DNA from: a virus | Direction: 5' to 3' (one strand) | IMG/VR virus record: IMGVR_UViG_2974521666_000001 | Length of the DNA stretch: 64,000 nucleotides | Shown here: in pieces, positions 1-64,000 of the stretch | Numbering within the stretch: position 1 is the first letter of the stretch | Layout of the letters: each line of letters starts with the position of its first letter | The notes under the pieces: generated by a model | Seen by the model: only the letters and a program-made list of their open reading frames with translations | What the model was told of the DNA's origin: nothing | Databases searched by the model: none | Position numbers and translations under genes: made by a program

Positions 1-1
1 G

Positions 2-1807
2 GGCCTGTTTCCCATAGACAAGGTACCGGATAAGCCCCACCCACACTGCCGGTGCTTCGTCACGCCTGAAGAGGCCGATGACGAGATGCTGGAGCACATG
101 TTTAACAGTGGGCAGCTAGATGACTACCTGGACAACTTCATTGAAGGTGGCGACGACGCAGTACCTCTTACTGAGGCAATTGGTTCCTTGAAGGGTGGCC
201 CAGAGCCGTTCGACATGATTCCGTCGCCGCCCGAACCAGCCACCACTAAGGCCGCGCAGCCCAAGGGCTGGACTGGACCTCTGGTGGCTAAGGCTGCTGC
301 GAATGAAACCGTTAGGGCGACAACCAATTCCATCTGGAAGGCTAATGTTGCCCGGCTTGCCTTCCTGAACAAGGCCCGTGAGGGCTCCAGAATCGTTGAG
401 ACCAAAGGCTATAGGGGCGGCCTGTCTTCAGCCGGCAAGAAAGCCATGCTGGGACATGATCTTGAGGTTGATGCCCCTGACTCCATGGCCTTGGACGTTG
501 GCCGTGAGCTAACGGCTCGCATTGCGTACTCTGAAGGTACAACCCAAGAGCTATTCCACGCTATCAATCTCGAGGGCGCTGATATTGACCGGCTGATTTC
601 TGGCTCGGCCGACATCAGCATCCCTTTGACGCAGGTATCCACTACTGCTGCAGATGCTTTCGAGGCTGCTGCTGCGTTGAAGAACACGGAAACCCGTGTG
701 CTGCTACGGTTTAAAGAGGGCACCAAGGCAGCAGAGATTGACCCCACCCGGCAAGTCACCATGGGGTGGCTTAAGGTCAACGGTGGCGTAAAACGTAGTG
801 AGCCATCGGGAGGCCACTACTACATTCTGGATGTGGAACAACGCGACGTCCGCGAATTCGAGGCCTTTACTCCTGAGGGACAAACGATTCCGGACTTTGA
901 GCTAATTCAGGAAAACAAGCTTGTCAGCGCCGCTACGAAGGTAGACCCTAGCGACACTAAGAAAGTCGCCGGCTCCCCTGTCGTTGAACCTGAGCCAGAG
1001 TTCAAGACTGTGCGGCAACGTATCTCTGAGTCCAAGGACATCTTCGAGATTCGCACAATCCTCAAGGAAGAGTACTATTTTCAACTTAACAACTGGGACG
1101 ATCAGCACCTTGATCTTGCGTCCGCCAAGGAAATTGCTCTTGGCCTAGAGAAGAACATTTCCAAGTACCCAGAGGCCCTGGACACACTGACTCACGTTGA
1201 GATATGGCCCAACGATGCTATGGACGGGGCCTATGCTCACGTACAACCGGAGTGGGACGGTTCATCGAAGTTGCGTCTCAACGTCAAGTTCGCCAACAAC
1301 TATGCTCAAATGGAGAAGAGCAAGAAGAGTGGTGAGACAAGGCGTTGGACCACCACTGGAGCAGGCACCAACCCGTGGGATGCCACCATCACGCACGAGT
1401 TTGGCCATGTGTTGGATTGGCGTTACACGCGTATGGATTCATGGAAAGATCTGAACGCCATTATGGAGAGTGAGTACGCCAAGGCCAATCCAGCGTACAA
1501 GAAGGATAACCACACCCTTGCTGGCCGTAAGAAATTGGTATCCAGGTGGCTCGGCGAACGAGATGTGATCGAGGACTACCACCCTGAAACAGGGGAGAAG
1601 AAAGCATTCTACCGGCACATTGGCGGTGCCCCCAGCGGCTACTCGGTGAGTAAACCTAATGACTGGGGATTCAACCCGGCTGAGCTAGTGGCAGAATCAT
1701 TTACGGACGTGGAGCGTAACGGGGACGGGGCCAAGCCAACATCTAAGGCAGTCCACAAGTGGCTCATGAGGAAACGTAAGAAGTTACAACAGGAAGGCGT
1801 GATGTGA
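2..1807 (+). CDS. MuF-like minor capsid/head-morphogenesis protein, 5' end outside window, with long C-terminal extension carrying an HExxH metallopeptidase motif
   Basis: Frame of ORF 86..1807 stays open back to nt 2 (..KPHPHCRCFVTPEE), which is the HPxCRC end typical of Phage_Mu_F/SPP1 gp7 domains. HEFGH at nt 1394-1408. Lies upstream of scaffold and capsid genes. Confidence 0.6.
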   Translation, partial: GLFPIDKVPDKPHPHCRCFVTPEEADDEMLEHMFNSGQLDDYLDNFIEGGDDAVPLTEAIGSLKGGPEPFDMIPSPPEPATTKAAQPKGWTGPLVAKAAANETVRATTNSIWKANVARLAFLNKAREGSRIVETKGYRGGLSSAGKKAMLGHDLEVDAPDSMALDVGRELTARIAYSEGTTQELFHAINLEGADIDRLISGSADISIPLTQVSTTAADAFEAAAALKNTETRVLLRFKEGTKAAEIDPTRQVTMGWLKVNGGVKRSEPSGGHYYILDVEQRDVREFEAFTPEGQTIPDFELIQENKLVSAATKVDPSDTKKVAGSPVVEPEPEFKTVRQRISESKDIFEIRTILKEEYYFQLNNWDDQHLDLASAKEIALGLEKNISKYPEALDTLTHVEIWPNDAMDGAYAHVQPEWDGSSKLRLNVKFANNYAQMEKSKKSGETRRWTTTGAGTNPWDATITHEFGHVLDWRYTRMDSWKDLNAIMESEYAKANPAYKKDNHTLAGRKKLVSRWLGERDVIEDYHPETGEKKAFYRHIGGAPSGYSVSKPNDWGFNPAELVAESFTDVERNGDGAKPTSKAVHKWLMRKRKKLQQEGVM

Positions 1808-2028
1808 TCCCGGACAATTTCGACAGCAGGCCCGCATTTAACCGAGCACTTACTAACGCTAAAGAACACGGCCGCATGTGCCCCTTTGGCATAGGGTTGT
1901 CTACGGATACTATGCAGGCCATCAACGCGGTGGCTAAGGCGTACCCGAGCGCAACGGACGACCTAGTGGCACAGGCGCAGAACGCATTTCAGCGTGAAGT
2001 GGAACAGGAAGCCCTAGGACTGCAATAG
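1804..2028 (+). CDS. hypothetical protein (74 aa)
   Basis: GTG start overlapping the upstream stop (GTGA). On the coding strand. No recognisable motif. Confidence 0.4.
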   Translation: MIPDNFDSRPAFNRALTNAKEHGRMCPFGIGLSTDTMQAINAVAKAYPSATDDLVAQAQNAFQREVEQEALGLQ

Positions 2029-2131
2029 TTTCCGGCGATTTCGTTTGCGTGCCAACCCCCAGGCGCGGCCGACCGTGGGGTATCATCGCCTTCAAGCGAG
2101 CCTGCCGACCACTGAAAAGGTTAGAGACGCA

Positions 2132-2905
2132 ATGAAATCCTCCGAAGCTTTCGCCCTGTGGCCCATCCCGCCGTTTGGCGGTGAGACAGATGATGATACG
2201 TCTGGCGACGGCGCTGGTTCTGGCGATGGCGCAGCCGGTGGCGCTACGGGTACCGGTGGCACCCAAGGCAATACAGGCAAGGCTGACACCTCCAGTTCGT
2301 CTACTGGTGACGACACCGACGACGATGACGACGAATTCGCCGGCTTGACTCCTACGGAGATTAAGGCTTTGGCGAAGAAGAAGGCCCAGGAAGCCAAGGC
2401 GGCTGAAAAGGCCCGTAAAGAGGCACAGGCCAAGATCGACGCTGAAGAGCGGAAGAAGAACGACGAGGTCACCAATCTCCGCAAGGACGTTGAGGATCGC
2501 GACAACACCATTGCAACTCTACGTGCTACAGTTGCCAAGCAGGCCATTGAGGCTGCCATTCGTGACGATGGCCGCTGGTCATGGCACGACGTGGAGATGG
2601 TGGCTACCGTTGCAGCTCAAATCAATCCGGACATTGCCGTGAATGACGAGGGCAAGGTTGAGGGGTTGAAGGCAGCCCTTCCAAAGGTTGCCAAGCAGCA
2701 CCCGTTCCTGGTCAAGGAAGACAAGTCTTCTGTAGACAATGGGAACCAGGGTGGTAACGCCGGTGGCCGTCAGCAGCAGGCTGGTGGAAACGGCGGCGTT
2801 ACAGGCTTTCAGCCCGGTCAGGGCGGGACCAGTGGGGGTGCCGGGAACGAAACCGACACTAAGGCACTGGCAGAAAACTACCCGGCGCTCGCTGGCCGTA
2901 TCTGA
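2132..2905 (+). CDS. scaffolding protein (putative)
   Basis: ATG 2132 inside ORF 2045..2905. Ala/Lys/Glu-rich coiled-coil core (KKKAQEAKAAEKARKEAQAKIDAEERKK) with Gly/Asp-rich ends. Sits immediately before the capsid genes. Confidence 0.55.
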   Translation: MKSSEAFALWPIPPFGGETDDDTSGDGAGSGDGAAGGATGTGGTQGNTGKADTSSSSTGDDTDDDDDEFAGLTPTEIKALAKKKAQEAKAAEKARKEAQAKIDAEERKKNDEVTNLRKDVEDRDNTIATLRATVAKQAIEAAIRDDGRWSWHDVEMVATVAAQINPDIAVNDEGKVEGLKAALPKVAKQHPFLVKEDKSSVDNGNQGGNAGGRQQQAGGNGGVTGFQPGQGGTSGGAGNETDTKALAENYPALAGRI

Positions 2906-2951
2906 TAGCGGCGCTAGGTAATCTGTTCCTACCGAGACTGAAAGGGATACA

Positions 2952-3620
2952 GTGAGTAGGTACGACAAGTACGATCCGAAGAATGGAGGATACCGGGCTC
3001 CCCTGGCATCCGACTTCTCGGCATCGAATCGTGAACGCTTGCTTGGCGTTGGGCATGACGCCCAGGGCCGAGTGGTCATTGGCGCTGGTGTCTCTGGCAT
3101 CACGGGCGTGCTCGTTTTGACCAAGGCACGCAAGGCCGGTGAAATCATCGACGTTATGACCAGCGGTGAGATCGTGGAATTCGGTCCTACGCTTGGTGTT
3201 CCGGGCGTGGATTTCGGTGAGCCTGGTACCGTATATTTCTCGGACGACTTGGGCAATGTCAGCTCGGGTAACGAAGAGGTGCAGACGGTTACTGTCACCA
3301 ACGACGAGAACCCCTTCACCCTCAGCTGGGACGGCGCTGGCCCGACGGCAAGCATTCCCGGGAACGCCACTGCTGCAGCGGTTCAGACGGCTCTGGAAGG
3401 CCTGAGCAACATCGATCCTGGTGACGTTGTGGTGACCGGTGAAGCCGGTGGCCCCTACGCAGTCAAGTTCACCGGACGGTACAACGACACCGACGTTCCG
3501 CAGATGACCGGTAGCAACGCTACCGTTTCCACCACGACCGCCGGAGGTTCAACCACTGGCCTTACCCGCGTAGGCCATACGGTGTCCGGTCAGCGCCTGA
3601 TTGTGAGGGTTGAGCACTGA
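2952..3620 (+). CDS. capsid-associated protein (possible decoration/auxiliary head protein)
   Basis: GTG after a GAAAGGGA RBS. 222 aa between the scaffold and major capsid genes, with its stop overlapping the capsid start (TGATG). Function inferred from position only. Confidence 0.4.
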   Translation: MSRYDKYDPKNGGYRAPLASDFSASNRERLLGVGHDAQGRVVIGAGVSGITGVLVLTKARKAGEIIDVMTSGEIVEFGPTLGVPGVDFGEPGTVYFSDDLGNVSSGNEEVQTVTVTNDENPFTLSWDGAGPTASIPGNATAAAVQTALEGLSNIDPGDVVVTGEAGGPYAVKFTGRYNDTDVPQMTGSNATVSTTTAGGSTTGLTRVGHTVSGQRLIVRVEH

Positions 3621-4849
3621 TGAACACTGCACTGCTTGAGAGTGACCTGAAGATGTTGCGGGACAACCCCTCTCTTCGCTCACTCCTGACGCGACTTCCG
3701 TTCGGCGGAGAAGACACTGCAGGCGGTTACGGCACTGAGGGCGATATCGTCTACACGACGAACGACAACGTCGACCTCAACGCGCTGTGGGCTGAAGCGC
3801 AGCAGGCTCTTACGATCTGGAACCAGGGCCGGAACAAACTGGTTTCTCTACTGACCTACCAGGTTACAAAGGAAATCGAGGAAGTGCCTCAGGTCGGCGA
3901 AGCTACCTTCGAGGAAGCGTCGGAATTCGGTGAGCCTGAAGGCGAACGGCTGAAGCTTGGCTACTTCCAGCTTGGTTTCGACTTCAAGGACTACGACCGG
4001 GCCACCCGCTTCACCTGGAAGGCGTTGCGAGACATGGACGCCCGTCAGGTGCGTGCGGTCAACAACGCCATGCTGCAGGCCGACGAGCGTCTCGTGTTCC
4101 GGAAGGTCATGGAGGCCATCTTCGACAACCGCAATCGCGAGACGGACATTCGGAACAACCCGTATCCGGTGTACCCACTCTACAACGGTGATGGCACCGT
4201 GCCGCCGTCCTACGGAGACAACACCTTCGACGGCACACACGACCACTACCTCGTGAGCGGCAATACCCTCATCGACAGCGGTGACCTGGAAGATGCGTAC
4301 GAGCATCTGTTCCATCACGGTTACAGCATCGAAAACGGTACGCAGATCATCTGTCTGATGAACCGTCGCCAGATCAAGGAAGTCCGGAAGTTCCGGATGG
4401 GCCAGGTCAACAACAACGGCGTTGAGGCCAATTACGATTTCGTGCCCTCTCGCAACCAGCCTGCCCAGTTCCTCGATGGGCCGTTGGGACTCATCGGCAC
4501 TCTTCCGCCCGACTGGTGGCAAGGTCTGCGGGTGAGCGGCAGCTACGATGACATCCTGATCATCGAGCAGCCGTTCATTCCTGACGGGTACTTCCTGATG
4601 TTCGGCGCTGGTGGAGCCGGCAATCTGCAGAACCTCGTAGGCTTCCGGGAGCACAAGAACCCGGTGTACCGTGGCCTGCGCATTCTGCCGGGCCGTGACG
4701 CTGGCTACCCGCTGATCGAGTCCTACTACACTAGGGCTTTCGGTACCGGTATCCGCCAGCGCGGTGGTGCCGTGGTCGTCCAGATCAAGGAGGACGGCGC
4801 TTACGAACCTCCCGAGCAGTACACCCGTGGTCTGGATCTGATTGCCTAG
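3620..4849 (+). CDS. major capsid protein
   Basis: 409-aa ORF directly after the scaffold/auxiliary genes and followed by a 16-bp hairpin. Size and position are typical of HK97-fold capsid genes. Confidence 0.65.
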   Translation: MNTALLESDLKMLRDNPSLRSLLTRLPFGGEDTAGGYGTEGDIVYTTNDNVDLNALWAEAQQALTIWNQGRNKLVSLLTYQVTKEIEEVPQVGEATFEEASEFGEPEGERLKLGYFQLGFDFKDYDRATRFTWKALRDMDARQVRAVNNAMLQADERLVFRKVMEAIFDNRNRETDIRNNPYPVYPLYNGDGTVPPSYGDNTFDGTHDHYLVSGNTLIDSGDLEDAYEHLFHHGYSIENGTQIICLMNRRQIKEVRKFRMGQVNNNGVEANYDFVPSRNQPAQFLDGPLGLIGTLPPDWWQGLRVSGSYDDILIIEQPFIPDGYFLMFGAGGAGNLQNLVGFREHKNPVYRGLRILPGRDAGYPLIESYYTRAFGTGIRQRGGAVVVQIKEDGAYEPPEQYTRGLDLIA

Positions 4850-4861
4850 CAATCGGTTCCA

Positions 4862-4902
4862 CTGAGGAGGGCCAGTGGCTTCTGGTCACTGGCCTTCCTC
4901 AG
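4862..4902 (+). terminator. strong hairpin after capsid gene (terminator/mRNA stabiliser)
   Basis: CTGAGGAGGGCCAGTG (4862-4877) pairs with CACTGGCCTTCCTCAG (4887-4902): 16 bp including one G-U, with a 9-nt loop. Confidence 0.55.
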
Positions 4903-4925
4903 ACCAAATATCGAAGGGGGACAAC

Positions 4926-5264
4926 ATGTCTCGAGTGATTCGAAACGACCACCTGTGGACTGATGAAGAGGTGGCCTACAAGCTGGCCCGGTGCCTGGGG
5001 CACGAGGTTGCAGCGAACCGTAAGATGTTCGGTCCCGGTGGTCCTCGTGAGGGGCAGGCCCCTGAGCCTGAGGACGACGAGGACGACGGCGTTACGCTGA
5101 GCCTGGATCAGGACATCTACGAGCACGTTCTCAACCTGAAGGTGGAAGACCTGAAGGCAGAACTGAAGCAGCACAGCCTTTCTACTCGTGGCAACGAGCA
5201 AGAGCTGCGGTCCACGCTGGCCCAGTACCTCCAGGATACAAGGGATGCCAACGACAACGAGTGA
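4926..5264 (+). CDS. SAP/HeH-domain protein
   Basis: ATG after AAGGGGGA. C-terminal LKVEDLKAELKQHSLSTRGNEQELRSTLAQYL fits the SAP (Rho-N-like) helix-extended-helix motif. Confidence 0.55.
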   Translation: MSRVIRNDHLWTDEEVAYKLARCLGHEVAANRKMFGPGGPREGQAPEPEDDEDDGVTLSLDQDIYEHVLNLKVEDLKAELKQHSLSTRGNEQELRSTLAQYLQDTRDANDNE

Positions 5265-5613
5265 GCTTGTAGCTCTAGTCAACCGTCACCTTCCGACAGA
5301 CGCCAAACTGTCGGAAGATGATGGTGGCTATGGCTGGACAGACCAGTACGTAGAGGAGTTGCTCTCTACGGGTTTGAAGCCAGCTCAAGTCGTGAGGTTC
5401 TTTTGGTATCAGCGTACACAGGAAACTGCTGAGTACCTAGACCTTTCAAAGCCGTTGTCCCAGATCCATAGGCAGGCTAAGGAAATGCTTGCCTACTGGG
5501 ATACGGTGATACAGACCAACCCTGACGGCATGGAGCCGCTGGATCCCAGTGCTAACCAAAACCGTCACAAGAACATCACTTTCGGAAGCATTGAGAGGCC
5601 GTGGTCGAAATGA
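5245..5613 (+). CDS. head-to-tail connector protein (putative)
   Basis: ATG 5245 inside ORF 5188..5613. Lies between the capsid and tail genes. Function is positional. Confidence 0.4.
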   Translation: MPTTTSELVALVNRHLPTDAKLSEDDGGYGWTDQYVEELLSTGLKPAQVVRFFWYQRTQETAEYLDLSKPLSQIHRQAKEMLAYWDTVIQTNPDGMEPLDPSANQNRHKNITFGSIERPWSK

Positions 5614-5987
5614 AGGCTAGCCTGCTCAATGCACTCCGTAAAGGCACCAATATTAGCCTCAAGATCGATAGCCACACTATCGTTCTCGTACCGCACGAGA
5701 AGACCCACAAGGGTGGTGGCGTGTACGACAATGAGGCCCAAACCCCTAGGCCTCCTCAGCAATTCTCCGTTGAGCAACCATCAGGTGGACTCCGGACGGC
5801 CGAGGGAGCCCTTCTGCACCAATGGGATTATGAGCTTGTCGGCGCATACAACGCCGCAATCGCCATCGGGGACACCTGGACTCACAACGGAATGGTGTAC
5901 CGGGTGACAACGATCATGCCTGACAACGGGTATGAGAAGCGCGCTGCCATAGTGGCCGTAGGTAAGGACCCGGCATATGGCACGTAG
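5610..5987 (+). CDS. head-to-tail connector protein (putative)
   Basis: ATGA overlap with the upstream stop at 5610-5613. Function is positional. Confidence 0.45.
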   Translation: MKASLLNALRKGTNISLKIDSHTIVLVPHEKTHKGGGVYDNEAQTPRPPQQFSVEQPSGGLRTAEGALLHQWDYELVGAYNAAIAIGDTWTHNGMVYRVTTIMPDNGYEKRAAIVAVGKDPAYGT

Positions 5988-6372
5988 TAGCGCTCAGATC
6001 CAGATCACAGGCATTGACCAGATGGCCCGTGCCATGAAAGAGCATGACCAGAAGGTCAAGCGTGCCATGGCTTTTGAGTTCAAGCGAGCTGAGCCGTTAG
6101 CCACTAGTTACGCTAAGAAGAACGCGCCGTGGACAGACCGTAGTGGCAACGCTCGTGCTGGGCTACACGCCAAGGCCCGGTCAATCGACGCAGGCAACGC
6201 GTTTGATTTGACCATGGCACACAGTGTGTTCTACGGCATCTTTCTTGAGACCCGGTGGTCCGGCAAGTACGCAATCCTGTTGCCTACCATCAACTATATT
6301 GGCAAGATTCTGATGCAACGCATTGAGTCTCGCCTAGGGAGGCTTGGGGATACGGGGGTGCCTCGTGAGTAG
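5977..6372 (+). CDS. head-tail adaptor, HK97 gp10-like (putative)
   Basis: 131 aa. KKNAPWTDRSGNARAGL...FYGIFLE resembles the HK97 gp10 family by eye. Gene order supports this. Confidence 0.5.
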   Translation: MARSSAQIQITGIDQMARAMKEHDQKVKRAMAFEFKRAEPLATSYAKKNAPWTDRSGNARAGLHAKARSIDAGNAFDLTMAHSVFYGIFLETRWSGKYAILLPTINYIGKILMQRIESRLGRLGDTGVPRE

Positions 6373-6793
6373 AGCTGCCTTGTTCAACGCTCTCATTGCC
6401 GACGCCACCCTGAACGGCTATGGAATCAATTCTAATACGGTGTTCCACAACTGGTCCAAGGAAGAGCGCCCTACTAACGGTACGGCTTTCGCTATCTTGC
6501 GCTGGGAGGACGAGGCGAAGCCCCTGTGGGGTAGTGAACCCGAGCGCGGGCCTCGCAACCTTACTGCGTGGGTACACTACCCAATTGAGCTGAGTAACGA
6601 CTTCAATAAGGTCACTAGGGTTTTAGACCGCATGGATGACGTTCTCAGAGGGCTCAGAGACGTTGCAGGGAATGATGGTTACAAGCTGTCGTTCGTGCAA
6701 CTTGGCGGCAGGTCACCCGACCTGGTGGATGATGGCTTCAACACCATCACGCGACACGCCAGCTACCAAATCTACTCAGTCCCATCGATTTAG
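6365..6793 (+). CDS. neck/tail-terminator-like protein (putative)
   Basis: GTG 6365 overlaps the upstream end by 8 nt. The N-terminus (LFNALIADATL..VFHNW) resembles DUF3168-type tail-completion proteins by eye. Confidence 0.4.
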   Translation: MSRAALFNALIADATLNGYGINSNTVFHNWSKEERPTNGTAFAILRWEDEAKPLWGSEPERGPRNLTAWVHYPIELSNDFNKVTRVLDRMDDVLRGLRDVAGNDGYKLSFVQLGGRSPDLVDDGFNTITRHASYQIYSVPSI

Positions 6794-6801
6794 GAGAAGA
6801 C

Positions 6802-7203
6802 GTGGCAGAGGACAAGCCGGTGCTCAACCCGCCGACCAAACTTGACGTGGATCTCAGCACCAAAGCTGACGACAAGGCCGCTAAGACGGATGACCCTCGT
6901 CAGGGGTTGCCGACAACCGTACGGTTGCAGGAAAATCAGCCGGCGTACGACTACAGCAAGACGACCAAGGGCACTGATCCTCGGGGCAAGTACGTGCGGT
7001 ACAACGGTGTTGGCACCGTACGGGTCATGGGTCCCAAGGAGTGGAAGGCCGCTGGTGTCAAGTCGGACGACTACTTCGAGTGGAACGTCCTCAACAAGAA
7101 ACGAATCCCGTTGAGTTCGTTCAGCGATGAACAGCTGCAGTATCTGCTGCGTGTGGACGGCCGATTCGAGCTTGTTGAGGACAAGCCGGAAACCAAAGGC
7201 TGA
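6802..7203 (+). CDS. hypothetical protein (133 aa)
   Basis: GTG after a TAGGAGA RBS. Lies in the structural module. Confidence 0.5.
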   Translation: MAEDKPVLNPPTKLDVDLSTKADDKAAKTDDPRQGLPTTVRLQENQPAYDYSKTTKGTDPRGKYVRYNGVGTVRVMGPKEWKAAGVKSDDYFEWNVLNKKRIPLSSFSDEQLQYLLRVDGRFELVEDKPETKG

Positions 7204-7207
7204 CAAC

Positions 7208-7465
7208 ATGACTGTCGCTGTGTCCAGGGTCGAATACCGTTGCAAGGGTAAAGTGCACGGTGTTCGAAAGGTGTATCCCGACGGCAAGGTGTACGTTGAG
7301 ATTCGCTGCAAAGACCACTGGTGCACCGACAGGGAGCCGGGAGTTGTAGTGTTCCACTACTTCGATCCGGAAACTGGGGAACTGCACCACACGCAGAAGT
7401 ACTCCAGTGCAAAACCAACAAAGTCAGAGCGGGTACAGCTCGAATCAGATTGCAACGAAAGGTGA
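7208..7465 (+). CDS. hypothetical protein (85 aa)
   Basis: ATG 7208 inside ORF 7127..7465, 4 nt after the upstream stop. Confidence 0.45.
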   Translation: MTVAVSRVEYRCKGKVHGVRKVYPDGKVYVEIRCKDHWCTDREPGVVVFHYFDPETGELHHTQKYSSAKPTKSERVQLESDCNER

Positions 7466-7472
7466 TTCAGCA

Positions 7473-8330
7473 ATGACTTCCGCATTGGCTACGCAGGCCA
7501 AGTACCCCTTTGGTCTGCGAGATGTGAAGCTGTACCCCTTCATGGACAGTGAGGGCACCCAGCTCGCTGAAGAAGGTTTCGATCTCCCTGCGGCGCAGAC
7601 CTTTTCGTTCGCCGACAGTGAGGACTTCACTGACCTTCGAGGCGACGACGTTCTGTTGGCCAGCCACGGCAATGGCGCACAGGTCAACTGGACCATCGAG
7701 GCCGGTGGTATCAGCCTGCAGGCATGGGCCATTCTCACCGGTGGACAGATCATCGAGGAGGGGGTGGCCCCGAACCGGACCATTACTCTCCGTAAGTGCT
7801 CCGATGACGCACGCCCGTACTTCCAGGTGCGTGGCTTGGCCATGAACGACAACGGCGGCGACACCGTCGGTATCGTGTACCGCGCCAAGTGCAACGGTGA
7901 TGTGTCCGGCACGTTCGGTGACGGCCAGTTCTTCGTCACTAGCGCTGATGGCATTGGTCTTCCTATGCCTGGCACCAAGCTGCTGTACGACTTTGTGCAG
8001 CATGAGAGCCAGACGTTCCTTTCCTTGGAGCCTGAGCCCTTGCCCATCCTGCCGCCGAAGAACGTTGTGGTGGTTGTTCTTTCGCCCACCACTGGCAAGG
8101 CAATTTGGGAGCCGGTTACCGGGTACACCAAGTACTCTTACCAGCTGTCCACCGACGCCGGGGTTACCTGGGGTGCTGCCACTGAAGTCACAGCCAATGA
8201 AGCGTCTCTTACGCTTACGGCTGATACGGATTACCTCATCCGTGTGACTGGCGTTGTTGGCACTGATGTGGGCAACTACGGTACCCCGGTGGCATTCAGC
8301 ACCCCGGCAGAGCCAGGCGGCGGGGACTAA
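7473..8330 (+). CDS. major tail protein with C-terminal FN3/Ig-like domain
   Basis: ATG after a GAAAGGTGA RBS. Lies just upstream of the chaperone/tape-measure genes. The C-terminal ~90 aa (PPKNVVVV..YSYQLSTDAGVTW..YLIRVTG) looks like fibronectin type III. Confidence 0.7.
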   Translation: MTSALATQAKYPFGLRDVKLYPFMDSEGTQLAEEGFDLPAAQTFSFADSEDFTDLRGDDVLLASHGNGAQVNWTIEAGGISLQAWAILTGGQIIEEGVAPNRTITLRKCSDDARPYFQVRGLAMNDNGGDTVGIVYRAKCNGDVSGTFGDGQFFVTSADGIGLPMPGTKLLYDFVQHESQTFLSLEPEPLPILPPKNVVVVVLSPTTGKAIWEPVTGYTKYSYQLSTDAGVTWGAATEVTANEASLTLTADTDYLIRVTGVVGTDVGNYGTPVAFSTPAEPGGGD

Positions 8331-8375
8331 GCCCTACCCTCTAGCAAGACAAGACATTCCGAGAAAGGAAGACCA

Positions 8376-9152
8376 ATGTCCTACCCTGGTGTAGACCCCA
8401 CTGATACCATCACGAAGGAACCTGTTGGGACACAGGAGGTTTCAGTGGGGGAAACCCCTACTCCTGCTGCTCTTTTGGCATCTGCAGCCGGCGACCAAGC
8501 ACCGCAAGATGTTGATGAGGCCGTAAAGGCCGCAGTCAAAGACCTCTTTGCGGTTAACGAAAAAGCCTGGAAGCCTAAGCGGGTCGTCAAGTTCGTTGTC
8601 GATTGCCCGTCGGGGCAGGTGGCGCTGGTGAAGCACCTAGACACACTTGACCTGATCGAACACGATCTGGTTGAGGAACTGGACTTCTTCACCCGCAAGC
8701 TCTTTCCGGCAGACATCGACGCCAGCGGCAATCCTGTAGAGGTGCAAGCCAAGGTGGAGGACAACATCTGGCAGGCCTTGCGTGACCCTGAGAAACGCCG
8801 TCGCTTTCTAGAGGTTACGGGCCGTCTGATGCAAGCAGCGTCGATCAAGCCCAAGATTATTCACGATGGTGTCGTGTTGGTTGAGGACAAGGACAGCGCT
8901 GAAACGGGTAGAAAGACAACCAAGTTCGGCTATGAGCTTGACATGGCAGAACAGCTGGAGCACTTCAAGAGGCCCATCCCACCTCTCAAAGACGGGGAAG
9001 TGTACTCTGGCTATGTCGATTTCGCAGACAGGATGGCCTTCTTCCAAGAGCTGAACAAGCCTTTGGGGATGATCGAACCGTTTCGCGAAGAACAAGCTGC
9101 AGTGCTACAAGATATGGCACGAGGCGAAGGACATGGGGGTGAGACCCAGTGA
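8376..9152 (+). CDS. tail assembly chaperone (G-like)
   Basis: Lies between the major tail and tape-measure genes. Overlaps a downstream ORF that lacks its own RBS. Confidence 0.7.
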   Translation: MSYPGVDPTDTITKEPVGTQEVSVGETPTPAALLASAAGDQAPQDVDEAVKAAVKDLFAVNEKAWKPKRVVKFVVDCPSGQVALVKHLDTLDLIEHDLVEELDFFTRKLFPADIDASGNPVEVQAKVEDNIWQALRDPEKRRRFLEVTGRLMQAASIKPKIIHDGVVLVEDKDSAETGRKTTKFGYELDMAEQLEHFKRPIPPLKDGEVYSGYVDFADRMAFFQELNKPLGMIEPFREEQAAVLQDMARGEGHGGETQ

Positions 9153-9483
9153 GCTATGGGGCATCTCATGGCCGCTGGCAGCCTTCTACTTTGACCGTGC
9201 CCTAAGGAACTGGGCCACATTCGTTGACCGTCGCGTGGAGGAAGCAGAGATGACAGTGCGGATGCAGATGAAAAACCGTAAAGGCACAGACGGTTTCGCA
9301 TTGCAAGCTCGACACGTGGCGTTCAACAAGCTTATGGGCCTAGATGTTTCGAGCGCGTATGCACCTCCACCTGTAGCACCCAATGCCGCTGGCGCGGGCA
9401 AACGCAATTTGCGAGACGTTAGTGCTCCTAAGGTTCTCAGTGCCGAGGGGCATAAGATCGACCTCAGTAAGTTCAACGGATGA
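9133..9483 (+). CDS. tail assembly chaperone frameshift extension (T-like)
   Basis: The +1 frame is open from 9073. A G5 run at 9135-9139 allows tRNA-Gly to re-pair in the +1 frame. There is no usable RBS for ATG 9133. The ORF ends in an ATGA overlap with the tape-measure start. Confidence 0.55.
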   Translation: MGVRPSELWGISWPLAAFYFDRALRNWATFVDRRVEEAEMTVRMQMKNRKGTDGFALQARHVAFNKLMGLDVSSAYAPPPVAPNAAGAGKRNLRDVSAPKVLSAEGHKIDLSKFNG

Positions 9484-12400
9484 CCAGCCCGGCAGGCGGT
9501 GGAGCCGCCAATCTCGGTACCGTAACTGGTAAAGTCCGTATCACTTACGAGTCGAGTAACGTTCGCAGCGCTGTCAAAGACATTGAGGGCCTACAGGCTA
9601 CGCTGTCCGACGTAGGCCGGAGCGCGCAAAACGCTGCGTCGGACGTAGACCGCGCCGGTGGCGTTGTGTCCCAGTTTGGTCGAATGATCGATCGGCTGGG
9701 GCAGAAGGTCATTCCCAACCCTGCTGAGGGCCTTGGCACCAGGGTTGAGAACGAAACCACTAGGGCCACTAAAGCTGTAGCGAACCTGCAAAAGCAGGCC
9801 GGTAAGGCGAACGTCAAAACCTCTGTCACAGTATCGCCAACAGAGGTTCGCCTAGATCGGCGTGCGCTTGAGAATTCTCTTGAGCAACAGCAATTTCGCC
9901 GGCTGACTCTTAGAGCCCCTATTCAATTGGCTCCAAGCAGCTTGGAGCTGGATCGCCGGGCATTTGAGAGGGTTGTAGAGCAGCAACGGCTTACGCCACT
10001 GACACTGCGTGCCCCTGTACGTGTGGTGCCTACGCGCGTTGACGTTGACCAACCGCAAGGTGGCGCTAACAATGTCGGCGGTGGAGGCTCCAGTGGCATA
10101 GCAGGCGTACTGCCTATGCTGGGCCGTGTCACTGCTGCTGCTGCCGGTGCTACTGCTGCGGTGGCCGGTGTTGGGTTTGTCCTCACCAAAGGCTTTGGAC
10201 GCCTAACGGCTATCGAGGATGCAACAACCAAGTTGCATGCCATGGGGGTTCAGGCCAAGGACATCGAGCGAATCTCAAAGGCTTCCTTGCAGTCTGTTGA
10301 GGGCACGGCCTTTGGCCTGGAAGAGGCGTTCAACACTGCAGCCGATGCAATTAACGCAGGCATCAGGGTTGGCGATGACCTCAACAAGTACCTAAACGCC
10401 ACGGCCAACACGGCGTCCCTTGCTGGTGTTGGAATGCAAGACCTTGGTAGTGCTTTCAGCCAAGCAGCTATCCAGGGCAAGTTGACTGGTGACGTGCTGC
10501 AGCTGCTTGTGTCTCGTCAGGTGCCTGTGCTCAAGTTGCTGGCTGAAGAGTATGACGTAACCCAAACCAAGGCACAGGAAATGGTGTCGAATGGAGAGGT
10601 CAGTTTTGACCGCTTCATCAACGCTATGAGCAAGACCGGTGGCGCAGCAAAGGCCATGGGCAACACCATCGGTGGCAGCTGGCGTAACCTAGGCGCTGCT
10701 GTATCCCGTTTGGGTGCAAACCTTCTCGCTCCACTGTTCGGTAAGCAGGATGCCGGTGACGCTGGCGTTATCGCCACGGCTATTCAAAAGATCACGTCTG
10801 CCGTAGATGCCCTAGGTAAGAAGGTTAAAGAGCACCAGGGCACCATCATTAGCTTCTTCGAGGGAGTTGCTAAGGTAGGCATTGCCACTGGCAAAGTGTT
10901 TATCGGCCTGGTGACTGTAGTGTCGGATGCCGTGGTGAAGATCACGGAAATCGTTGGTGACCTAACAGGTTGGGTCTCACAGGCCTTTGCCGCTATAGCG
11001 GATACGTTTGGGGCCGACGGCGTTGCGGCCAACGCTCGCCAGTTCGCAGACTCCATGCATGACCTTGGCACTGGCATTCGAGAGATACGAGATGCCAACA
11101 TAGGCAAAGTAAACCGTGCCATGGATCAGGCATGGGCCACGGTTGAGAAGTGGGCCGCTGAGGCGCGGGCTGCCGCCAATGCCAATAAGGACCTAGGGGA
11201 TTCTACAGATCGACTCGCTCCAAAGTTCGTTACTCTCAAGGAAGCTCTCGAGAAGCTTGAGATTAAGGCTAAGTCGGCTGAGGCTGCCCTCATGGGCACC
11301 AACGCCCAGTTCAAGGAATTCCTCGAAGAGATCGAGGAAAAGGGTGGCACGCAGGAACTCATTGATACGCTAACGCGTATCCGCGAGCAGTTTGTCAACG
11401 GTGGCCGTCAGATCAAGAACTATGCGGATGCCATTGACAACCTAAAGGATTCGACGCAAAGCGCAGCAGACAGGGCTAACAGCCTAATTGACGCGCTACA
11501 GGGCCTGGGCCTGCTCCCCGGTGGAGATGCGTTGAGTTCCTACAACGAGGCATTTGAACAAATGACCTCGTACATGTCCAACATCATTGACCTTGCAGAC
11601 ACCACCGGTGATGCACTGGCCAATATGGATGGAACACTAAACCTCAACAGCAAGAACGGCCGAGCACTCCTCGAGAACATCGAGAAGATTCGTCGCGAGA
11701 TGGTGCAGCTCGTCGTTCAGGGCGAGGCTGATCCCGACGAGGCTTACGCGAGAACCGTACAGGGTCTACAGGATTTGCTGCAGCGTCAGGCTGGCATCAG
11801 CCCTGATGTGGCTCAACGGATCATCGATGCATACCTGCCCAAAGACGCGATCCTCGAGTCGCTCAAGGCGCAGAACCCAAGGGACGCTATCGAGTCCATC
11901 TGGGAAGGTGACCCGGCCAAGATCCAAAGCGAACTGGACCTGCTCACTACCACGCAGGACATTCTCGCGAAGATCGTTGGGCCTGATGGAAAGCTGCATG
12001 TTCCTACGGTTTTGGATACACCGGGAACCAATGCCGGTGACGAGACCAACCCGGCCCCAGCACTGCAGGGTCCACCTCACCCCGAAACCGGTACTGTTGC
12101 AGCACCGGACAATACACCCAAGCCGCCAACACCTGAGTTCAGCGGCCCTATCCCCCAGGGGCCTCCAGCCGGCAAGACTGTAGCACCGGAAAGCCTAGGG
12201 GGACTACTTGGTGGACCGGACTACGAGGCTCTGCAAAACCAGATACAGAACGACACTGAATTCCGTAAGAAGTTCTTGGATCTGGCGTCTAACAAGGAAG
12301 CCTTGGATAAGGCTCTCAAGGACAACCCAGAAATTGCCTCCCAGCTGGACGAGCTGGTTAAGCGTGCCCAGGCACAGGGCCAGAATCTTAGCGTTGCATT

Positions 12401-15035
12401 CGCAGAGGGCTTGATTGAAGGCACGCCTGAGGTGCGGCAAGCACTGCTTGAGCTGGCCGGTCTTGCCGGTGACTACCTAGGCAATTCGCCAGCAAAGTAC
12501 GGGCCTTTGTCCGGCAAGGGCTGGACACTGTTCCGTGGCAAGACGTTTACGTCAGACTGGGCCAAGGGTATAGCAAGCGAAAAGGCCACTGCCGCAGGCG
12601 TTACCAGTGATGTGGCGGGTGCAGCTGCAGACGGTCTAAGTGCTAGGGGCGCAACGCCTTTGAACACTCAGATTGAGGGCCTTTTACGTGACTTGCAAGC
12701 GTTCTCGGACATTGGCAAGCACCTGCTTGAGTTCGGTAACCAGATCTCAGACATTGCCTTTAGCGTTGCTAAGTTTGCCAACGACATGTCGGGTGGCAGG
12801 CTGTTCCCCAAGAGCTATATCAAGGACACTACAGCCAAGCAGGGTGGTAGCGCTCTAGGGCCTTGGAACCCAGGCGGTTCCGTGTGGGCCGGTGGTGCCC
12901 GTGGTAGCGGTGGCGCTACTGGTAGCGGCAGCCGCATGGCTGGGGCAGGCAGACGTGGTGGCGCACCAGGGAAGCTGGGACCCAACCCCTCCCAGCAAGA
13001 CATTGCTAACTACATCTACAACAAGGCTCTGTCAGAAGGGTATACGCCAGAGCAGGCCCGCGATTTTGTGGTGCAGGCGTATGGCGAAAGCCATTTGTCC
13101 CCTACGGCTTCCAACCCCGCTGGCTGGGAAGGCATCTTCCAGTTCGATAAGCCCACTTGGCAAAGTGCCGGTGGTGGCAACATGTACGATGCTGCCCAGA
13201 ACGTAGACAACTACTTCCGTCTCGCCCGCCAGCGCGGCCTAACACCTGAAAACTTTACTGCTGGTAGCCAACTGGGCACACAGGTTAGCATTGGTGGGCC
13301 TTGGCATCCGGAGAATGCAGCTAAGGGCCACCTTGATGCAGCGCTCAAGGGAGCCAAGCCTTTCCTTGATGCCATCGGCAGCACGCCGACAGTTACTCCG
13401 CAAACCACTACTGCCACTAAGGCAGCCACGCCCCCGGCCGCCAAGGGTGGCATGGTGGATGTGATCACTCCTGGTGGCCCGATTAAAGCCAAGGCAGACA
13501 TTGCCGAACGCATGGTTGGCAATGGTGCTTGGCAGTATGCAAGCCAAACCGCTACTGTCAGTAAGCAAAGCGGTGACATCACGCCGCCACCTGGACTGCC
13601 GGCTGGTGGTTCTCAAAACACTAACAGCGCATTGGGTTACCTTGAGCAGATTGCAAGCCAGTTCGGCTTGAAGCTGACATCAGGGAAACGTAGCAACGCT
13701 ATGACAGCCAGCGGCAAGAGCTGGCATCTGTCTGGTGAGGCTGGGGACTTTGCCATACCGGGCGTACAGGTCCCAACGGAGAACAAGCGCAAGTTTGCCG
13801 AGTACGTTAGGGACACATTCGCACCCTATATCCAAGAGCTGATCTACAGTGATGATCAGGGTGGCGTCAATCTCTTCCAAGGCAAGCCACACCAGTACAG
13901 CGCCGGAACGCTGTCAGAGCACCGTAATCACGTGCATGTGGCAGTCCGAAATGAGATGTTGGACGCTTTCGCGCAGGCCGCAGCACCAGGGTCCATCCCG
14001 CCAGCGTTCGCCCGTGACACGGGCCAGCAGGGCACGCCTGTGACCCTCACAGGGCAATCCGCAGCGGCCTTGCGGGGCATCTGGGGCAACACAAACGGCC
14101 TGCCTAGCATGCCCGGCAAGCTTGCTGATCTTGTAGAGACAGACCCGGTCTTGCGTGACGCAATGCGCAACCAGTCCCAGTTGACTAGCGACACAGTGGT
14201 TCCCGTGCTGCAGCACCTGGACGGCTTGATTGCTGATCAAGACAAGCTGGGTACACCTGAGTCCAAGGCCCTATCGGAAGCTCTGGGAGGCTACAAGTCC
14301 CAGTTGCAGAACCAGTTTGGCCTGCAAGAAGGCCCATCGGCTTTGGACCAGGCACAGACGATTGCTAGCGGTATTTCGTCTATTGCCACAGACATTTTCG
14401 GTGTGGTCGACCAAGGCCTGAAGGTTGTGGCAGCTACGCAGGATATGGCAAACACCTTTGTGCGGGGCATCGAGAACACGAAAGACGTTAACCGTCTAAT
14501 CGATAACGCGCAGGAATGGATCACCCTGTTCCAAAAGGGCTTCCAAACCGCTAGCAACATTACTGGTTTCGCAGCACAAATCGCTGCAATGGGTGGAGCT
14601 GATCCTACTGGTGGCGGCAGCGCGGCCCAGGGAGGCTTGGCCGCAGCAAGTGCTATCACTGGCATCATTGCTCAGGGCCTTGCAGCAGTGAACACAGCCA
14701 TTGACATTGGCCAAGAAGCCTATGGCATAGCTACCAAGTATGTTGGCCGTTTCATCCAGAGCTGGACCGGCCTCACTGGCTCCAGTGACGTACGGTACCT
14801 ACTGGATGAGGTTAGCGGCAAGGTTCAGGCGTACAGCAGCGACAACCCACAGAACAAGACTGAATTCAATACGCTTGGTAGGCAATTGGGTGCTAGAGGT
14901 TACAGTGACCGGCCAACCGTGATCAACAACAACACTGTGTACCAAGGGCCTGGGCAAGACCCACGAGACACGATGGATGACATGATGTTCACCATTCGAG
15001 CATCTGGACAAGGGGCGTTCGGTTATGCCATCTAA
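9480..15035 (+). CDS. tape measure protein with embedded lysozyme-like and M15-type peptidase motifs
   Basis: 1851 aa, Ala/Gly-rich and helical, after the chaperones. GWEGIFQFDKPTW (about 12990-13260) is lytic-transglycosylase-like. SGKRS..SWHLSGEAGDF..HRNHVHV (about 13660-13960) is an M15/VanY-like zinc site. Confidence 0.9.
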   Translation: MTSPAGGGAANLGTVTGKVRITYESSNVRSAVKDIEGLQATLSDVGRSAQNAASDVDRAGGVVSQFGRMIDRLGQKVIPNPAEGLGTRVENETTRATKAVANLQKQAGKANVKTSVTVSPTEVRLDRRALENSLEQQQFRRLTLRAPIQLAPSSLELDRRAFERVVEQQRLTPLTLRAPVRVVPTRVDVDQPQGGANNVGGGGSSGIAGVLPMLGRVTAAAAGATAAVAGVGFVLTKGFGRLTAIEDATTKLHAMGVQAKDIERISKASLQSVEGTAFGLEEAFNTAADAINAGIRVGDDLNKYLNATANTASLAGVGMQDLGSAFSQAAIQGKLTGDVLQLLVSRQVPVLKLLAEEYDVTQTKAQEMVSNGEVSFDRFINAMSKTGGAAKAMGNTIGGSWRNLGAAVSRLGANLLAPLFGKQDAGDAGVIATAIQKITSAVDALGKKVKEHQGTIISFFEGVAKVGIATGKVFIGLVTVVSDAVVKITEIVGDLTGWVSQAFAAIADTFGADGVAANARQFADSMHDLGTGIREIRDANIGKVNRAMDQAWATVEKWAAEARAAANANKDLGDSTDRLAPKFVTLKEALEKLEIKAKSAEAALMGTNAQFKEFLEEIEEKGGTQELIDTLTRIREQFVNGGRQIKNYADAIDNLKDSTQSAADRANSLIDALQGLGLLPGGDALSSYNEAFEQMTSYMSNIIDLADTTGDALANMDGTLNLNSKNGRALLENIEKIRREMVQLVVQGEADPDEAYARTVQGLQDLLQRQAGISPDVAQRIIDAYLPKDAILESLKAQNPRDAIESIWEGDPAKIQSELDLLTTTQDILAKIVGPDGKLHVPTVLDTPGTNAGDETNPAPALQGPPHPETGTVAAPDNTPKPPTPEFSGPIPQGPPAGKTVAPESLGGLLGGPDYEALQNQIQNDTEFRKKFLDLASNKEALDKALKDNPEIASQLDELVKRAQAQGQNLSVAFAEGLIEGTPEVRQALLELAGLAGDYLGNSPAKYGPLSGKGWTLFRGKTFTSDWAKGIASEKATAAGVTSDVAGAAADGLSARGATPLNTQIEGLLRDLQAFSDIGKHLLEFGNQISDIAFSVAKFANDMSGGRLFPKSYIKDTTAKQGGSALGPWNPGGSVWAGGARGSGGATGSGSRMAGAGRRGGAPGKLGPNPSQQDIANYIYNKALSEGYTPEQARDFVVQAYGESHLSPTASNPAGWEGIFQFDKPTWQSAGGGNMYDAAQNVDNYFRLARQRGLTPENFTAGSQLGTQVSIGGPWHPENAAKGHLDAALKGAKPFLDAIGSTPTVTPQTTTATKAATPPAAKGGMVDVITPGGPIKAKADIAERMVGNGAWQYASQTATVSKQSGDITPPPGLPAGGSQNTNSALGYLEQIASQFGLKLTSGKRSNAMTASGKSWHLSGEAGDFAIPGVQVPTENKRKFAEYVRDTFAPYIQELIYSDDQGGVNLFQGKPHQYSAGTLSEHRNHVHVAVRNEMLDAFAQAAAPGSIPPAFARDTGQQGTPVTLTGQSAAALRGIWGNTNGLPSMPGKLADLVETDPVLRDAMRNQSQLTSDTVVPVLQHLDGLIADQDKLGTPESKALSEALGGYKSQLQNQFGLQEGPSALDQAQTIASGISSIATDIFGVVDQGLKVVAATQDMANTFVRGIENTKDVNRLIDNAQEWITLFQKGFQTASNITGFAAQIAAMGGADPTGGGSAAQGGLAAASAITGIIAQGLAAVNTAIDIGQEAYGIATKYVGRFIQSWTGLTGSSDVRYLLDEVSGKVQAYSSDNPQNKTEFNTLGRQLGARGYSDRPTVINNNTVYQGPGQDPRDTMDDMMFTIRASGQGAFGYAI

Positions 15036-15897
15036 GAACCTGGAGCCGGGCCAGTTCCAAATTGGTAATCTGGTTATGGGTTACTACACCATGTACAGCA
15101 TCGAGCGCTTTGACATTGGCAATTACGATGTAAACGTACAGGACTCACAGGCTCAGGCTAGCAACTTTATTCGGTTTGGCCAGGATACGCTGAAGCCCGC
15201 GCCGGTGCAGTTGACCATCAACTTCCGTAAGAATCGCCAGATGGCCAATGTTTCTGCACTGCTAAAGGATCCAGTGGTCCTGAACTTCGACAATGACCCG
15301 GGGCTTGGGGACCTCCAACGTGAGTGGAGGGCTGAGGACGTTATGCTGGAGTGGGGTGCCACCAAGCCACTGTACTTCTGTGGCTCAGATGGCATTACGC
15401 GTATGTTCTTTGGCCGTCCAGGCAAGTTGGCCTATCAGCTGCAGAGGGTCGTAGACTCCCTATACTATCAGTGCCAGGCAGAGTTTCGCCGGCTGGATAC
15501 GTTTGCTTACAGTGAGACTGAGTGGTACCATCGCTTTGAGCTGAATGAGCCTGAGACTCTAACGCTTACTCGTGGCAATGCTCCGAGCTGGGTGCGGTTC
15601 TTGATCCAAGGACCGGCCAAGCACCCCATCATCAACTTTGGATACCATCAGCTGGAGCTAGACTACGATATTCCAGAGGGTGAGATTGTCGAAATCAGTA
15701 GCTATCCATGGTCTCGTCGTGCAGTGACCAGCGCGGGCAATAGCGTGGCGGCGTACTTGATCGGCGAAGACCCATATCTGGAACACGTACGCTTTAATGA
15801 CCATGAGGCCAAGGAGATTTCATGGAACGCTACCGACACTAACGAAAACACCTCAATGGTCTTGCTGTGGCACGACGCATACCAAATCCTGGAGTGA
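15025..15897 (+). CDS. minor tail protein (distal-tail-like)
   Basis: First ORF after the tape measure gene, overlapping its end. Confidence 0.6.
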   Translation: MPSKNLEPGQFQIGNLVMGYYTMYSIERFDIGNYDVNVQDSQAQASNFIRFGQDTLKPAPVQLTINFRKNRQMANVSALLKDPVVLNFDNDPGLGDLQREWRAEDVMLEWGATKPLYFCGSDGITRMFFGRPGKLAYQLQRVVDSLYYQCQAEFRRLDTFAYSETEWYHRFELNEPETLTLTRGNAPSWVRFLIQGPAKHPIINFGYHQLELDYDIPEGEIVEISSYPWSRRAVTSAGNSVAAYLIGEDPYLEHVRFNDHEAKEISWNATDTNENTSMVLLWHDAYQILE

Positions 15898-15901
15898 GGC
15901 A

Positions 15902-17089
15902 ATGAGTTACTACGACCGGTTCCACTTCATGGTGGAGGACATTCACGGCAATATCATTGCTCGTGACGTTGTCCCTATGGAACCCATAGTGACTCGTATG
16001 CTGTCTGGCCCGTGCGGCATTGAGTTTAAGGTCCACCCCAAAGACCCGAGCGTACAGCTCCCCAATAGCCAAGGGCCAATACAGTTCAAGCCATGGGGCC
16101 ACTGGATTCATGCGCTGAAGGAGGACCTTTCTGGCAACGAGAAGATATGGGCCTCAGCGCTGGTGCAACCCAGTGATGTTGACCCGCAGACCGGAATTCT
16201 GAGCCTCAGAGCTGAGGGGTTTGCCAACTACCCCAAGGGTATTCCGTGGCTGCAGAATTGGAACCCAATCGCAGTGGACCCCTTCGAGATTGTGACCAGA
16301 ATATGGACTCACATTCAGTCGTATGCCAATGGGAACCTAGGGGTTAAGGTCACCAACAAGAACGGGACAATGCCTGCTTTGTCAGGCACGCAAATGCTGC
16401 CCGGCTTCAGCTTCGAAAACGAAGAGTTCGTACAAGATTTCTTCGCGATTTTCATACGGGCAGTAGATCGTAACGACTGTGGGGAATACATCAACAGGCT
16501 GGCCCGTGACATTCCGTTCGACTACTGGGAGGCCACTACCTGGGAGGGTGGGCAGGCCCCGATTGAGAAGTTCATTAGGCTTGCATACCCTTCCGGTGGC
16601 GTAGACCAGGCAAGCTTGATCTTCCGCATGGGTGAAAACGTTATAGCCGCTACGCCAAAGCAAGAGACACAGGTCGAGTGGTTTTCAGACATCACGATCA
16701 ACGGCTACTTTCCTGGGAAGGTATACAGCTCTACGCTATCCAACGCAGACCCAGACCGCTACCGGCGTGTGATGGATGAGGTTGACCTCAGCATTAACTC
16801 GAATGAGCGTGCGGCCGCGTGGGCGAAGCGTAAACTAAGCCGCAGGCAGTACCCCGCAGCACAGTTCCAAAGCCTAGTGATTGATCCCTATCACCCAAAC
16901 GCGCCGCACGGCAGTTTTGATGTGGGAGATATCATTAGGATTCAGGGGCCGGTGCCGTGGGCAGGGGACATCAACGTGAAGCACAAGGTGTTGAGCCACA
17001 CATGGGATGAGCAGAAAGGCGTAGTCCAGCTAGGTGTCATGGCAGAGGGTGCGTTCAACTACGACCCGATTGAGTACGTGGAGCCATAA
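15902..17089 (+). CDS. minor tail protein
   Basis: ATG 15902 after GGAGTGAGG, inside ORF 15797..17089. Confidence 0.6.
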   Translation: MSYYDRFHFMVEDIHGNIIARDVVPMEPIVTRMLSGPCGIEFKVHPKDPSVQLPNSQGPIQFKPWGHWIHALKEDLSGNEKIWASALVQPSDVDPQTGILSLRAEGFANYPKGIPWLQNWNPIAVDPFEIVTRIWTHIQSYANGNLGVKVTNKNGTMPALSGTQMLPGFSFENEEFVQDFFAIFIRAVDRNDCGEYINRLARDIPFDYWEATTWEGGQAPIEKFIRLAYPSGGVDQASLIFRMGENVIAATPKQETQVEWFSDITINGYFPGKVYSSTLSNADPDRYRRVMDEVDLSINSNERAAAWAKRKLSRRQYPAAQFQSLVIDPYHPNAPHGSFDVGDIIRIQGPVPWAGDINVKHKVLSHTWDEQKGVVQLGVMAEGAFNYDPIEYVEP

Positions 17090-20000
17090 GTGACAAGCTT
17101 TTTGACGGGCGGTATGGCCGGTATCGGCAGCGGTGGCACAGGGTCAGCCGCTTCTAAAGCCCTGCGAGAGATTGACTCTCAGAAGATTAGTTACGCTAAC
17201 AAAGACTTTGTCAAGAACATTGCGTGGCTGAACCAAAGCGTAGACACGCTAAGCTCTTACACCCAGAAGCTTGAGGCCGGTGTCACACAGGCCAACATGA
17301 ATGCCCTAGAGCAGCTACAGGGTATCTGGGGAGACCTGTTTATTCTCTTTGCCGGTGGTGAGCCGACCGGTATTGAGTTGGGAGACATTAAGTATGTCAT
17401 CCAGGGCATCGGGGCGTTCTTTGGCATCAACCCCGACACGCCGTTCCCGCTGAACCTCGTTGAGGCAGCAACCCACATGCTCACCACGTATATCATTCCG
17501 TTGCCTCAATTTACGGACGTGATATTCGACTCAATCCTGCTGTGGGCAGAGGACTTTGGGCTGTCAGAAGACTTCATTGAGGCAGTCACTAACTTCCGGG
17601 ATGCCATAGAGGGACTAGGCACTAGCTTTGAAGGCTTCTTTGACGCAATCGGTGAGCTGCTCGGGGCGTTTGGCCTTTTGGAGTGGACCAGCACAAGCGG
17701 CATCGGTGAGTTGTGGGATGCACTGGTAGACTTCATCGGTGGCATCGGCAACCTTGAGTTGCTCAAACCCGTACTGCAGCTACTGGCTAATCTTGGCGTG
17801 CCGTTTATCAACGCCCTCACTGCAATCGTCAACGGTGGCAGCACCTTCCTCGGCTTCATCAGTGGCAGTCAGATTCGCTCTCTAGGCGATAACGTTGCAC
17901 CCGCCGCCAGCGCGGACACGACAGTGTGGAGCGTGGGTGGCAGTGCAACAACAGGCTGGACATTCGACGGTACCGTCAACGCCACCGGCACAGCACCGGG
18001 CAGCCTTACCACCATCGGTAATGGCATCGCGAAACGAGTATGGACACAGACGATCTACAAAGCCACCCCAGGCACCAAGTTCGTCATTGGCGGCAAGCTC
18101 CGCTGGCTTGGTATTCCGTTGGCTTCCAACGATATACAGCTGCAGCTGGTTTGGTTCAATGGTGAAACTGAAGTTAGCACTAGCCATGTCAGCATACCAG
18201 CCGGCCACGGTACTACTGGTGGATTTGTTACTGTCACATCAGAAGACATTGTCGTTCCGAACAACGTTGATGGCTTCAGAATCGCTGCGTGGGTAGGCAC
18301 TAGCATCAACACCGGCCAAGTGTGGGTTGACGACATCACCGTACAGCGTAGCGGTGGTATTGATGTCAACCTGATCGACGGCCTGATTGACTTCATCAAG
18401 CAGATTCCAATTAACGCAGCCAAGCTGATTGGTCTCATACCGTCACATCTGTTCGGTGGCGTACCCATATCAACACTAATTGATACGCCGCAAAACGTGT
18501 GGGCCTTAGGGGCATTCCCTCCAGAATCGGTTGAGGGACAAAGTATCTGGCACCTGGACACTGGCATTACCAAGAGCGCAGACGGCACTGGCAGTGTGCG
18601 CACCACTGCTGACGGCAGCCCGAAAGCCTTGCGGGGCATTGAGACTCCTGTTCACCCCCGGCAACGTCTGGAAATGACTGCCCAGGTGCAGTGGCAGAAC
18701 TTTGAGGGCACAGGCGAACCCATTCAGTTGCACTTGGTGCTGTACAAGCGTACGGGCACAGACGAATTCGGTGCCCCGGTATACACCGAAACCGGCTACC
18801 ACGAGGTGGCCAAGTTTGCCCCGTTCAGTGAAACGGGTGGCTGGACTGAAATCACTGGAACATATGAAGTTCCGAATGAAAACGTGGACATGGTTCGCCC
18901 TCGGCTGTATGTCGACGGTAGTGCCACAGCAGGTTTGGTGCGATTCGATGATGTCAAAGGATTCCTGCGCAACAAGATTCTTCCAGAGTGGGTTGAGGGC
19001 CTGCTTGAAGAGTTTCAAGAGATGCTCGCCCGGTGGCACCTGCTGAAGGACTCAATCTTTAACGCTCTCACCGGCAGTAGTGCATTCCTGGTAGAAATTG
19101 CCGATCTTGTAGAGTCACTACTCAACATTCCACAGATTAACATTATCGGATGGGGTGGGCCAGGCAACCTACTAGAGGCCCTAGAGGCTTTCGCTAATGC
19201 CATCGTTGGCGGTGCCGTAGGCGTTGTCGACGGCGTCGGAGCTGGGCTGGCAGACATCATTAACGTTCTGAACCTAGTGAGCCAACGTGCAAGCCAGGGC
19301 CAGAATGCATGGGAAGTGCTCGGAATCCGTAACAACACATCTATTCTCAGTGGTCTGCTAAAGACGAGCAGGGCCAACAGGAACCTGGACAAGGTCACCG
19401 GCAACGCCAGCGCCGTCTACTTTGCCGCAACACAGTCTAATACGGCCGTTATTAGTGACCGTGTGGAAGTGTCTCAGCCTCTAGGCGTTATCCGATGGAT
19501 AGGATACCCAGGCACCGGAATTACTGAGCTGTATATCAATATCTGGAAGGTCGAGGCCGACGCGTCCAAAACCCTAGTCCACCACTCTCCTAACATTGTT
19601 GGGGCTATCGACCCGACAGCCACATCTGGCAATCCGAAGTACATGCACTATGAGATTGAGGACAAGCTGGCACAGGTGGCCGGTGAGGAGTACTTCGTGC
19701 AGTGGGTGCCTGTTGGTGGCACTCTGTACCTGTTGGCAGACCAAGAAGGTAGCTACACACCAGTTGACACGGCAGCCACCATCGAGGCGTTCGCGTTTAC
19801 CCGTAGTGAGACTACGCCAAACGCGCCGGCTAGTGCCCTGGACAGAGAAGACTTCACTCCGGTTCATACAATCCCTTACGGAGAGTTCGCAATTGACCTT
19901 GGAGACTATTCTGGTCACCATGAACCTCTGGACCTGTACGTCACGGAAGAGGGCAGCCGCGTTGTTCCAGATTGGGTGAATCACGTTGACTACGTAATCG

Positions 20001-20584
20001 TTCCTGCAGCTGGTGGAGGCCGCGCGGGAGCCACTGGTGGTTTCTATGGCGAAAGCGGTGAGGCAGGCCCATTTGTTGCTGGAACTTGGCACAGAGGTAG
20101 CGATTTCAGCGGTAGCGGCGTGATCGTTGACATTGAGAAGCTGGGCCGTGGCGGTAACGGTGGCACACTACTTGATCCGTTTGGCAAACCTGGTACTGAG
20201 ACAATAATTTCTATCCCCACAGCTAGTGTCACCGTACCGGGCTGTGCCGGTGGCGTTGACCTACGCTTTGGTCTGGCTAGTGTTGGTAAGAGTCCTGGCA
20301 CGTATGAGTACAAGGGGATGAAATGCAAGGCCGGTGGGCAACAAAAGGTGTTCGGTGGCGATGGCGCATTCCCTGGAGGTGCAGGTAACGGCGGCAACTT
20401 TGCTTTGTTCCAAAGTGGAGGTAAGGGTGCCGGAGCTGCTGTGTGGCTACGGTTTAGGCAGGACGCCTTGGACGATGAAGTGTCAGAGGAAGATAACCAG
20501 CCGCCCACTCCACCTACTCTCATCAGCGTAGTCGAAAAGGGCTCGAGCTTCATTACCGTTGAGGCAGAGGGAGGTACGGACTAA
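17090..20584 (+). CDS. minor tail protein with glycine-rich C-terminal region
   Basis: 1164 aa. The C-terminus GGGRAGATGGFYGESGEAG..GGNGG..GGKGAGAA is typical of actinophage tail tip proteins. Confidence 0.65.
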   Translation: MTSFLTGGMAGIGSGGTGSAASKALREIDSQKISYANKDFVKNIAWLNQSVDTLSSYTQKLEAGVTQANMNALEQLQGIWGDLFILFAGGEPTGIELGDIKYVIQGIGAFFGINPDTPFPLNLVEAATHMLTTYIIPLPQFTDVIFDSILLWAEDFGLSEDFIEAVTNFRDAIEGLGTSFEGFFDAIGELLGAFGLLEWTSTSGIGELWDALVDFIGGIGNLELLKPVLQLLANLGVPFINALTAIVNGGSTFLGFISGSQIRSLGDNVAPAASADTTVWSVGGSATTGWTFDGTVNATGTAPGSLTTIGNGIAKRVWTQTIYKATPGTKFVIGGKLRWLGIPLASNDIQLQLVWFNGETEVSTSHVSIPAGHGTTGGFVTVTSEDIVVPNNVDGFRIAAWVGTSINTGQVWVDDITVQRSGGIDVNLIDGLIDFIKQIPINAAKLIGLIPSHLFGGVPISTLIDTPQNVWALGAFPPESVEGQSIWHLDTGITKSADGTGSVRTTADGSPKALRGIETPVHPRQRLEMTAQVQWQNFEGTGEPIQLHLVLYKRTGTDEFGAPVYTETGYHEVAKFAPFSETGGWTEITGTYEVPNENVDMVRPRLYVDGSATAGLVRFDDVKGFLRNKILPEWVEGLLEEFQEMLARWHLLKDSIFNALTGSSAFLVEIADLVESLLNIPQINIIGWGGPGNLLEALEAFANAIVGGAVGVVDGVGAGLADIINVLNLVSQRASQGQNAWEVLGIRNNTSILSGLLKTSRANRNLDKVTGNASAVYFAATQSNTAVISDRVEVSQPLGVIRWIGYPGTGITELYINIWKVEADASKTLVHHSPNIVGAIDPTATSGNPKYMHYEIEDKLAQVAGEEYFVQWVPVGGTLYLLADQEGSYTPVDTAATIEAFAFTRSETTPNAPASALDREDFTPVHTIPYGEFAIDLGDYSGHHEPLDLYVTEEGSRVVPDWVNHVDYVIVPAAGGGRAGATGGFYGESGEAGPFVAGTWHRGSDFSGSGVIVDIEKLGRGGNGGTLLDPFGKPGTETIISIPTASVTVPGCAGGVDLRFGLASVGKSPGTYEYKGMKCKAGGQQKVFGGDGAFPGGAGNGGNFALFQSGGKGAGAAVWLRFRQDALDDEVSEEDNQPPTPPTLISVVEKGSSFITVEAEGGTD

Positions 20585-22539
20585 TGGCATTGGCCGGGCG
20601 TAACTTCTACATTTCCACTGATCTTGAGGAGTGGACCAAAGGCAACCCTGATGTCTTGCCATTGAATGGGAGCCACACCTTTACGGGTTTGCCTAGCGCC
20701 ACAGAGCACTACATTGCGGCTACCAACATTGACGGCGCAGGTCTGGAAAGTGAACTGTCAGATCCAATCTCAGTGGAGACTAACGTGTATGTGCCTGGCA
20801 TGGACCCATTGCCACTTGCAATTCGCAACAATATAGATGCGTTATGCGAAGACTGCCTGTCTAAGGGAATGGGGCCTGGAATAGCCATTGCCGTAGAGTC
20901 TGATTTGGGCTGGTACCGTAAGGCCTACGGCCTGGCCACTTATGGTGGCCGGGCATTGACATTGGATGACCACTTCAGAATCGGTAGTCTTACAAAGACT
21001 TTCACTGCAACAGCAGTACTCAAGTGCATTGAAGATGGCTTACTGTCCCTGGAAGATAAGCTGGCCGATTTCGATACGGATGAGTACGTATTGAGTACAG
21101 TCCCTAATGCAAACAAGATCACAGTGCGGCATATGCTAATGATGCGCTCTGGCATTGCGAGTGAGCAGGCAGACTGGGGCCTTCTGCTCAACCTGCTGTT
21201 GTTCCCCGGCAATGCTGTTAGTGAGGCTACGCGTCTCAACATTATTCGTGGCGGCACTCCAATGTTTGAACCTGGGACACAGTTCTTTTACACCAACGGC
21301 AACTACCTGCTACTCGGGTTGATCGTGAGAGCCATTCGGGGCAGGCCGATTCGTAATGTGGTGCTAGAAGACATCATTCAGCCACTTGGATTGACTGAAA
21401 CAAGTTGGCCTACTACGGCAAGCATGCCATCCCCGTACGCAGCTGGTCACGGTGGCCTCACAGGTGGCCGTACACAGAACACCACTGGCGTTCACCCAAG
21501 CTTTGCCGGTGCTGCCGGGGCCATCGTTTCCAACATCTCTGACATGCTTGAGTGGGCAAAGCATATGCGAGACTATGCAATCCTGAGCGAGCAAACCACT
21601 GAGCTGTGGGAAAGCGTGTTCTGCCCTATTCCTTTGGGTGGATCAGCGCCACCGGAATGTGGATACGGCTTAGGGACATATGACGTTGGTGACTTCAATA
21701 GCCACCCTGGTAGTTGGACTGGCTATGAGTGCTTTTCGATGTACAACCGCTCTACCGGCACTGTCATAGCTGGCTTTGAGAACTCACAGACTACAGAACC
21801 TGATCTTCCTGGTGTGCCTATATTCACTAAGGTTTTCGCCGAAATCGCGTCGATGGTAGACCCTGGCAGCATGGACCCTGTACCGTACGTAGCTTGTACT
21901 GTGCCAACAGACCCGTACGTCGGAGCACCAGCTCCTATCAATCTTGGCTGGGGTGGCATTTCAAACCTGATGTACAGCAATGGCACTGGCACTGGCACAT
22001 TCACTGCCCCTGAGGGAGCTGACGTGTACATGTGCCTTTGTTGGGACCGGACTGGTAGTGTCACTCTGGCAGAGTATGCCGGTGAAAATATGGAGCTGGT
22101 AGCAGGCCCTGTACTGAACAATAATACTGCCGGCTATGGTGGACAAGCTATTTATCGTGCGGCCGGTGCTGGCACTGGAGAAGCAGAAACAGTGCGTTTC
22201 AGTGGTTCTGGTGGCTGGCATACCTGCTTTTGCCTAGCCTTCGAGGGCGTGACTGATGTCGGTACTCCTATGACTAACTACGGGGTTGGCACCACACAGA
22301 CCCAAGATGTGACAGTAGGAGAGAACGAGCAGATTCTCCAGGTGTTTGCCGCAGGCGCGGGCGGTGGCCCAATCTACATCCCTAGTACCATTACTGGGGC
22401 CAAGAACCGCAAGAAGGGTGCTGGCACCTATCCCATGATCTGCATCAGCACAACTCGAAGCACAGGCACGATCACAGCTACCTCCAGCGGCACAAATCGT
22501 TGGAGCTCTATTGCTCTGCCATTGGAGATTGACCTATGA
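20584..22539 (+). CDS. minor tail protein with beta-lactamase/DD-peptidase-family domain
   Basis: SxxK (GSLTKTF) and YxN (YTNGNY) serine-hydrolase motifs. The C-terminal module is repeated in the next gene. Confidence 0.75.
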   Translation: MALAGRNFYISTDLEEWTKGNPDVLPLNGSHTFTGLPSATEHYIAATNIDGAGLESELSDPISVETNVYVPGMDPLPLAIRNNIDALCEDCLSKGMGPGIAIAVESDLGWYRKAYGLATYGGRALTLDDHFRIGSLTKTFTATAVLKCIEDGLLSLEDKLADFDTDEYVLSTVPNANKITVRHMLMMRSGIASEQADWGLLLNLLLFPGNAVSEATRLNIIRGGTPMFEPGTQFFYTNGNYLLLGLIVRAIRGRPIRNVVLEDIIQPLGLTETSWPTTASMPSPYAAGHGGLTGGRTQNTTGVHPSFAGAAGAIVSNISDMLEWAKHMRDYAILSEQTTELWESVFCPIPLGGSAPPECGYGLGTYDVGDFNSHPGSWTGYECFSMYNRSTGTVIAGFENSQTTEPDLPGVPIFTKVFAEIASMVDPGSMDPVPYVACTVPTDPYVGAPAPINLGWGGISNLMYSNGTGTGTFTAPEGADVYMCLCWDRTGSVTLAEYAGENMELVAGPVLNNNTAGYGGQAIYRAAGAGTGEAETVRFSGSGGWHTCFCLAFEGVTDVGTPMTNYGVGTTQTQDVTVGENEQILQVFAAGAGGGPIYIPSTITGAKNRKKGAGTYPMICISTTRSTGTITATSSGTNRWSSIALPLEIDL

Positions 22540-24317
22540 CCGTTGGTTGGTGGGCCGAAAACTTCTCTGCCGTGGAGGCAGAGCTCAAACCGGCGTCAGC
22601 ATCTCTTTCGGCCGAGCAGCCACACGAGGGAGACCTAGAGTCACAGGTATTGCCAGCCACAGCGGATATGGTCGGCAACCAACCCTTTACTGCCACTATC
22701 GAATCAGAAGCGCAACCTGCTGAAGCCACCTTCGCTGGTGCTTTGCAGCCTGAAGGCAACCTGGAGTCCGCTCTGGGGCGTGCGTACTTTGGTGCAACAG
22801 CTGAAGTTCGGGCTGAGGCAGCAATGGAAGTGCGCCTAATCGTGGCGGGCATGGTGGCACAGGGCGAAGTGCGGCAGCAAGGTAGTGTTGCAGCACAATT
22901 GGCCCCATTGGTGGCTGGCTTTGCCGGAGAACAACCTTACGATGGTGACCTGGAGTCTTCTGCGAAGAAAGCCGTTGCCTCTCTATCGGGTTGGATGGCT
23001 CCAGAGGGTTCGCTTGGTGCACAGACAAAGTTGCACAAGGCCTCATTCAGTGGTGGTGTGGCACAGGAAGGCTCACTTACTCCGCAAGTGCGTGCCACCA
23101 GCTTTGTGTCAACGGCTATCGTAGCCAACGAGGTAACGTTTGCCGCAGCCAGTGCAGGCACCAATGTGGTGACGGCCAACCCTCTTGCGTTCACCATCAC
23201 CCCGTCATCTGCTGGGGAAGACGTTGTTGTCTGGTTTGCCTGTGACCGTAGTGCCACTATCGGTGCGGTAACCATTGGCGGTAACCCATTGCGACGCATG
23301 TCAATTCAGCGGCTCACCAGCACACAGAGCAGCAATGCGTTCCTATGCTGCTACGTTGGCAAGTCTACATCCAATGGTTCACACAGTATCTCGGTGGCCC
23401 TCAGCGGCTCTCGTTGGGCAGTGGCAACTGCTGTGTCTTACAAGGACGCACAGGCCCTGCACCCCATAATGTCTACCTCTGGGCGTGTGAGCGCTACTGT
23501 AGCACAGTCAGTTACGTGCCCACCCAGCGGCATGGTCAGCTGGGGCCTGTGCATCGGCGGCGGCTCCACCTTCAGCAGCGTCAATAGCGGTAGCACAGAG
23601 CGCTTCTGGAAAACAGGATCCAGTTTCGCAATGATGGTGCGAGATGCCAACGCGAACACCACTTTTGGTGGCATACTTCCAAGCACCACGTACTGGGCTG
23701 CACAAGCTCTGCGCCTGAGCCCCATAGCAATACAAGGGCCAAGGTACAACAATTACGGGGAGATGACGTCCCCGTCACTTGGAAACTCTAGCGCCAGCTT
23801 TACGGTGTTGGCTGATGCTGGTGATGACATCATCGTTGGTTTCTGCGTGGACCGTGGTACGGACCAAAGCATCACAGTCACATGTGCTGGCAACAACATG
23901 ACACTGCTTGGCACTCAGCTGTGGACTGGTGCCGGGGCCAACGCGCGAGTGCAGCTATACCGCTATGCGAACGTGCCGTCGGCCAACCCCACAATCCAAG
24001 TGACACTAGCAAGTAACTCTGGTTGGTATATCGCCGGTGGCATCTCTGTTAAGGGAATGACCTCTGCCGGTACAACTTCCGGCACAAACGGAAACTCTAC
24101 TAACGCAGCACAATCGGTGACATGTGGGGCAAATCAACTGATCGTGCAATGCTTTGCCTTTAATGGAACATTCGGGCAAGTCGATGGTGGTGCTACACTA
24201 GTGGATACGTCTAGCGGCAACCTAGTGACACTGGCCCTCAGCATTTCTGACGTATCAACAACGTTCACACACTATGTGAACAACAACTGGGGCAGCATCG
24301 CAGTGGTGCTGAGTTAG
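22536..24317 (+). CDS. minor tail protein (repeat-containing, probable receptor binding)
   Basis: ATGA overlap. The N-terminus carries five short repeats (..EQPHEGDLES.., ..LQPEGNLES.., ..EQPYDGDLES.., ..MAPEGSLG.., ..VAQEGSLT..), followed by two copies of a ~190-aa module. Confidence 0.6.
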   Translation: MTVGWWAENFSAVEAELKPASASLSAEQPHEGDLESQVLPATADMVGNQPFTATIESEAQPAEATFAGALQPEGNLESALGRAYFGATAEVRAEAAMEVRLIVAGMVAQGEVRQQGSVAAQLAPLVAGFAGEQPYDGDLESSAKKAVASLSGWMAPEGSLGAQTKLHKASFSGGVAQEGSLTPQVRATSFVSTAIVANEVTFAAASAGTNVVTANPLAFTITPSSAGEDVVVWFACDRSATIGAVTIGGNPLRRMSIQRLTSTQSSNAFLCCYVGKSTSNGSHSISVALSGSRWAVATAVSYKDAQALHPIMSTSGRVSATVAQSVTCPPSGMVSWGLCIGGGSTFSSVNSGSTERFWKTGSSFAMMVRDANANTTFGGILPSTTYWAAQALRLSPIAIQGPRYNNYGEMTSPSLGNSSASFTVLADAGDDIIVGFCVDRGTDQSITVTCAGNNMTLLGTQLWTGAGANARVQLYRYANVPSANPTIQVTLASNSGWYIAGGISVKGMTSAGTTSGTNGNSTNAAQSVTCGANQLIVQCFAFNGTFGQVDGGATLVDTSSGNLVTLALSISDVSTTFTHYVNNNWGSIAVVLS

Positions 24318-24329
24318 AAAGGAACACTA

Positions 24330-24614
24330 ATGGATAGCCAATTGGAGGCAATCCGGGATGCTGCATCTCCCGGGCCAGGCCGCAATCTGGAGCAGGCAAG
24401 AGACCTTGCCGATGCTTTCGTTGCGGCTCACCCTGAGCTGTATCCCGGTTGGGAGGACAAGACGGTCCACGAGGCCGTCAATGCCGTAGAGATCCTACGG
24501 GCTGCTGGCCTGGAGGAAGAGGCATGGCGCGCAGAGGCGTGGATCCTTCACCGCTGGGAACCTCAGAACATCGGTGGCCCGGCACAGGCAACGATTCGGG
24601 TGGTGGCTGAGTAG
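24330..24614 (+). CDS. hypothetical protein (94 aa)
   Basis: ATG after a GAAAGGAA RBS. Confidence 0.5.
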   Translation: MDSQLEAIRDAASPGPGRNLEQARDLADAFVAAHPELYPGWEDKTVHEAVNAVEILRAAGLEEEAWRAEAWILHRWEPQNIGGPAQATIRVVAE

Positions 24615-24615
24615 C

Positions 24616-25044
24616 ATGGCAAAACAGTTCTTTCTCACCCAGGCCGTGGTGGCCGGAATGCTCAACTCTACGGGTTTGGCTGAGGCCCTAGGCGCTTCAC
24701 CCAAAATCCGGCTGTACAGCGGCACGGTGCCGAGCAATGCGGATGCAGCACTGTCCAGTAACACTCAGCTGGCTGAACTGACATGTGCTTCATCGCCTTT
24801 CGCCAGCTACTCCGACACTGGCAGCGCAGCGCGGGCTGTATTCGGTACTATCACAGCGGATTCCTCGGCTGATGCCACAGGTACGGCAACGTTCTTCCGT
24901 ATCCTGAACTCAGCCGGCGACACGGTGAAAGCTCAAGGGACAGTAGGCACTACTGATGCTGACCTGATCCTCAACACCACGAGTATCACGCTCGGCTCTA
25001 CTGTCGCTATCACTTCCGCATACATCGAGCTGCCAGAGGGCTAA
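24616..25044 (+). CDS. hypothetical protein (142 aa), possibly virion-associated
   Basis: ATG 24616, 1 nt after the upstream stop, inside ORF 24574..25044. Confidence 0.5.
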   Translation: MAKQFFLTQAVVAGMLNSTGLAEALGASPKIRLYSGTVPSNADAALSSNTQLAELTCASSPFASYSDTGSAARAVFGTITADSSADATGTATFFRILNSAGDTVKAQGTVGTTDADLILNTTSITLGSTVAITSAYIELPEG

Positions 25045-25046
25045 AC

Positions 25047-26516
25047 ATGATCACGGAAAACGGTTGGCCCGATTGTGGGCCAAATGACTTAGATCGCAAG
25101 CCGATTCCCGGCACGGACGTAGTCATTCCACTTCAAAAGGGCCAACCGTCCTTGATCCTGAAAGCCTTTGCGGCTGATCTCAACTGGTATGTCGAGAGCG
25201 TCTACAACAGCCGTGGCGGCACGGACGAGGGCGGATGGACCGGTACAAACAAAGTGCCAACCAGTAACCACCTGGGAGGCACTGCCTTTGATTATAACTG
25301 GAGTGACCACCCACTCGGTTATGCAGCACCAGATCCAAGAGCCGGCTGGAATGGTTCATCTATAATCAAGGGTGACCAAACCCCATATGTCCGAGAGCTT
25401 TTGGACTACTACGAGGGTATGGTCTACTGGGGCAACGATTGGCGTAGTCCAAAAGATTCCATGCATTTCCAGATGGGATACAACACGTATGGGCCTGCTG
25501 GCTCTACTACGTGGAAGCGTGTGGAAGACTTCATTGCTCGCAAGATTGACATCACGACAGGTTTCAGTCGGTTCAAGGAGCATAAGGGCACTACTGGGGT
25601 CAACTTCACGGCTTTATTGTCTGAGGCCATGCTTGACGTGAGTGGTGTTGACTACGAGTACTACGTACCGTTGGTTGCCCGCACGCTGCGTGACTGCGAG
25701 TGCACCACTGAAGCGCGAATCGCTATGTGGTGCACACAGGTTGGGCATGAGTCACTGAGCCTGAAGTACATGGAAGAGATTGCCGACGGCAGCAAGTACG
25801 AAGGCCGTACTGACCTGGGTAATACACAGCCCGGTGATGGAAAGCGCTTCAAAGGCCGTGGCCCCATACAAGTTACAGGCCGGTACAACTACACCAAGTT
25901 CTCTGAGTGGGCACACTCCAAAGGCATAGTGTCTACTCCAGATTACTTTGTGATGAACCCTAGTGAACTGTCCAAGCCGGAGTACGGTTTTCATGCCGTG
26001 ACCTGGTACTGGACTGTTCAGAGGCCGATGAACCAAGCAGCAGACGCCAGAAACCTAGAGCAAGCTACAAAGTACGTCAATGGCGGGCTGAATGGCTTGC
26101 CAGACCGTAAAATGAGGTACGATCGCACCACAGCTATGGGTCCGCGACTCCTCAATTTACTACTTGGAGAGGAAGATTGGATGAGCGATCCAACAATCGT
26201 CAAGATGATTAAGGAAATCCACGGCTGCCTGTTCAATCAGATTGGCTCTCAGAGCCGTTACCGCGCTGACGGTGAAGGCGACATCTGGAAGTTGCACGAG
26301 CTGATCAAGAACGACGACGGCATGGTACACGAGGCCCACATCGAACGCCTTGCAGTACTAGGTGATCCGAGCAGCATTGCGCTGGTGGCCCGTAACAGCG
26401 AGCGCGGTGACAAGCTCGCTCAGGCAGTGCTGATTCGCATTGAGGACAAGTACCTCACCGAAACTCAACAGCACCTCAAGAACACCATTGTCGTACAACG
26501 GTTCCCGGAAGGATAG
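25047..26516 (+). CDS. lysA: endolysin (lysin A): M15-type peptidase + GH19 glycosidase + C-terminal domain
   Basis: SNHLGGTAFD..DSMHFQ is an H-x6-D..H zinc peptidase site. GRTDLGNTQPGDGKRFKGRGPIQVTGRYNY is a GH19 chitinase-like motif. Confidence 0.85.
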   Translation: MITENGWPDCGPNDLDRKPIPGTDVVIPLQKGQPSLILKAFAADLNWYVESVYNSRGGTDEGGWTGTNKVPTSNHLGGTAFDYNWSDHPLGYAAPDPRAGWNGSSIIKGDQTPYVRELLDYYEGMVYWGNDWRSPKDSMHFQMGYNTYGPAGSTTWKRVEDFIARKIDITTGFSRFKEHKGTTGVNFTALLSEAMLDVSGVDYEYYVPLVARTLRDCECTTEARIAMWCTQVGHESLSLKYMEEIADGSKYEGRTDLGNTQPGDGKRFKGRGPIQVTGRYNYTKFSEWAHSKGIVSTPDYFVMNPSELSKPEYGFHAVTWYWTVQRPMNQAADARNLEQATKYVNGGLNGLPDRKMRYDRTTAMGPRLLNLLLGEEDWMSDPTIVKMIKEIHGCLFNQIGSQSRYRADGEGDIWKLHELIKNDDGMVHEAHIERLAVLGDPSSIALVARNSERGDKLAQAVLIRIEDKYLTETQQHLKNTIVVQRFPEG

Positions 26517-26520
26517 TCCC

Positions 26521-26886
26521 ATGGCAGAGCCACTACCACCGGACATGACCGGTGACTCGCCCGCGCCAGTCAAGATTCGCATTGAGCCACTACCGAATCA
26601 GGTTGTGGTTCAAGACCAAACCGGTACTGAGCCAGAAGTTTTGCCGGCTGAGGTCAAGGTGCTGGCTGAGAAGCCAGGGGCCGTGAACTGGCTGGACAAG
26701 GCAAAGGCGTACTACCACACCATCATCACACTCATTGGTGCTCTGGTTGTGATGCTCAACGAGCTTACGCCTCTGTCGAACTTCATGGACGACACCACCC
26801 AACGAATCTTTAGCATTGCAGTGGTTTTCTTCACTGCAGCGCTGAACTTCCTCAAGTCCAATGAGGTTTGGGTCAATAAGCTGTGA
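26521..26886 (+). CDS. holin candidate (2 TM segments)
   Basis: ATG 26521, 4 nt after the lysin A stop. Hydrophobic stretches YYHTIITLIGALVVMLNEL and IFSIAVVFFTAALNFL. Confidence 0.5.
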   Translation: MAEPLPPDMTGDSPAPVKIRIEPLPNQVVVQDQTGTEPEVLPAEVKVLAEKPGAVNWLDKAKAYYHTIITLIGALVVMLNELTPLSNFMDDTTQRIFSIAVVFFTAALNFLKSNEVWVNKL

Positions 26887-27401
26887 CTGCTCCAGAGCCG
26901 AAAGACCTAGCGGCTCAGATCAAAAAGCTTCACGGTGATGTGACATTTGAGCTGCAGCTACGCGAACGCCCTGACAGGCACCCATACCAAACGGGTTGTC
27001 TGTCAGGGCTTCTCGTGGTATCGATCGCCCAGATGATCTTAGGGCTGCCTCCAGAATCAGCACTGTATAAGACAGTAGGGTATGCAACGGTAGTTACTCT
27101 CAACATACCGTTCGTGGTTGGTAGTGCCATGGCATTGGCCGGTGCTGCACTCAACCGTGAGCGGTGGTTTGAACTCAGCCTGAGGCTTGGCATCTTTGGC
27201 CACCTCTCGCTTTTCGTTGCGGCCCTATGTTATACGCTCTTTGTGATGGTTGCCACGCATGGCCCTGGTGACAAGCCCTATTGGATAGCAGTAACTTCCG
27301 TGGGGTTGAGTGTCGGCATCGCCTACGCCTCAGTACAACGTTTCCGTCAAATGCGAAAGCTGTTGGCAGAGTACCGGCGCAGGGAGCGGGAACGGAATTG
27401 A
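26883..27401 (+). CDS. membrane protein (about 4 TM), lysis cassette
   Basis: GTGA overlap. Four hydrophobic segments. Confidence 0.5.
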   Translation: MTAPEPKDLAAQIKKLHGDVTFELQLRERPDRHPYQTGCLSGLLVVSIAQMILGLPPESALYKTVGYATVVTLNIPFVVGSAMALAGAALNRERWFELSLRLGIFGHLSLFVAALCYTLFVMVATHGPGDKPYWIAVTSVGLSVGIAYASVQRFRQMRKLLAEYRRRERERN

Positions 27402-27802
27402 AGGTGTTAGAGTCCCTCATCACCCAAGCTGCGCTAGTCACGGTGGCTGCCATTTCTGCTGTAGGAGGCATCTACTCTACCTATGCCAATCGCAAGCAGA
27501 ACAGCGCCACCGCGGACAAGACGAAGAAAGAGGGTGAGCAGGTAGGTGATCAGACATGGATCAGACGCCTAGAAGCTCTAAGTCAAGACTTCGAGAAGCT
27601 GCAAAAGCTGTCCGATGAGCGCTTTGAACGCCTCGTTGAAATCGAGATGCTTATAACTGAACATGTTTCGTGGGACTTCCGCATCATGCGGTTGCTCCGG
27701 GAGCACGGTATTGAGGCCGAGACTCCACCGTCGCTGGTGTACGTGCGCCACAAACTTAAAGAGGCACAGGAGCAAGAGAAGAGCCTGGGGGAAACAGGAT
27801 GA
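27398..27802 (+). CDS. membrane-anchored coiled-coil protein, lysis cassette
   Basis: TTGA overlap start (GTG 27404 is the alternative). N-terminal TM segment LITQAALVTVAAISAVGGIY, then a charged helix. Confidence 0.45.
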   Translation: MKVLESLITQAALVTVAAISAVGGIYSTYANRKQNSATADKTKKEGEQVGDQTWIRRLEALSQDFEKLQKLSDERFERLVEIEMLITEHVSWDFRIMRLLREHGIEAETPPSLVYVRHKLKEAQEQEKSLGETG

Positions 27803-28848
27803 GAGTCAACGGCGTTTGGGTTGGTTGGGGTGTAGGGGACCACTCCGTAATTGATGATACGGTTCGCCGTGCCAAGGCGTACATGCGCGCAATGTACCGT
27901 AGCTACGCAGGGCATTTGGCTGATACAAACGAGTTTGACCGCGAGATGGAAGCTGCTGTTATCGAAATGCAGCAGCGTCTGGTCTTGCAGGGCCGGCTAG
28001 AGTTGGGTACCTACATAACTGGTGTGCTTGACTTGCCGACTCAAATTGCCATGGGGTTCAAGAAGGCACCAAACCCCGTGCGCCCCATCATCATTACTGT
28101 AGAGGGACACCTGAGCAGCATGTACGTTGGCCCTTGCGCGTACGTTGCCTCTAAGCTGGAAAGCGAAGGTGTATGTTGGTGGCAACCTATTGGTTACGAC
28201 AACACGAGCTTGCCGTTCCGTAACCAAACTGGTATCAGCGCAGTTCTAAACGTGCTGAGGCAGACGGTTCTGTTGGACGGCAACGGGCAGCCGACCAGAC
28301 CGTTTCCACTTGGAACACCATGGGGCATCGAGGGATTCAGCCAAGGGGCCATCATTGTCAACCGTATCCTTATGCTACTCAGGGATACCACAGACCCAAT
28401 GCTGCAGCAAAGGTACGCCGACCTCACACGGGGCCTCACTTTCGGTGACCCATACCGCGAGAAAGATGTAGTGGCAGAGTGGGTTACTGATCCACCCAAG
28501 CCGGGAACACAAGGCATCAGTGATGTGCGCCTAACGAATACGCCGAGCTGGTGGAAAGTAGTCAGCCGCCGTGGTGACCTGTATTCCGAGAATCCTGACA
28601 ACGAGGTCGGCCTAAACCGTAGTGCTATCTACAAGATTGCGGCCGAAAACAGCTGGGCCGGTGGGCCGGCTGGTTTGCTGCAGAGAATCGGTGACTTCCT
28701 AATGGATCCATTGGATGGCACCATCGATATCGGCCTTGCTATCATCGGCGGCGTGATGTTCATGGGCAACATGGAACCCCATGGGGGATATGACCTTAAC
28801 CCGTGTGTGGAGTACATGCGGGGTGTGGGAACAAGGAGAGTAGCATGA
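27799..28848 (+). CDS. lysB: lysin B (mycolylarabinogalactan esterase, cutinase-like)
   Basis: Peptidoglycan-binding-like N-terminus and a GFSQG nucleophile elbow. Lies in the lysis cassette. Confidence 0.8.
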   Translation: MRVNGVWVGWGVGDHSVIDDTVRRAKAYMRAMYRSYAGHLADTNEFDREMEAAVIEMQQRLVLQGRLELGTYITGVLDLPTQIAMGFKKAPNPVRPIIITVEGHLSSMYVGPCAYVASKLESEGVCWWQPIGYDNTSLPFRNQTGISAVLNVLRQTVLLDGNGQPTRPFPLGTPWGIEGFSQGAIIVNRILMLLRDTTDPMLQQRYADLTRGLTFGDPYREKDVVAEWVTDPPKPGTQGISDVRLTNTPSWWKVVSRRGDLYSENPDNEVGLNRSAIYKIAAENSWAGGPAGLLQRIGDFLMDPLDGTIDIGLAIIGGVMFMGNMEPHGGYDLNPCVEYMRGVGTRRVA

Positions 28849-29090
28849 GTGGTAGCAAGGCACGTGTGTACGGACGGCCTGGTTGTGTGCAGTGTGAACA
28901 TACCAAGAAGGTAATGGACAAAGAGGGTATCCCCTACGAGTACATCGACATTGACACCAACGAGGTTGCGCACCAAGAGGTCAAGGCCCTGGCGACAGGT
29001 ACAGCGCTTCCATTGGTGGTGGCCAAGGGCAAACAGTGGCAGGGCTTTTCTCCGGACAAGATCAAGGGCTTGAAACGTGAGCAATCCTGA
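28845..29090 (+). CDS. nrdH: NrdH-like glutaredoxin
   Basis: ATGA overlap. 81 aa with an N-terminal CVQC redox motif and thioredoxin-fold size. Confidence 0.7.
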   Translation: MSGSKARVYGRPGCVQCEHTKKVMDKEGIPYEYIDIDTNEVAHQEVKALATGTALPLVVAKGKQWQGFSPDKIKGLKREQS

Positions 29091-29442
29091 TGACATTGCG
29101 TACACGGTGGTACTGGAGACACTAGTGGCCTCGCTGGCCCTCAAGCTCGGCGCGGACCCAAACGAGCTGGTACCGAACGTGTTACGCGAAGTTGCAGAAG
29201 CTGAGGGCATGGAAAGCCTAGAGACAGATAGGCTTATCGAACAACGCTGGACTGGCCGGCAAATGCCGCTAGCGGCCCAAAGTGCCCTGTTGCCCCAGGT
29301 GAACGCTGCGGCTACCTGGGCAAACCGTGGGAAACGGGGCCTCAGAAGCCCTGAGACGGCCGAAAAGCCTGACCTTAGGGCCAGACTAGCCGACTACAAA
29401 CAACGCCTGTCTGAGGCTGTCTCTGAGGGCGGCCCTATTTAA
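29077..29442 (+). CDS. hypothetical protein (121 aa)
   Basis: GTG start overlapping the nrdH-like end. Last gene of the left arm. Confidence 0.45.
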   Translation: MSNPDDIAYTVVLETLVASLALKLGADPNELVPNVLREVAEAEGMESLETDRLIEQRWTGRQMPLAAQSALLPQVNAAATWANRGKRGLRSPETAEKPDLRARLADYKQRLSEAVSEGGPI

Positions 29443-29473
29443 AGCCCGTAAGCTGTAGTGTCCCTAGGGCACT

Positions 29474-29535
29474 GAGAGGCCCGTAGCTGCATAGCAGTAC
29501 GCTTGTACTGAGTGTCCGCCAGCTGCGGGCCTCTC
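29474..29535 (+). terminator. left-arm terminator-like long hairpin
   Basis: 29474-29489 pairs with 29520-29535 (GAGAGGCCCGTAGCTG / CAGCTGCGGGCCTCTC): 16 bp including one G-U. Lies 30 nt after the last left-arm gene. The U-tract is weak. Confidence 0.5.
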
Positions 29536-29601
29536 GCATTTCCTATGGTCAGGTTGCCGGCTGATGCCCTGACCAGCTCATATGTCCAGTGATACAGATA
29601 T

Positions 29602-29640
29602 CGGTTTGGTCACGGTTTGGTCAAGATTCGGAAAAGATTC
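29602..29640. repeat. tandem 11-mers (CGGTTTGGTCA x2) followed by AAGATTC x2 at 11-nt spacing
   Basis: 29602-29612 equals 29613-29623 exactly. AAGATTC occurs at 29623-29629 and 29634-29640. Lies in the ORF-free junction. Confidence 0.6.
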
Positions 29641-30194
29641 CCTGGTGGCGTTGCCGAAAAGTAGCAAGTCAGGCCCGTTTCTGGTACTCTTTTGCCTGGG
29701 GCGGCCCATGCCACCCCACCACAACCCAGCCGCCCGCACGGGCGGACGCGAGCACACCCTTGGCGAAACGACTACCAGCTCTTCGCCCGACGCGTGAAAA
29801 AGGCTCCACCCCACTGGGACATAAACGTAAGACCTAGAGGGTCTACACCATTCGTGTAAACGGTGGAGCTGTGACATGGAGCAGCGCTGTGGATCCTGGG
29901 ACGGGCTGTTTAGTGCAACATTAGGCCGAAGGCGCTCTTGCCCAAGAGTACCTAGGGAATTCAACCAGCGATAACGGATCGTCGTGAGACAGTACCGGAG
30001 TCACCCTACGGGGTGCCCGCTGAAGCCGGACACGGTGTGACCTGACTGAACCTAGGGAGTGTAGGGAATTGAGCCCGATGAGGCTGAAATACGTTGTGAC
30101 GGTACACCTTCATGCAGCAAGAGCAGGCACCACCCAAGCCCCTCACGCGGGGCCGGAGCACCTGCCGCTACAGGTCAATGTGTTACAACGTTTT

Positions 30195-30332
30195 CCATCC
30201 ATCCTCGGCACAGCGAGTTCAAACTCGTTGTGCCATTAGGGCACTCAAGCAAACTCAATCAGTTTGAGTGCTCCAATGGCACAATGAGTCCGGTTGAGCC
30301 ACAAAAGTTTACGGACAAAGAGGATGGTAACC
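30195..30332 (+). promoter_or_regulatory. leader of first right-arm gene: anti-motif CCATCCATCCTC plus two mutually exclusive hairpins
   Basis: Hairpin A (30207-30234) and hairpin B (30228-30284) share TTGTGCC (30228-30234). CCATCCTC (30199-30206) is complementary to GAGGATGG (30320-30327) at the start site. Confidence 0.45.
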
Positions 30333-30617
30333 ATGTTCGTCGAAACCCGCACCACTGCTGACGAAGTCAAGGCCGAGATGCTCCACGAAGTGGAGTGCTT
30401 GGCCAATCACTTGCTGAGTCAACCGCAAACGGTTGCATGGCATCCCAGTTACACCACCATCTCGAGCCTCCAAGAGGACCGGGCACGGTTTTCTGGGGCC
30501 GTGCGGCTGGTGCGACGGGTGTACGGAGACAAGTTCCCTGATGAGCTGGAGGCCAAAATCGTTCTTGCCATAGAGGCTAACGAACAGGCCATCCAGATCA
30601 AGCGCAGGAAGCGTTGA
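30333..30617 (+). CDS. hypothetical protein (94 aa)
   Basis: ATG 5 nt after AAAGAGGATGG, inside ORF 30294..30617. Confidence 0.6.
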   Translation: MFVETRTTADEVKAEMLHEVECLANHLLSQPQTVAWHPSYTTISSLQEDRARFSGAVRLVRRVYGDKFPDELEAKIVLAIEANEQAIQIKRRKR

Positions 30618-30787
30618 TGCCCACGCCTAGGCCCAACGTTAGTTGGGTAGACGGACACGGCCACCGGCTGTTCGGCACCTTCGTGTGTTGGGACCCTAAG
30701 GATTCCGACTACGCGATTTGCCGGACGGCCGTTGGCCGGTTCAAGGCACGCATCCATAAGTCAAACCTCACCTATGAATGCGGTTAG
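30617..30787 (+). CDS. hypothetical small protein (56 aa), not in ORF track
   Basis: TGATG coupling to the upstream stop. Open frame MPTPRPNVSWVDGHGHRLFGTFVCWDPKDSDYAICRTAVGRFKARIHKSNLTYECG. It fills a gap that would otherwise be noncoding. Confidence 0.4.
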   Translation: MPTPRPNVSWVDGHGHRLFGTFVCWDPKDSDYAICRTAVGRFKARIHKSNLTYECG

Positions 30788-30797
30788 GAGAAAGACG

Positions 30798-31040
30798 ATG
30801 GCACTCACCAATGTTCAAAAGGCTGATTTGGCACATGCCTTGCTGATCCAGGCAGGAAACCTTGTCGAGTACAGGGACCACTACGTGGATCAGTTGCACT
30901 CCAGCCTTCAGAATGCGACTACGGAAGACATTGCGACACAGCTCACTATCTGGCTGCAGCGTCTTCCTGGTGAATGGTGGGACTCAAGGCTTCCGAAGCC
31001 AGACGCTCTTCGAGACGGGCGAAAAGGTTACGGAAGCTAA
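30798..31040 (+). CDS. hypothetical protein (80 aa)
   Basis: ATG 30798 after an AGGAG RBS, inside ORF 30732..31040. Confidence 0.55.
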   Translation: MALTNVQKADLAHALLIQAGNLVEYRDHYVDQLHSSLQNATTEDIATQLTIWLQRLPGEWWDSRLPKPDALRDGRKGYGS

Positions 31041-31049
31041 GAGTCCAAC

Positions 31050-31089
31050 GCGCTACTGGCAGACACCCTGGTTCGAGTCCAGGGAGCGC
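31050..31089 (+). ncRNA. tRNA-like acceptor/T-arm minihelix TLM-1
   Basis: GCGCT-ACTGGCAGACA-CCCTGG-TTCGAGT-CCAGGG-AGCGC. 40 nt, 9-nt gap after stop 31040. Confidence 0.75.
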
Positions 31090-31132
31090 ACAAAGCTGTA
31101 GCGCCGCTACGGCACAACAGAGAGGATGGGAC

Positions 31133-31390
31133 ATGAGCAACTTCGAGTACCAGGCCGTTGATCCTGCTGCCGCTGCAGTCGGGTTTGGCAAGCCGTTGCT
31201 GAACAACCCCAGGTGGGCCGAGGAAAACTGTGCTGACACACTGCTTTCCGTAAAGGCCGGTGGGGCCGGTGATCTGTACCTCACAGATCAGCAGGGCAAC
31301 GTGTTCGTCAAGTTCGATTCGGGGCATCCGGATCAGGTCCACGCCGCAGCACGGTGGTTGTCGGTGTTCATACAGTCCATCGAGAGCTAA
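31133..31390 (+). CDS. hypothetical protein (85 aa)
   Basis: ATG 3 nt after AGAGGATGG, inside ORF 30974..31390. Confidence 0.6.
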   Translation: MSNFEYQAVDPAAAAVGFGKPLLNNPRWAEENCADTLLSVKAGGAGDLYLTDQQGNVFVKFDSGHPDQVHAAARWLSVFIQSIES

Positions 31391-31399
31391 AGGCTCTCA

Positions 31400-31439
31400 G
31401 CCGCACTGGCAGACATCAAGGTTCGAGTCCTTGAGCGGC
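31400..31439 (+). ncRNA. tRNA-like minihelix TLM-2
   Basis: GCCGC-ACTGGCAGACA-TCAAGG-TTCGAGT-CCTTGA-GCGGC. 40 nt, 9-nt gap after the stop. Identical to TLM-6. Confidence 0.75.
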
Positions 31440-31484
31440 ACAAAGCCATACAGTCCGTATGGCCCTTACGAGAGGATGGAAGCA

Positions 31485-31739
31485 ATGATCTGCGCACACA
31501 TTCACTACGGTCCTTTCAATTACGGACACAAGAAGTTTGACAACGTCAAGCAGGCCATGGACTACTTCGAGAACGAGGTTGCCGGTGTCGACTTTGGCAC
31601 TGGCACTTCCGAGCAGAACATGGATTTGTATGAGTCCGAATGGGATTGCCCGTGCAACGACCACATGAACTTCCATGATTACCCCATGGAGCGATTCGTG
31701 GTTGCGGCCGACGGCACTCCTGTGGCGGTGGCCATCTGA
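31485..31739 (+). CDS. hypothetical protein (84 aa)
   Basis: ATG 31485 after GAGAGGATGG (in-frame ATG 31476 is the alternative). Confidence 0.55.
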   Translation: MICAHIHYGPFNYGHKKFDNVKQAMDYFENEVAGVDFGTGTSEQNMDLYESEWDCPCNDHMNFHDYPMERFVVAADGTPVAVAI

Positions 31740-31930
31740 TGGCCGCTGAAGAGTCTGATCTTCAAACTGTGTACGACTGCTACTCAACAATGTTGGAGGC
31801 AGCAGGGGTGCCGGGTGACGAAATCGCCTGGTACCAAGAGTACATGGCCAACATCTTGGATAACGTTGGCACACAAGAAGATCTGCAAGAGGTAGTCAAA
31901 GCCATGGTGTACCTGAAAGGGAGACAGTAA
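31739..31930 (+). CDS. hypothetical protein (63 aa)
   Basis: TGATG coupling to the upstream gene. Confidence 0.55.
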   Translation: MAAEESDLQTVYDCYSTMLEAAGVPGDEIAWYQEYMANILDNVGTQEDLQEVVKAMVYLKGRQ

Positions 31931-31938
31931 GCTAAATC

Positions 31939-31978
31939 GGGGCAACGGTTTTCGGGGAGGTTCGATTCCTCCCGTCCC
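31939..31978 (+). ncRNA. tRNA-like minihelix TLM-3
   Basis: GGGGC-AACGGTTTTCG-GGGAGG-TTCGATT-CCTCCC-GTCCC. 40 nt, 8-nt gap after the stop. Confidence 0.75.
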
Positions 31979-32017
31979 ACTAGGCAACCAAAGTGGTTGC
32001 TAGAGAGGATGGGAACA

Positions 32018-32311
32018 ATGGCTACAATCAAGGCGCGCAACTTTCTCTGCCGCAACTGCCACGTGGACGTTAACGTCACCGAGTGTGGCTGCAACGCAGG
32101 CTCTTACTCAATCACCTCTTGGGATTGTGCTCAGTGCGGCATTGAGGTTGTGTCCAGCGGTGGTCGAGACGTTGACTGCTCCAAGTGCGGGGCCTGCTAC
32201 AACGGCTCCGGCCAGCGTCTTCGCAGCGATTGGCGTAGCAATCCATCGGTTTACGACGACAACGTCGGTGACCTGGAGGGCTACGAACTGCAGCACGCCA
32301 ACGACTGGTGA
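32018..32311 (+). CDS. Cys-rich (zinc-ribbon-like) protein (97 aa)
   Basis: ATG after GAGAGGATGG. Contains CRNC, CGC, CAQC and CSKCGAC pairs. Confidence 0.6.
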   Translation: MATIKARNFLCRNCHVDVNVTECGCNAGSYSITSWDCAQCGIEVVSSGGRDVDCSKCGACYNGSGQRLRSDWRSNPSVYDDNVGDLEGYELQHANDW

Positions 32312-32324
32312 CGTAATCACCGGA

Positions 32325-32364
32325 GGGCCAACGGTTTTCGTAGGGGTTCGATTCCCCTAGGCCC
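32325..32364 (+). ncRNA. tRNA-like minihelix TLM-4
   Basis: GGGCC-AACGGTTTTCG-TAGGGG-TTCGATT-CCCCTA-GGCCC. 40 nt, 13-nt gap after the stop. Confidence 0.75.
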
Positions 32365-32406
32365 GCTAGGTCGTTCGTACGGGACGACCTCACAGAAAGG
32401 ATGGAA

Positions 32407-32745
32407 ATGGCAGCACGAAAGATGAAGGTTGTCAAGTCGATTCAGGTCGAGAAGCCGACGAGGTTTGCCCGCGTTCGGAAGGGCAAGGGGCAGAACAGCA
32501 CTCGAGAGCTTCAGGCCCGGTCACTGAAGGCGGCGGCAAACCACGGTCAGCCGTGGAGCGACGACGAGGTGGCCCGAATCGTGGCCGGAATACAGAGAGA
32601 CGAAACGTCTTTCGAACTTGCGCTGGCTGTAGGACGAAGCTACTACAGCACCATGAGCGCCAGGTCACATGTGGCGTTTGCTATGCGCCACGCCAACGCC
32701 TTGGAGTTGGCCGTCAAGCAGGCAGCGCGGGCCAAGCACCACTGA
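32407..32745 (+). CDS. hypothetical protein (112 aa)
   Basis: ATG 32407 (or in-frame 32401) after GAAAGGATGG. Confidence 0.55.
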   Translation: MAARKMKVVKSIQVEKPTRFARVRKGKGQNSTRELQARSLKAAANHGQPWSDDEVARIVAGIQRDETSFELALAVGRSYYSTMSARSHVAFAMRHANALELAVKQAARAKHH

Positions 32746-32760
32746 CAACCCAATCGTGTA

Positions 32761-32801
32761 GCCCTGGTAAGGCGTACTGAGGTTCGATTCCTCAGCAGGG
32801 C
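32761..32801 (+). ncRNA. tRNA-like minihelix TLM-5
   Basis: GCCCTG-GTAAGGCGTA-CTGAGG-TTCGATT-CCTCAG-CAGGGC. 41 nt, 15-nt gap after the stop. Confidence 0.7.
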
Positions 32802-32844
32802 ACTTTGCCCGGCAAACCAGCCGGCAATTAGAGAGGATGGGAAA

Positions 32845-33012
32845 ATGGTGAATGTGTACAAGATTGACGGTTTGCAGCTGCAGGCGATCAGGGGTTATCT
32901 CAAGAACCCTGATACTCATACCCTTCGGATCATGGTTGATGAGGAGGGTGTGAAGGTCAAGTTCAATCAAGGGCCTTGGTCCCCACCACTCGGGGAACTT
33001 GAAAGGAACTGA
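32845..33012 (+). CDS. hypothetical small protein (55 aa), not in ORF track
   Basis: ATG 4 nt after GAGAGGATGG. Open frame MVNVYKIDGLQLQAIRGYLKNPDTHTLRIMVDEEGVKVKFNQGPWSPPLGELERN. Confidence 0.5.
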   Translation: MVNVYKIDGLQLQAIRGYLKNPDTHTLRIMVDEEGVKVKFNQGPWSPPLGELERN

Positions 33013-33013
33013 A

Positions 33014-33238
33014 ATGGCCGATATCCTATTGGCACATGGTGAAAGCACTTCAGGCACCAAACACACCCTGGAGATCGATCCAATCTACGGAAGTCATGAC
33101 TCAATTGATTGGCTGAAGTGGACTATCATGGGTCCCAACGGGAAACGGCACGCAAGTGTCAAGCTGACCTTGGCTGATGCCGAGGGCATTGCAAACCACC
33201 TGTTGGACATCGTAGAAGAGGCCCGTCGTAACGCATGA
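33014..33238 (+). CDS. hypothetical protein (74 aa)
   Basis: ATG 33014, 1 nt after the upstream stop, with a GAAAGGA RBS. Inside ORF 32999..33238. Confidence 0.55.
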   Translation: MADILLAHGESTSGTKHTLEIDPIYGSHDSIDWLKWTIMGPNGKRHASVKLTLADAEGIANHLLDIVEEARRNA

Positions 33239-33246
33239 CAGGGCGA

Positions 33247-33286
33247 GCCGCACTGGCAGACATCAAGGTTCGAGTCCTTGAGCGGC
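33247..33286 (+). ncRNA. tRNA-like minihelix TLM-6
   Basis: Same 40 nt as TLM-2. The 43-nt identity spans 33246-33288 and 31399-31441. 8-nt gap after the stop. Confidence 0.75.
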
Positions 33287-33333
33287 ACTAGGACAGTGGC
33301 ACGGGGCCACTGCCTTAACGAAAGAGGATGGAA

Positions 33334-34263
33334 ATGACCACCATTGAGAACAGTGTGAATGCAGTTGAGCTGATCGATCTGTCGGCAGCTTGCGAGAAGG
33401 CTGGAATCGGTGGGACAGTTCGCAATACGGAAGTTGGCACCGGTACGCTGTACGTGGTGGCCAAGCTTCCTGACGGGAACTGGGCTTTGGACTACGAAAC
33501 TGATGTGATCGACATTGCTGCTTTTCAGCAGGAGGGTTGGCTCGTTGTGTCCACGGCCACAGACGGCGAGGAGACAGAGCAGGATACCAAACCTGCTACG
33601 TACCAAGACTTCTTCGAAGGTTTGCCCACCTGGTCATACTTCTGGGACGGCCGAAACATTGACTGCCAGTACATCTTTACTGGCTGGAAGCAAAACAAGT
33701 ACGGCGACAACGTTCCTGCGTATGTCCACCACCGGTACATGACAACCAGCTTGATGTCCATCTTGGACCTGGATCACGAATGCCAGTGGGAGGCATTCAC
33801 AGTCAACGGTACGCCCAAGGAGGCCAGTCGCGATTTGCGGCAGGCAATCCGGACGATGTACTCGGCCTTGAAAGAGGCAGAGTCGTACAAGCAACTGCAT
33901 AAGGAAGAAGGTGAGCGGCTGGAGGCAGTCAAGCGTGATTTCCGAAAGCTGAACGAACACATCAATTCCTACGCTGAAGAAACCCACATGTGCGGCGACT
34001 ATGAGCGCCGTATCTACGGCTGGAACGAGACCTTCGAGGTCATGGAGCTCGAGGGCCGTGTTCGCGATTACAATGTGCCCGTACGGGTCCCTGGAGTGTT
34101 CGGGGACACTGAGGTCTGGGTTTCGGGTATCAAGGCCCGTACTCCAGAAGAGGCACGGGAACAGGTGCAGCGCATGACCGCTCAGGAAGTGCTGAACAAC
34201 CTGTATCAATCCGGTTACAGCATGCCGGAGTGGACCGTCGGCGATAGTACTCCGAGGGCCTAG
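33334..34263 (+). CDS. hypothetical protein (309 aa)
   Basis: ATG 33334 (or in-frame 33328) after AAGAGGATGG. Confidence 0.6.
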   Translation: MTTIENSVNAVELIDLSAACEKAGIGGTVRNTEVGTGTLYVVAKLPDGNWALDYETDVIDIAAFQQEGWLVVSTATDGEETEQDTKPATYQDFFEGLPTWSYFWDGRNIDCQYIFTGWKQNKYGDNVPAYVHHRYMTTSLMSILDLDHECQWEAFTVNGTPKEASRDLRQAIRTMYSALKEAESYKQLHKEEGERLEAVKRDFRKLNEHINSYAEETHMCGDYERRIYGWNETFEVMELEGRVRDYNVPVRVPGVFGDTEVWVSGIKARTPEEAREQVQRMTAQEVLNNLYQSGYSMPEWTVGDSTPRA

Positions 34264-34278
34264 CCCCAAAGCAGGGCA

Positions 34279-34318
34279 GGGTGACTGGCAGACATCAGGG
34301 TTCGAGTCCCTGACACCC
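34279..34318 (+). ncRNA. tRNA-like minihelix TLM-7
   Basis: GGGTG-ACTGGCAGACA-TCAGGG-TTCGAGT-CCCTGA-CACCC. 40 nt, 15-nt gap after the stop. Confidence 0.75.
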
Positions 34319-34363
34319 ACAAAGCCGTAGGCGTTCTACGGCCTAGCAAGAGAGGATGGAACA

Positions 34364-34597
34364 ATGCCGCTACCAAGGGGGTTCAAGTTCATACGCTGCC
34401 CCGAATGCAAACGCAAAGGTGTGTCATGTAGATTCAGCGGGCGAACCGGGGAGGACTACTGGCAATGCCGCTACTGCAGCTGGTACTGCTATGCAGGAGG
34501 GGAGGACCGGATTGACGTTGAGCGTCGACGAGCACTTGCTGCAGCCAATCCCGGTGAGCCTATATGGGTTACAGCACTGGACGATGACACACTGTAA
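34364..34597 (+). CDS. zinc-ribbon-like protein (77 aa)
   Basis: ATG 5 nt after AGAGGATGG. Contains CPEC..C and CRYCSWYC. Confidence 0.6.
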   Translation: MPLPRGFKFIRCPECKRKGVSCRFSGRTGEDYWQCRYCSWYCYAGGEDRIDVERRRALAAANPGEPIWVTALDDDTL

Positions 34598-34603
34598 CGG
34601 CAA

Positions 34604-34643
34604 GCCTGACTGGAAGGCACCGACGTTCAAGCCGTCGGCTGGC
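34604..34643 (+). ncRNA. tRNA-like minihelix TLM-8 (slightly degenerate)
   Basis: GCCTG-ACTGGAAGGCA-CCGACG-TTCAAGC-CGTCGG-CTGGC. 40 nt with one U-U mismatch in the outer stem. 6-nt gap after the stop. Confidence 0.6.
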
Positions 34644-34685
34644 GCGGGGTGAGCCACTATGGCTTACTACAAGAAAGGGGATGGA

Positions 34686-35051
34686 ATGAAGCACGTTATC
34701 GCTATTTCAGGCAATGACCTTGCGTACCTTCGCAAGGCAGCCTTGTCGGCGTTTCAAGAGGCCGGTCAGATTGGCGTACTACGCATTTACATTACCGATG
34801 ACGGTAAGCTCATGTTTGGAGCACGGGGTCACGTAACCAAAGTGATTGGTAGGCCCATTAAGGCTTCCGATGAAGAGCGCGAAATGGGTTTGAGTGCCCC
34901 AAGCGGAAATCCGTACGCCAACATTGACGACGATGAAGATGCGCAAGATGCTGCTGAGGCAGTAGGCCTCTCGCTTGAAGAACGTGTTGCACACCTGGAG
35001 GAACTGGTCAAGGGCGAGAACATCGTTGTGATCAACCTCTCAAAGTCCTAG
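34686..35051 (+). CDS. hypothetical protein (121 aa)
   Basis: ATG 34686 after AAAGGGGATGG, inside ORF 34659..35051. Confidence 0.55.
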   Translation: MKHVIAISGNDLAYLRKAALSAFQEAGQIGVLRIYITDDGKLMFGARGHVTKVIGRPIKASDEEREMGLSAPSGNPYANIDDDEDAQDAAEAVGLSLEERVAHLEELVKGENIVVINLSKS

Positions 35052-35063
35052 CAGCGCTAGGCA

Positions 35064-35106
35064 GCCGGCCACGGTTGGTTAATAGTGGTTCGAGTCCACT
35101 ACCGGC
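35064..35106 (+). ncRNA. tRNA-like minihelix TLM-9
   Basis: GCCGG-CCACGGTTGGTTAA-TAGTGG-TTCGAGT-CCACTA-CCGGC. 43 nt with a 14-nt linker. 12-nt gap after the stop. Confidence 0.7.
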
Positions 35107-35153
35107 ACGAAGGCAACAACCCGTTGCCTTACATCAAGATTCGAGGATGGAAC

Positions 35154-35555
35154 ATGAAACGTAATGTGAAAGAAGTCGTGGTTGCATTTCTTGTGACCAT
35201 GGGCCTGTTCTTCGCTCTCGCAGCAATCCACAACGCCGCCGTAACCAATGTGGCCAAGGCAGATCCAGGCGTTGGCTGCGAGACAATTCGTTGGGGTTTC
35301 CTAGGAAGCCAAAGGCGCACCATCTGCGACGGGCCGCGCAGGCCTGACGGCAGCTGGGAGCGTTTGCGTCTGATCTGGACGCCAGCGGGTTACGTGCCAC
35401 GCTACACCTACTGCGGTAGCTACTCATGCTCTTCCAGCGGTGGCTACTACCGGGAGGAGACGCTTCAGGGCAAGGAAACGTATGTGGTGTTTGACCACAA
35501 CGTGCTGCCCGATGAGCCGGGTTGGCTGCCACCGGGAACGGACATTATCCGATGA
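35154..35555 (+). CDS. secreted or membrane-anchored protein (133 aa)
   Basis: ATG 3 nt after CGAGGATGG. N-terminal hydrophobic segment VVVAFLVTMGLFFALAAI. Cys-rich mature part. Confidence 0.6.
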   Translation: MKRNVKEVVVAFLVTMGLFFALAAIHNAAVTNVAKADPGVGCETIRWGFLGSQRRTICDGPRRPDGSWERLRLIWTPAGYVPRYTYCGSYSCSSSGGYYREETLQGKETYVVFDHNVLPDEPGWLPPGTDIIR

Positions 35556-35734
35556 GAGACTGCAGCGAGCATGGAACCAATAGCAACGTATGCGATTTCG
35601 CCGGCTGCTTTGGCCCGGCAAAACCGTACCGTTGCATCTGCGGTGACTTCAAAACGGATTCCCCGAGAGTGCTAGACGTGCATATCCTCTGGGCGAATAA
35701 GTTCAGAGCCAATGTGGAGCACGGCTGGCCGTAG
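35552..35734 (+). CDS. Cys-rich small protein (60 aa)
   Basis: ATGA coupling. Inside ORF 35522..35734. Confidence 0.5.
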   Translation: MRDCSEHGTNSNVCDFAGCFGPAKPYRCICGDFKTDSPRVLDVHILWANKFRANVEHGWP

Positions 35735-35742
35735 CCACAAGA

Positions 35743-35782
35743 GCCGCAATGGCATACACCCAGGTTCGAGTCCTGGGGCGGC
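35743..35782 (+). ncRNA. tRNA-like minihelix TLM-10
   Basis: GCCGC-AATGGCATACA-CCCAGG-TTCGAGT-CCTGGG-GCGGC. 40 nt, 8-nt gap after the stop. Confidence 0.75.
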
Positions 35783-35828
35783 ACGAGTCCTGAGCAATCG
35801 GCTTGGGGCACTATGAAAGAGGATGGAA

Positions 35829-36050
35829 ATGCGAGTAGCAGATGCAGTGAGGAAGACCTCTGGCATTCATCGGCTCAAGGTGGGCGAGATGTTCACCGAC
35901 GCAGATGGTGATTGGGAGGTGACCAGAGAGCCTGTGGTTGATGGCGATTGGGTCGTCGTGTACCTGAGGCCCGTGCCCTTTCACGAGGGCCAGCGCGCTA
36001 GGGCCTACCGATATCCCTTGTCAACTCAGGTGAAGATGCTGCGTAAGTAA
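35829..36050 (+). CDS. hypothetical protein (73 aa)
   Basis: ATG 35829 (or in-frame 35823) after AAGAGGATGG. Confidence 0.55.
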   Translation: MRVADAVRKTSGIHRLKVGEMFTDADGDWEVTREPVVDGDWVVVYLRPVPFHEGQRARAYRYPLSTQVKMLRK

Positions 36051-36094
36051 AGCACTCTGCTGTGGCTACGGGGATTGTGCCAAGTAGAGAGATA

Positions 36095-36159
36095 CCCTGC
36101 AACGGTTTTGGCGTGTTCGAGGGTTACACACCAACAGAGGTTCGATTCCTCTGGCAGGG
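36095..36159 (+). ncRNA. expanded tRNA-like element TLM-11 (extra arm in linker)
   Basis: CCCTGC-[34-nt linker AACGGTTTTGGCGTGTTCGAGGGTTACACACCAA]-CAGAGG-TTCGATT-CCTCTG-GCAGGG. The linker can form GGCGTG/CACACC around a TTCGAGG-containing loop. Confidence 0.6.
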
Positions 36160-36202
36160 ACGACGGTGGGCCACCAGGTCTACCGAACGAAAGGGGATGG
36201 AA

Positions 36203-36619
36203 ATGCGTACGTTTACCTTTGGGACCCAGTATGTCCCAGAGACAAAGGCAGTCCTGAAGTGGGGCAAGTACGCCGACGGCAGCACTGCACTACGTGTTGT
36301 GTCGGAGTACGGTGAGCCTCTGGCTACGGCCACAGTCTGCCTGCGCAACTACAACCTTCAGCCGGGTAAAGGCAATGTCTTCATCTACGGGGACTACAGC
36401 GAACATGTCGGAGTGTTCGAGGCCCTGCGGAAGGCCGGGATTGTCGGTGACCCTGTGAACCGAATTCCCATGGGAGGCTTTGGCGCTTTCGCGTACGAGG
36501 CTCCCCTGCTGTGGAGCGAGCACGAGCCAACCTGTGAGGGTATGGCAGACGTGGACTACCACACCCAAGTTGATGCCATGCTCGAACGAGTGGCACAGCA
36601 AGACAACAAGTCCCAGTAG
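36203..36619 (+). CDS. hypothetical protein (138 aa)
   Basis: ATG 36203 (or 36197) after AAAGGGGATGG. The upstream part of ORF 36062.. covers TLM-11 and is rejected. Confidence 0.55.
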   Translation: MRTFTFGTQYVPETKAVLKWGKYADGSTALRVVSEYGEPLATATVCLRNYNLQPGKGNVFIYGDYSEHVGVFEALRKAGIVGDPVNRIPMGGFGAFAYEAPLLWSEHEPTCEGMADVDYHTQVDAMLERVAQQDNKSQ

Positions 36620-36627
36620 ACTGGGCA

Positions 36628-36667
36628 GCCCGAAAGGCATACACGCTGGTTCGAGTCCAGCGCGGGC
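36628..36667 (+). ncRNA. tRNA-like minihelix TLM-12
   Basis: GCCCG-AAAGGCATACA-CGCTGG-TTCGAGT-CCAGCG-CGGGC. 40 nt, 8-nt gap after the stop. Confidence 0.75.
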
Positions 36668-36709
36668 ACGAGCGCCATAGTGGCGTATCAAGAAAGGGGA
36701 TGGACTGAG

Positions 36710-36916
36710 TTGCATAGAGAAACGGAATTCGTGCTCGCCCGCGAGCTCAGCGATGGCAGCCTACCTCACATGCCACCGGCAGATGAGCTGCCACATCGTG
36801 GCCGAATCACAAGGATTCTCAACGACTCTGGGGTGTTGACAATCGAGTGTGAGGACGGTATGCTCAGCCGAGGGATGAACGCCCCGGTTGAACGGTACAA
36901 GAGGGAGGCTCAGTGA
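36710..36916 (+). CDS. hypothetical protein (68 aa)
   Basis: TTG 36710, 6 nt after AAAGGGGATGG. The track start GTG 36680 lies inside the spacer hairpin. Confidence 0.45.
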   Translation: MHRETEFVLARELSDGSLPHMPPADELPHRGRITRILNDSGVLTIECEDGMLSRGMNAPVERYKREAQ

Positions 36917-37038
36917 ACAAACTGCGGAAGTTGTTGCGAGCCTACAGAGTTTCGCAGCACAGACGCCGGCTGAATGACGAAGCCCATATCGCTTGGGCCA
37001 GATCACTACTGGCAGAACGTGAACGACCGGTAGACTAG
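36913..37038 (+). CDS. hypothetical small protein (41 aa), not in ORF track
   Basis: GTGA coupling. Its stop lies 12 nt before TLM-13, matching the stop-then-minihelix rule. Confidence 0.35.
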   Translation: MNKLRKLLRAYRVSQHRRRLNDEAHIAWARSLLAERERPVD

Positions 37039-37050
37039 TACAGCACAGGA

Positions 37051-37090
37051 GTCCGACTGGCAGACATCAGGGTTCGAGTCCCTGACGGAC
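37051..37090 (+). ncRNA. tRNA-like minihelix TLM-13
   Basis: GTCCG-ACTGGCAGACA-TCAGGG-TTCGAGT-CCCTGA-CGGAC. 40 nt. The core is identical to TLM-7 with a compensated outer stem. Confidence 0.75.
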
Positions 37091-37148
37091 ACGACTTGGA
37101 GCCACGAGGGAGACTCCAAGCACCACAACAGAAAGAGGATGGGAAACA

Positions 37149-38345
37149 ATGGGCGCAGAAACCATGGAGTGGTACAACAACTTCTGCCTGATCGGGCACA
37201 CCAATCAGCGTGGAAAGAGTTGGCACTATATGGAGTCCATGCAGGGAGAGGAGCCGAATCATTACCCCGAGGGCATCCCGTATGACGATGTTGTACGGCG
37301 GCTATTCAATTGGAAGCCAATGCTTACCCGTACGGCAAACATGATTCCATGTGAGTTGCTACGGGATGAGGCAGGACAGCCCTTGACCGACGACCAGGGA
37401 CGCCGTCGCTACGAACCTGAGCCGTCAGTATGGGTTCAGCGTGTGGACAGCAACGGCAACCCAGTGTTCCACGAGGGCCGTCCGGTCAACGTTCCCATGA
37501 AACTGGTAGAGGTCCATGACAAACGGGGCCTGGTCCGTAGCGACAACTACCTGGAGCTGGGGCACCCCGGCAAGAACTACAAGATCCACGACTACGAGGA
37601 GTGGCTCTTGCAGTTGCTATCCAACGTGATTGGGGACACTCTCGACATTTGGTCAGCAATCCTGTTGCGCAATGGCGCTCAGGCCTGTGTCCAGGTGGCT
37701 CTTCCTGAGACGGCTCACGACAGCACAACTGGAATGGACTTTGTTCCATACGTCCACTGCTATACGAGCCTAGACAGTAGTCTGGCTACCACTTTCGCTG
37801 GCCAAACGCTGTTGATCGTGTGCGACAACACGATGACTGCGGCCAACGCAAGAGCAGCCAAGGCAGGGCGGCAGTACAAGGCACGTCACACGTCCGGAAG
37901 CCTTGAGACCCACAAGATCTCTGAGGTCCGGCAAGCCCTGTCGATTATTCACCAAACCGCAGACAGCTCTATGGAATTCTTCCACAAGCTGGCTGCCATT
38001 GAAGTGCCCAACAAGAAGTGGATTGAGGTGCTAGACATCATCATTCCACCGGGTGATCCCAACAAGGACAGCACCAGGACCGTTCGTGGTCGTGAGTCCA
38101 AGAGGGAACACCTGAACAGCGTGTACCAAAGTGACCCTATGGCGAATACCTGGAAAGGTACTGGCCTTGGGGTGGTACAGGCAATCAACACCTACGCAAC
38201 CCACTACGCGCCACTGCGCGGCCGCTCCCGTGTTCAGGGCAACGCTGCCAAGCTGGTGGACGGTGAGTTTGCCAAGGTGGACAGCAAGAGCGTGCAGGCC
38301 CTTGCTCAAGTGATGGATATGCCAGAGTTGTTGACTACCAACTAG
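37149..38345 (+). CDS. hypothetical protein (398 aa), possibly DUF932/TIGR03299-like phage-plasmid protein
   Basis: ATG after AAGAGGATGG. The family guess is from memory of its size and N-terminal features only. Confidence 0.35.
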   Translation: MGAETMEWYNNFCLIGHTNQRGKSWHYMESMQGEEPNHYPEGIPYDDVVRRLFNWKPMLTRTANMIPCELLRDEAGQPLTDDQGRRRYEPEPSVWVQRVDSNGNPVFHEGRPVNVPMKLVEVHDKRGLVRSDNYLELGHPGKNYKIHDYEEWLLQLLSNVIGDTLDIWSAILLRNGAQACVQVALPETAHDSTTGMDFVPYVHCYTSLDSSLATTFAGQTLLIVCDNTMTAANARAAKAGRQYKARHTSGSLETHKISEVRQALSIIHQTADSSMEFFHKLAAIEVPNKKWIEVLDIIIPPGDPNKDSTRTVRGRESKREHLNSVYQSDPMANTWKGTGLGVVQAINTYATHYAPLRGRSRVQGNAAKLVDGEFAKVDSKSVQALAQVMDMPELLTTN

Positions 38346-38353
38346 TCTGGTGC

Positions 38354-38393
38354 GGGTGACTGGCAGCCACCGGGGTTCAAGGCCCCGGCACCC
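38354..38393 (+). ncRNA. tRNA-like minihelix TLM-14
   Basis: GGGTG-ACTGGCAGCCA-CCGGGG-TTCAAGG-CCCCGG-CACCC. 40 nt, 8-nt gap after the stop. Last copy of the array. Confidence 0.7.
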
Positions 38394-38565
38394 ACTTACT
38401 CGTGATGGATAACAGCCTGGGTTACTAGCCTGAGCATCTCAGTGTTAGTCCTACGGCTATCTCATTTTTCGTGCCAAGCAGGCTCTCGTGTGTTATGATC
38501 CGGGGCAGGGTTAGGGCCTAGGCCCGACGCCCTAGACTCCCTACGGAACACACAGAGGATGGCCC

Positions 38566-39144
38566 ATGGCATTACCAGCCGAGGAACCAGTTGTTAAGGC
38601 AATGAAGATTGCCGTTGCAGCGAAACGCAATGACTGGCATGGCAATATCGAGGCCCCGTTGGTGGACGGGATTCGCCACACAACAGTGATAGCAACCAGA
38701 AACGATGAGAGGCTGGAGGTTTCATACAAAGGCAACGCATATGAAGCTGGAGAGTACCGGATCTTTGACCGTCGTCAAAACCTACACTGTGCCAGCGTAG
38801 CTTTAGAGAAGGTTGAGGGGTGGCCGGACATCCTGGACTTGTTCAAGGCGTTCCCCAACAAGAACAAACCCAATCTAGTAGAAACATATCGCCGGCTGCC
38901 ATTCGATGAACATACGGACACACCGGAATTCATCATGGAGCAGATGATCGGCCGTCAGCTGTTCTGGTTCTCGCACGAGTACAACAGGCTGGACTTTGAC
39001 GTAGTCCTGCAACCTCGCAAGAGCAACTCGAAGAACTTTCGCATAGCGCCAGTAGGCCATCGGAAGATCTTTCACTTCATGGGAGCCAAGGCAGGCTTCC
39101 GTTCTGTCATTCTCGACACAATCATCAAGGTAGGCAACGCATGA
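38566..39144 (+). CDS. hypothetical protein (192 aa)
   Basis: ATG 3 nt after CAGAGGATGG. Confidence 0.6.
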   Translation: MALPAEEPVVKAMKIAVAAKRNDWHGNIEAPLVDGIRHTTVIATRNDERLEVSYKGNAYEAGEYRIFDRRQNLHCASVALEKVEGWPDILDLFKAFPNKNKPNLVETYRRLPFDEHTDTPEFIMEQMIGRQLFWFSHEYNRLDFDVVLQPRKSNSKNFRIAPVGHRKIFHFMGAKAGFRSVILDTIIKVGNA

Positions 39145-39785
39145 CCGCAGTGTATCCCAACGACGTAGACGCTGTACTGGATCAGTGCATCCGGGAAGAC
39201 AAGGCCCTTAAAGAGGCCCGGGAGTACGCCTCTGACATGGAGCTTCCGGACATTGCTGTATCCGTGCAGCAAGCGAAGTTCCTTGAGCTGTTAGTTCGTA
39301 CAGCCAAGGCCAAGAACGTCCTAGAGATCGGCACACTGGCAGGCTACAGCACCATTGCCCTAGCCCGCGCCGTCGGGGAGGACGGGTACGTGACCACCGT
39401 GGAGTATGAGCCACGGCACGCCAAGGTTGCACATGTGAACCTGTATCACGCTGGAATCCACCACAGAACCAGTGTGTTGGTAGGGGATGCACACGACATC
39501 TTGCCCAAGCTGGAGCCAAACTCGTTTGACTTCATCTTCATTGACGCCGACAAGGAGTCCAACGAGGCTTACTTCAAGTACGCGTACGGCCTTGGCACAG
39601 AAGACGTTACCGTGGTGGTGGACAACGTGATTCGCGACGGCAGGGTGCTGGACCCTAGCAGGCCGGACAAGCGGGAATTCATAGAGTTCCTCGGCCGTCA
39701 GCCTGCATTTGACGTATCCGTTATCCAGACAACGGGTTCCAAGGGCTGGGACGGGTTCGTGCTGGCCAAGCGAAAGGTGATGTGA
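39141..39785 (+). CDS. SAM-dependent O-methyltransferase (class I, family 3 / CCoAOMT-like)
   Basis: VLEIGTLAGYSTIALA is SAM motif I. FDFIFIDADKESNEAYF is typical of cation-dependent O-MTases. Confidence 0.7.
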   Translation: MTAVYPNDVDAVLDQCIREDKALKEAREYASDMELPDIAVSVQQAKFLELLVRTAKAKNVLEIGTLAGYSTIALARAVGEDGYVTTVEYEPRHAKVAHVNLYHAGIHHRTSVLVGDAHDILPKLEPNSFDFIFIDADKESNEAYFKYAYGLGTEDVTVVVDNVIRDGRVLDPSRPDKREFIEFLGRQPAFDVSVIQTTGSKGWDGFVLAKRKVM

Positions 39786-39928
39786 TGGCTCGTCTGTTAA
39801 CCATCCACATTCAGACTCAACGTAGGGACCGTACTGTTGTCGCCAAGATGACACGGTGCCAGTGCCTCAAGGCTGCTTGTATCATGGTCTGGGCTGCGCT
39901 CACTGGAGATTCGGAGAACCACGAGTGA
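39785..39928 (+). CDS. hypothetical small protein (47 aa), not in ORF track
   Basis: TGATG coupling to the O-MTase stop. Open frame MARLLTIHIQTQRRDRTVVAKMTRCQCLKAACIMVWAALTGDSENHE. Confidence 0.3.
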   Translation: MARLLTIHIQTQRRDRTVVAKMTRCQCLKAACIMVWAALTGDSENHE

Positions 39929-39976
39929 ACACAGTGGAGTTCAGGCTCGCAGCCGGCGCGAAAGGCGTAGTGGTAT

Positions 39977-40306
39977 ATGATTATTGAGTCAACACGTGAA
40001 TTCATGATTTCGTGCGATTCGTTTAGGATCGAATGCAACCAATGTGGTGATTGGTCAAATGGCTTGTCCCGCAACGATCTTGATGAGTTCAAAGCCAAGC
40101 ATGAGCACAAGAACGAACGCTTCTATGTCCAATGCAATTCAGAGGGCGAAGATTTGGCCGTAGTGAAAATGACCTACGATCAACAGGCCGTAATCGAAAA
40201 GTTTGAACGAGATTCGGCGCGAAAACGTCAGTGGCGCAAAGAGAATGAGGGCAAATTTGCCACTCATGAGGAAATGATGGAGGCGTACAAAAAGGAATTT
40301 GGTTGA
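39977..40306 (+). CDS. hypothetical protein (109 aa) in low-GC island
   Basis: ATG ORF. Local composition is visibly AT-richer than its surroundings. Confidence 0.5.
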   Translation: MIIESTREFMISCDSFRIECNQCGDWSNGLSRNDLDEFKAKHEHKNERFYVQCNSEGEDLAVVKMTYDQQAVIEKFERDSARKRQWRKENEGKFATHEEMMEAYKKEFG

Positions 40307-40391
40307 TGAATCTTAGCAGGGCCACCCGTGTGGACTGCACCAACATCATCACCGCTCTTACTGCGGCTCTAGAAGATAGGTAGGTTTTAGG

Positions 40392-42152
40392 GTGCCACAA
40401 TCAGACCTCGGAGTTGCCCTTCACAGTAGGCCGTTCCAGCTAGCAGGCGCACGGTTTGCCATGCGACATAAGAACGTACTGATTGCCGATGAACCTGGAC
40501 TCGGTAAGACCATCCAGGCCATTGCAGCTGTAACAGGTAACAAGACTACGGGTTCCGTGCTGATTGTGGCACCCAAAACCGCTGCGTACGTAACATGGCC
40601 AGCTGAGCTACGGCGCTGGTTACACGATCTTGCACCAGATGACCCTGTGCGTATCATCACCGGCAATGCAGACAAGCGTACTCGCATAGCGTTGCTACGA
40701 GATACGGTCAAGTGGGAGACCTCCAGCCAGCGCGCGGGCCAACGCCAGTGGGTTATCGTATCTCCTAACTACTTACGCTTCAAGATTGAGTGCGATGACA
40801 AGGGGCGCTACGTCCATGACGACAAGGGCAACAAGATCATCACCCCGGTACGTGAGGCCCTGAAGCCTCTGCTGTACATACAGTGGGCTGCCGTGATTGT
40901 TGACGAGGCCCACGAAACCCTAGCTGGTGCTACGGGAAACTTGAAGAAGCAAAGTGCTCAGAGCAGAGGCCTACGTCTGCTTGACATTCGTGAAGACGGA
41001 ATGCGACTTGCGTTGTCTGGCACGCCCTTTCGTGGTAAGCACGAGAACATCTGGGGCATCCTCAACTGGATTGACCCTGTGGAGTACAACGCCAATGGTG
41101 GCCCTAACTCTTACTGGAAGTGGGTCTACAGGTACTTCCAGGTCTACCACGACGACGTATTCGATACGGACGTTATCGGAAAGCTGCGCAGTGAACGCGA
41201 CTTGCGAGCTGCATTAAAGCCGTACATGATTCGGCGCACCAAGAAGAAAGTGCTACCGGAGCTACCGGATAAGCAATACGGTGGCACACCGCTGTACCCA
41301 AAGAAGAAGCCTCCCAAAGAGCTACTGGACGCCGTAGCCCGCGCTGCGGAGGAGCAGAAGGCCAATCCCAAGGCAAGGCTAGGTTACCGGAAGGCACAAG
41401 CCAAGCTGGCTGGGTGGTACGACAAGAACAACCCCGTTGCAGTATGGCTTCCGATGGACGGCAAGCAACGTACAGCCTACAACCAGATGAAGACCCAGGC
41501 CATGGCCAACATCGAAGGTGGTACGCTGCTAGCCAATTCGTTGTTGGCTGAGATGACAAGGCTTAAGCAGTTTGCGAATAGCTATGGGAGACTAGACGAA
41601 CAGGGCAATTACCACCCTGATATGCCCTCGAACAAATTCGACTGGATACTCCAGTTCCTTAATGAGAGAGGCATTTACGGCCCAGAACCAAGCGGCAACA
41701 GGATCATCATTGCATCCCAGTTCACTAAGCACATCAACCTGTTTGCGCAAGTCTTGTTAGAACAGTACAAGATACCGAATTACAAGATCACCGGTGCCAC
41801 CAGTGCAGATGAGAGACTACGGATTCAAGAGGAATTCCAGTCTGGGCAGACGCCGGCTGGTAAGCCGAGTCCGGAAGTGTTGCTACTGAATACGAAAGCT
41901 GGTGGCGTGGGCATCACCCTGGATGCTGCCGACGACATGATCGTGGTGGACAGTACCCACAACGTGGATGATCAAGTGCAACTAGAAGATCGGATTCACC
42001 GCATCTCCAGGATACATAGCGTTACTATCTGGAACCTTGTTACCAAGGGTACTATCGACGAGAAGATCTTACGAGCCACCCGTAAGACGGGCCGTAGTCT
42101 TAAGCGTATCTTGGACACACCAGAGGCAGCTAAGGACTTATTGGAGAGCTGA
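40392..42152 (+). CDS. SNF2/Rad54-family helicase
   Basis: LIADEPGLGKT (motif I), VIVDEAHE (DEAH box), and LLLNTKAGGVGITL with QLEDRIHRI (motifs V/VI). Confidence 0.85.
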   Translation: MPQSDLGVALHSRPFQLAGARFAMRHKNVLIADEPGLGKTIQAIAAVTGNKTTGSVLIVAPKTAAYVTWPAELRRWLHDLAPDDPVRIITGNADKRTRIALLRDTVKWETSSQRAGQRQWVIVSPNYLRFKIECDDKGRYVHDDKGNKIITPVREALKPLLYIQWAAVIVDEAHETLAGATGNLKKQSAQSRGLRLLDIREDGMRLALSGTPFRGKHENIWGILNWIDPVEYNANGGPNSYWKWVYRYFQVYHDDVFDTDVIGKLRSERDLRAALKPYMIRRTKKKVLPELPDKQYGGTPLYPKKKPPKELLDAVARAAEEQKANPKARLGYRKAQAKLAGWYDKNNPVAVWLPMDGKQRTAYNQMKTQAMANIEGGTLLANSLLAEMTRLKQFANSYGRLDEQGNYHPDMPSNKFDWILQFLNERGIYGPEPSGNRIIIASQFTKHINLFAQVLLEQYKIPNYKITGATSADERLRIQEEFQSGQTPAGKPSPEVLLLNTKAGGVGITLDAADDMIVVDSTHNVDDQVQLEDRIHRISRIHSVTIWNLVTKGTIDEKILRATRKTGRSLKRILDTPEAAKDLLES

Positions 42153-42154
42153 GC

Positions 42155-42457
42155 ATGACGTGCTTCTTACTTACAGTAGGTTCTGGCCTCTTGGGCATCG
42201 TCGCAGGTAGTTGGGTCACGTGGCGTGTGAACGAGCGGCTCTTTAATCGTCTGCAGGCCCGTCGGGCCACCCTGGAGCTGATCAGGGAACTGGAAAACCG
42301 TAGAGTCGCAACGGAATCCGACCGTGAGCACCTTGTGCGGGCCAGGGCCGGAGCACCAGCGCGTGTCAACGACGGGATGACTACTAAGCCAGGCACGCTC
42401 GCCCGGTACCTGCGTGATACAGCTGCTGCTAACAAATTCGCCCCGAAACGGGGTTGA
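42155..42457 (+). CDS. membrane-anchored hypothetical protein (100 aa)
   Basis: N-terminal hydrophobic segment CFLLTVGSGLLGIVAGSWV. Confidence 0.5.
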   Translation: MTCFLLTVGSGLLGIVAGSWVTWRVNERLFNRLQARRATLELIRELENRRVATESDREHLVRARAGAPARVNDGMTTKPGTLARYLRDTAAANKFAPKRG

Positions 42458-42538
42458 CAGGCCGCTGGCGGTGGTGTATCGTTGTCGTCGTCAGGCCACC
42501 GGGGCATCCCGGAAGAACGAAAAGGGAAGAGACACAAC

Positions 42539-42988
42539 ATGACTGTTGAGACGACCGAAAAGACGGGCCGTGGCGGCGCTCGTGGACCTCGTGTGTTCAA
42601 GGACACGCCGACTCCCCGCGACCGGGTGATCAGTGAGTCGTTGGCCGACAAGGTCAAAGAGCTCACCGGCAAGACCATTTCGCCGGAGGACTGCCGCGCC
42701 GTCAAGTTCAGTCTCTCTCGGTGGTACGAAGACCCTGCCACCAAGGAACTGCTGAACGACATGGACGCTCAGCTCAAGAAGGCCAAGGCCAAGGAGAAGG
42801 CCGAGAAGGCCCGCAAGCTCCTGGAAGAGGCCCAGCGGGAGCTGGAAGACGCTGAGGAAGACGACGATTCGGACGACGCGTCGGACGAGGACACCCAGGC
42901 CGCTGCTGCGGACGAGGACGACGAGGACGACGAGGACTCGTTGTTCGACGACGAGGACGAGGACGACAAGGTCAGCGCGACCTTCTGA
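42539..42988 (+). CDS. protein with extremely acidic C-terminal tail (149 aa)
   Basis: ATG 42539 after AAAAGGGAAGAG, inside ORF 42482... The last ~45 aa are almost entirely D/E. Confidence 0.55.
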   Translation: MTVETTEKTGRGGARGPRVFKDTPTPRDRVISESLADKVKELTGKTISPEDCRAVKFSLSRWYEDPATKELLNDMDAQLKKAKAKEKAEKARKLLEEAQRELEDAEEDDDSDDASDEDTQAAAADEDDEDDEDSLFDDEDEDDKVSATF

Positions 42989-44151
42989 TCCGGTCCTCTA
43001 GGGCAGCTACCGAATTGGGGATTAAGTAGCCCCACTACCATCCTCTGGTGAAGAAGATTGCACGGCCTCCCCGTACAGCCACGCAATGTCTCCCCAGTTC
43101 GGTAGCTCTAAAGGGTAGAGAGACATCGACACTCAGCACGTATTGAGTAGCCCCTCGGCAAGCTGAAAACGTCTGTCTCTCTACTCCTTAGGGCAGGACC
43201 TGCCCTCCAGTGACCGGGGTACGCACCAGCGAAGAGTCAAGTACAGTCCCTCCAAGCCTGGAAGACCCAGTAGCACAGAGCCTCTGCCCCGGTACACGGG
43301 AATTGTTCTTACACAGTTGAATATACTTCGAGCCTGATCGATAGGCAGTAGCAATGCTGCTGAAAGGCCGGTTGATCCCCGGTCGCCTAGTAATCCTAGG
43401 TAACTCAGGCAATCCAGTACCTTCGCCCATCTGAACGGTGGTGGGACGCAGGCAAGCAGAGCGGGCCAGGCCGATACGGTGAGGCCAGTCGTGTACGCAG
43501 CGACTCAAACGCTATAAGCTGCAAGCCTGATGGTTGGTACATGGGAGGGATACATAGTGCGAGTAGGCATACAAGTGCGGTATCCATGGAGGCCCCAAGG
43601 CGTGGTTGGCGAATCACGTAGGAGCTGAAGAGCACAAGTAGCGGGCACGTGAAAGTGCGATGGCGTGGTGCATTCTGTGGCTCAAAAGGCGACGGAACAC
43701 CTGGGGCAGCACGTCGTCAGATCGTATGGCCTGGTCTCCCTAAGGGACCACCAAAGCGCTCAGGCAAGAGCACTACCATTGGGAGGTAGCAACGGTGTAA
43801 AAGCCGTTTCCGGTTCGACTCCGGCAAAGCAAAAGTCTGTCCCCGCTAGCAACGAAAGTACCCTAATCCCTAGGGCTTACGCCAACTAGGGCACCGGAAG
43901 GCTCGCAAGGCCGACTGGTGTTGCTAGACAAAGTAGTGCAGGTAGGGGGAGGCCACCCCTGACCGAATCGAAACGTCAGCGAGTAGTTCGCTAGTGTAGG
44001 TAGTGGTTCCGCCAATCAAACGGGACCGGGTACGGTGGCTGCAAGTGGGAGCTTGCGGACAAGGAACTAACACATAAGGTTCTGAAAGGCCACTGGGATT
44101 AGGGTCAAGTCTACGCCCTTTCCACCCCTAACAACAAGAGGATGGTAACTC
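42989..44151 (+). ncRNA. 1.16-kb ORF-free, highly base-paired region (candidate large structured RNA or replication origin)
   Basis: No credible ORF or RBS. 16-bp helix 43005-43020/43092-43107, 13-bp helix 43113-43125/43174-43186, many local hairpins, and a T-arm-like CCGG-TTCGACT-CCGG at 43810-43824. Confidence 0.4.
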
Positions 44152-45321
44152 ATGGATAACGTTCCGTTGCTACGCAACTCAGAACGGCACGACTTCAAGC
44201 GATGCCCCTTGCGCTGGTGGTGGCGCTATGGCGAGCACCTCGTGCCTGTCAACTTCTCTACTGGCCCACTGGTTTTCGGAAGCCTTGGCCACCTTGCCCT
44301 AGCAGAGCACTACATTCCAGGCCGCAAGCGTGGAATCGACCCACGCGAGACCTGGGACAAGATTACCCAAGAGCTATGGGACTCAGTCAAAGTCGAAAAG
44401 TTCGTCGACGACGAGATTGAGGGTACTTGGGAGGACGCCCGCGTGCTGGGCCACGAAATGCTCGGGCACTACCTGGAACACTACGGCAATGACGAGCACT
44501 GGGAAGTCCTGTGGACAGAAGACCAGTTCCACCAACGTATTCCACACCCTGATGACCTACGCAAGCAGGCCAAGAGACCTCGCCCCATTGTGGAATACGT
44601 AGGGACCATAGACCTGATCGTTCGGAATCACATCACAGGTCTGATCGAGTACGTGGACCACAAGTTCATGAAAACCATAGAGGTAGATCACCTTTACATT
44701 GATGACCAGAACGGTGGTTACCTTGCCATCGGCACACACGAGCTGCGAAAAAGGGGGCTGATTGGGCCTCGAGAGTCAGTTCGTGTGCTGGTCTACAACT
44801 TCCTGCGCAAGGCTAAGCCGGACCAAAGGCCCCGTAACGCTGATGGCAAGTACACCAACCTTCCTACCAAGGAAGACTACGTCAAAGCCATTCAGGCATA
44901 CCTAGACCAGCGTGGCAAAGGCGATATCGGAGACTACATCTCCTCGAGGGCCAAGAAAGAAGAATACGAATCCCTTGCTAGGGGATTGAATTTGGTTGTG
45001 CTGGGCGAGGTCTCTAAGAGTCAGCCTGCCCCGTACTTCCACCGGGAGCGCATTGAGCGCACCAATGCCGAACGCAACGTACAGATCAAGCGCATCGGCC
45101 AAGAGGCTTTGGTTATGGAGCAGTTCAGGTCTCGCCGGCTGCCCATCTACAAGACACCAACACGTGACTGCAAATGGGACTGTAGCTTTTTCGACCTCTG
45201 CCAGATCCACGAAAGCGGTGGAGACGTAGAGTTTGCCAAGAGCCACATGTTCCGCAAAGAAGACCCGTACCAAGAGTACTACTCTGGTGCAGAGTCACCG
45301 AAACTGTTGCGCGACAGGTAG
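44152..45321 (+). CDS. RecB/Cas4-family exonuclease
   Basis: ATG after AAGAGGATGG. N-terminal Cys (RCPLRWWW) plus a C-terminal CKWDCSFFDLC cluster around a PD-(D/E)XK-type core. Confidence 0.7.
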   Translation: MDNVPLLRNSERHDFKRCPLRWWWRYGEHLVPVNFSTGPLVFGSLGHLALAEHYIPGRKRGIDPRETWDKITQELWDSVKVEKFVDDEIEGTWEDARVLGHEMLGHYLEHYGNDEHWEVLWTEDQFHQRIPHPDDLRKQAKRPRPIVEYVGTIDLIVRNHITGLIEYVDHKFMKTIEVDHLYIDDQNGGYLAIGTHELRKRGLIGPRESVRVLVYNFLRKAKPDQRPRNADGKYTNLPTKEDYVKAIQAYLDQRGKGDIGDYISSRAKKEEYESLARGLNLVVLGEVSKSQPAPYFHRERIERTNAERNVQIKRIGQEALVMEQFRSRRLPIYKTPTRDCKWDCSFFDLCQIHESGGDVEFAKSHMFRKEDPYQEYYSGAESPKLLRDR

Positions 45322-45418
45322 ATTCGTGGTACACTGTGGCCACGCTCGAGGACGTACGAGTAACTCTTAGTAGCACATCACAATTCGCCTCACGAGTAAC
45401 TGAGTAAGGGAGACTATT

Positions 45419-46249
45419 ATGCCGACATGGGATGAAGCTGTACAGGATCCAGATATCGTTGCGTTGGATGCCATTTCGCCGCACCCAAACTTTATGGTCT
45501 ACGGGGCCTCTGGCTGTGGTAAGACGGTGCTGGGAGGCAGCGACGACAAGGTGCTGTTCCTCACGTGTGAGCCAGAGGGTTGCATCAGTGCAAAGCGCAT
45601 GGGCAGCAATGCAAGACAGGTGATCATCCATCATTGGGACCAGCTGGAAGAGTGGTACGACAAGCTATCCGAGTGGGCCGAGGACGGCACCGGCATCCCG
45701 TTCAACTGGATCGTGATCGATACCATTAGTGACGCACAGGGATTGTTGTTCGACAAGCTGCTGGATGAGAAGGGCCTGGACGTAGAGGACTGGCCCACCT
45801 ACCGCAAGAACCAGAAGATACTGCTACGCTACGTCAAGAAGATGAACCAGCTGCCGGTCAACCTGCTCTGGTTGGCATGGGACCGTAAGGAAACCGACGC
45901 CGACGGTGAGGACTTCTTCTGCCCTGAGATTCACGGCAAGGGCTACTCCATTGCAATGCAAGTGGCAGCACAGATGACCTCGTACGGTTACATGCAGGTT
46001 CGCACCGAGCGCAAGCAGGTGATGAAAGACGGTAAGGCAGTAGTCAATCCGAAGACTAAGAAGCCACGCACAACACTAGAGACACATCGCTATATATACT
46101 GGCAGGACATTCAAAGCTTGAGAGGCAAGGACCGAACGATGGCGCTGGCCCCGTTCACAAAGGACTTGACTCTCAGAGACATTCGCCTGAAGGTTGAAAA
46201 GGCCTTTGCCGGCGAAGCTGAGAAAACCGATGAGAAAGTAGGGAACTGA
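45419..46249 (+). CDS. AAA/RecA-like ATPase (Sak4-like)
   Basis: Walker A GASGCGKT and Walker B-like WIVIDTISD. Confidence 0.65.
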   Translation: MPTWDEAVQDPDIVALDAISPHPNFMVYGASGCGKTVLGGSDDKVLFLTCEPEGCISAKRMGSNARQVIIHHWDQLEEWYDKLSEWAEDGTGIPFNWIVIDTISDAQGLLFDKLLDEKGLDVEDWPTYRKNQKILLRYVKKMNQLPVNLLWLAWDRKETDADGEDFFCPEIHGKGYSIAMQVAAQMTSYGYMQVRTERKQVMKDGKAVVNPKTKKPRTTLETHRYIYWQDIQSLRGKDRTMALAPFTKDLTLRDIRLKVEKAFAGEAEKTDEKVGN

Positions 46250-46950
46250 TGCCCAAGGTGATGAAGCCGCCCACCGATTACGATGACTCGGCGACCAACA
46301 CAGGCGGTGATTGGTACGATGGCCCACCGCCAAAGCCGGGCCTGTACAAGGGCGTTGTGAAGAAGATGCTGCTGTCCAAGGTCACCCAAGGGGAGAAGAA
46401 GGGCGAGCAGCGAATCATGGTGATCTGTGAGATCTCTGAGGGCAAGTTCAAGGGAGCCGGTGTCTCCAAGTGGCTTCAGCTCACCCAGCAAGGCAGCCCG
46501 TGGGTCAACCAGTTCCTCCATGCCCTCACCGACGGCAGCGAAACCCAGAAGGCCGCAATCCGCAAGGCTTTCAAGGAGATTGGCTTTGCCGTCGACGATG
46601 CAGATGCCAAGAAGCGCTACCCGATTGTCCGTATCGGCAAGAAGACCAACCCGATTGGCCGCCCAATTAGCTTCGTGACGAAAATGCGTACGGACGACCA
46701 GGGAGTCGAACGGGCCGAAATCAGCCGCTTCGTCACGCCTCGTGCTGCGGATGACGATGAGGACGAGGACGATTCGGACGACATCTTGACGGCCGACGAC
46801 GACACCACAGAGGACGACGGCGACGAGGGCAACGCCGACGACACGTTCGGTGACATGGACTCGGACGACGATGCAACCGATGGCGATTCGGAAGACGAAG
46901 AGTTGCCGGCTGATGACTCAGACGACGAGGGTGAGCCCTGGGAAGTCTGA
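46249..46950 (+). CDS. ssDNA-binding-like protein with acidic C-terminal tail
   Basis: Lies between the ATPase and polymerase genes. The C-terminal ~70 aa are D/E-rich and end in an aromatic-containing EPWEV, as in gp2.5-type SSBs. No OB-fold check was possible. Confidence 0.45.
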   Translation: MPKVMKPPTDYDDSATNTGGDWYDGPPPKPGLYKGVVKKMLLSKVTQGEKKGEQRIMVICEISEGKFKGAGVSKWLQLTQQGSPWVNQFLHALTDGSETQKAAIRKAFKEIGFAVDDADAKKRYPIVRIGKKTNPIGRPISFVTKMRTDDQGVERAEISRFVTPRAADDDEDEDDSDDILTADDDTTEDDGDEGNADDTFGDMDSDDDATDGDSEDEELPADDSDDEGEPWEV

Positions 46951-47042
46951 TCCCATGCGGCGCTAGGGGAGTCGGGGCGGTAACTGACTCGTGGTAACTC
47001 GGCTCCCCTAGTGCCCCAATCCAATTGAACAAGGAATACAAC

Positions 47043-47978
47043 GTGATTTGGGTTAGCCTGCATACACATTCGACCTTTTCGTACGGGGACGGGTACGGGC
47101 CGGTGGGCGTTCACGTTGACAGAGTTGCAGACCTTGGCATGACCGCGTTGGCGCTCACAGAGCACGGTAACTGCTCCAGCTGGGTCCAGCTCGAAAAGCA
47201 TTGTAAGCGTAGGGAAATCAAGCCAATCTTTGGCCTGGAGGCCTACGTTGCCTCAGAGAACCAGCCACGCAAGTTCCACATGATCCTTCTCGCGAAAGAC
47301 GATGAGGGACTACACAATCTGAACTGCATCATTACTGAGAGCTGGAAGACACTCGGGACTACTAGCAAATCTAAGTTTCCCACCGTTCACGCACCAGTAC
47401 TGAGGAAGTACAATCGTGGCATCATTGCTCTGTCGGGCTGCGCGGACGGCCCCATCTCTTGCATCCTGTTGGGTGGAAAGTCATTGGGTGACAAACGATT
47501 GGAACCCAGAGACGGGGACATTCAACGAGCCAGGCGTGCAATTGAAAGGTTCCAGGCGATATTTGGCGACAGGTATTACCTTGAGACCCAGCGATTTTCT
47601 GGTCTCGCTCGCACTCGTGCTCTCAACCCGTGTTTCGAGGAACTTAGCAACACAACGGGAGCACGAATGGCTGCTACTGCTGACGTGCATTATCCCTACC
47701 CGAATGACAATGAGATGCAGCGCATCTTGCACGCGGCTCACCGTCAGAGCACTGTTGAAGTTACTGACGCTAACTGGGAGTACGACATACTGCTCACGTA
47801 CCCTGAAACCGATAGAGAGGTATACAGAGACCTTGTGGGCACGGGACTCAGCACTGCGGGAGCCAAGGCCGCTGTTGAGGCCACGGCGCACATTGCAGAC
47901 CAATGCAATGTAGAGCTGCCCAAAGCGCCGCCACCGAAATATGTACCGGGGGAAAGAGATTGGGAGCCATGGACGTAG
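47043..47978 (+). CDS. dnaE: DNA polymerase III alpha, N-terminal PHP-domain fragment
   Basis: VIWVSLHTHSTFSYGDG and ALTEHGN are PHP motifs. The ORF ends where the PHP domain normally joins the palm domain. Confidence 0.75.
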   Translation: MIWVSLHTHSTFSYGDGYGPVGVHVDRVADLGMTALALTEHGNCSSWVQLEKHCKRREIKPIFGLEAYVASENQPRKFHMILLAKDDEGLHNLNCIITESWKTLGTTSKSKFPTVHAPVLRKYNRGIIALSGCADGPISCILLGGKSLGDKRLEPRDGDIQRARRAIERFQAIFGDRYYLETQRFSGLARTRALNPCFEELSNTTGARMAATADVHYPYPNDNEMQRILHAAHRQSTVEVTDANWEYDILLTYPETDREVYRDLVGTGLSTAGAKAAVEATAHIADQCNVELPKAPPPKYVPGERDWEPWT

Positions 47979-48355
47979 AGCGTGTGGACGCACACGAGGA
48001 GCTAGTTGAGAAAGTTAAACGGCTCCTAAGGCGTAGGGGCTGGGACATCCTAGTCATTGCGAGACTAGGCGGTTGGGTGGAGGCAGTGGACTTCTTTGCC
48101 TTCAAGCCAGATCGGGGCGTGGCAGGCATCATCTGCCACGTCAAAGAGGGGCAGGACTACTGTCTGCGGGCCGCACAGGCTGAACGCTGTGTAGACTGGG
48201 ACAGCCCGGCATACGTGGTCTATAGCAACGGGGCCACGATACCGGCCAAAGACCTAGCAGCACATGGGCGCAAAGAGCAGTACGCAGGCCACCACCCGTT
48301 CTACAGGTACATCAGGACCAATAGGGTGTACACGTTCAACGAGGTGTTCCGGTGA
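47969..48355 (+). CDS. small nuclease-like protein inserted between the dnaE halves
   Basis: ATG 47969 overlaps the upstream end by 10 nt, and its stop overlaps the downstream GTG (GTGA). The pattern E..D(FFAF)..HVK is compatible with a PD-(D/E)XK fold. This is a weak call. Confidence 0.35.
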   Translation: MDVERVDAHEELVEKVKRLLRRRGWDILVIARLGGWVEAVDFFAFKPDRGVAGIICHVKEGQDYCLRAAQAERCVDWDSPAYVVYSNGATIPAKDLAAHGRKEQYAGHHPFYRYIRTNRVYTFNEVFR

Positions 48356-50664
48356 CGAAACCTGTACTGTCAGAGCAGGAGACTGAGAAACTCTTCAAGT
48401 TCTGGCTTGCCGAGGGGTTCAAGTTCCGTAGGCGCACTAGCAAAGAGATGCAGGCCGAACCTAAGAAGTACCAAGAGCGCCTGCGCATGGAATTCGGCGT
48501 AATCCGTAGCGTACCAGGGTATATCGACTACTTTCTCATGGTGAGCGACTTGGTGCGTTGGGCCAAAGACAATGGCATTCTAGTGGGTCCAGGCCGTGGT
48601 AGTGCAGCCGGCAGTCTGTGTTGCTGGCTTTTGCGTATCACCGAGATTGACCCACTGCTGTACCCCATGCTCTTTGAGCGGTTCCTGGACCCTACGCGTA
48701 CAGACCCTCCAGATATCGATATCGACTTTGAGGACGAGAGGCGTTGGGAGGTTATTCAATACGCCCAGGAAAAGTACGGATACGATAGGGTTGCTAACAT
48801 TCTGACGTTCACCCGGTACAAGGGCAAGAACAGCCTGGATGACGTAGCGCGCGTATACGAAATCCCAGAGTGGAAGATTGAGAACATCAAGGGTAAGCTG
48901 GTGGAGCGGCAAGACGGCCACCCACGGTTCTCCATGACACTGCTTGACACCTTCGATAGCTACGACGACGTTGCCGAAACAGTTAGGCGTACACCTGAAT
49001 TGCAGTACGCGCCACGGCTGGAGGGCATCAACGGGCAGTCCAACTACCGTACGGCCGGTATCCACCCCGCTGGCATTGTGATCAGTGGCGTACCGTTGAC
49101 TCAGATTACAGCCACCTACGAAAAGCAGAGTGGTGCCCAGCGCGGAAGCGGCGTTGCGTACGACAAGAAAGACAGTGAGTACCTAGGTCTTCTGAAGGTT
49201 GACTTCCTTAGCCTAACTACGCTTACCGGCATCCGAGCGACACTAGAACACCTACAGTGGGTGCGTGACCGAATCGGCATGACTATCGAGGAGTTCTACC
49301 AGATACCACTAGATGACCCTAAGGTTTTCGAGGCGTTTCGCGCTGGTGACGTATTGGGCATATTCCAGTTTGAGGGTGTGGCAACACGGCGCGTGCTCAA
49401 AGGCGTACAGCCAGATAAGTTTATGGACCTGGTAGACGTAAACGCACTGAGCCGCCCTGGTGGCGACGATACGGCGTACATCAAGGCCAAGAGCACAGGC
49501 CAGCTGCCAGAGCCGGTCCACCCCACAGTTGATGACCACATCCAATGGACCTGGGGCACTATCGTTTACCAGGAACAGATTCTTCTAATCCTTAGGGACT
49601 TTGGAGGATTCGCGCCGGCTGAGGTCAACCGCATTAGGAAGATCATCTCGGCCAAGGAAGACTCAAGTGTCTTCAACGAGTTCCTCGAAAGGTTCGTGGA
49701 AGGTGCTGCGTCTCACGGCGTTTCACGCGAGAAGGCCGTGGGTGTGTGGCAGAAGATGGTCAACGCTACAGGGTACGCGTTCAACATCAGTCACGCTGTG
49801 TGTTATAGCGATACGGCCTACCGTCAGATGTGGCTTAAGGTGTACTACCCTGAGTTCTACCTAGGGCAGCTACTCAAGTGTCCCGACACAGCAGAAGGCT
49901 TGGAGCGCCGTAGGAAGTTGATCGTGGAGGCCGAACGCAAGGGTATTAAGGTCAATAGCCTGGATCTGCATGAGTCACAGGCAGGCTGGAGCTTGCGCGG
50001 CGGCAGCCTGTACGCTGGCTTTACAGCCGTGAAGGGCATTGGCCTCAAGACCGCTGAGAAGATTGTCCAGTGGCGTGATGAACACAAAACAGAGGCTCTT
50101 GAGTGGTCTAGCCTTACAGCCGTTTCTGGCATTGGTGACGGCAGAGTAAAAGTGATGCGCCAGTTCGCAGAAGACGATGACCCGTTTGGCGTGCTGGCCA
50201 CCAAACGCCTACTTGATAGCATACGTAGGGAATTTGAGGCAGGCAAATTTCCTGGTGTTCCAGAGCCGACGCACGTCAGCATCGACATTGTGGAAGAAGA
50301 TGAGTACGTAGTCTTTATGGGCGTGCTGCGCAAGAAGACCTACAAAGACACTGTGCAGCAGCGTCTTAAGTACGGGGGAGACGGCCTCACCCGAGAGAAA
50401 ATCCTAGAGGAGCTAGATGAACCGCACCTACTGAAGTACGCAACCCTGGACGTTGACGACGAGTACGACGAGCCAATACGCTTGCGGGTGAGCCGGAAGA
50501 AGTACCCACAGTACGCCGGTCTGATTGCCAACGCCCGCGCTGGTGTGGACGTAATCCTGGTGACAGGCTACGTGACTCACTTTGGAGGCTTGGCCATTCA
50601 GGTCAAGGAACTAATCGTAATCAATCCGGAAGAGGATGAAACACAGGATGACTTATCGTTCTGA
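48352..50664 (+). CDS. dnaE: DNA polymerase III alpha, palm-thumb-fingers-OB fragment
   Basis: YFLMVSDLVRWAKDNGILVGPGRGSAAGS and FERFLDPTRTDPPDIDIDFE are DnaE palm motifs. HhH-like GIGLKTAEKI. Confidence 0.85.
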   Translation: MTKPVLSEQETEKLFKFWLAEGFKFRRRTSKEMQAEPKKYQERLRMEFGVIRSVPGYIDYFLMVSDLVRWAKDNGILVGPGRGSAAGSLCCWLLRITEIDPLLYPMLFERFLDPTRTDPPDIDIDFEDERRWEVIQYAQEKYGYDRVANILTFTRYKGKNSLDDVARVYEIPEWKIENIKGKLVERQDGHPRFSMTLLDTFDSYDDVAETVRRTPELQYAPRLEGINGQSNYRTAGIHPAGIVISGVPLTQITATYEKQSGAQRGSGVAYDKKDSEYLGLLKVDFLSLTTLTGIRATLEHLQWVRDRIGMTIEEFYQIPLDDPKVFEAFRAGDVLGIFQFEGVATRRVLKGVQPDKFMDLVDVNALSRPGGDDTAYIKAKSTGQLPEPVHPTVDDHIQWTWGTIVYQEQILLILRDFGGFAPAEVNRIRKIISAKEDSSVFNEFLERFVEGAASHGVSREKAVGVWQKMVNATGYAFNISHAVCYSDTAYRQMWLKVYYPEFYLGQLLKCPDTAEGLERRRKLIVEAERKGIKVNSLDLHESQAGWSLRGGSLYAGFTAVKGIGLKTAEKIVQWRDEHKTEALEWSSLTAVSGIGDGRVKVMRQFAEDDDPFGVLATKRLLDSIRREFEAGKFPGVPEPTHVSIDIVEEDEYVVFMGVLRKKTYKDTVQQRLKYGGDGLTREKILEELDEPHLLKYATLDVDDEYDEPIRLRVSRKKYPQYAGLIANARAGVDVILVTGYVTHFGGLAIQVKELIVINPEEDETQDDLSF

Positions 50665-51163
50665 AGTAGTAGACAAGGCATTTCAGAAGGCCCTTGAGAC
50701 ACTACGCGGCTGGGAGAACGTTCACAGCGCCGTTGTGGACTTTGGCCTGGGGGACAGTGCCTCTCGAGAGCTGCCCCACGACAAGGTAGTGACAGATAAC
50801 GTACCGCTTGACGACGGGGCAAACGCTATCGGCAGCTACGTTGTTGGCACGGCACCGGTCCATGAGATCGTTCACCCCTTTGACGACCGGATACAGGGTG
50901 CTCGTATCTACAAGAGCGAAGGGAAGCATAGGGTCCTATTGGATCTGGACTGCCCACACGTGTACGTTCCCAGCAGCACACCGGGCCACGGGCACTTGAT
51001 CATTGATGTGCCACAGGACTGGAACACCTACAAGCGCTTGCTGCAGCTGTTGGGAGACATGGGGATTCTTCAGTACGGCTACGTGGACGCCAGCTTCAAG
51101 CGGGAGGAAACGTGGCTCCGAGCACCTGGAGTGCCCAAGAGCCAAGGAGGTATGGGCCTGTGA
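50648..51163 (+). CDS. hypothetical protein (171 aa)
   Basis: ATG 50648 or 50636, both in frame. Overlaps the dnaE end. Confidence 0.5.
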   Translation: MTYRSEVVDKAFQKALETLRGWENVHSAVVDFGLGDSASRELPHDKVVTDNVPLDDGANAIGSYVVGTAPVHEIVHPFDDRIQGARIYKSEGKHRVLLDLDCPHVYVPSSTPGHGHLIIDVPQDWNTYKRLLQLLGDMGILQYGYVDASFKREETWLRAPGVPKSQGGMGL

Positions 51164-52164
51164 ACGACGCAGACACACTCATCAGCACGACCTTGACACA
51201 CGTCATGAACCAAGGCATGTACATTGCAACCGAGAAGGATTCGTCTTGGGAGCTATGCGACTACCAAACAATTCCCATGACAGACATCAGGTCTCGTATC
51301 TTCACCAACCCTAACAGGCCATTGAACATCGTGACGGCCGTAGCTCGCTTCACCTGGTTGATGGCGGGCAACAATCGTGTTGAGGACATAGCGTTTTACG
51401 AGCCGAAAGTCCGCAACTTCAGTGACGACAAGCTCACCGTTCCTGGAAGTGATTACGGCCTTAGGATCTTCCAGCCACGACCGGGCCTGAACCAGATCGA
51501 GGGAGTCGTTGAGCGGCTACGCCATTCACCGTACTCCAGACAGGCAGCTGCGGTTGTGTGGCAACCGGAAGACGCTGTGCGCCAAAGTGGGGATATCCCT
51601 TGCACATTCGGTATGTTCTTCAGGCTCAGGCCCTGCCCTGACGGGGAGCACGCCTACGCGTTGCACATGACCACAGTCATGAGGTCCAATAACGCTTTCC
51701 GTATCCTGCCTTTCAACGTGTTTGAGTTCACGATGCTGCACGAGCTGGTGGCTGCTGAACTTGGTGTGGGCCTAGGGAGCTACAAGGTGTGGGCTGCCTC
51801 GATGCACGCGTACGACAACCCACGCGAAACGCCTGCCACGAGGGCTATTGCGGATGGTGAAGTGTTCAAGAGCATTAGGATGGACCCTATGCCTCAGCGA
51901 GATGGTTCACCCCTTGGCACAGACCCGTTGGTGTGCGCACGGCACTTGGCCATACTGGAGGCTAGCCTACGGCACGCCTGTGACGAAGACGAATACGGCA
52001 GTATCGTTTTGGAGGCCTTCAATGTGCTGCCCAATTACTGGCTTGACCTGTTTGGCGTGCTTGCAGCCTGGGGTGCGGCCAAGCGTAACTGGGGACCACA
52101 GTACAGCATGATTAGCAACAGCGAACTACGGGACCTAACGGCAGCTGTCTGCCAGAAAGTGTAA
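51160..52164 (+). CDS. ThyA-family enzyme (divergent thymidylate synthase or dUMP-modifying homologue)
   Basis: GTGA start. DIPCTFGMFF aligns with ThyA PCH, MRSNNAFRILPFNV with RSxDxxLGLPFN, and SMHAYDN with DTHLY. Confidence 0.65.
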   Translation: MNDADTLISTTLTHVMNQGMYIATEKDSSWELCDYQTIPMTDIRSRIFTNPNRPLNIVTAVARFTWLMAGNNRVEDIAFYEPKVRNFSDDKLTVPGSDYGLRIFQPRPGLNQIEGVVERLRHSPYSRQAAAVVWQPEDAVRQSGDIPCTFGMFFRLRPCPDGEHAYALHMTTVMRSNNAFRILPFNVFEFTMLHELVAAELGVGLGSYKVWAASMHAYDNPRETPATRAIADGEVFKSIRMDPMPQRDGSPLGTDPLVCARHLAILEASLRHACDEDEYGSIVLEAFNVLPNYWLDLFGVLAAWGAAKRNWGPQYSMISNSELRDLTAAVCQKV

Positions 52165-52168
52165 AGCC

Positions 52169-52747
52169 ATGGGACGCAAGACCAAAAAGCAAAAGCAGAG
52201 GGCGAAAGCCAAAGCAACGCAGGCACAAACGCCGGCTGCTAAGCCAAAGGCGAAATCGCAAATGCCTAGCGGCGCTAAGAAACCGTTACGGGTGGTGAAC
52301 GGGCCGTCGACGCCCCAGGAAGATGCTGCGGCCAAACTGCAGAAGTTGGCAGAGACTTTGCGTAGTGCCGGTACAACTTTGGGTGACCCACGGCGAAGGC
52401 CTAGTCAGATGCCTCAACAACAACTGAGGCCAGAAGTGGGGAAGTTCAAGAAGGCCAAGCCTTCTGAGTACCAGCAGGAGCAAGCTGTGTTGCGACTGCA
52501 GGCCCTGCAGAACTTCCTGCACGCCAAGCCCAAGCCTATCCTGAATCAGCTTGAAGAGCTAGGTGTTCGGATTGTGCCCTTTCAGGCATCGTTCGGGCCG
52601 GACGGTATTGAGCAGGCCATGCTGATCCCAATGCGAGATATTGCGCGTGCGGATGCCGAAATCGCTAGCAGAGGTACGCTTTACGATCAACTGTACAGAG
52701 GGGAGGACCCAAGCAAGATCACACTGCCAGAACCCAAGAAACCCTAA
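52169..52747 (+). CDS. hypothetical protein with Lys/Ala-rich basic N-terminus (192 aa)
   Basis: ATG ORF starting MGRKTKKQKQRAKAKATQAQTPAAKPKAK. Confidence 0.55.
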   Translation: MGRKTKKQKQRAKAKATQAQTPAAKPKAKSQMPSGAKKPLRVVNGPSTPQEDAAAKLQKLAETLRSAGTTLGDPRRRPSQMPQQQLRPEVGKFKKAKPSEYQQEQAVLRLQALQNFLHAKPKPILNQLEELGVRIVPFQASFGPDGIEQAMLIPMRDIARADAEIASRGTLYDQLYRGEDPSKITLPEPKKP

Positions 52748-52776
52748 GCAACACAGAAAAGGTTGGTGAAAACCAG

Positions 52777-53739
52777 ATGTGGGCAACTCTTTGGTTGGCC
52801 TTCGTCCTGCTCGTGACGATTGGCTTTGCCGTATGGTTCCTGTTCTTCCCGATCACCAAAGAACGGGAAGTGTCCTACGGACGCTATGAGAAACGTACGT
52901 TCCGTAACCCAGCAGCTCTGATTGGCCTTGGCACCTCAGCTTTGGTGTTCCTGATCAGTTTGGTGTTGGCTTGCACCACGATTGTGGGCACGCGACAGGT
53001 TGGCATTGTGACACAGTGGAATCGGCCGACAGGCGAAACCCTTAGCAACGGATTGCATTTCATTCTGCCGTGGACCTCAGTGCATGAGATGGACGCCGCC
53101 ATTCAGAACGACGTGTACAACGGCGACCACAGAATCCAAGTGCGCCTAGGGAACAACAGCACTGCCATGGCAGACGTGAATGTGCGCTGGGAAATCAAGC
53201 CGGATCAGGCCGACGAGCTGTTCCAGCAGTACAAGACGTTCGACAACGTGCGGTCCAATCTTGTAGAGCGCAATCTGCGTACTGTGCTCAACGAGGCGTT
53301 CATGGCGTTCGACCCTCTGGCTGGTGATCCCAAGCCACCTGTTGGGCCGGACGGCAAGCCCACGGGGCCTGCTCCAAAGCCAGTGACACTCAGCTCGGTG
53401 ACGGCAGATGCTCTTGCACAGTTGCAAGCCAAGAGTGATCAGGTCACCATCCTGGACCTGAGCGTGCCGGTGATCGACTACGACGACAACACAGAGCAGA
53501 AGATCAACGCCATCAACGCTGCTCGTGCCGACACCACCAGGGCCGAGCAAGAGGCCAAGACGGCAGAGCAGAAACGTCTTGCGGCAGAGGAATTGGCCAA
53601 ACAGCCAATCCCAGACCTACGCATTGCCATTGCCGCGTGTGTCAACAAGATGGCTGAGACAGGCCAGACGCTCAACTGTTTCCCGTTGGGTAACAACGTT
53701 GTACCAACACTGCAGGTTCCAAACCCGGCTGCTCCGTAA
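52777..53739 (+). CDS. SPFH/band-7 domain membrane protein
   Basis: Two N-terminal TM segments, then VGIVTQWNRPTGETLSNGLHFILPWTSVHEMD, which is typical of prohibitin/HflC-like domains. Confidence 0.65.
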   Translation: MWATLWLAFVLLVTIGFAVWFLFFPITKEREVSYGRYEKRTFRNPAALIGLGTSALVFLISLVLACTTIVGTRQVGIVTQWNRPTGETLSNGLHFILPWTSVHEMDAAIQNDVYNGDHRIQVRLGNNSTAMADVNVRWEIKPDQADELFQQYKTFDNVRSNLVERNLRTVLNEAFMAFDPLAGDPKPPVGPDGKPTGPAPKPVTLSSVTADALAQLQAKSDQVTILDLSVPVIDYDDNTEQKINAINAARADTTRAEQEAKTAEQKRLAAEELAKQPIPDLRIAIAACVNKMAETGQTLNCFPLGNNVVPTLQVPNPAAP

Positions 53740-53746
53740 GCCGGTG

Positions 53747-53786
53747 GGGTGAGCGGCACACACCAAGGTTCGAGTCCTTGGCACCC
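53747..53786 (+). ncRNA. tRNA-like minihelix TLM-15 (orphan copy)
   Basis: GGGTG-AGCGGCACACA-CCAAGG-TTCGAGT-CCTTGG-CACCC. 40 nt, 7-nt gap after stop 53739. Confidence 0.7.
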
Positions 53787-53820
53787 ACGGTTCAACAACC
53801 AAGTAACCCTAGGAGATACA

Positions 53821-54282
53821 GTGGCAAATCAGGGGATGTTTCCCACTCCGCACGTCTACGTTGCTTCGAGCTGGCGAAACCAATTCCAACCCAATGTCGT
53901 TCAGGCCCTAAGGGCTGCCGGCTACGCTGTGTACGACTTCAAGAACCCCAACGGTGAGAAGGGGTTTGCGTGGTCGGACATTGTAGACGACAACCACGAC
54001 AGTGTGTCCACAACTGAGTACCTGGACATCATCGCTCACCCCTTGGCAGACAAGGGCTTCCAGCGAGACATGAACGCTCTGTTCGCCTCTGACATTGTGG
54101 TGCTGGTGCTGCCGTGCGAACGTGACGCTCACCTGGAGTTGGGGTGGGCCGTCGGCGCGGGCAAGCAGACACACATTTTGCTTGACAACCCTTGTAAGGC
54201 TAGCCTGATGTACAAGATGGTGGACTTCATCCACCCGACGCTGGAGGACCTGCTTGTCACCCTAGGGGATGCTGATGCCTGA
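53821..54282 (+). CDS. nucleoside 2-deoxyribosyltransferase-like protein
   Basis: GTG after an AGGAG RBS. YVASSWRN..VVLVLPCERDAHLELGWAVGAGK resembles the NDT-like family seen in actinophages. Confidence 0.5.
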   Translation: MANQGMFPTPHVYVASSWRNQFQPNVVQALRAAGYAVYDFKNPNGEKGFAWSDIVDDNHDSVSTTEYLDIIAHPLADKGFQRDMNALFASDIVVLVLPCERDAHLELGWAVGAGKQTHILLDNPCKASLMYKMVDFIHPTLEDLLVTLGDADA

Positions 54283-54691
54283 GCAGGAGAAGACCGCCGA
54301 ACAGCTGGAGGCTGAGGCCGCTGAGATGCTGGCCAAGGTGGCGGCGCTGAAGGCAAAGAAGAGGGCCAAGACAGGTAAAGCCCCTGTGCGAGAGGGCGAT
54401 ACGCTACGCCGCATCCAGCAGGACCAGACGGTCAAAAGCGCTACTCTGGCTAAGAGTTTCGGTGGCTACGGTGGCCGCACACTAATCAACAAGATCGAAG
54501 AGCAGATGGACCAGCGCCGAAAAGTTATGGAGTCCATCGTGGTCAAAACCGGCGAAACTAGTAGCAACGCTAACTGGTTGAAAAACAAGCACCGTCGGGA
54601 AGGCATGGCAGCAGCGCTGGCAATCCTTCGCAGTTCCAGTGTGGCGCATGAACTTCAGCGCAGCGACGAAAGGTTGGGCATCGATGGCTAA
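54269..54691 (+). CDS. hypothetical protein (140 aa)
   Basis: ATG 54269 or 54275. Overlaps the upstream end. Confidence 0.5.
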   Translation: MLMPEQEKTAEQLEAEAAEMLAKVAALKAKKRAKTGKAPVREGDTLRRIQQDQTVKSATLAKSFGGYGGRTLINKIEEQMDQRRKVMESIVVKTGETSSNANWLKNKHRREGMAAALAILRSSSVAHELQRSDERLGIDG

Positions 54692-54896
54692 GAAGGGCCA
54701 AAAGACAACGGTAACGTGTGTAGGTGGACCAAAGCACATGCGTACCTTCACATACGGCAAGCCCTATCCAAAGGAGTTGCTGTTCAACGACTTCCAGAAA
54801 GGCATCCAAGAGGTGTACTACCGGAAGCCAGACAGTACAACGTACCTGTACCAGGGAGCCAAGCCCGCGCAGCGAGTGGAGGTTGGAAATGCCTGA
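54684..54896 (+). CDS. hypothetical protein (70 aa)
   Basis: ATG 54684 inside ORF 54639.., with an 8-nt overlap. Confidence 0.5.
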   Translation: MAKKGQKTTVTCVGGPKHMRTFTYGKPYPKELLFNDFQKGIQEVYYRKPDSTTYLYQGAKPAQRVEVGNA

Positions 54897-55143
54897 CATT
54901 CACGGCCGAAAGCTGGTGAGCGAGACCCACTTTCACGGCATCCAAGAGACGCGGTTGGTGATCAGCCTGGAACTGAAGGTGGACAAGGACGTTCTGGAAG
55001 AGCTGCCCAGCTACAAGCGCAAAGCCATTGCGTGGCTACGGGATACCATCGAAGAGGTGAAGACACCGCAGGGTGTGCTGGCAGCAATCGAAGAGGCTGA
55101 CGGTGTTTACGTGGTAGACACCACGATTCAGGCCGCAGGCTGA
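54889..55143 (+). CDS. hypothetical protein (84 aa)
   Basis: ATG 54889 after GGAGG, inside ORF 54724.., with an 8-nt overlap. Confidence 0.5.
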   Translation: MPDIHGRKLVSETHFHGIQETRLVISLELKVDKDVLEELPSYKRKAIAWLRDTIEEVKTPQGVLAAIEEADGVYVVDTTIQAAG

Positions 55144-55159
55144 AAGGGGTAGGAAGACT

Positions 55160-55867
55160 ATGTCATACAGGCAGTCCACGGTTGAGCGTCCGGCCGGATA
55201 CTACGGCCCAATGCGCCGTGATCTGCGAATCCACTACCCTGACAGGCCCAAGGCAAGGCCGTTGGCAGGCGTAAACCTTACTCGGGTACCGATTCTGGCG
55301 TTTGACCCAGGCGGTACCACGGGCTGGAGCTTGCTTGTGTTGCCACGGCAGATCAGGGGCCGTGACGTGTTCAGCTACGATCCAGCGACCATACTACGCA
55401 ACGCCGTTATTTGGGAGCATGGGGAGATGGTCACCACTGGCGACGAGGACGCAGCCAGCTTCCAGCTGTTCAAGATGTGCCAGGCGTGGCCAGGGGCCGC
55501 AATCGTGGTGGAAGACTTCATCTTACGTGTAGAACGAAAGGAGAAGAGCCGAGAGCTGTTGTCCCCGGTGCGCATCACCGCCAAACTTGAGGCGTACCTA
55601 TGGCGTAACACCGACAGGTGCATGTTCAAGCAGGATCCATCACAGGCCAAGCGGGTAACGGACGACCGACTGAAAGCGTTGGGAGCCATTGCAGAAGACG
55701 GCCTGCCGGACCACGCAAGAGACGCTGACCGCCACGCGGTGATGTTCATGCGCCGGTGCATTGGCCCGCAGGGTGTCGGCCTGAAGCGTGTGGCTTGGCC
55801 AGAGCTGTACGGTGTCATTGGGGATGAGCCGGTGGATGAGGAAGAGCTGGAGGATGCCAGCGCATGA
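55160..55867 (+). CDS. RuvC-like Holliday junction resolvase
   Basis: AFDPGGTTGWS, VVEDF and HARDADRH acidic motifs in RuvC order. Confidence 0.7.
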   Translation: MSYRQSTVERPAGYYGPMRRDLRIHYPDRPKARPLAGVNLTRVPILAFDPGGTTGWSLLVLPRQIRGRDVFSYDPATILRNAVIWEHGEMVTTGDEDAASFQLFKMCQAWPGAAIVVEDFILRVERKEKSRELLSPVRITAKLEAYLWRNTDRCMFKQDPSQAKRVTDDRLKALGAIAEDGLPDHARDADRHAVMFMRRCIGPQGVGLKRVAWPELYGVIGDEPVDEEELEDASA

Positions 55868-56007
55868 GCGAAATCGTAAAGGTGGCTGCCGCTACGCTTT
55901 CCGTAGTGGTGATCACAGTGGTGGGCATTATGGCCATTGTGTTCGCGGACAACGTAGGGCAGCAACCAGATTACCTTCGATGTGAAATGAGCAATAGCAG
56001 TGAGTGA
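55864..56007 (+). CDS. small membrane protein (47 aa), not in ORF track
   Basis: ATGA coupling. Hydrophobic core AAATLSVVVITVVGIMAIVFA. Confidence 0.45.
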   Translation: MSEIVKVAAATLSVVVITVVGIMAIVFADNVGQQPDYLRCEMSNSSE

Positions 56008-56284
56008 CATCCAGATTATCATCCCGCTGAGCGTATTGGGCACGGCCTCAAGCCTCACCCCTGAAGAGATCAGTCGCACGCTCAACAATGCCACAGCGTA
56101 CCAGCAGGCAGCCGAGCGCTACCGGGAGCTGGTCAACGTCATGGTCGTCCAGTTCCAAAGTGCCGCTAGGGATTTGCTGCGCATACTGGACGAGGTGGAT
56201 GACCCCTGGCACAAGGTTCAGGCGTTGCGACAGCTGGCAACCGACATGCAAGAGGCAGCCCAAAACACTAGGGAGATACCATGA
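56000..56284 (+). CDS. hypothetical protein (94 aa)
   Basis: GTG start overlapping the upstream end. Confidence 0.5.
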   Translation: MSDIQIIIPLSVLGTASSLTPEEISRTLNNATAYQQAAERYRELVNVMVVQFQSAARDLLRILDEVDDPWHKVQALRQLATDMQEAAQNTREIP

Positions 56285-56484
56285 GTAACCGAATCACTCG
56301 GGACCACAGCTACAAGTTCACGGTGTACGGATATCCGAGCGTTGACGAACTAGTGGCAGAGTTGCAAAGGGCCAAAGAATCAGTGTCTCCCAACGGAGAG
56401 CAGAGCACCGTAGATATCCAAAGCCACAATGCAATAGACCAGCGTGAACGGTCGTACGTTACCATAACCGTTAGGAGAGGCTAG
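56281..56484 (+). CDS. hypothetical protein (67 aa)
   Basis: ATGA coupling. Confidence 0.5.
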   Translation: MSNRITRDHSYKFTVYGYPSVDELVAELQRAKESVSPNGEQSTVDIQSHNAIDQRERSYVTITVRRG

Positions 56485-57131
56485 TGACCGAAAACCTTAC
56501 CAGCACACTGGAAGAGCGCGTGGCCAAGCTTGAGGTCCAGACCGTCAAGCTCAAGCAGTTTGCTCTAATGTTGCTACGGTACAGGGGAGTGCCGGCTGAA
56601 CACCTTACGCAGGCATGGCGAGAGGCGTTGTATGACAGCTCAGCCCCGGTGCCGGAGAAAGAGCTGGGCCTGATGGGCGACATGACCATCATCGAAGGCG
56701 AAAGTGCCCCATCGGGATTCCACAACCTGTTGGAAGCTACGGCCCAGTTCCATAAGCTTGCAGAGGTTCCCATCGATCAGTGGATTGGCACCGAAAGCGG
56801 CGAGGGCATGATCAGCTACGCCGAGCTGCAGCAGTTGCGTAGTCTGCGTAAGGATTTGCTCCGAGAAGAGGTCAAGGAATACTTCGACGCAGAGGACGGC
56901 AATGACCTAATCGAGATTGTGGACGGCCTGCTGGACATCATCGTGATCGCCTGGGGCACATTGCTTTCCTACGTTGGAGAGGACCGGGCACGGTTGGCGG
57001 CTCACGAGGTGGCACGCTCAAACCTGTCCAAAGTTGATGGGTCCCTAGGGCCTATCGTTCGCCGCACGGACGGCAAGATCCTCAAGCCGGAAGGCTGGAC
57101 CGGGCCGGACATCTTGGGGGCACTGCAGTGA
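56484..57131 (+). CDS. mazG: MazG-like nucleotide pyrophosphohydrolase
   Basis: LREEVKEYFDAEDGNDLIEIVDGLLDIIVIAWG is an EExxE..D metal-binding helix pair. Confidence 0.65.
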   Translation: MTENLTSTLEERVAKLEVQTVKLKQFALMLLRYRGVPAEHLTQAWREALYDSSAPVPEKELGLMGDMTIIEGESAPSGFHNLLEATAQFHKLAEVPIDQWIGTESGEGMISYAELQQLRSLRKDLLREEVKEYFDAEDGNDLIEIVDGLLDIIVIAWGTLLSYVGEDRARLAAHEVARSNLSKVDGSLGPIVRRTDGKILKPEGWTGPDILGALQ

Positions 57132-57535
57132 CACCCCAGGAGAAAATAGTTGAGGCACAACAGCTTTTACGCGAAGCTGCAGCACTTAAAGCTGGCGAAC
57201 CTGTATTGGCCGCAGTGCAACGATACAACGGTGCTCTCGAAGAATACCGTGCCAAGTACGGGAAGACAAAACGAAAGCACTATACCCTCTATCGGTTCCG
57301 TGACGACGAGGACAACCTACTGTACGTTGGTATGACGCGCACCTTCATTAACCGCATGAAAAACCATGCGATGGATAAAGATTGGTGGGAGGACGTATCG
57401 TACATCACTGTGGAGCACTATCCTGACGCTGAATCACTTAGGCAGGCAGAGCTTCACGCGATTGCAACAGAGAATCCGCTACACAACCAAGCAGATCTAC
57501 CAATGCCAGCGAAACCCCTTGTCTCGCATCAGTAG
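57128..57535 (+). CDS. GIY-YIG-like nuclease domain protein
   Basis: YTLYRF-x9-LYVGMT..INRMKNH..E pattern. GTGA coupling. Confidence 0.55.
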   Translation: MTPQEKIVEAQQLLREAAALKAGEPVLAAVQRYNGALEEYRAKYGKTKRKHYTLYRFRDDEDNLLYVGMTRTFINRMKNHAMDKDWWEDVSYITVEHYPDAESLRQAELHAIATENPLHNQADLPMPAKPLVSHQ

Positions 57536-57573
57536 TGGCTACCGGGCGGCGCGACCACTAGATCCAGTGGTTG

Positions 57574-57605
57574 CGTCGTCCCAGGTCACGGGGTAGGCTG
57601 ACCTG
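57574..57605. promoter_or_regulatory. hairpin built from CCCAGGTCA / TGACCTG sites upstream of primase gene
   Basis: CAGGTCA (57582-57588) pairs with TGACCTG (57599-57605). The same site family recurs at 60.5-60.8 kb. Confidence 0.45.
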
Positions 57606-57718
57606 TTCACTGCCCTAACCTCTAACGATATGAGACGCCCTGAGCGTCAACCTCACGGCCGAAAACACAGTCACCTAGCGGATCTAGCGCGACGGCGCGC
57701 GAAAGAGGATGGACAAAC

Positions 57719-60466
57719 TTGAACGCACCCAAGAACATCGGAGCGGCAGCACCATTCGCGAAAGCGGCCTTGGAGTACACCTTGAAGGGGTGGAACGTTC
57801 TGCCGTTGCCTCCCAACAAGAAGAAATCACCACCCAGCAAAGAGGACGACGAACAGGGTCTAGGGTTTACGGGGCGCAACGGCCGACTTGCCACACGCGA
57901 TGACATAGATGCCTGGATACAGGACAAGCGGTGGCGCAAGGGCAACATTGCGGTACGGCCCGGCAACGAGGTCACCAACGACGGTGAGGCCTACGAGGTC
58001 ATAGGGATTGACGTTGACGACTACGACGGGAAGAGCGGCGCGGCTCACCTGGAAGAGCTGATCAAAACCTATGGGCCACTACCAAATACGTGGACAAGCT
58101 CGGCGCGCTCGGACGGCAAGAGCGGCATCCGCTGGTTCCTGACTCCAGTTGGCTACGAGTACATGGGCAAGCCGGTGCTGCCATCCACAGGCCGCGCCAG
58201 CGATAGTATCGAAATCGTACAGAGAGTGCACCGTTACGGCCTGGTGTTCCCCTCGATGCACCCCGACGGCATGCAATACCGTTGGTACGATAGGGGACAG
58301 GCCCCTGACGGCATCCACGTCAACGACCGTATCCCTAGGGTGCAAGAGCTGGCTGTACTGCCGGAGCGCTGGTGGAAGTTCTTGACTCGCAACGGCGTTG
58401 CCAACGCAGGTGGCGCTGTGATCGACATGCAGAGCACCAATGCACAGCTACGCAACTGGCAGAAGAAGCGCTGGGTCGACGGTGAAGACATGTGCGACAT
58501 CATGACCAACGCCCTCAACCGGCACCTGGAAGACGTGGACAGTGCCAGCGACCACCACGAGCCGCTTATCCGTGCGCACTGGAGCCTGTTGCGCCTAGGG
58601 GCGGAAGGACACACAGGCTGGGCCACAGCCTGCCACGTTCTCGAGCAGAGCTGGGCGGATCGTGTAGCGGCAGATCAAGTTCGGAGTGTTGCTGAAACCA
58701 AGTACGAGATTGCCCGGTCCCGCTACGGCACGCTGCGAAAGATCAAGGGCGAGTACGTTCAGTTCAAGCGCAAAGGCCTAGAGTACCTAGAGACTCTGGA
58801 TCCCTGTGAGTGCCGTCGCAACTGGGAGCCTCCCAAGCAACGCAAACCTCCTAAGAGGCCTACGCAATACGAGCGCAACGAGGACGGCAATGCACAGCAC
58901 TTCCTGCATCTTAACCGTGGCAACGTGCGGTTTGTCCCCAACTATCCTGAGTCCCAAGGCGGTAGGTGGATGCTGTTCAGAGACGGCCGTTGGGTGGTGG
59001 ACAACAAGGAAACCCTAGTGCGCCATATGTTCCGACGCGTCAAAACCAGGCAGCAACGGGATGCTCAGCGCCGGTTACAGCTGGCTGCTGCTGCTGTGGC
59101 TGCCGCCGGTGGTACAGCTGCCGCTACGCCTGCGCAGAAGGCAGAGCTGGCAGAGGCCAGAGCGTGGGTGGCGTTCGCGCTTGAGAGCGGCAACAAGGCC
59201 CGTGTGAGCAACAGCTTGGCTCAGGCCCAAAGCTTTCCGGACATTGCACTGTTGTACGAAGAGCTGGACAACAACCCAATGTTGCTTCCAGTGGCCAACG
59301 GGGTGATCAGGTTCCACACCAGGGAAGAGGTGCTGGCTGGAGCCAAACCCTTTGAGTGGGTACAAGATCCAGACGTGATCAAGCACGAGCTGGTCACGCA
59401 GAACACGCATGTGCCGTACATTCCGTTGCGAGAGCAGAAAGACCACCCCGACGCTGAGGTTCGCGAAGGCTACAAACGGTTCTGGGAGTACATGAACAAG
59501 TTCCTGCGCAGCCAGCTTGGTAAAGAGGCGTGGGAGTACACCCTTAAGCTACTAGGGGTTTCGATCCTCGGCGTGAACACCAAAAAGGCTGTGTTCCTAG
59601 TGGGTTTGCCACACACCGGCAAGAGCACCCTGCAGAACATGATGGACCACGCCCTAGGGGACCTATCGATTTGGCGCGAACCAGCCGTATTCGAGGACAC
59701 AACGTTCAAGTCCGCGCTGGCAGAGGCCCTGTCTCGCAGGGTCATGATGGTGGGAGAACTGGGCCAAAAGCATATAGACGCAGGCCTATTCAAGCGCATC
59801 ACAGGTGGAGACGAGGTGTCGTGCCAGCTCAAGAACATCAACAAGCCGGTGACGCTGAAGCCTAGGTGTACCATCATCTCTGGCTGCAACCAGGCCCCAG
59901 AGGTGCCAGACGTGGACGAAGCGACAAAGGAACGCTTTGTGGTCGTACCCTTTAGGCACCAGGTCACCGACGAGGAGCGCGACCCCAACGCCATTGACGA
60001 TCTGCCTGTGCAGTGCCGGTTTGCCATGCTAGCAACGTTGGTAGAGTTCGCCTCTCGTGGTTTGGTGGAGGGCGTTCACATCGTGCCCGATGAGCTGCAG
60101 TTTGAGACTAAGGAATTCGTGTCCAGTCTGAGCGAGCTGTCGGACTTCCTGAAGGAGACAGTGGTCCCGTCGCCACCTAGTGCCTGGAAGAAGTACGCAC
60201 GCAATGACCGTCTGGACGTGGAGAACCCCAAGCCACGGTGGCCCGACGAGCTGTGCCTTGGAGATCGAGACTTGTACAAACAGTACGAAAGATGGTGCAC
60301 ATCCAACGGCATCGCGCCAAGCGAGAAGCTTAGCAAGACTAAGTTCACACGCAAGCTGAAGGACAGTGGTTGGGTGCAGGACGGCAGCTGGACAGCGAAC
60401 AACCAACGGCGATGGCTTGGTTGGAGTTTCGCACCAACCGTTGCAAGGGTGAAGCGGGCCGACTGA
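57719..60466 (+). CDS. bifunctional primase-polymerase / SF3 (D5-like) helicase
   Basis: TTG 6 nt after AAGAGGATGG. Prim-pol motifs GWNVLPLPP and IGIDVDDYD. Walker A GLPHTGKST and Walker B MMVGE. Confidence 0.8.
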   Translation: MNAPKNIGAAAPFAKAALEYTLKGWNVLPLPPNKKKSPPSKEDDEQGLGFTGRNGRLATRDDIDAWIQDKRWRKGNIAVRPGNEVTNDGEAYEVIGIDVDDYDGKSGAAHLEELIKTYGPLPNTWTSSARSDGKSGIRWFLTPVGYEYMGKPVLPSTGRASDSIEIVQRVHRYGLVFPSMHPDGMQYRWYDRGQAPDGIHVNDRIPRVQELAVLPERWWKFLTRNGVANAGGAVIDMQSTNAQLRNWQKKRWVDGEDMCDIMTNALNRHLEDVDSASDHHEPLIRAHWSLLRLGAEGHTGWATACHVLEQSWADRVAADQVRSVAETKYEIARSRYGTLRKIKGEYVQFKRKGLEYLETLDPCECRRNWEPPKQRKPPKRPTQYERNEDGNAQHFLHLNRGNVRFVPNYPESQGGRWMLFRDGRWVVDNKETLVRHMFRRVKTRQQRDAQRRLQLAAAAVAAAGGTAAATPAQKAELAEARAWVAFALESGNKARVSNSLAQAQSFPDIALLYEELDNNPMLLPVANGVIRFHTREEVLAGAKPFEWVQDPDVIKHELVTQNTHVPYIPLREQKDHPDAEVREGYKRFWEYMNKFLRSQLGKEAWEYTLKLLGVSILGVNTKKAVFLVGLPHTGKSTLQNMMDHALGDLSIWREPAVFEDTTFKSALAEALSRRVMMVGELGQKHIDAGLFKRITGGDEVSCQLKNINKPVTLKPRCTIISGCNQAPEVPDVDEATKERFVVVPFRHQVTDEERDPNAIDDLPVQCRFAMLATLVEFASRGLVEGVHIVPDELQFETKEFVSSLSELSDFLKETVVPSPPSAWKKYARNDRLDVENPKPRWPDELCLGDRDLYKQYERWCTSNGIAPSEKLSKTKFTRKLKDSGWVQDGSWTANNQRRWLGWSFAPTVARVKRAD

Positions 60467-60494
60467 AGAGAAGGGTTTCCTCAGGTTGATCAAC

Positions 60495-60830
60495 AGGCTG
60501 ACCTGGGGAAATGGAAGTGATGATGAAAGGTGATGAGTTGCTGCGGGAGACATCGTCCCAGGTCAGGGCGTTTTTCAAGTTTGCTAATCATCAGTCCTCA
60601 CTTTAAATAGAATGATGTAGAGAGGGAAGAAAATACGCAATGTGCTCTAAAGTAATGCACACACATGCATTTCTTTCCGCGCACACATTTTCATGTAGAC
60701 GCTGTGAAGTCAGCTGAAACTGAGGACTGATGATACGGCCCATTTGCACTGGTCAGGGCGTTGCGGCCATCCTCACTTTTCGCGGGCGAGCCCCTGACCT
60801 GGGCAAATAGACAAATCAAACTGAGGATAG
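60495..60830. promoter_or_regulatory. repeat-rich intergenic hub with AT-rich core (candidate origin/operator region)
   Basis: 12-bp site CCCAGGTCAGGG at 60557-60568 (+) and 60792-60803 (-), with partial copies at 60498-60507 (-) and 60751-60758 (+). Inverted 16-mers at 60587-60602 and 60719-60734 flank an AT-rich ~115 bp. Confidence 0.5.
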
Positions 60831-60901
60831 GCTTTAGACAAATGACGAACGACATTGCAACTCTAAAGGTTACAGCCGGCGACTAAAGAGAGGGATCGAA
60901 A

Positions 60902-61633
60902 ATGGATGCGCAGGTAAAGAATAACGCTGTTGACGCCGTAAGTCATGCAGCTGACACGAGTTTTGAAGGAGATCCTCTACATCAGAAGATCTCTAATCCA
61001 GCCGACCGTATTACAGAGGGAGACATCGTGAATGGTCCAGTAGAGCTCAGTGTGGATGACCCTGCATTCCAACAGGTGCTCCGTAGCATCTCGGAATACG
61101 GTTCCCCGTTGCCGCTGTGGGACGACTCAAAAAGCTACGGCCGCAATGTGATTCGTATCGCTCAGCAGCAGTGTGACCAGTGCTGCAAGGGAAACTGCCC
61201 CGGCCACGTTGCAGAGATGACCATGCCGGAAAGGTACGGGGCCAAGTCTTACGACGCTGTGAGTCCGCCGCACTACCAGCGCGGGCCTAGGGTGTTTCTG
61301 AGTGACCATGAGACTGCTGAGTTCTACGACATCCAGTGCATCGATGTGTTCCGGCAAATGCAGGACCCTAGGCTCGCTACAGCTTTCAAGTACATCTGGC
61401 GCGTGGCTTTCGGTGGTAAGGCAGAGCCGTGGGACAGTAGGACACAGGTGGAACGAGATGCTAGGGACATCAAGTCAGCCATCTGGTACCTGGAAGACTA
61501 TGTGGCGAATCCCGTTGAGCCTCTAGCGGATTTGCGCGCGGCGGCGTATGATGCTCTTAAGGCCCGACTGCAGGCAGCAGAGGCCAAGCTGGCAGACAAG
61601 CAGGCGGAAGGCAAAGGGACACAGCAGGACTGA
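60902..61633 (+). CDS. DUF3310-like domain protein
   Basis: SPPHYQ.., IQCIDV, FKYIWRVAFGGK and DIKSAIWYLEDY resemble the DUF3310 signature by eye. Confidence 0.5.
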   Translation: MDAQVKNNAVDAVSHAADTSFEGDPLHQKISNPADRITEGDIVNGPVELSVDDPAFQQVLRSISEYGSPLPLWDDSKSYGRNVIRIAQQQCDQCCKGNCPGHVAEMTMPERYGAKSYDAVSPPHYQRGPRVFLSDHETAEFYDIQCIDVFRQMQDPRLATAFKYIWRVAFGGKAEPWDSRTQVERDARDIKSAIWYLEDYVANPVEPLADLRAAAYDALKARLQAAEAKLADKQAEGKGTQQD

Positions 61634-62301
61634 TGAAGACCATACTGGACCTGTGTGCGGGCACAGGCGCGTGGAGTGAGCCGTATCGGATCAAGGGCTA
61701 CAACGTGATCCGGATCACGTTGCCTGACTACGACGTAACCAAGGTCAACATCAGCGACAGGGAGGTAGTGTTCCTGTCCCAGAACCCTAGTGTCTCAGAC
61801 GCAGTCGTCAAGCTCGTGCGTATCCACGGCATCCTCGCTGCCCCTCCCTGCACACAGTTCAGCTTGGCCAACACTAGGCAGACATACGCACTGCGACCCA
61901 ACTTTGCGGAAGGCCTAGTGCCAGTACGCGCTTGTGAAGACATCATTCGGGCCGCAATGTGCAAGGGTTACACCAAGTTCTGGGCACTGGAGAATCCGTT
62001 CGGCCATCTGCGCAAGTTCCTTGGCCACCCGCGCTATACCTTTGAGGCGTGGTGGTTTGACCTAGAGGCTATGTGGTCCAAGAAGACTGACCTGTGGGGC
62101 TACTTCAACAATCCCGTACGGACAGTAGAAGAACGGCCGGCTAGACACACGAACCAGCAGCGAGACCAGTACCGGCACACTGACGGCTGGTACAGGCCAC
62201 AGTGTCCACCGGAGTACGCACACCTGGGCTTAGACAGAGCAGGCATTAGGGCCATCACGCCCAAGGGCTTTGCGCAAGCGTTCTATAGGGCGAACAAATG
62301 A
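61633..62301 (+). CDS. compact DNA (cytosine-5) methyltransferase-like protein
   Basis: DLCAGTGAWS (motif I), PPCTQFS (motif IV, catalytic Cys) and ALENP (motif VI). At 222 aa there is little room for a target-recognition domain. Confidence 0.6.
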   Translation: MKTILDLCAGTGAWSEPYRIKGYNVIRITLPDYDVTKVNISDREVVFLSQNPSVSDAVVKLVRIHGILAAPPCTQFSLANTRQTYALRPNFAEGLVPVRACEDIIRAAMCKGYTKFWALENPFGHLRKFLGHPRYTFEAWWFDLEAMWSKKTDLWGYFNNPVRTVEERPARHTNQQRDQYRHTDGWYRPQCPPEYAHLGLDRAGIRAITPKGFAQAFYRANK

Positions 62302-62334
62302 CTGCCCCTAAGGCATTGAGGGAGAATGGTTAAG

Positions 62335-62454
62335 GTGCTCAAGGACATTCGTTTTGTGCTGGCTTGCATGGTCTTTGAGGCCGTGGACTGGCTGCACAGT
62401 GCGCTGGAGGCCAAGATCGACAGTTGGTGTGAGGAGGACACATGGACCCGATGA
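62335..62454 (+). CDS. hypothetical small protein (39 aa), not in ORF track
   Basis: GTG start. Its stop is coupled (ATGA) to the next small ORF. Confidence 0.3.
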   Translation: MLKDIRFVLACMVFEAVDWLHSALEAKIDSWCEEDTWTR

Positions 62455-62591
62455 AAAGCGTTGCGTCACAGATTGATTTGCTGCGTTGCGCCAAATGTGG
62501 TGATATCCACTTGGACAACAACGCCTGTGCAATGAACATGGCCGCACGGCAGCAGCAGGCCCAAGAGGAAGGAAACTCTAGTGCCACTTAA
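62451..62591 (+). CDS. hypothetical small protein (46 aa), not in ORF track
   Basis: ATGA coupling. Contains CAKC..C. Confidence 0.3.
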   Translation: MKSVASQIDLLRCAKCGDIHLDNNACAMNMAARQQQAQEEGNSSAT

Positions 62592-62943
62592 TCCCAACGA
62601 CTTGCCCGACGGCAACAGCGAATACAGCTGGGGGCCAGGAATGTTCCCGCCCGGTATCGCCAACGGTGAAGGCCAGCGTAGGCCACAGGACGACTTTGGT
62701 GCCAACATGGTGCCACCGCGACTGAGAGACAAGGCAGGAGACGCCAGTGACAATTACGCTCGAGCCGTGGCAGACAGGCGTACTGATCCTACTGATCCTG
62801 ATAGCAACAGGGACTTTGACACACTTGGGAATCCGGATAGGTACGGCGCTGCGCCGCCGTTGGTCAGCCCAGATGCACCAACGGAACGCAATGTCTCCTA
62901 TCGCCAAGACCCGCCACCCAAGAAGCTTGTCCGCAAGTGGTGA
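62581..62943 (+). CDS. Pro/Asp/Gly-rich hypothetical protein (120 aa)
   Basis: GTG ORF. Competes with the overlapping ORF 62747..63097. Confidence 0.4.
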   Translation: MPLNPNDLPDGNSEYSWGPGMFPPGIANGEGQRRPQDDFGANMVPPRLRDKAGDASDNYARAVADRRTDPTDPDSNRDFDTLGNPDRYGAAPPLVSPDAPTERNVSYRQDPPPKKLVRKW

Positions 62944-62959
62944 AGGCCGCTTTGCAAAC

Positions 62960-63097
62960 GTGCACCTGGGCACCGACGAGTACTCAAGTGTCAGTACGGG
63001 TTTGACTCCCACGGGTGTACCGTTTGAGCCTAGCCTGTACGACCAACCGCAGGGGCGCGCGAAGAGGAAGGGGATGTTCAGCCGGCAAAACTACTGA
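62960..63097 (+). CDS. hypothetical small protein (45 aa; alternative is full ORF 62747..63097)
   Basis: First in-frame start after the stop of 62581..62943. Assignment is ambiguous. Confidence 0.25.
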   Translation: MHLGTDEYSSVSTGLTPTGVPFEPSLYDQPQGRAKRKGMFSRQNY

Positions 63098-63149
63098 CCT
63101 AGTCAGGGTAGGGGATACCTGACATACGCGAACCGAGAGAAACCCTAGG

Positions 63150-63413
63150 GTGAGTATGTCACTGGGAAAGACAGATCCACGACTGTGGATGCTGGTGAGT
63201 TTGGGAGCATGGACGGCCCTGTTCTTCTTTAGGCTTGCTACATTTTCCGATGTAACCAACGCCTGGGGATACGGGGTCACGGTGGCTGGAAGTGCGCTGT
63301 GTAGCATCGCTTTCGGCTACAACCTGTGCCGGGTGGCCCAATGTCTGCGCAAGAGACGGCAGCTTAGGCAGCTGGCTAACAAACTACAGGAACGGGAAGA
63401 GTTCGTGGCATGA
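63150..63413 (+). CDS. membrane protein (87 aa)
   Basis: GTG 63150 or ATG 63156. Two hydrophobic segments. Confidence 0.5.
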   Translation: MSMSLGKTDPRLWMLVSLGAWTALFFFRLATFSDVTNAWGYGVTVAGSALCSIAFGYNLCRVAQCLRKRRQLRQLANKLQEREEFVA

Positions 63414-63544
63414 CGTATGCTCGTGCAGCACTATGGTTCTGGGTGCTGGCAACAGTGGCGTGGACCCTGTTGCTGGCACCCAGCCTGCTATGGTGGAATG
63501 AGAATGCGGGCCGAGAAGCGAGAGTCCGAGGAAAAGGACGATGA
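63410..63544 (+). CDS. small membrane protein (44 aa), not in ORF track
   Basis: ATGA coupling at both ends. Hydrophobic ALWFWVLATVAWTLLLAPSLLWW. Confidence 0.4.
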   Translation: MTYARAALWFWVLATVAWTLLLAPSLLWWNENAGREARVRGKGR

Positions 63545-63876
63545 GTAACAACGAGATTCGGAAATGCCACAGCTGTGGTAATCCTCGTGACAATGCCAGT
63601 CACGAAACCCTATGCCCTGTATGCTTAGTGGACGGCAAGGGAGCAGAGGTCCATGAAGCCGTGTGCGAAAACTTCGTGGGCAAACGGGAGTGGGGCATAG
63701 GGCCAGTAGAGCCCTGGAGGCGTTGCGTCAACTGTGGTTGGCCCAAGGCGCAGCACGTATTGCCTAGCTGCACAGGTGGACTGACACTTGGCGGCCTGTT
63801 CTACCCCTGTGAACTCAATGCGCCACATGATGGCTGGGGCCACAGCAACAGGGAGGCGCAGGCAATATGGCAGTAG
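63541..63876 (+). CDS. Cys-rich (zinc-binding-like) protein (111 aa)
   Basis: Contains CHSC, CPVC, CVNC and C..C pairs. Confidence 0.55.
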   Translation: MSNNEIRKCHSCGNPRDNASHETLCPVCLVDGKGAEVHEAVCENFVGKREWGIGPVEPWRRCVNCGWPKAQHVLPSCTGGLTLGGLFYPCELNAPHDGWGHSNREAQAIWQ

Positions 63877-63911
63877 AGCCGTGGCTCTGAACATCAAAGG
63901 TGTTGAGTTAG

Positions 63912-64000
63912 ATGATGAATCGCAAGTGCCGTCGCGAGCACCAGAAGCACTGGAAGACTAAGACAATCAGCGACAACCGCCGGCTGGTAGTCTGTGGCCT
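63912..64000 (+). CDS. hypothetical protein, 3' end outside window
   Basis: ATG after an AAAGGTG RBS. The frame stays open to the window end (MMNRKCRREHQKHWKTKTISDNRRLVVCG..). Confidence 0.35.
   Translation, partial: MMNRKCRREHQKHWKTKTISDNRRLVVCG

Follow-up and report, generated by a model that had tools for sequence, protein, structure and literature searches.

The window analysed here is a 64,000-nucleotide stretch of viral DNA (IMG/VR record IMGVR_UViG_2974521666_000001), and the coordinates given below are window coordinates on the + strand unless another record is named. Positions 42900–44250 are 100% identical to positions 50447–51797 of Mycobacterium phage Send513 (JF704112 / NC_042033; cluster R), a Send513 record coordinate being the window coordinate plus 7547, and eleven other cluster R records match the same interval at 98.9–99.6%. 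RefSeq places the end of gp68 at 42988 and the start of gp69 at 44152, and the 1,163 nt of Send513 between them are without annotation. This ORF-free gap (42989–44151), singled out by an earlier note made from the sequence of the window, is real and stands out from its surroundings, as the remaining intergenic gaps within the 13-kb neighbourhood measure 220 nt or less. Among the flanking genes, gp66 encodes an SNF2-type helicase, gp68 has no Pfam domain and bears the PHROG label methyltransferase, gp69, located 3′ of the gap, encodes a PD-(D/E)XK / Cas4-like nuclease, and gp70 encodes an AAA_24 / Sak4-like protein. The elements described below and all flanking genes share the + strand.

The GenBank records carry no RNA annotation over the gap, and the longest ORF inside it is 106 aa. 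A blastn search of the gap in "distant" mode against the phage collection returned cluster R genomes only, which are 99% identical to one another and thus too close for covariation analysis. Compared with shuffled sequences, the first part of the gap (42989–43657) folds more stably on the + strand (z = –3.1) than on the – strand (z = –1.9). No intrinsic terminator-like site was found on the + strand between 42400 and 44600. With regard to short repeats, AGTAGCCCC occurs twice in the gap, within a 13-nt repeat whose copies match at 12/13 positions, and TAGCAACG occurs 12 times across the whole window against 1.4 expected and is not specific to the gap. CCCCTGACC was rejected as a meaningful site, its two copies in the window being about the number expected by chance; the copy in the gap sits within a GOLLD hairpin.

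A GOLLD RNA upstream of the nuclease gene

The Rfam scan of the whole window yielded a single match, GOLLD (RF02032), at 43658–44118 on the + strand (180.4 bits, E = 4e-49), which spans the full model (1–416 of 416) and exceeds its gathering score of 150 bits. The earlier note had raised a giant RNA of the GOLLD or ROOL type as one of two hypotheses and had proposed a cmscan search as a check; this full-length match settles the identity as GOLLD. Rfam models at E ≤ 1 detect nothing beyond GOLLD over 42500–44700, with no ROOL, group I/II intron or tmRNA among them, and ARAGORN calls neither a tmRNA nor a tRNA in the window. The GOLLD identity of the Send513 locus is already published: the alignment of Kretsch et al. 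2025 lists JF704112.1:51205-51666 of Send513, corresponding to window positions 43658–44119, along with other cluster R and many cluster M phages (PMC12286853). The statement in the note that the region could not be assigned to a known RNA family thus does not hold. The published alignment comprises the 3′ end only, with "GOLLD_env-38_3end" as its reference row (PMC12286853).

The match opens with the first Rfam GOLLD hairpin (43658–43716, model positions 1–59), which displays the conserved UCAAAAG loop in the cmscan alignment and is 98% paired as helix 15 of the alignment A2 described below. The 3′ core, opening with AAAGCAAAAGUCU, occupies 43826–44118 in the RF02032 alignment and contains a pseudoknot between 43844–43853 and 43986–43996, all ten pairs of which are formed in the cmscan alignment (10/10). 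In the solved GOLLD cages, the conserved 3′-domain pseudoknot is a kissing interaction between copies. A consensus 3′ hairpin at about model positions 248–265 is deleted in Send513, and the same stretch is missing from L006, which, like L005 below, is an uncultured viral contig. Optional stems differ among the solved GOLLDs as well (PMC12990946), and the loss of this hairpin is within-family variation; with the hairpin missing, the number of copies per Send513 assembly is not predictable. An 11-bp perfect complement in the 3′ domain (43860–43870 with 44095–44105) has no counterpart in other GOLLD loci. A motif scan of genome contigs with the GOLLD 3′ motif retrieved 13 loci, none of them actinobacterial.

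Between the first hairpin and the 3′ core lies the variable GOLLD linker (43717–43825; J13/15 in the literature), which carries a 67-nt insertion relative to the model. Alignment with real tRNA genes reveals a tRNA relic in this linker (43773–43824), which comprises a D-arm-like stem CUACC/GGUAG with GG in its loop, a 5-bp anticodon-arm-like stem AACGG/CCGUU with an 8-nt loop, and a T-arm CCGG-UUCGACU-CCGG (43810–43824) with 4/4 pairs and a canonical UUCGA T-loop, and which has no acceptor stem. The T-arm-like hairpin pointed out in the earlier note is thus genuine and belongs to this relic. The relic aligns with a real tRNA-Gln in L006 and a real tRNA-Pro in L005 at the same position, just ahead of AAAGCAAAAGUCU; it is called by neither ARAGORN nor the Rfam tRNA model. 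The presence of tRNAs or pseudo-tRNAs in J13/15 has been documented previously (PMC6582537, PMC12286853, PMC12990946).

The GOLLD 5′ domain and the extent of the RNA

In a blastn search with word size 7, the similarity to PegLeg (cluster M), L005 and L006 reaches about 100 nt beyond the Rfam start on its 5′ side. The sequences compared have a common 5′ module, in which a closing stem, a GNRA-capped hairpin, the sequence GAAAGG and two hairpins are followed by GCAAUCCA. In Send513, the module takes the form of a four-way junction with three hairpins and a GAAAGG junction, whose closing stem (43332–43337 with 43403–43408) opens the 5′ domain, and GCAAUCCA follows directly (43409–43416). A near-constant 253–260 nt separates GCAAUCCA from the first Rfam hairpin, and in all lineages GCAATCCA lies equally far (253–260 nt) from the hairpin that comes next. 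A pattern based on this spacing identified eight further viral contigs of about 80 kb, bringing the set to about seven lineages of 49–86% identity; the 5′ domain is common to PegLeg and Reindeer (cluster M), L005, L006 and L053–L060.

Covariation in alignment A2 (9 sequences, window 43319–43721, consensus pairs by RNAalifold) supports a GOLLD 5′ domain of about 325 nt at 43332–43657. The alignment has 78 consensus pairs, 37 of which show compensatory changes, compared with 4–11 in controls with the pairing partners slid; 92.7% of its cells are paired versus 33–47% with partners slid, and the covariation score of 0.42, against at most 0.10 in the slid controls, is reached by none of 500 shuffles. 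All 5′-domain helices are intact in Send513. R1, a covariance model built on the first 5′ module, gives 68 bits in the window, and with 56 bits it also detects the module in L005, a sequence outside its training set. Model R1 found nothing in AT-rich GOLLD loci, in agreement with the lower conservation of the GOLLD 5′ region described in the literature. In env-38, the region covered by the Rfam model begins at about nt 414–421 and is immediately preceded by a 5′ domain about 415 nt long; an alignment of this domain to Send513 failed, the sole match being 24 nt, in a shared hairpin, to PegLeg. The Send513 5′ domain represents a GC-rich subtype for which no alignment to env-38 was obtained, and its stems are only putative counterparts of stems P1–P12 of the env-38 structure.

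The extent of the RNA is suggested by PegLeg, in which the homologous RNA (2519–3260, about 742 nt) lies between the end of a tRNA-Asn at 2513 and the start of a tRNA-Gln at 3270: the module begins 5 nt past tRNA-Asn, and the Rfam match stops 9 nt short of tRNA-Gln. This bracketing by tRNAs places the GOLLD 5′ end at the junction stem. By analogy, the Send513 GOLLD, made up of the RF02032 match and the 5′ domain, likely spans about 43332–44118 (about 787 nt).

A –10-like hexamer, TATACT (43322–43327), can be read 4 nt before the first GOLLD stem, and TATTGT or TATAGT occurs 10 nt ahead of the same stem in L053, L055 and L058; these relatives have no upstream tRNA. The hexamer is a possible, weak GOLLD promoter. 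It is not called by a consensus promoter scan, and its geometry is slightly tight, as transcription would start 1–3 nt inside the first stem. No recognisable terminator follows 44118. Together with the tight geometry, this suggests that GOLLD may be excised by processing from a longer transcript that also holds the hairpin element described in the following section.

The H1-H2 hairpin element and the variable insertion site

The gp68-proximal part of the gap contains a 16-bp helix with a 71-nt loop (H1; 43005–43020 with 43092–43107), a 13-bp helix with a 48-nt loop (H2; 43113–43125 with 43174–43186) and a short hairpin, GGGCAG-GAC-CUGCCC (H3; 43191–43205). These helices, reported in the earlier note, were reproduced at 16/16 pairs (one of them G-U), 13/13 and 6/6, respectively, while a further hairpin listed there (43386–43400) held up only in part, pairing at 5/6 positions. 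The region of the hairpin element (42996–43210) folds far more stably than its shuffles (z = –4.9), and the element has no Rfam match (42500–44700, E ≤ 1). H2 and H3 do not read as a terminator on the + strand, where a GC-rich hairpin followed by a U run is not present; UUUU follows H2 only in L045. Between the hairpin element and GOLLD lies a lineage-specific spacer (43206–43321) without similarity to any relative, and the folding of 43187–43331 is indistinguishable from that of shuffled sequences (z = –1.5).

Relatives of the gp69 nuclease led to contigs with the same gene order and 59–73% protein identity, in which the content of the site varies. L045 and L050 have almost nothing between H2 and the nuclease gene; in L045, the sequences corresponding to window 40393–43134 and to 44143 onward align 40 nt apart. 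L049 carries about 1.3 kb of protein-coding ORFs at this position, and L048 carries a GOLLD 3′ end that is stopped by the end of the contig. The differing contents indicate that the GOLLD site is variable and that 43187–44118 is an insert. H3 is the first sequence missing from the relatives without GOLLD, lying inside the stretch absent in L045 and L050, whereas H1 (43005–43107) and H2 (43113–43186) are outside the insert and are kept in L045, L048, L049 and L050.

The same arrangement extends to phages in culture. When gp68 was used as a tblastn query on the phage collection, the same gene order with a gap of 224–269 nt was recovered in Cuke, Indlulamithi and Fowlmouth, and two equivalent hairpins fold in these gaps. 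All three are cultured mycobacteriophages of other genera. H1-H2 thus directly follows gp68 in seven phage lineages, five of which have no GOLLD at the site, and it occurs in at least four mycobacteriophage genera (Papyrusvirus, Cukevirus, Fowlmouthvirus and Indlulamithivirus). Further searches of IMG/VR with a DNA pattern and with a gp68 protein alignment added no new relatives.

Both helices show compensatory changes in related phages. Across the seven lineages, which are related and whose agreement does not amount to seven independent tests, nine of the 14 consensus pairs of H1 have compensatory changes. Across four lineages, 95% of cells are paired in H1 and 98% in H2, the latter with five compensatory pairs; for the two helices together, the figures are 96.6% of cells paired and 11 of 29 pairs compensatory, compared with 0–2 in slid controls. 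G-U pairs are kept only in the + strand reading, as they would be mismatches on the other strand, which identifies the conserved product as a + strand RNA. On the basis of these comparisons, H1-H2 and GOLLD are separate evolutionary and structural units, and H1-H2 most likely predates the GOLLD insertion and does not depend on it. The gap therefore very probably holds two unrelated + strand RNA elements, GOLLD at about 43332–44118 and the H1-H2 hairpin element at 43005–43186. The earlier note had treated the region as one unit, a view at odds with the retention of H1 and H2 in relatives that have no GOLLD at the same site.

In an alternative along the lines of that view, a single giant RNA would take up all 1.16 kb, and the GOLLD would be unusually long, extended at its 5′ end by H1, H2 and the spacer. 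In its favour, every part is encoded on the same strand and no terminator is recognisable between them, the proposed GOLLD promoter is weak, and a 13-nt pair with 92% complementarity (I4) connects the H1 loop (43064–43076) with the GOLLD 3′ domain (43942–43954). However, we estimate that chance alone would yield about 0.5 pairs of the quality of I4 in 1.25 kb, the PegLeg tRNAs bracket GOLLD at the junction stem, and the spacer has neither a homologue nor a significant fold. In addition, H1-H2 covaries in the five lineages whose gap has no room for GOLLD or is occupied by ORFs. A single RNA is therefore unlikely, although both elements may still be transcribed together as one 1.1-kb RNA.

Even as a separate unit, the GOLLD copy could be a decaying, non-functional remnant of an insertion, as its tRNA relic is. 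Apart from the decayed linker tRNA and the missing model hairpin, such a reading draws on a bit score of 180 compared with 216–295 at other GOLLD loci, and on a phage without tRNA genes: ARAGORN finds none in the window, and 0 tRNAs are reported for the cluster R phage Candle (PMC6658696). This is very unlikely for a copy that matches the full model above its gathering score, pairs its pseudoknot at 10/10 positions and has every 5′-domain helix intact. GOLLD is, moreover, kept in all 12 cluster R records of the phage collection, which represent ten different phages with isolates from the USA, South Africa and Japan. The hairpin is likewise missing from L006, although that contig hosts an intact tRNA, which makes the absence look like a feature of a subtype rather than of decay.

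The second hypothesis of the earlier note was a replication origin. Such an origin, in which initiator proteins would recognise the inverted repeats as DNA structures, fits the location of the gap between the SNF2-type helicase and the recombination/replication genes and the presence of long inverted repeats. It finds no counterpart in the composition of the gap, which has no iteron families (its direct repeats are short and two-copy only), no AT-rich stretch (GC 0.56, the same as the whole window) and no skew change. As about 68% of the gap (787/1,163 nt) is accounted for by the known RNA family match plus the covarying 5′ domain, and as the retention of G-U pairs on the + strand only points to RNA, we consider an origin highly improbable. 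Finally, the five hypothetical proteins of 32–50 aa that the automatically annotated JIND1 record places in the gap can be set aside with near certainty as spurious small ORFs, since gap ORFs have no PHROGs match and are interrupted by indels of 1–2 nt between near-identical cluster R genomes, the other cluster R records annotate nothing there, and covarying RNA helices account for the region.

The H1 loop, its candidate targets and the probable GOLLD cage

The H1 loop contains UACCAUCCUCU (43036–43046), whose CCAUCC core is invariant in 7/7 lineages, usually as CCAUCCUC, and which is antisense to AGAGGAUGG(UA). On the sense side, the 9-mer AGAGGATGG has 12 + strand copies in the window versus 0.48 expected, and all of them lie 3–7 nt before a start codon: ten in the block 30319–38554, one at gp69 (44137) and one at 57704. 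CCATCCTCT, located in H1, is the sole antisense copy of this motif. The start-associated ribosome-binding motif of gp69, AGAGGAUGGUA (44137–44147), is complementary to the H1 loop (43036–43046) over 11 nt without a mismatch. The repeat finder reports the same pair independently, and none of 2000 shuffles of the loop matched or surpassed this complement.

Among Send513, L045, L050 and L049, the complementarity between the loop and the ribosome-binding site of the nuclease gene is significant in Send513 only. The matches in L045 and L050 extend over 7–9 nt and are equalled by 12% and 7% of shuffles, respectively, neither being individually significant, and the L049 loop has no match to its nuclease-gene site. 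In Cuke, the same motif, of the GGATGG type, precedes about 15 early genes.

The best-supported idea for the function of H1-H2, which we regard as a lead rather than a result, is that it acts as an anti-ribosome-binding-site RNA. The H1 loop displays CCAUCCUC, the exact antisense of the motif (A)GAGGAUGG that precedes many of the phage's start codons, and would lower translation by pairing with these ribosome-binding sites, whether in cis at gp69, in trans at the early-gene block, or in both ways. In its fuller form, which we put forward tentatively as possible rather than probable, H1-H2 would be an undescribed phage regulatory RNA whose CCAUCC(UC) loop pairs with (A)GAGGAUGG of the early block and the nuclease gene, reducing their translation from the time at which the transcript of the replication genes is made, and insertion of the GOLLD cassette would have separated this regulator from the closest of its targets.

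Small RNAs that pair with ribosome-binding sites through C-rich loops include the mycobacterial 6C/B11 and the Firmicutes RsaE/RoxS. H1-H2 resembles them in presenting a pyrimidine-rich loop on a stable hairpin to a purine-rich ribosome-binding site, a likeness that is one of functional analogy only. By contrast with these RNAs, H1-H2 is phage-encoded, bears no sequence or Rfam relation to them, and has a loop that matches a phage-specific 9-nt start motif rather than a generic Shine-Dalgarno sequence. In cluster K mycobacteriophages, start-associated sequences longer than Shine-Dalgarno are found upstream of a subset of start codons. AGAGGATGG is similar to these in position and in type of length, whereas the sequence and the phage group differ; we know of no antisense partner described for the cluster K motif.

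Two GOLLD structures have been solved, a 14-mer of env-38 (PDB 9MEE) and a 12-mer of S. agalactiae (PDB 9L0R) (PMC12286853, PMC12990946). The Send513 RNA, phage-borne and about 0.8 kb long like these GOLLDs, likewise has the full conserved 3′ domain with its pseudoknot, immediately preceded by a separate 5′ domain of lower conservation, and a tRNA-hosting variable linker. It differs from them in that the phage has no tRNA genes, only the decayed linker tRNA, and in that one 3′ hairpin is absent. By homology with the cryo-EM GOLLDs, it would fold during infection into a protein-free multi-copy nanocage, an RNA-only assembly that we consider the most likely form of this RNA, and the linker with its tRNA relic would face the cage interior.

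The GOLLDs of cluster M mycobacteriophages (PegLeg, Bongo, Reindeer) and of Mycobacterium tRNA arrays (PMC6582537) have the same covarying 5′ architecture and the same 253–260-nt spacing. The Send513 GOLLD, at only about 49% nucleotide identity, differs in its setting: the cluster M copies are embedded in large tRNA arrays, with tRNAs closely on both sides, whereas the Send513 copy stands alone between gp68 and the nuclease gene.

Beyond what has been published, the comparisons define a covarying 5′ domain of about 325 nt for an actinophage GOLLD subtype, together with the likely boundaries of the RNA. Also new here are the insertion polymorphism at the gp68/nuclease site and the separation of the two most striking helices of the gap from GOLLD, as a conserved element with a loop antisense to ribosome-binding sites. 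Cluster R phages, of which Candle has been described as lytic (PMC6658696), constitute a clean system in which to address the function of GOLLD, a question that dates back to 2009 and goes beyond the cage structures of 2025: M. smegmatis is a tractable host, there are no phage tRNA genes as confounders, and natural relatives differ at the site in carrying GOLLD, nothing or, in one case, other genes. If H1-H2 regulates translation, it would represent a new kind of phage gene-timing device.

Annotations overlapping GOLLD in other phages

In PegLeg (cluster M), the GenBank annotation places a second tRNA-Asn (gp93) at positions 2515-2586 of the locus compared here, L036 (55514-55585 of the record). 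This interval, which coincides with the four-way junction opening the GOLLD 5' domain (2519-2602 by R1, our covariance model of that module), yields no call by ARAGORN and none by the Rfam tRNA model; gp93 is probably a mis-annotation. A small annotated CDS at PegLeg 55684-55827 also lies within the GOLLD 5' domain. The annotation of JIND1 (cluster R) lists five hypothetical proteins, 32-50 aa long, within GOLLD and the region of H1 and H2, the two conserved hairpins following gp68 (2560-3619 of locus L043; record 61530-62589), and these are almost certainly spurious.

Repeats within the structured region and words enriched across the window

A 13-nt repeat occurs in the loops of H1 (ATTAAGTAGCCCC, 43021-43033) and H2 (ATTGAGTAGCCCC, 43142-43154), and ATTAAGTAG is also present after the H1 stem in L049, a relative lacking GOLLD at this site. 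The repeat may stem from a partial duplication by which the H2 loop grew longer in cluster R. In the 3' domain of GOLLD, ACCCUAAUCCC (43860-43870) is perfectly complementary over 11 nt to GGGAUUAGGGU (44095-44105); the Rfam consensus structure lacks this pairing, and the other GOLLD loci compared do not reproduce it.

The word AGAGGATGG is found in 12 plus-strand copies in the window against 0.48 expected, at sites within 30319-38562 and at 44137-44145 and 57704-57712. Every copy (12/12) has a start codon 3-7 nt downstream, and a short hairpin often immediately precedes it; AGAGGATGG looks like a phage-specific start-associated motif. The same GGATGG-type motif accompanies about 15 early genes of Cuke (L066, 10271-20090). 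A second word, TAGCAACG, has 12 sites in the window against 1.4 expected (for example at 3512, 13691, 40690 and 54562), five of which are extended to the near-palindrome TAGCAACGCTA; both copies within the gap between gp68 and the nuclease gene (42989-44151) lack the GCTA extension. TAGCAACG could be bound by a protein or serve as a methylation site.

The junction between gp68 and the nuclease gene

The stretch missing from GOLLD-less relatives carries TTAGGG at both edges (43188-43193 and 44099-44104), and the empty site of one such relative, L050, has one TTAGGG at about 1279-1284, an arrangement that may reflect either microhomology at the insertion junction or chance. Where Send513 has GOLLD, L049 (WBZU01000153.1) bears a 183-aa ORF and several smaller ORFs at 2292-3438, with three tRNA genes (6165-6527) about 2.7 kb downstream of this site. 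The ORFs occupying the GOLLD position in L049 therefore indicate that the gp68-nuclease junction is a hotspot for varied cargo.

Follow-up and report, generated by a model that had tools for sequence, protein, structure and literature searches.

The dnaE locus of Send513

The stretch of viral DNA that was analysed (64,000 nt, hereafter the window) matches Mycobacterium phage Send513 (JF704112) at 100% identity, and its dnaE locus consists of three overlapping open reading frames (ORFs) in three different frames, i.e. gp72, gp73 and gp74 (Table 1). These ORFs had been proposed in a sequence-only reading of the window and all of them are present, while both overlaps can be read directly from the nucleotides: gp72 and gp73 share 10 nt (47969-47978), with the start codon of gp73 inside the Pro-Trp codons of the gp72 tail, and the stop codon of gp73 overlaps the start of gp74 as GTGA (48352-48355). 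The gap between the DnaE halves is filled wholly by the gp73 ORF, with zero non-coding bases. The gp72 ORF opens upstream of the GTG at 47043, at a TTG (47025).

Table 1. Features of the split dnaE locus (positions in the window)
Feature	Position	Strand	Description
gp72	47043..47978	+	N-terminal DnaE (Pol III alpha) piece, PHP domain; 311 aa from the GTG at 47043
Split-specific tail (D-W-E-P-W-T-stop)	47958..47978	+	C-terminal end of gp72, read from the sequence
gp73	47969..48355	+	128 aa from the ATG at 47969; predicted PD-(D/E)XK (Hjc-like) fold; slot cargo
gp74	48352..50664	+	C-terminal DnaE piece: palm, thumb, fingers, HhH; 770 aa; GTG start

Judged by their sequences, gp72 and gp74 together make up a bacterial-type DNA polymerase III alpha subunit (DnaE), differing only in that its domains reside on two polypeptides. 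In the case of gp72, the Pfam PHP domain is recovered (1.7e-36), the NCBIfam Pol III alpha models match at positions 1-285 only, and the alignment with Taq alpha (residues 8-288) shows conservation of HxH, D, H, E, H, C and DxH, so that all conserved metal-ligand positions of the PHP domain shared with Taq alpha in that alignment are retained; the domain is a probable proofreading exonuclease. In the case of gp74, Pfam yields DNA_pol3_alpha (2.7e-73), DNA_pol3_finger (4.4e-36) and HHH_6, and the protein aligns with residues 386-910 of Taq alpha and 300-854 of E. coli alpha, with conserved PDIDxDF and hAaG motifs. On the intact-DnaE profile phrog_405, gp72 covers positions 42-325 and gp74 positions 332-890, and the cut is therefore seamless. 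Residue 19 of gp74 aligns with residue 300 of E. coli alpha and gp72 reaches residue 288 of Taq alpha; the structure alignments thus place the break at the PHP/palm boundary, in agreement with the sequence-only reading. The conserved catalytic motifs and the low dN/dS values (PHP piece, 0.07-0.12; C-terminal piece, 0-0.02) make both pieces look functional.

The split itself is not an artefact, because the same three-ORF layout is found in 10 distinct, independently sequenced phage isolates (97.9-100% nucleotide identity); it recurs in one IMG/VR contig as well. The artefact, which had earlier been judged the less likely option, is thereby excluded, and the suspected two-polypeptide DnaE is real. 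In addition, a continuous dnaE is not what the closest relatives carry: their genes are split too, and only more distant ones are intact. There is next to no probability that the split is only apparent, with one continuous DnaE hidden by errors in the sequence or its assembly, or regained through a programmed frameshift, a self-splicing intron or a split intein. Frameshift fusion is formally conceivable in insert-less variants of the locus, since there the C-terminal piece begins in frame -1 and overlaps the final codons of the N-terminal one, but it is not so in Send513, where two successive frameshifts would be required and no slippery heptamer is visible at either overlap. Apart from its recurrence in isolates and metagenomes, the layout includes a conserved 128-aa ORF under purifying selection that occupies the whole gap. 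A search of Rfam (E<=1, 47700-48700) returned no group I or II intron, Hint/intein domains are absent according to Pfam, and homology to intact DnaE extends to within ~10-20 residues of both broken ends, which leaves no room for intein halves. The reading is refuted for practical purposes. Two related candidates were rejected on the same grounds, namely an intron-encoded homing endonuclease (no intron family in the Rfam search, and an ORF that fills the gap) and a fractured gene with a split intein (no Hint/intein domain, and homology up to the broken ends).

The protein encoded between the two pieces

No match to gp73 was found in Pfam, NCBIfam, PADLOC or the PDB sequences; the protein corresponds to phrog_17644 over 128/128 positions, and an exhaustive HMMER search over 1.84 billion representatives recovered relatives that are all small (126-130 aa). 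The AF2 model, built from a 7-sequence alignment (pLDDT 85.3, pTM 0.81; elements H3-22, E26-28, E42-46, E50-57, H68-75 and E81-85), predicts a PD-(D/E)XK alpha-beta-beta-beta-alpha-beta core fold, and Foldseek agrees in ranking Hjc first (TM 0.62-0.66). The nuclease fold for which a prediction had been suggested is thus recovered at the level of the model. The residues conserved in the family are H9, W25, D/E41, G50, H57, K/R59, Y64, Q70 and W77, and the active-site constellation that they suggest (H9, D/E41, H57-x-K/R59) is non-canonical: position 41 is acidic throughout (E in a single member, otherwise D), on strand 3 the canonical (D/E)-x-K gives way to an invariant His57-x-Lys/Arg59, and Lys59 of gp73 is an Arg in every other aligned member. 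The 'E..D..xVK' pattern noted earlier in gp73 is thus only half right; there is no conserved Glu in helix 1, where His9 is invariant instead, the place of the second acid is taken by the invariant His57 and the Lys is replaced by Arg in all other aligned members. Variant active sites are known within the PD-(D/E)XK superfamily. With a His for the acid and, in the other aligned members, an Arg for the Lys, gp73 may consequently be inactive or of a different chemistry, and the model makes it a putative nuclease.

The archaeal Holliday junction resolvases Hjc and Hje (PDB 1hh1, 2wcw, 1gef, 1ob8) resemble gp73 in that their strand-2 Asp and strand-3 Lys are in register with it in a statistically weak hhalign alignment (D41 to D33, H57 to E46 and K59 to K48 of Hjc), whereas gp73 differs from them in its genomic context, a polymerase gene junction, and does not match them at the sequence-profile level. 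Assignment as an Hjc-type resolvase by profile was rejected, with no Pfam match at E<=1 in 7/7 members and an hhalign probability of 2%; likewise, the E-D-E-K tetrad of Hjc is not kept in gp73, in which His57 is the equivalent of Glu46 and a conserved helix-1 Glu is lacking. The homing endonuclease I-Ssp6803I is intron-encoded, in a tRNA gene. Like gp73, for which the fold is predicted, it is a small restriction-fold (PD-(D/E)XK) enzyme (PDB 2ost), but the two are only 8% identical, with a Foldseek E-value no better than 0.047. On the strength of the model, gp73 and its relatives would represent a new small, previously uncharacterised PD-(D/E)XK family whose site is unusual in containing His and, if active, would extend the short list of known restriction-fold homing enzymes by a new specificity.

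The dnaE junction as an insertion slot

In ~30 related loci, which belong to several clades of actinophage dnaE, the gene is cut at the same residue, and the N-terminal piece ends in a D-W-x-x-W tail. Written as D-[WYH]-x-x-W, the tail is present in all split loci and in 0 of the 44 distinct intact junction peptides; it is followed by 0-2 residues (8 in the Onyinye group), and the next gene starts at an ATG or GTG embedded in or overlapping the tail codons. The most frequent identifiable cargo consists of HNH endonuclease genes, in four lineages above the Pfam cut-off and in a fifth, borderline one: Endonuclease_7 in L019, L060 and L061/L101 (53, 50 and 49 bits), HNH_3 in L051/52 (50 bits) and in L025 (23.9 bits, just under the cut-off). 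Other cargo comprises a D12 Dam methylase (L027) and small unknown ORFs, including small Cys-rich or membrane ORFs, and the slot is empty in L004, L015, L017, L046-49 and L054. The PHP half of the insert-less L015 is 78% identical to that of Send513, and L054 and L055, at 90-93% nucleotide identity, are distinguished by a clean ~240-nt indel at the junction. Even within the DnaE clade of Send513 the slot holds gp73, nothing (L015), an HNH gene (L019) or another ORF (L016). The junction acts as a slot for insertions whose boundaries are exact and whose contents vary by lineage.

The link to mobile endonuclease genes that had been drawn from the sequence is strengthened by these Pfam-confirmed HNH genes at exactly the same junction, and gp73, taken as the nuclease-type ORF that its model predicts, would share with free-standing homing endonuclease genes both the insertion and the presence/absence pattern. 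The proposal that gp73 was the mobile cause of the split is not borne out, given that the same cut occurs without an insert (L015 and others) or with unrelated cargo. Because the ~30 loci share a cut residue and a tail, the latter absent from the 44 intact genes, gp73 probably did not create the split.

All 7 known gp73 lineages occur in the same dnaE junction, where they immediately follow a PHP piece with its end at the shared cut residue; the family is limited to one DnaE clade. With a dN/dS of about 0.1, gp73 has been kept across a divergence that left its flanks at about 75% and 67% identity, while evolving ~2-3x faster than these flanks: the pairwise identities are 28-72% for the insert versus 66-86% for the flanking PHP piece, and the insert is lower in every pair. 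In none of the pairs do the insert and flank identities show a sign of recent horizontal movement of gp73, a pattern that fits long vertical residence and would equally suit a domesticated accessory protein. The untranslated leader and regulatory hairpin described for many free-standing endonuclease genes were not found for gp73, which speaks against an active homing endonuclease, although the confirmed HNH cargo of L019 is as tightly coupled to its neighbours as gp73.

It is accordingly possible, albeit tentative and on balance improbable, that gp73 is not selfish but a domesticated partner of the replication/recombination module that is co-translated with the polymerase pieces, e.g. a structure-specific nuclease (an Hjc-like resolvase or a flap/fork nuclease) or a factor that assembles or regulates the two-piece polymerase. 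Its best structural matches are indeed Hjc resolvases and not homing enzymes, but a RuvC-like resolvase is already encoded by Send513-type phages. Exclusiveness to the dnaE operon (7/7 lineages), start and stop codons that overlap the neighbours on both sides, retention despite the divergence of the flanks, a set of invariant residues under low dN/dS and the lack of evidence for horizontal movement all speak for domestication; against it stand the faster evolution of gp73 and the fact that the same slot houses genuine HNH endonuclease genes as well as unrelated cargo of other kinds. Moreover, gp73 is not an obligatory subunit, since the close relatives of Send513, L015 and L019, have a split DnaE with no insert and with an HNH gene, respectively.

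Probable spread of the split and comparison with known systems

In a DnaE tree (neighbour-joining only; 100 bootstraps over 1025 columns) clades that are wholly split alternate with intact sisters, and the split clades are polyphyletic. For instance, split L017 groups with intact L035 (90%) and split L004, L054 and L055 group with intact L042 and L065 (100%); at least 4 well-supported clades among intact sisters share the same cut residue and D-W-x-x-W tail. L017 resembles its intact sister except for ~60-80 residues around the junction, where it is nearer to the split genes of other clades (+0.27, +0.23). This tract looks recombination-like in the sequence comparison; the local signal is clear in one sister pair and weak in two others. 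Convergent selection on the tail may be an alternative to spread.

Fission of dnaE without any mobile element, by a stop-codon mutation beside a usable internal start, after which the site became a permissive slot for 'morons' including gp73 and the HNH genes, is very unlikely in our view. It would account for the lineages that are split without any insert, for the non-nuclease cargo (Dam methylase, small Cys-rich or membrane ORFs) and for the HNH cargo identities, which never exceed those of their flanks, but not readily for the recurrence of one residue and one tail in the interleaved clades, for a cross-clade similarity tract that is local to the junction, or for HNH endonuclease genes as the commonest identifiable cargo.

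The most plausible interpretation of the locus is an intein-less 'gene in pieces' that lies at a homing-endonuclease hot-spot, namely a two-piece DnaE in which gp73 is cargo and probably not the cause of the split, the tail and the split having been spread by endonuclease-driven recombination (probability roughly 0.55). The replicative polymerase is made as two polypeptides cut at the PHP-palm linker (the PHP domain in gp72, the core in gp74), translated from one tightly coupled operon and presumably reassembling non-covalently. The split and the D-W-x-x-W tail would most likely have passed between dnaE genes via endonuclease-driven recombination, with cargo turnover in the slot following later, and gp73 would most likely be a site-specific (homing-type) endonuclease, or the long-resident descendant of one, that maintains itself at the dnaE junction. 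The split, the modelled fold, the exclusive location of gp73, the diversity of cargo and the polyphyly with its local tract are what these comparisons show; the nuclease activity and homing of gp73, the non-covalent assembly and any role of the tail are what we infer from them. Bolder, and rather unlikely, is the combined proposal that the tail and the first helix of the polymerase piece, which is conserved and contains Trp, form a portable non-covalent 'protein re-joining' module, moved by endonuclease genes between dnaE genes and rendering fission harmless, and that gp73 has in its turn been recruited into the replicase as a third component with a regulatory or nucleolytic function. In such a three-piece replicase gp73 could, for example, process forks or flaps as a nuclease supplied at a fixed ratio to the proofreading and polymerase subunits.

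One of the closest precedents is the nrdA gene of Aeromonas phage Aeh1, an example of 'genes in pieces' (Crona et al. 2010, PMC3045599), which the free-standing HNH endonuclease gene mobE divides in two and in which the tails that arose with the insertion are essential (PMC3045599). In both loci an essential replication-related gene forms two ORFs that keep their original order and orientation, a small gene of endonuclease type (in Send513 by its predicted fold) lies between the halves, the breaks carry short new tails and there is no intein or intron, and by sequence the Send513 locus would therefore belong to this type. It differs in the host gene (dnaE, cut at a domain boundary), in the fold of the inserted product (predicted PD-(D/E)XK, Hjc-like, versus HNH) and in a cut that is common to many lineages with changing or absent cargo, while the assembly of its pieces and the role of its tail are deduced from sequence.

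The 'fractured genes' of marine metagenomes, which include three dnaE loci (Dassa et al. 2009, PMC2677866), likewise have their halves in one locus with a free-standing endonuclease-type gene in between that overlaps the downstream half, and insert-less derivatives exist. In the model proposed for them the stop and start codons are contributed by the endonuclease gene that invades, which may later be lost (PMC2677866). However, fractured genes carry split inteins that re-ligate the protein, for the halves of which the Send513 pieces have neither room nor a Hint domain, and their endonucleases are GIY-YIG or Vsr-like with 27-51-nt leaders with hairpins, whereas gp73 has no leader. Their integration points differ among themselves as well as from the cyanobacterial one (PMC2677866). 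In cyanobacteria Pol III alpha is also encoded by two genes, but these lie at separate loci and their products are re-ligated by trans-splicing via a naturally split intein (PMC2677866), whereas Send513 has another break point, a single locus and, to judge from its sequence, pieces that must stay separate.

The Send513-type loci offer a natural experiment in C-family replicase architecture, in which a probable PHP proofreading domain, its function deduced from conserved residues, is set apart from the polymerase core, and dozens of independent dnaE variants (intact, split, and split with cargo) are available for comparison. They also provide a well-populated homing-endonuclease hot-spot with exact boundaries in an essential gene, in which tolerated gene fission (by means of the split-specific tail), cargo turnover and the survival time of a resident nuclease gene can be studied. 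At the level of annotation, gp72 is mislabelled 'sliding clamp (Beta)' in GenBank, and most GenBank records of the cluster give it and its orthologues the incorrect name 'DNA polymerase III sliding clamp', which calls for correction. Elsewhere in the window, a GOLLD RNA lies without annotation at 43658-44118.

A two-piece DnaE in phage Send513

The window corresponds to Mycobacterium phage Send513 (JF704112; cluster R, genus Papyrusvirus), in which a window coordinate equals the JF704112 record coordinate minus 7547. The PHP piece of DnaE (gp72), the 128-aa insert ORF (gp73) and the palm-fingers-HhH piece of DnaE (gp74) each occupy a different frame, gp73 overlapping gp72 by 10 nt upstream and gp74 by GTGA downstream. 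An earlier sequence-only reading had proposed this three-ORF layout, and the ORF listing and the sequence reproduced it exactly, including coordinates and overlaps. The same reading had placed the cut between the PHP and palm domains, which agrees with the Pfam assignments, with the coverage of the intact-DnaE profile phrog_405 (42-325 by gp72, 332-890 by gp74) and with alignments to solved structures, where the break falls near residue 280 of E. coli alpha and from residue 288 of Taq alpha onward; the alignments thereby identify the break position as the PHP/palm boundary. In most GenBank records gp72 and its orthologues (Zenon, Candle, Nilo, Riparian, MontyDev, Weiss13) are labeled 'DNA polymerase III sliding clamp (Beta)', while newer records (Rope) name both pieces DnaE-like. 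Judged by homology the 'sliding clamp' label is wrong, gp72 being the PHP domain of the alpha subunit.

Coordinates of the features discussed, in the window or in the locus named
Feature	Locus	Coordinates	Strand	Remarks
gp72	window	47043-47978	+	311 aa; Pfam PHP 1.7e-36
gp73	window	47969-48355	+	128 aa; no Pfam family
gp74	window	48352-50664	+	770 aa; Pfam DNA_pol3_alpha, DNA_pol3_finger, HHH_6
gp74 C-terminus	window	50641-50664		...TQDDLSF
gp71	window	46249-46950		just upstream of gp72
9-nt periodic repeats	window	42902-42980		3' end of gp68
Stretch without annotated gene	window	42989-44151		1.16 kb, between gp68 and gp69
Inverted repeats	window	43005-43107; 43105-43194		near GOLLD
GOLLD RNA (RF02032)	window	43658-44118	+	full-length match, 180.4 bits (gathering score 150), E 9e-51
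GOLLD RNA	L001	2761-3221
GOLLD RNA	L014	1616-2076
GOLLD RNA	L030	173-602		207 bits
Cys-rich mini-ORF	L009	4098-4271
Cys-rich mini-ORF	L010	1631-1855
Cys-rich mini-ORF	L011 (= L012)	1495-1698 (1258-1461)
Cys-rich mini-ORF	L013	about 729-908
DnaE pieces of phage Cuke	L007	3983-5788; 5785-7218		601 and 477 aa
HNH gene, Aikoy gp82	L008	3529-3972
Equivalent ORF of Leopard	L005	3534-3968		annotated 'hypothetical'

The same three genes are found in 10 distinct isolates (97.9-100% nt identity) and in one IMG/VR contig, which bears out the earlier view that an artefact was the less likely explanation. No intron family was detected around the junction at E<=1, Pfam found no Hint/intein domain in the pieces, and at both broken ends the homology to intact DnaE stops no more than ~10-20 residues short. 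An intron, an intein, a frameshift or an artefact can therefore be ruled out; the split is real and the pieces must act as separate polypeptides, for which we infer a non-covalent assembly. Base composition across the insert is unremarkable, and no internal promoter or terminator signals above chance were found.

Both pieces appear, from their alignments, to keep the catalytic motifs that they need: the PHP metal-ligand positions of Taq alpha (HxH, D, H, E, H, C, DxH) are present in gp72, and the polymerase motifs PDIDxDF and hAaG in gp74. Values of dN/dS inside the cluster are 0.07-0.12 (PHP piece), 0-0.02 (polymerase piece) and ~0.1 (gp73), the last with few substitutions behind it.

The junction as a shared slot

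Among relatives at ~50-78% PHP identity every state is encountered at the identical point of dnaE. The gene is intact in Hawkeye, Nocardia P3.1 and about 45 IMG/VR loci; it is cut at the same site without an insert in LittleFella and in the related loci L015, L017, L046-49 and L054; and elsewhere it is cut and carries unrelated cargo. Intact and split versions, the comparison of which had been put forward in the sequence-only reading, thus both exist, and the cut is always at one residue. The cargo comprises Endonuclease_7 (HNH superfamily) in L019, L060 and L061/L101 (Pfam 53, 50 and 49 bits, respectively), HNH_3 in L051/52 (50 bits) and, at 23.9 bits and hence below the cut-off of 24.8, in L025, and a D12 Dam methylase in L027 (42 bits), while several small slot ORFs match no Pfam family. 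L054 and L055, which are 90-93% identical at the nucleotide level, differ by a clean indel of ~240 nt exactly at the slot.

Every split PHP piece closes with D-[WYH]-x-x-W and 0-2 further residues (8 for the Onyinye group); of 44 distinct junction peptides from intact genes, none has this tail. Whichever gene comes next, its ATG/GTG is embedded in or overlaps the last codons of the PHP piece. A C-side 'LFKFW' motif was discarded as a split-specific feature, as the same Trp-containing helix is found in many intact genes; by this peptide comparison only the N-side tail is specific to the split.

In a neighbor-joining tree of the concatenated pieces (1025 columns, 100 bootstraps) the split genes fall into at least four clades, each well supported and intermixed with intact sisters. 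The Send513 clade (100%) is split in 7/7 members, with four different junction states, and the Onyinye clade (100%) in 6/6; L004+L054+L055 (100%) is the sister of intact L042+L065 (100%), L025+L027 (100%) combines HNH_3 and Dam cargo, and L017 is the sister of intact L035 (90%). L017 resembles its intact sister over the whole protein except for ~60-80 residues around the junction, a stretch in which its similarity to split genes from other clades is markedly higher (+0.27 and +0.23); L004 and L054 display the same local pattern more weakly. Recombination driven by an endonuclease, with co-conversion, would account for the common residue and tail, for the polyphyly and for the locally shared tract. 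Alternatively, convergent selection might have produced the same tail in separate lineages. The reading that we consider most likely, on these sequence comparisons, is that of a two-piece DnaE whose break lies at an old and mobile junction, a hot-spot for homing endonucleases. Movement of the HNH cargo itself between clades is not supported, since cargo identity never exceeds flank identity.

The arrangement is like that of Aeromonas phage Aeh1, an intein-less case of 'genes in pieces' in which mobE split nrdA and the tails made by the insertion are essential to the split enzyme (PMC3045599). It also fits the model of gene breaking by Dassa et al. (PMC2677866), where stop and start codons come from the invader, which can subsequently disappear. 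Unlike 'fractured genes' and cyanobacterial dnaE, the Send513-type junction is without a split intein. Our literature search found no paper on this actinophage dnaE junction, its split or hot-spot, on the gp73 family or on the tail.

The gp73 family and its predicted fold

In all 7 independent gp73 lineages (the Send513 cluster, L009, L010, L011/12, L013, L030/31 and L032/33) the gene directly follows a PHP piece that ends at one common residue. L032 has exactly the Send513 layout; other loci have one or two extra small ORFs. Among these is a recurrent Cys-rich mini-protein (~57-74 aa; C-x2-C...D-H-x-Y-H...C-x2-C...C-x2-C-G-G). In four metagenomic lineages it comes after the homologue of gp73, whereas Send513 and L032 lack it. 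Pfam gives no family for the single member scanned, that of L010; the mini-ORF is perhaps a second part of the cargo cassette.

In the flanks of the family, identity between PHP pieces is mostly 71-86%, with 66% for one pair compared over partial sequences, and between polymerase pieces 67-72%, whereas gp73 relatives share 28-46% (72% in the closest pair), and in no pair does insert identity exceed flank identity. There is accordingly no sign of recent transfer in these values; inserts less alike than their flanks fit a long vertical residence with fast evolution.

Searches with gp73 and its relatives against Pfam, NCBIfam, PADLOC, a PDB sequence profile and, by tblastn, phages gave no match beyond the family. 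Because a word-based protein search returned only the query cluster, an exhaustive HMMER search of 1.84 billion representatives was needed, which recovered a handful of real relatives (126-130 aa, 23-42% identity). Matches to long proteins (P0002, P0012, P0013 and others; up to E 6e-26) were rejected as spurious: Pfam shows the two that were checked, P0012 and P0013, to be FG-GAP and LapA repeat proteins that accumulate weak matches to residues 47-104. Onyinye gp83 (92 aa) appears unrelated to gp73 on inspection of its translation and has no Pfam family.

In the case of the fold, single-sequence AF2 was unusable (pLDDT 46), and the 7-sequence alignment yielded a confident model with pLDDT 85.3 and pTM 0.81 and an alpha-beta-beta-beta-alpha-beta core. 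Its structural comparison scores were 11.0, 10.8 and 10.5 with archaeal Holliday junction resolvases (Hjc), 10.6 with the fusellovirus nuclease D212, 9.7 with the homing endonuclease I-Ssp6803I, 9.5 with Hje and 8.9 with VRR-NUC. Foldseek independently placed Hjc first (TM 0.62-0.66) and also matched viral resolvase- and nuclease-like models in BFVD. The PD-(D/E)XK nuclease fold suspected earlier is hence what the model predicts. The 'E..D..xVK' pattern proposed with it held in part: the E is not conserved, an acidic residue is kept at position 41, and 'xVK' is H-x-K/R in the family, with K or R at position 59. Invariant are H9, L12, W25, G50, H57, Y64, Q70 and W77. An hhalign comparison with Hjc was used for register alone, given its probability of 2%, and provides a sensible register (D41=D33, H57=E46, K59=K48). 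The catalytic constellation is non-canonical.

With the right fold and altered catalytic residues, nuclease activity of gp73 is plausible though unproven. The main rival explanation is that gp73 is a domesticated accessory nuclease or factor. We regard gp73 as most likely the cargo of the Send513 clade, long resident and of PD-(D/E)XK fold, and probably either a site-specific endonuclease or derived from one. Of the sequence-only reading the observation stands, and the interpretation only in part.

Further features of the window and its relatives

DnaE is also cut at a second site, in Mycobacterium phage Cuke and in the related loci L037 and L038. There the PHP/palm point is intact and the cut lies at ~residue 300 of the Send513 C piece, the Cuke pieces overlapping by 4 nt without an insert, which implies that DnaE fission in actinophages occurs at more than one site. 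In Onyinye-like phages a gene annotated as HNH endonuclease (Aikoy gp82, with an equivalent ORF in Leopard) lies directly upstream of the PHP piece and overlaps its annotated start; the 5' boundary of dnaE is perhaps a second point of endonuclease insertion in this group. The C-terminus of gp74 resembles a Q-x-x-L-x-F beta-clamp-binding motif, but the resemblance is of doubtful significance since the C-termini of L009, L015 and L019 are without such an end.

The stretch without annotated genes upstream of the replication genes contains a match to GOLLD RNA. The RNA is conserved in Rope, in a relative from IMG/VR and also in L030, a distant metagenomic phage whose copy encloses a tRNA. The nearby inverted repeats may be part of its variable 5' half. 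A literature search found no paper tying GOLLD to mycobacteriophages. The run of GACGAGGAC-type repeats in gp68 presumably encodes an Asp/Glu-rich tail of that protein, and gp71 has a similar acidic tail at its end.

Follow-up and report, generated by a model that had tools for sequence, protein, structure and literature searches.

The window analyzed here, a stretch of 64,000 nucleotides, corresponds to genome positions 7548-71547 of Mycobacterium phage Send513 (Cluster R, Papyrusvirus), and it raises the question of where replication of this phage begins. Our literature searches revealed no lytic-phage origin mapped by experiment in these clusters, nothing for Clusters R and U and their relatives, and no experimental origin data for phages of this group. 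A preliminary description of the DNA had proposed an origin beside the initiator-type primase-helicase gene. After comparison with distant relatives, an origin at this place was the best-supported explanation, although the identity of the iterons, the proposed hairpins and the upstream copy of the repeated site had to be corrected. We consider it likely, on the basis of sequence, that the Send513 replication origin is the 435-bp region at 60467-60901. The origin-like element found here is real, but it is of a familiar kind.

The 435-bp region is the non-coding gap 3' of the primase-helicase gene gp89, and the genes around gp89 form a replication module (helicase, RecA-like protein, clamp, DnaE, RuvC and MazG). 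The frame of gp90, an ORF annotated within the gap, was not kept in relatives, so the gap is truly non-coding. GC skew rose monotonically across the window and gave no independent origin signal; it is uninformative in this respect because every gene lies on one strand. The window also contains two larger non-coding gaps, at 29443-30323 and 42989-44151; the second is mostly accounted for by GOLLD RNA, and the first is an alternative candidate origin site. The features discussed below are collected in Table 1.

Table 1. Features in and around the gp89 gene of Send513 (window positions).
Feature	Position	Strand	Description
Upstream motif pair	57576-57605		TCGTCCCAGGTCACGGGGT (+), then directly AGGCTGACCTG (-)
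gp89	57719-60466	+	Primase-polymerase fused to SF3 helicase, with a modelled C-terminal winged-helix-like domain; annotated DNA primase/polymerase
Motif copy A, left edge of module	60495-60513	-	AGGCTGACCTGGGGAAATG, minus-strand reading CATTTCCCCAGGTCAGCCT; repeat pairs with 60794-60811
Conserved left block	60538-60586	+	TTGCTG, 5 nt, GACATCGTCCCAGGTCAGGGCG (motif copy B, 60549-60570), TTTTTCAA, GTTTGCTA
Left iterons	60587-60604	+	ATCATCA GTCCTCA (CTTT), two tandem 7-mers directed at the AT-rich core
AT-rich core, presumed unwinding element	60605-60716		Between the iteron arms; holds palindrome 60654-60671 and -10-like TAGAAT 60608-60613
Right iterons	60717-60734	-	AAAC TGAGGAC TGATGAT, the left iterons inverted
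Motif copy C	60747-60762	+	CACTGGTCAGGGCGTT; its GGTCAGGGCGTT equals 60561-60572 (12-mer common to copy B)
Extra iteron-type copy	60770-60779	+	TCCTCACTTT
Motif copy D, right edge of module	60791-60811	-	CCCCTGACCTGGGCAAATAGA, minus-strand reading TCTATTTGCCCAGGTCAGGGG
Extra iteron-type copy	60818-60827	-	AAACTGAGGA

The presumed initiator, gp89, contains three Pfam domains: Prim-Pol (PF09250; residues 17-193), D5_N (412-536) and Pox_D5 (850-897). The N-terminus is therefore of the archaeo-eukaryotic primase type represented by PF09250, and Pfam revealed no TOPRIM/DnaG-type primase, as present in P4 alpha. An SF3 P-loop core (GKST) was found, and phmmer matched the helicase core to the SaPI5 primase-helicase 7ola with an E-value of 4.7e-8. 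When a profile of the C-termini was compared with the RFX winged helix, the match was weak (E 0.06-0.26). AF2 models of the gp89 C-terminus (pLDDT 82-83) revealed a helix-helix-beta-hairpin topology, for which the best fold matches were the RFX winged helix 1dp7 (probability 0.90-1.00), the ASFV PrimPol C-terminus and the P4 origin-binding domain 1ka8 (rank 17, probability 0.66); all of these matches were weak, with E-values of 0.01 or worse. The C-terminal end of gp89 is accordingly described here as a modelled winged-helix domain. A gp89 relative of 38% identity, P0015, is named a P4-family primase in its JGI source.

The gap includes the most AT-rich stretch of the window, as had been described: GC content was lowest at 60571-60690 (36.7% vs 55.9% overall; next lowest, 40% at 39974). 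This stretch comprises the core, the left iterons and a T-run just upstream, and the palindrome AATGCA-CACACA-TGCATT was confirmed within it. The near-perfect inverted repeat previously given as 16 bp is present but longer, with 18-nt arms that lie 112 nt apart and pair with one mismatch. The direct repeat AAACTGAGGA was also found; its first copy starts at 60717 rather than 60716. Set against 300 dinucleotide shuffles of its sequence, the 435-bp gap had a longest inverted repeat of 18 nt (shuffle maximum 15 nt), 28 repeated 8-mers (shuffle mean 3.8, maximum 12) and 13 repeated 10-mers (mean 0.4, maximum 4). Every feature that had been listed was present and far beyond chance, with positions exact only to within one base. 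A second repeat family had been overlooked: TCCTCA/TGAGGA and TCATCA/TGATGA each occur five times within the gap. At least two repeats per side are opposed across the AT-rich core, ATCATCA GTCCTCA at 60587-60600 facing TGAGGAC TGATGAT at 60721-60734. The elements that, as read from sequence, behave like classical iterons are those previously called 16-bp inverted repeats: each lineage has its own, and they stand in tandem within an arm and in opposite orientation across the core.

Cluster R genomes are approximately 98% identical and uninformative on conservation, so the comparison was moved to distant relatives whose primase-helicases are 27-64% identical and whose flanking DNA is no longer alignable. 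Most lineages with a protein at least approximately 28% identical had a non-coding gap of 115-650 bp directly 3' of the gene, and this placement was seen in L015-L019, L076-L082 and approximately 15 IMG/VR loci. Among 29 mutually non-alignable downstream regions, which also served as the sample for a k-mer survey, approximately 15 had a local GC minimum 70-260 nt past the primase stop codon. The module was also present where the primase gene ends the genome (Gumball, Labelle). Lineage-specific 6-7-mers stood in tandem, at least twice, to the left of the AT-rich core, with inverted copies on the right; their cores were TCCTCA, GTACTCA, TCAGCAG, GAACAGA, GTCAAT, GGTAACCGAAA (at least 9 copies), ATTACGG (7 copies) and GTAACAC (7 copies). 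At the position of the left iterons, relatives carried two tandem 7-mers of other sequence, such as TTCCTCA, GTACTCA or GAACAGA, each twice. A residue-level correlation between the repeat sequence of a lineage and its winged helix could not be shown. In these sequence comparisons, the layout followed the gene rather than the DNA alignment.

All six positions of the previously described 12-bp site, CCCAGGTCAGGG, were confirmed: exact copies at 60557-60568 (+) and 60792-60803 (-), an 11/12 copy at 57580-57591 (+), and partial copies at 57598-57605 (-, CAGGTCAG), 60498-60507 (-, 10/12) and 60751-60758 (+, GGTCAGGG). Counted over the window, the 12-mer was not enriched at up to 2 mismatches (12 vs 9.3 expected), but its good copies were clustered; CCCAGGTCA occurred five times in the window (0.65 expected), and four of the five flank the primase gene. 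The copies exceed 12 bp, as TCGTCCCAGGTCA(C/G)GG is found at 57576 and 60553 and CTGACCTGGGnAAAT at 60498 and 60794. In the unbiased k-mer survey, the top ranks were taken by AGGTCAG, CAGGTCAG and GCAGGTCAG. The commonest 8-mer, CAGGTCAG, was present in 17 of the 29 downstream regions; its density was 1.82/kb within 600 bp past the stop codon, 0.48/kb within 400 bp ahead of the start codon, 0.05/kb inside the gene and 0.03/kb elsewhere; the enrichment was approximately 40-fold past the stop codon and approximately 10-fold ahead of the start codon. From these sequences, the 12-bp site is one copy type of a pan-lineage motif, ATTTyCsCAGGTCAGrG, and is distinct from the iterons. The motif was missing from some lineages with an iteron module (Gumball/L030, L040, L049 and L055).

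TTGCTG, GTCAG and part of GTTTGCTA were invariant across eight lineages with primases 45-64% identical. Motif copy B lies approximately 28 nt ahead of the first iteron and, in Send513 and four other lineages, 71-93 nt past the stop codon; L077, L078 and L081 contain CTGGTCAG or TAGTCAG variants in the column aligned with it. The GGGnAAATG part of copy A recurs at both module edges in L076-L082, and an equivalent of copy D, CCTGGGnAAATG, was found in L076, L077, L081 and L082. The repeat-flanked, AT-rich layout of the preliminary description stands, but the site that it took for the iteron is a separate motif, conserved over lineages with wholly different iterons. Since it is conserved where the iterons differ completely, the motif is probably read by something other than the iteron reader, or by a conserved part of the protein.

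The sites had also been described as bracketing the primase gene. The upstream motif pair of Send513 sits in a segment (57536-57641) found only in Send513, and relatives bear their own CAGGTCAG-type copies at that place, so bracketing holds only as a family trait. The location of the pair in DNA unique to Send513, together with HNH endonuclease genes inserted at differing points just 5' of the primase gene among Cluster R phages, would fit mobile DNA, of which the region would be a leftover or a target, through homing HNH endonuclease traffic or as a small inverted-repeat element, without a role in replication or expression. We regard this as very improbable, as the downstream module was found in the lineages examined with or without an HNH gene, its order and spacing were kept at 45-64% protein identity, and neither a flanking duplication nor a transposase accompanies the module.

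The six sites had further been read as three inverted pairs able to form hairpins or cruciforms, but the pairing was not conserved, and the copies of relatives often share one orientation (+,+,+ in L023). A structured RNA or DNA element that acts by base pairing, such as an ncRNA, an attenuator with alternative A:B / C:D and B:D pairings, or single-strand initiation hairpins, would account for several observations. One long hairpin can form from the nested inverted repeats, namely copies B and D (12 bp), the 18-bp pair and the palindrome at the centre, and the fold z-scores are -3.0 (+ strand) and -5.8 (- strand); the non-transcribed strand thus folds equally well or better, as expected of plain DNA inverted repeats. 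In Zenon, Papyrus, MontyDev and Rope, positions 60792 and 60793 carry T instead of C, which would preserve G-U pairs in + strand RNA. No match to any of the Rfam 15 covariance models was found in 57300-61200, where two chance-level matches fell far below gathering scores, and the whole-window scan placed nothing in the primase-flanking region. Left and right arms change together between lineages, in keeping with pairing; in L080 and L078, however, the 6-mer cores match between arms while the base-pairing register is lost, and several lineages have all motif copies in one orientation, unable to pair. The repeats are tandem within an arm and their cores are kept without the pairing register, which argues that they act as binding sites rather than as a stem, and an element that acts by base pairing is quite unlikely to explain the region.

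A boundary of transcription, at which a terminator of the primase operon meets a promoter for gp91-gp98 in the core, was also considered; the repeats would then be operators of a lineage-specific regulator and the CAGGTCAG motif a shared regulatory site. Copy B is followed by the T-run with a weak terminator-like score, but no conserved intrinsic terminator was found after gp89: Send513 has a 5-bp stem followed by TTTTT, but this small hairpin, CGTCC/GGGCG beside the T-run, was broken in relatives. A CCC-to-CGC change removes the stem in L080 and others, and L079 and L082 have no T-run. Approximately half of the close lineages conserve the -10-like box, TAGAAT in Send513 and TATATT in three relatives, just right of the left repeats, with a TTGCTA-like hexamer upstream. 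The spacing between the two, 21-23 nt, is too long for one promoter, and no sigma-70-type promoter in the region passed a consensus scan. Motif copies 5' of the primase gene occupy the place expected of a promoter or operator; against this, the motif occurs in both orientations over the lineages (21 + and 10 -), up to 7-9 repeats stand in opposed arrays around the AT-rich core, which is typical of origins and not of operators, and the module persists where the primase gene is the last gene (Gumball, Labelle). The operator/promoter alternative was weakened by these comparisons, and we consider it improbable as the main explanation. Promoters inside origins are common, so it may be partly true together with the origin. 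The downstream genes need a promoter and a -10-like box lies in the core; at least part of the conservation could therefore be transcriptional.

Under the preferred reading of the gap as an origin, we infer binding by gp89, the assignment of its domains to the repeats, melting and all later steps as follows. The protein would bind the short repeats that flank the core, namely ATCATCA GTCCTCA to its left and their inverted copy to its right, and gp89 hexamers would assemble on each side, melt the approximately 110-bp AT-rich core and self-load as the helicase. The prim-pol domain would prime DNA synthesis, and the primers would be extended by the phage's own DnaE-type polymerase with its sliding clamp, both of which are encoded upstream. 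The motif ATTTyCsCAGGTCAGrG frames the iteron/AT-rich unit and also lies just ahead of the gp89 gene, and it may be an accessory site at which the same replication machinery binds or primes. Through its upstream copies, the origin may be linked with gp89 expression (autoregulation), or these copies may work in the manner of crr, the second cis site of P4. More speculatively, and with considerable doubt, several genera of actinobacteriophages (Papyrusvirus, Fowlmouthvirus, Patiencevirus and many uncultured lineages) could use the motif as a common recognition element in their prim-pol/SF3 helicase replication systems. A conserved portion of the primase-helicase would then read it, perhaps as a defined priming or loading site, and the lineage 7-mers would give origin specificity. 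If true, the origin code would have two tiers, with copies flanking the initiator gene, an arrangement undescribed for SaPI- or P4-type origins.

The analysis yields a precise 435-bp origin candidate with named sub-elements and a conserved motif that can be used for finding such modules. A rule that seems to carry over many genera is to seek opposed short repeats at the GC minimum immediately 3' of the prim-pol/helicase gene. If confirmed, the finding would give vectors for mycobacteria and Gordonia a compact cassette of initiator and origin.

The candidate module was compared with known origin systems. In P4, octamer iterons are found in ori and crr, 4.5 kb apart. The alpha protein of P4 and gp89 both combine a primase, an SF3 helicase and a C-terminal winged-helix DNA-binding domain (modelled in gp89) in one polypeptide; Pox_D5 at the gp89 C-terminus and the JGI name of P0015 are further likenesses. 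Repeated sites at two places flanking the initiator gene may correspond to ori and crr; across lineages, CAGGTCAG-type copies occur both after the stop codon and before the start codon. In contrast, the alpha primase is of the DnaG/TOPRIM type and gp89 is a prim-pol, the P4 iteron is TGTTCACC, the 1ka8 structural match is weak, and the upstream copies of Send513 are just two, in non-conserved DNA. In SV40 large T antigen and papillomavirus E1 systems, inverted initiator sites flank an AT-rich or easily melted segment on which two SF3 hexamers assemble. The SF3 core of gp89 is shared with these proteins, but the analogy is one of mechanism only, as their DNA-binding domains and site sequences are unrelated to those of Send513.

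For Cluster O mycobacteriophages, an AT-rich stretch with complex repeats was proposed as the origin on bioinformatic grounds (PMC4351075). That proposal is sequence-based like ours, but its location, repeats and sequence are unlike those of Send513, and it does not follow the primase gene. In SaPI origins, iterons lie immediately 3' of rep, with at least two on each side of an AT-rich centre and the two sides oppositely oriented; a self-loading helicase binds them through its C-terminal winged helix (PMC9371898). The Send513 candidate likewise directly follows the initiator helicase gene (stop at 60466), has 5-7 bp repeats with at least two per side, opposed across the AT-rich centre, and uses repeat sequences that are lineage-specific, as also across its relatives, where they diverge together with the initiator. 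The SaPI/PICI initiator, primase-fused in SaPI5, carries a C-terminal winged helix (PMC9371898), the kind of domain that was modelled, with weak fold matches, for gp89. Some differences were present: the Send513 origin is a candidate proposed from sequence, the primase part of gp89 is of the archaeo-eukaryotic prim-pol type, and the CAGGTCAG-type second motif, which is cross-lineage and also upstream of the gene, has no counterpart in the SaPI description (PMC9371898). Send513 is also a lytic tailed phage of an actinobacterium and not a satellite island; if confirmed, its origin would widen the range of SaPI-type origins with a self-loading helicase beyond Firmicute satellites, so as to include lytic actinobacteriophages.

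The record of Mycobacterium phage Send513 (Cluster R, genus Papyrusvirus; GenBank JF704112, of which the window covers 7548-71547; a window coordinate equals the genome coordinate minus 7547) revealed that the + strand carries all annotated genes except one small ORF, gp42, and for this reason the GC skew of the window gave a monotonic curve. The annotation around the locus showed a replication module with a DNA helicase, Cas4-like nuclease, RecA-like protein, sliding clamp, DnaE-type polymerase, thymidylate synthase, RuvC-like resolvase, MazG and primase/polymerase; gp89 and the gap that separates it from gp91 lie at the end of this module. Pfam assigned Prim-Pol, D5_N and C-terminal Pox_D5 domains to gp89, which also contains an SF3 P-loop. 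On computational grounds, we consider the gap rather likely to be a replication origin. The preliminary description had also proposed an origin, and this is still the best reading; however, the iterons are what it recorded as a 16-bp inverted repeat, and its 12-bp site is a separate motif.

Positions of the features discussed (window coordinates unless a compared locus is named)
Feature	Position	Remark
gp89	57719-60466 (+)	primase-polymerase/helicase
Gap between gp89 and gp91	60467-60901	435 bp
gp90	60511-60606	31-codon ORF
Lowest-GC 120 bp of the window	60571-60690	36.7% GC vs 55.9% overall
Left 7-mer pair	60587-60604	
AT-rich core	60605-60716	
Inverted 7-mer pair	60717-60734	
TAA closing the frame opened at 60842	60884-60886	
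gp91 start	60902	
HNH insertion region	57128-57641	gp88 lies before 57642
Upstream motif pair	57576-57605	
Box ACGGCCGAAAA	57655-57665	
CTGAGACGGCCGAAAA	29350-29365	directly before the 880-bp gap
Gap after the lysis cassette	29443-30323	880 bp
26-nt inverted repeat	30223-30248 / 30264-30289	in the 880-bp gap
16-nt inverted repeat	29474-29489 / 29520-29535	in the 880-bp gap
Second-lowest GC in the window	39974-40093	40% GC
Unannotated gap between gp68 and gp69	42989-44151	1163 bp
GOLLD RNA (Rfam RF02032)	43658-44118 (+)	model positions 1-416
MrMiyagi array	L015 4237-4766	GGTAACCGAAA, at least 9 copies
Beyoncage array	L016 4348-4584	ATTACGG, 7 copies, (AT)n core
Labelle array	L018 4102-4483	GTAACAC, 7 copies

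The ORF gp90, annotated solely in Send513 and JIND1, is probably no gene, because L076 has the conserved motif in a different frame with respect to it and L082 ends the ORF after 4 codons; both are contigs of the closer set described below. Its ATG belongs to the conserved GGGGAAATG DNA element, and both Cluster R substitutions within it are synonymous. At the other end of the gap, Candle and Zenon have the next gene annotated from an ATG equivalent to 60842; a TAA closes this frame in Send513, where gp91 therefore starts further downstream. Over 60842-60904, a second group of phages (Nilo, Weiss13, Papyrus and others) carried unrelated sequence from ~60885 on.

All copies of the 12-bp site, the inverted repeat, the palindrome and the direct repeat listed in the preliminary description were found in Send513 at positions within one base, and the AT-richest stretch of the window indeed lies in the gap. 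Upon comparison with 300 dinucleotide shuffles, none of which attained its repeat content, the gap proved rich in repeats: its longest inverted repeat measured 18 nt (shuffle maximum 15), and it contained 28 repeated 8-mers (mean 3.8) and 13 repeated 10-mers (mean 0.4). A second repeat family consisted of TCCTCA and TCATCA, each present five times, where the window-wide rate predicts ~0.3 copies of TCCTCA. Judged from the sequences, the 16-bp inverted repeat of Send513 is the 7-mer pair of the module described below, whose sequence differs from lineage to lineage. The 12-bp site was present, but its true copies are longer than 12 bp (TCGTCCCAGGTCA... and CTGACCTGGGnAAAT). It was not enriched window-wide (12 copies with up to two mismatches vs 9.3 expected), although clustering was seen for the core and for the better copies, and four of the five CCCAGGTCA 9-mers in the window flank gp89.

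Distant rather than close relatives were decisive. Over the gap, the ten genomes of Cluster R share 97.5-100% identity and are thus uninformative on conservation; their few differences there tell little, except for two C-to-T changes in motif copy D. When only the last 170 residues of gp89 were used as a protein query, there were zero matches; the full-length protein was needed. Four sets were used: annotated phages with a homologue of ~30% identity; 56 IMG/VR loci from a profile search; seven metagenomic contigs whose proteins are 45-64% identical (the closer set); and named phages of Fowlmouthvirus, Terapinvirus, Plotvirus, Patiencevirus and Lambovirus. The downstream DNA could not be aligned between lineages and formed 29 separate groups, but the same architecture recurred. 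In particular, a non-coding gap of 115-650 bp follows the gene across lineages, ~15 loci reach their lowest GC 70-260 nt past the stop, and each lineage has its own 6-7-mer in 4-9 copies, tandem in one orientation directly left of the AT-rich centre and in the opposite orientation directly right of it. Within the closer set, order and spacing of the elements were preserved: GGGnAAATG, TTGCTG, GACATCGTCsCAGGTCAGrGC, a T-run, GTTTGCTA, two 7-mers, an AT-rich stretch of ~110 nt, these 7-mers again in inverted orientation, more CAGGTCAG-type copies and CCTGGGnAAATG. Striking iteron arrays also follow the primase gene in MrMiyagi, Beyoncage and Labelle, which belong to other genera, and those of MrMiyagi and Labelle co-occur with CGCAGGTCAGAG-type copies. 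A remnant of mobile DNA is unlikely as an explanation of the gap, given that the module occurs universally and with its internal order intact. Two Gordonia lineages (L039 and L042; 27% identity, 66% GC) were left out of the argument, since a convergent gene lies downstream and their single AGGTCAG is a coincidence in coding DNA.

The 12-bp site is a pan-lineage motif distinct from the iterons. An unbiased survey of the 29 downstream regions gave AGGTCAG, CAGGTCAG and GCAGGTCAG as top k-mers; CAGGTCAG occurred in 17 of them, with nothing comparable in the within-gene control. Its density was 1.82/kb in the 600 bp after the stop, 0.48/kb in the 400 bp before the start, 0.05/kb inside the gene and 0.03/kb elsewhere, and the extended consensus was A-W-W-W-y-C-s-CAGGTCAG-A-G. 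The preliminary description had presented the copies as inverted pairs able to form hairpins or cruciforms. Such pairing is not a conserved property, since orientations are mixed (21 + and 10 -) and all copies point the same way in several lineages. The motif was absent from some lineages with clear iteron modules. An exact TCGTCSCAGGTCAGRG scan of IMG/VR found at least 120 loci, approximately the chance number calculated for a collection of that size; among the matches listed, a clear primase homologue was nearby at only one, Cluster R itself, and at another (L117) the motif lay within a gene with a weak, 23%-identical helicase match. We found no literature on Cluster R origins or on the motif.

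The left and right repeat arms co-change between lineages, which would also fit a base-paired stem. We nevertheless favour predicted protein-binding sites, because the units are tandem within each arm, two closer-set contigs (L080 and L078) keep the repeat cores while losing in-register complementarity, both strands of the repeat region fold equally well, and Rfam gave no family match in the gp89/gap region. A structured RNA is unlikely for the same reasons. A boundary between transcription units, with a promoter and a terminator, is the main rival to an origin and may be true in part: about half of the close lineages have a -10-like box at the left end of the AT-rich core. However, its putative -35 sits 21-23 nt away, a consensus promoter scan found none, terminator-like sites occurred only at chance level, the terminator hairpin is unconserved, and the module exists even where the primase gene ends the genome.

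Upstream of the primase gene, the motif pair lies in Send513-only DNA adjoining the HNH endonuclease gene, and its Cluster R relatives have, in the corresponding location, an inverted pair of their own that shares the AGGTCAG core. Cluster R phages (L012-L014 and L002 compared) carry different HNH genes at different insertion points here: gp88 lies before 57642 in Send513, the insertion follows the equivalent of 57669 in Weiss13, Papyrus and others, and Candle and Rope have none at this site. Homing-endonuclease traffic has a hot spot here. In Send513, as in L076-L080 and L082 (primases 48-64% identical), the box ACGGCCGAAAA precedes the primase start by 51-71 nt, and CTGAGACGGCCGAAAA resembles it.

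Elsewhere in the window, the only ORF of the 880-bp gap is the doubtful minus-strand gp42, and the gap holds two inverted repeats and tandem CGGTTTGGTCA (twice) and TAGGGAATTCAACC (three times). It could hold the early promoters or be a second cis-acting candidate, and it could also be an additional origin or the true one. A full-length GOLLD RNA match (180.4 bits vs a gathering score of 150; E 4.4e-49), missing from the GenBank annotation, lies in the gap before the Cas4-like gp69. The second-lowest GC fell where gp65 begins, directly ahead of gp66, the DNA helicase gene.

The C-terminus of gp89 was modelled as helix-helix-beta-hairpin (pLDDT 82-83). Its best fold matches were the RFX winged helix and the ASFV primase-helicase C-terminus, followed by a weaker match to the P4 origin-binding domain, all with weak E-values; residues of the putative winged helix and iteron sequence showed only a faint pattern, and no link is claimed. 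In the plasmid collection, the only matches were distant P4-family primases from Streptomyces plasmids, none of which offered a characterised origin for comparison. One close analogue is P4, where sites flank the initiator gene on either side, although its primase domain is of a different type. The other is the SaPI origin, in which 6-12 short iterons lie directly downstream of rep around an AT-rich centre, at least two per side in opposite directions, and a self-loading helicase, primase-fused in SaPI5, binds them through its C-terminal winged helix (PMC9371898). The arrangement of the Send513 gap matches this published layout, and gp89 matches the SaPI5 protein in the helicase core.
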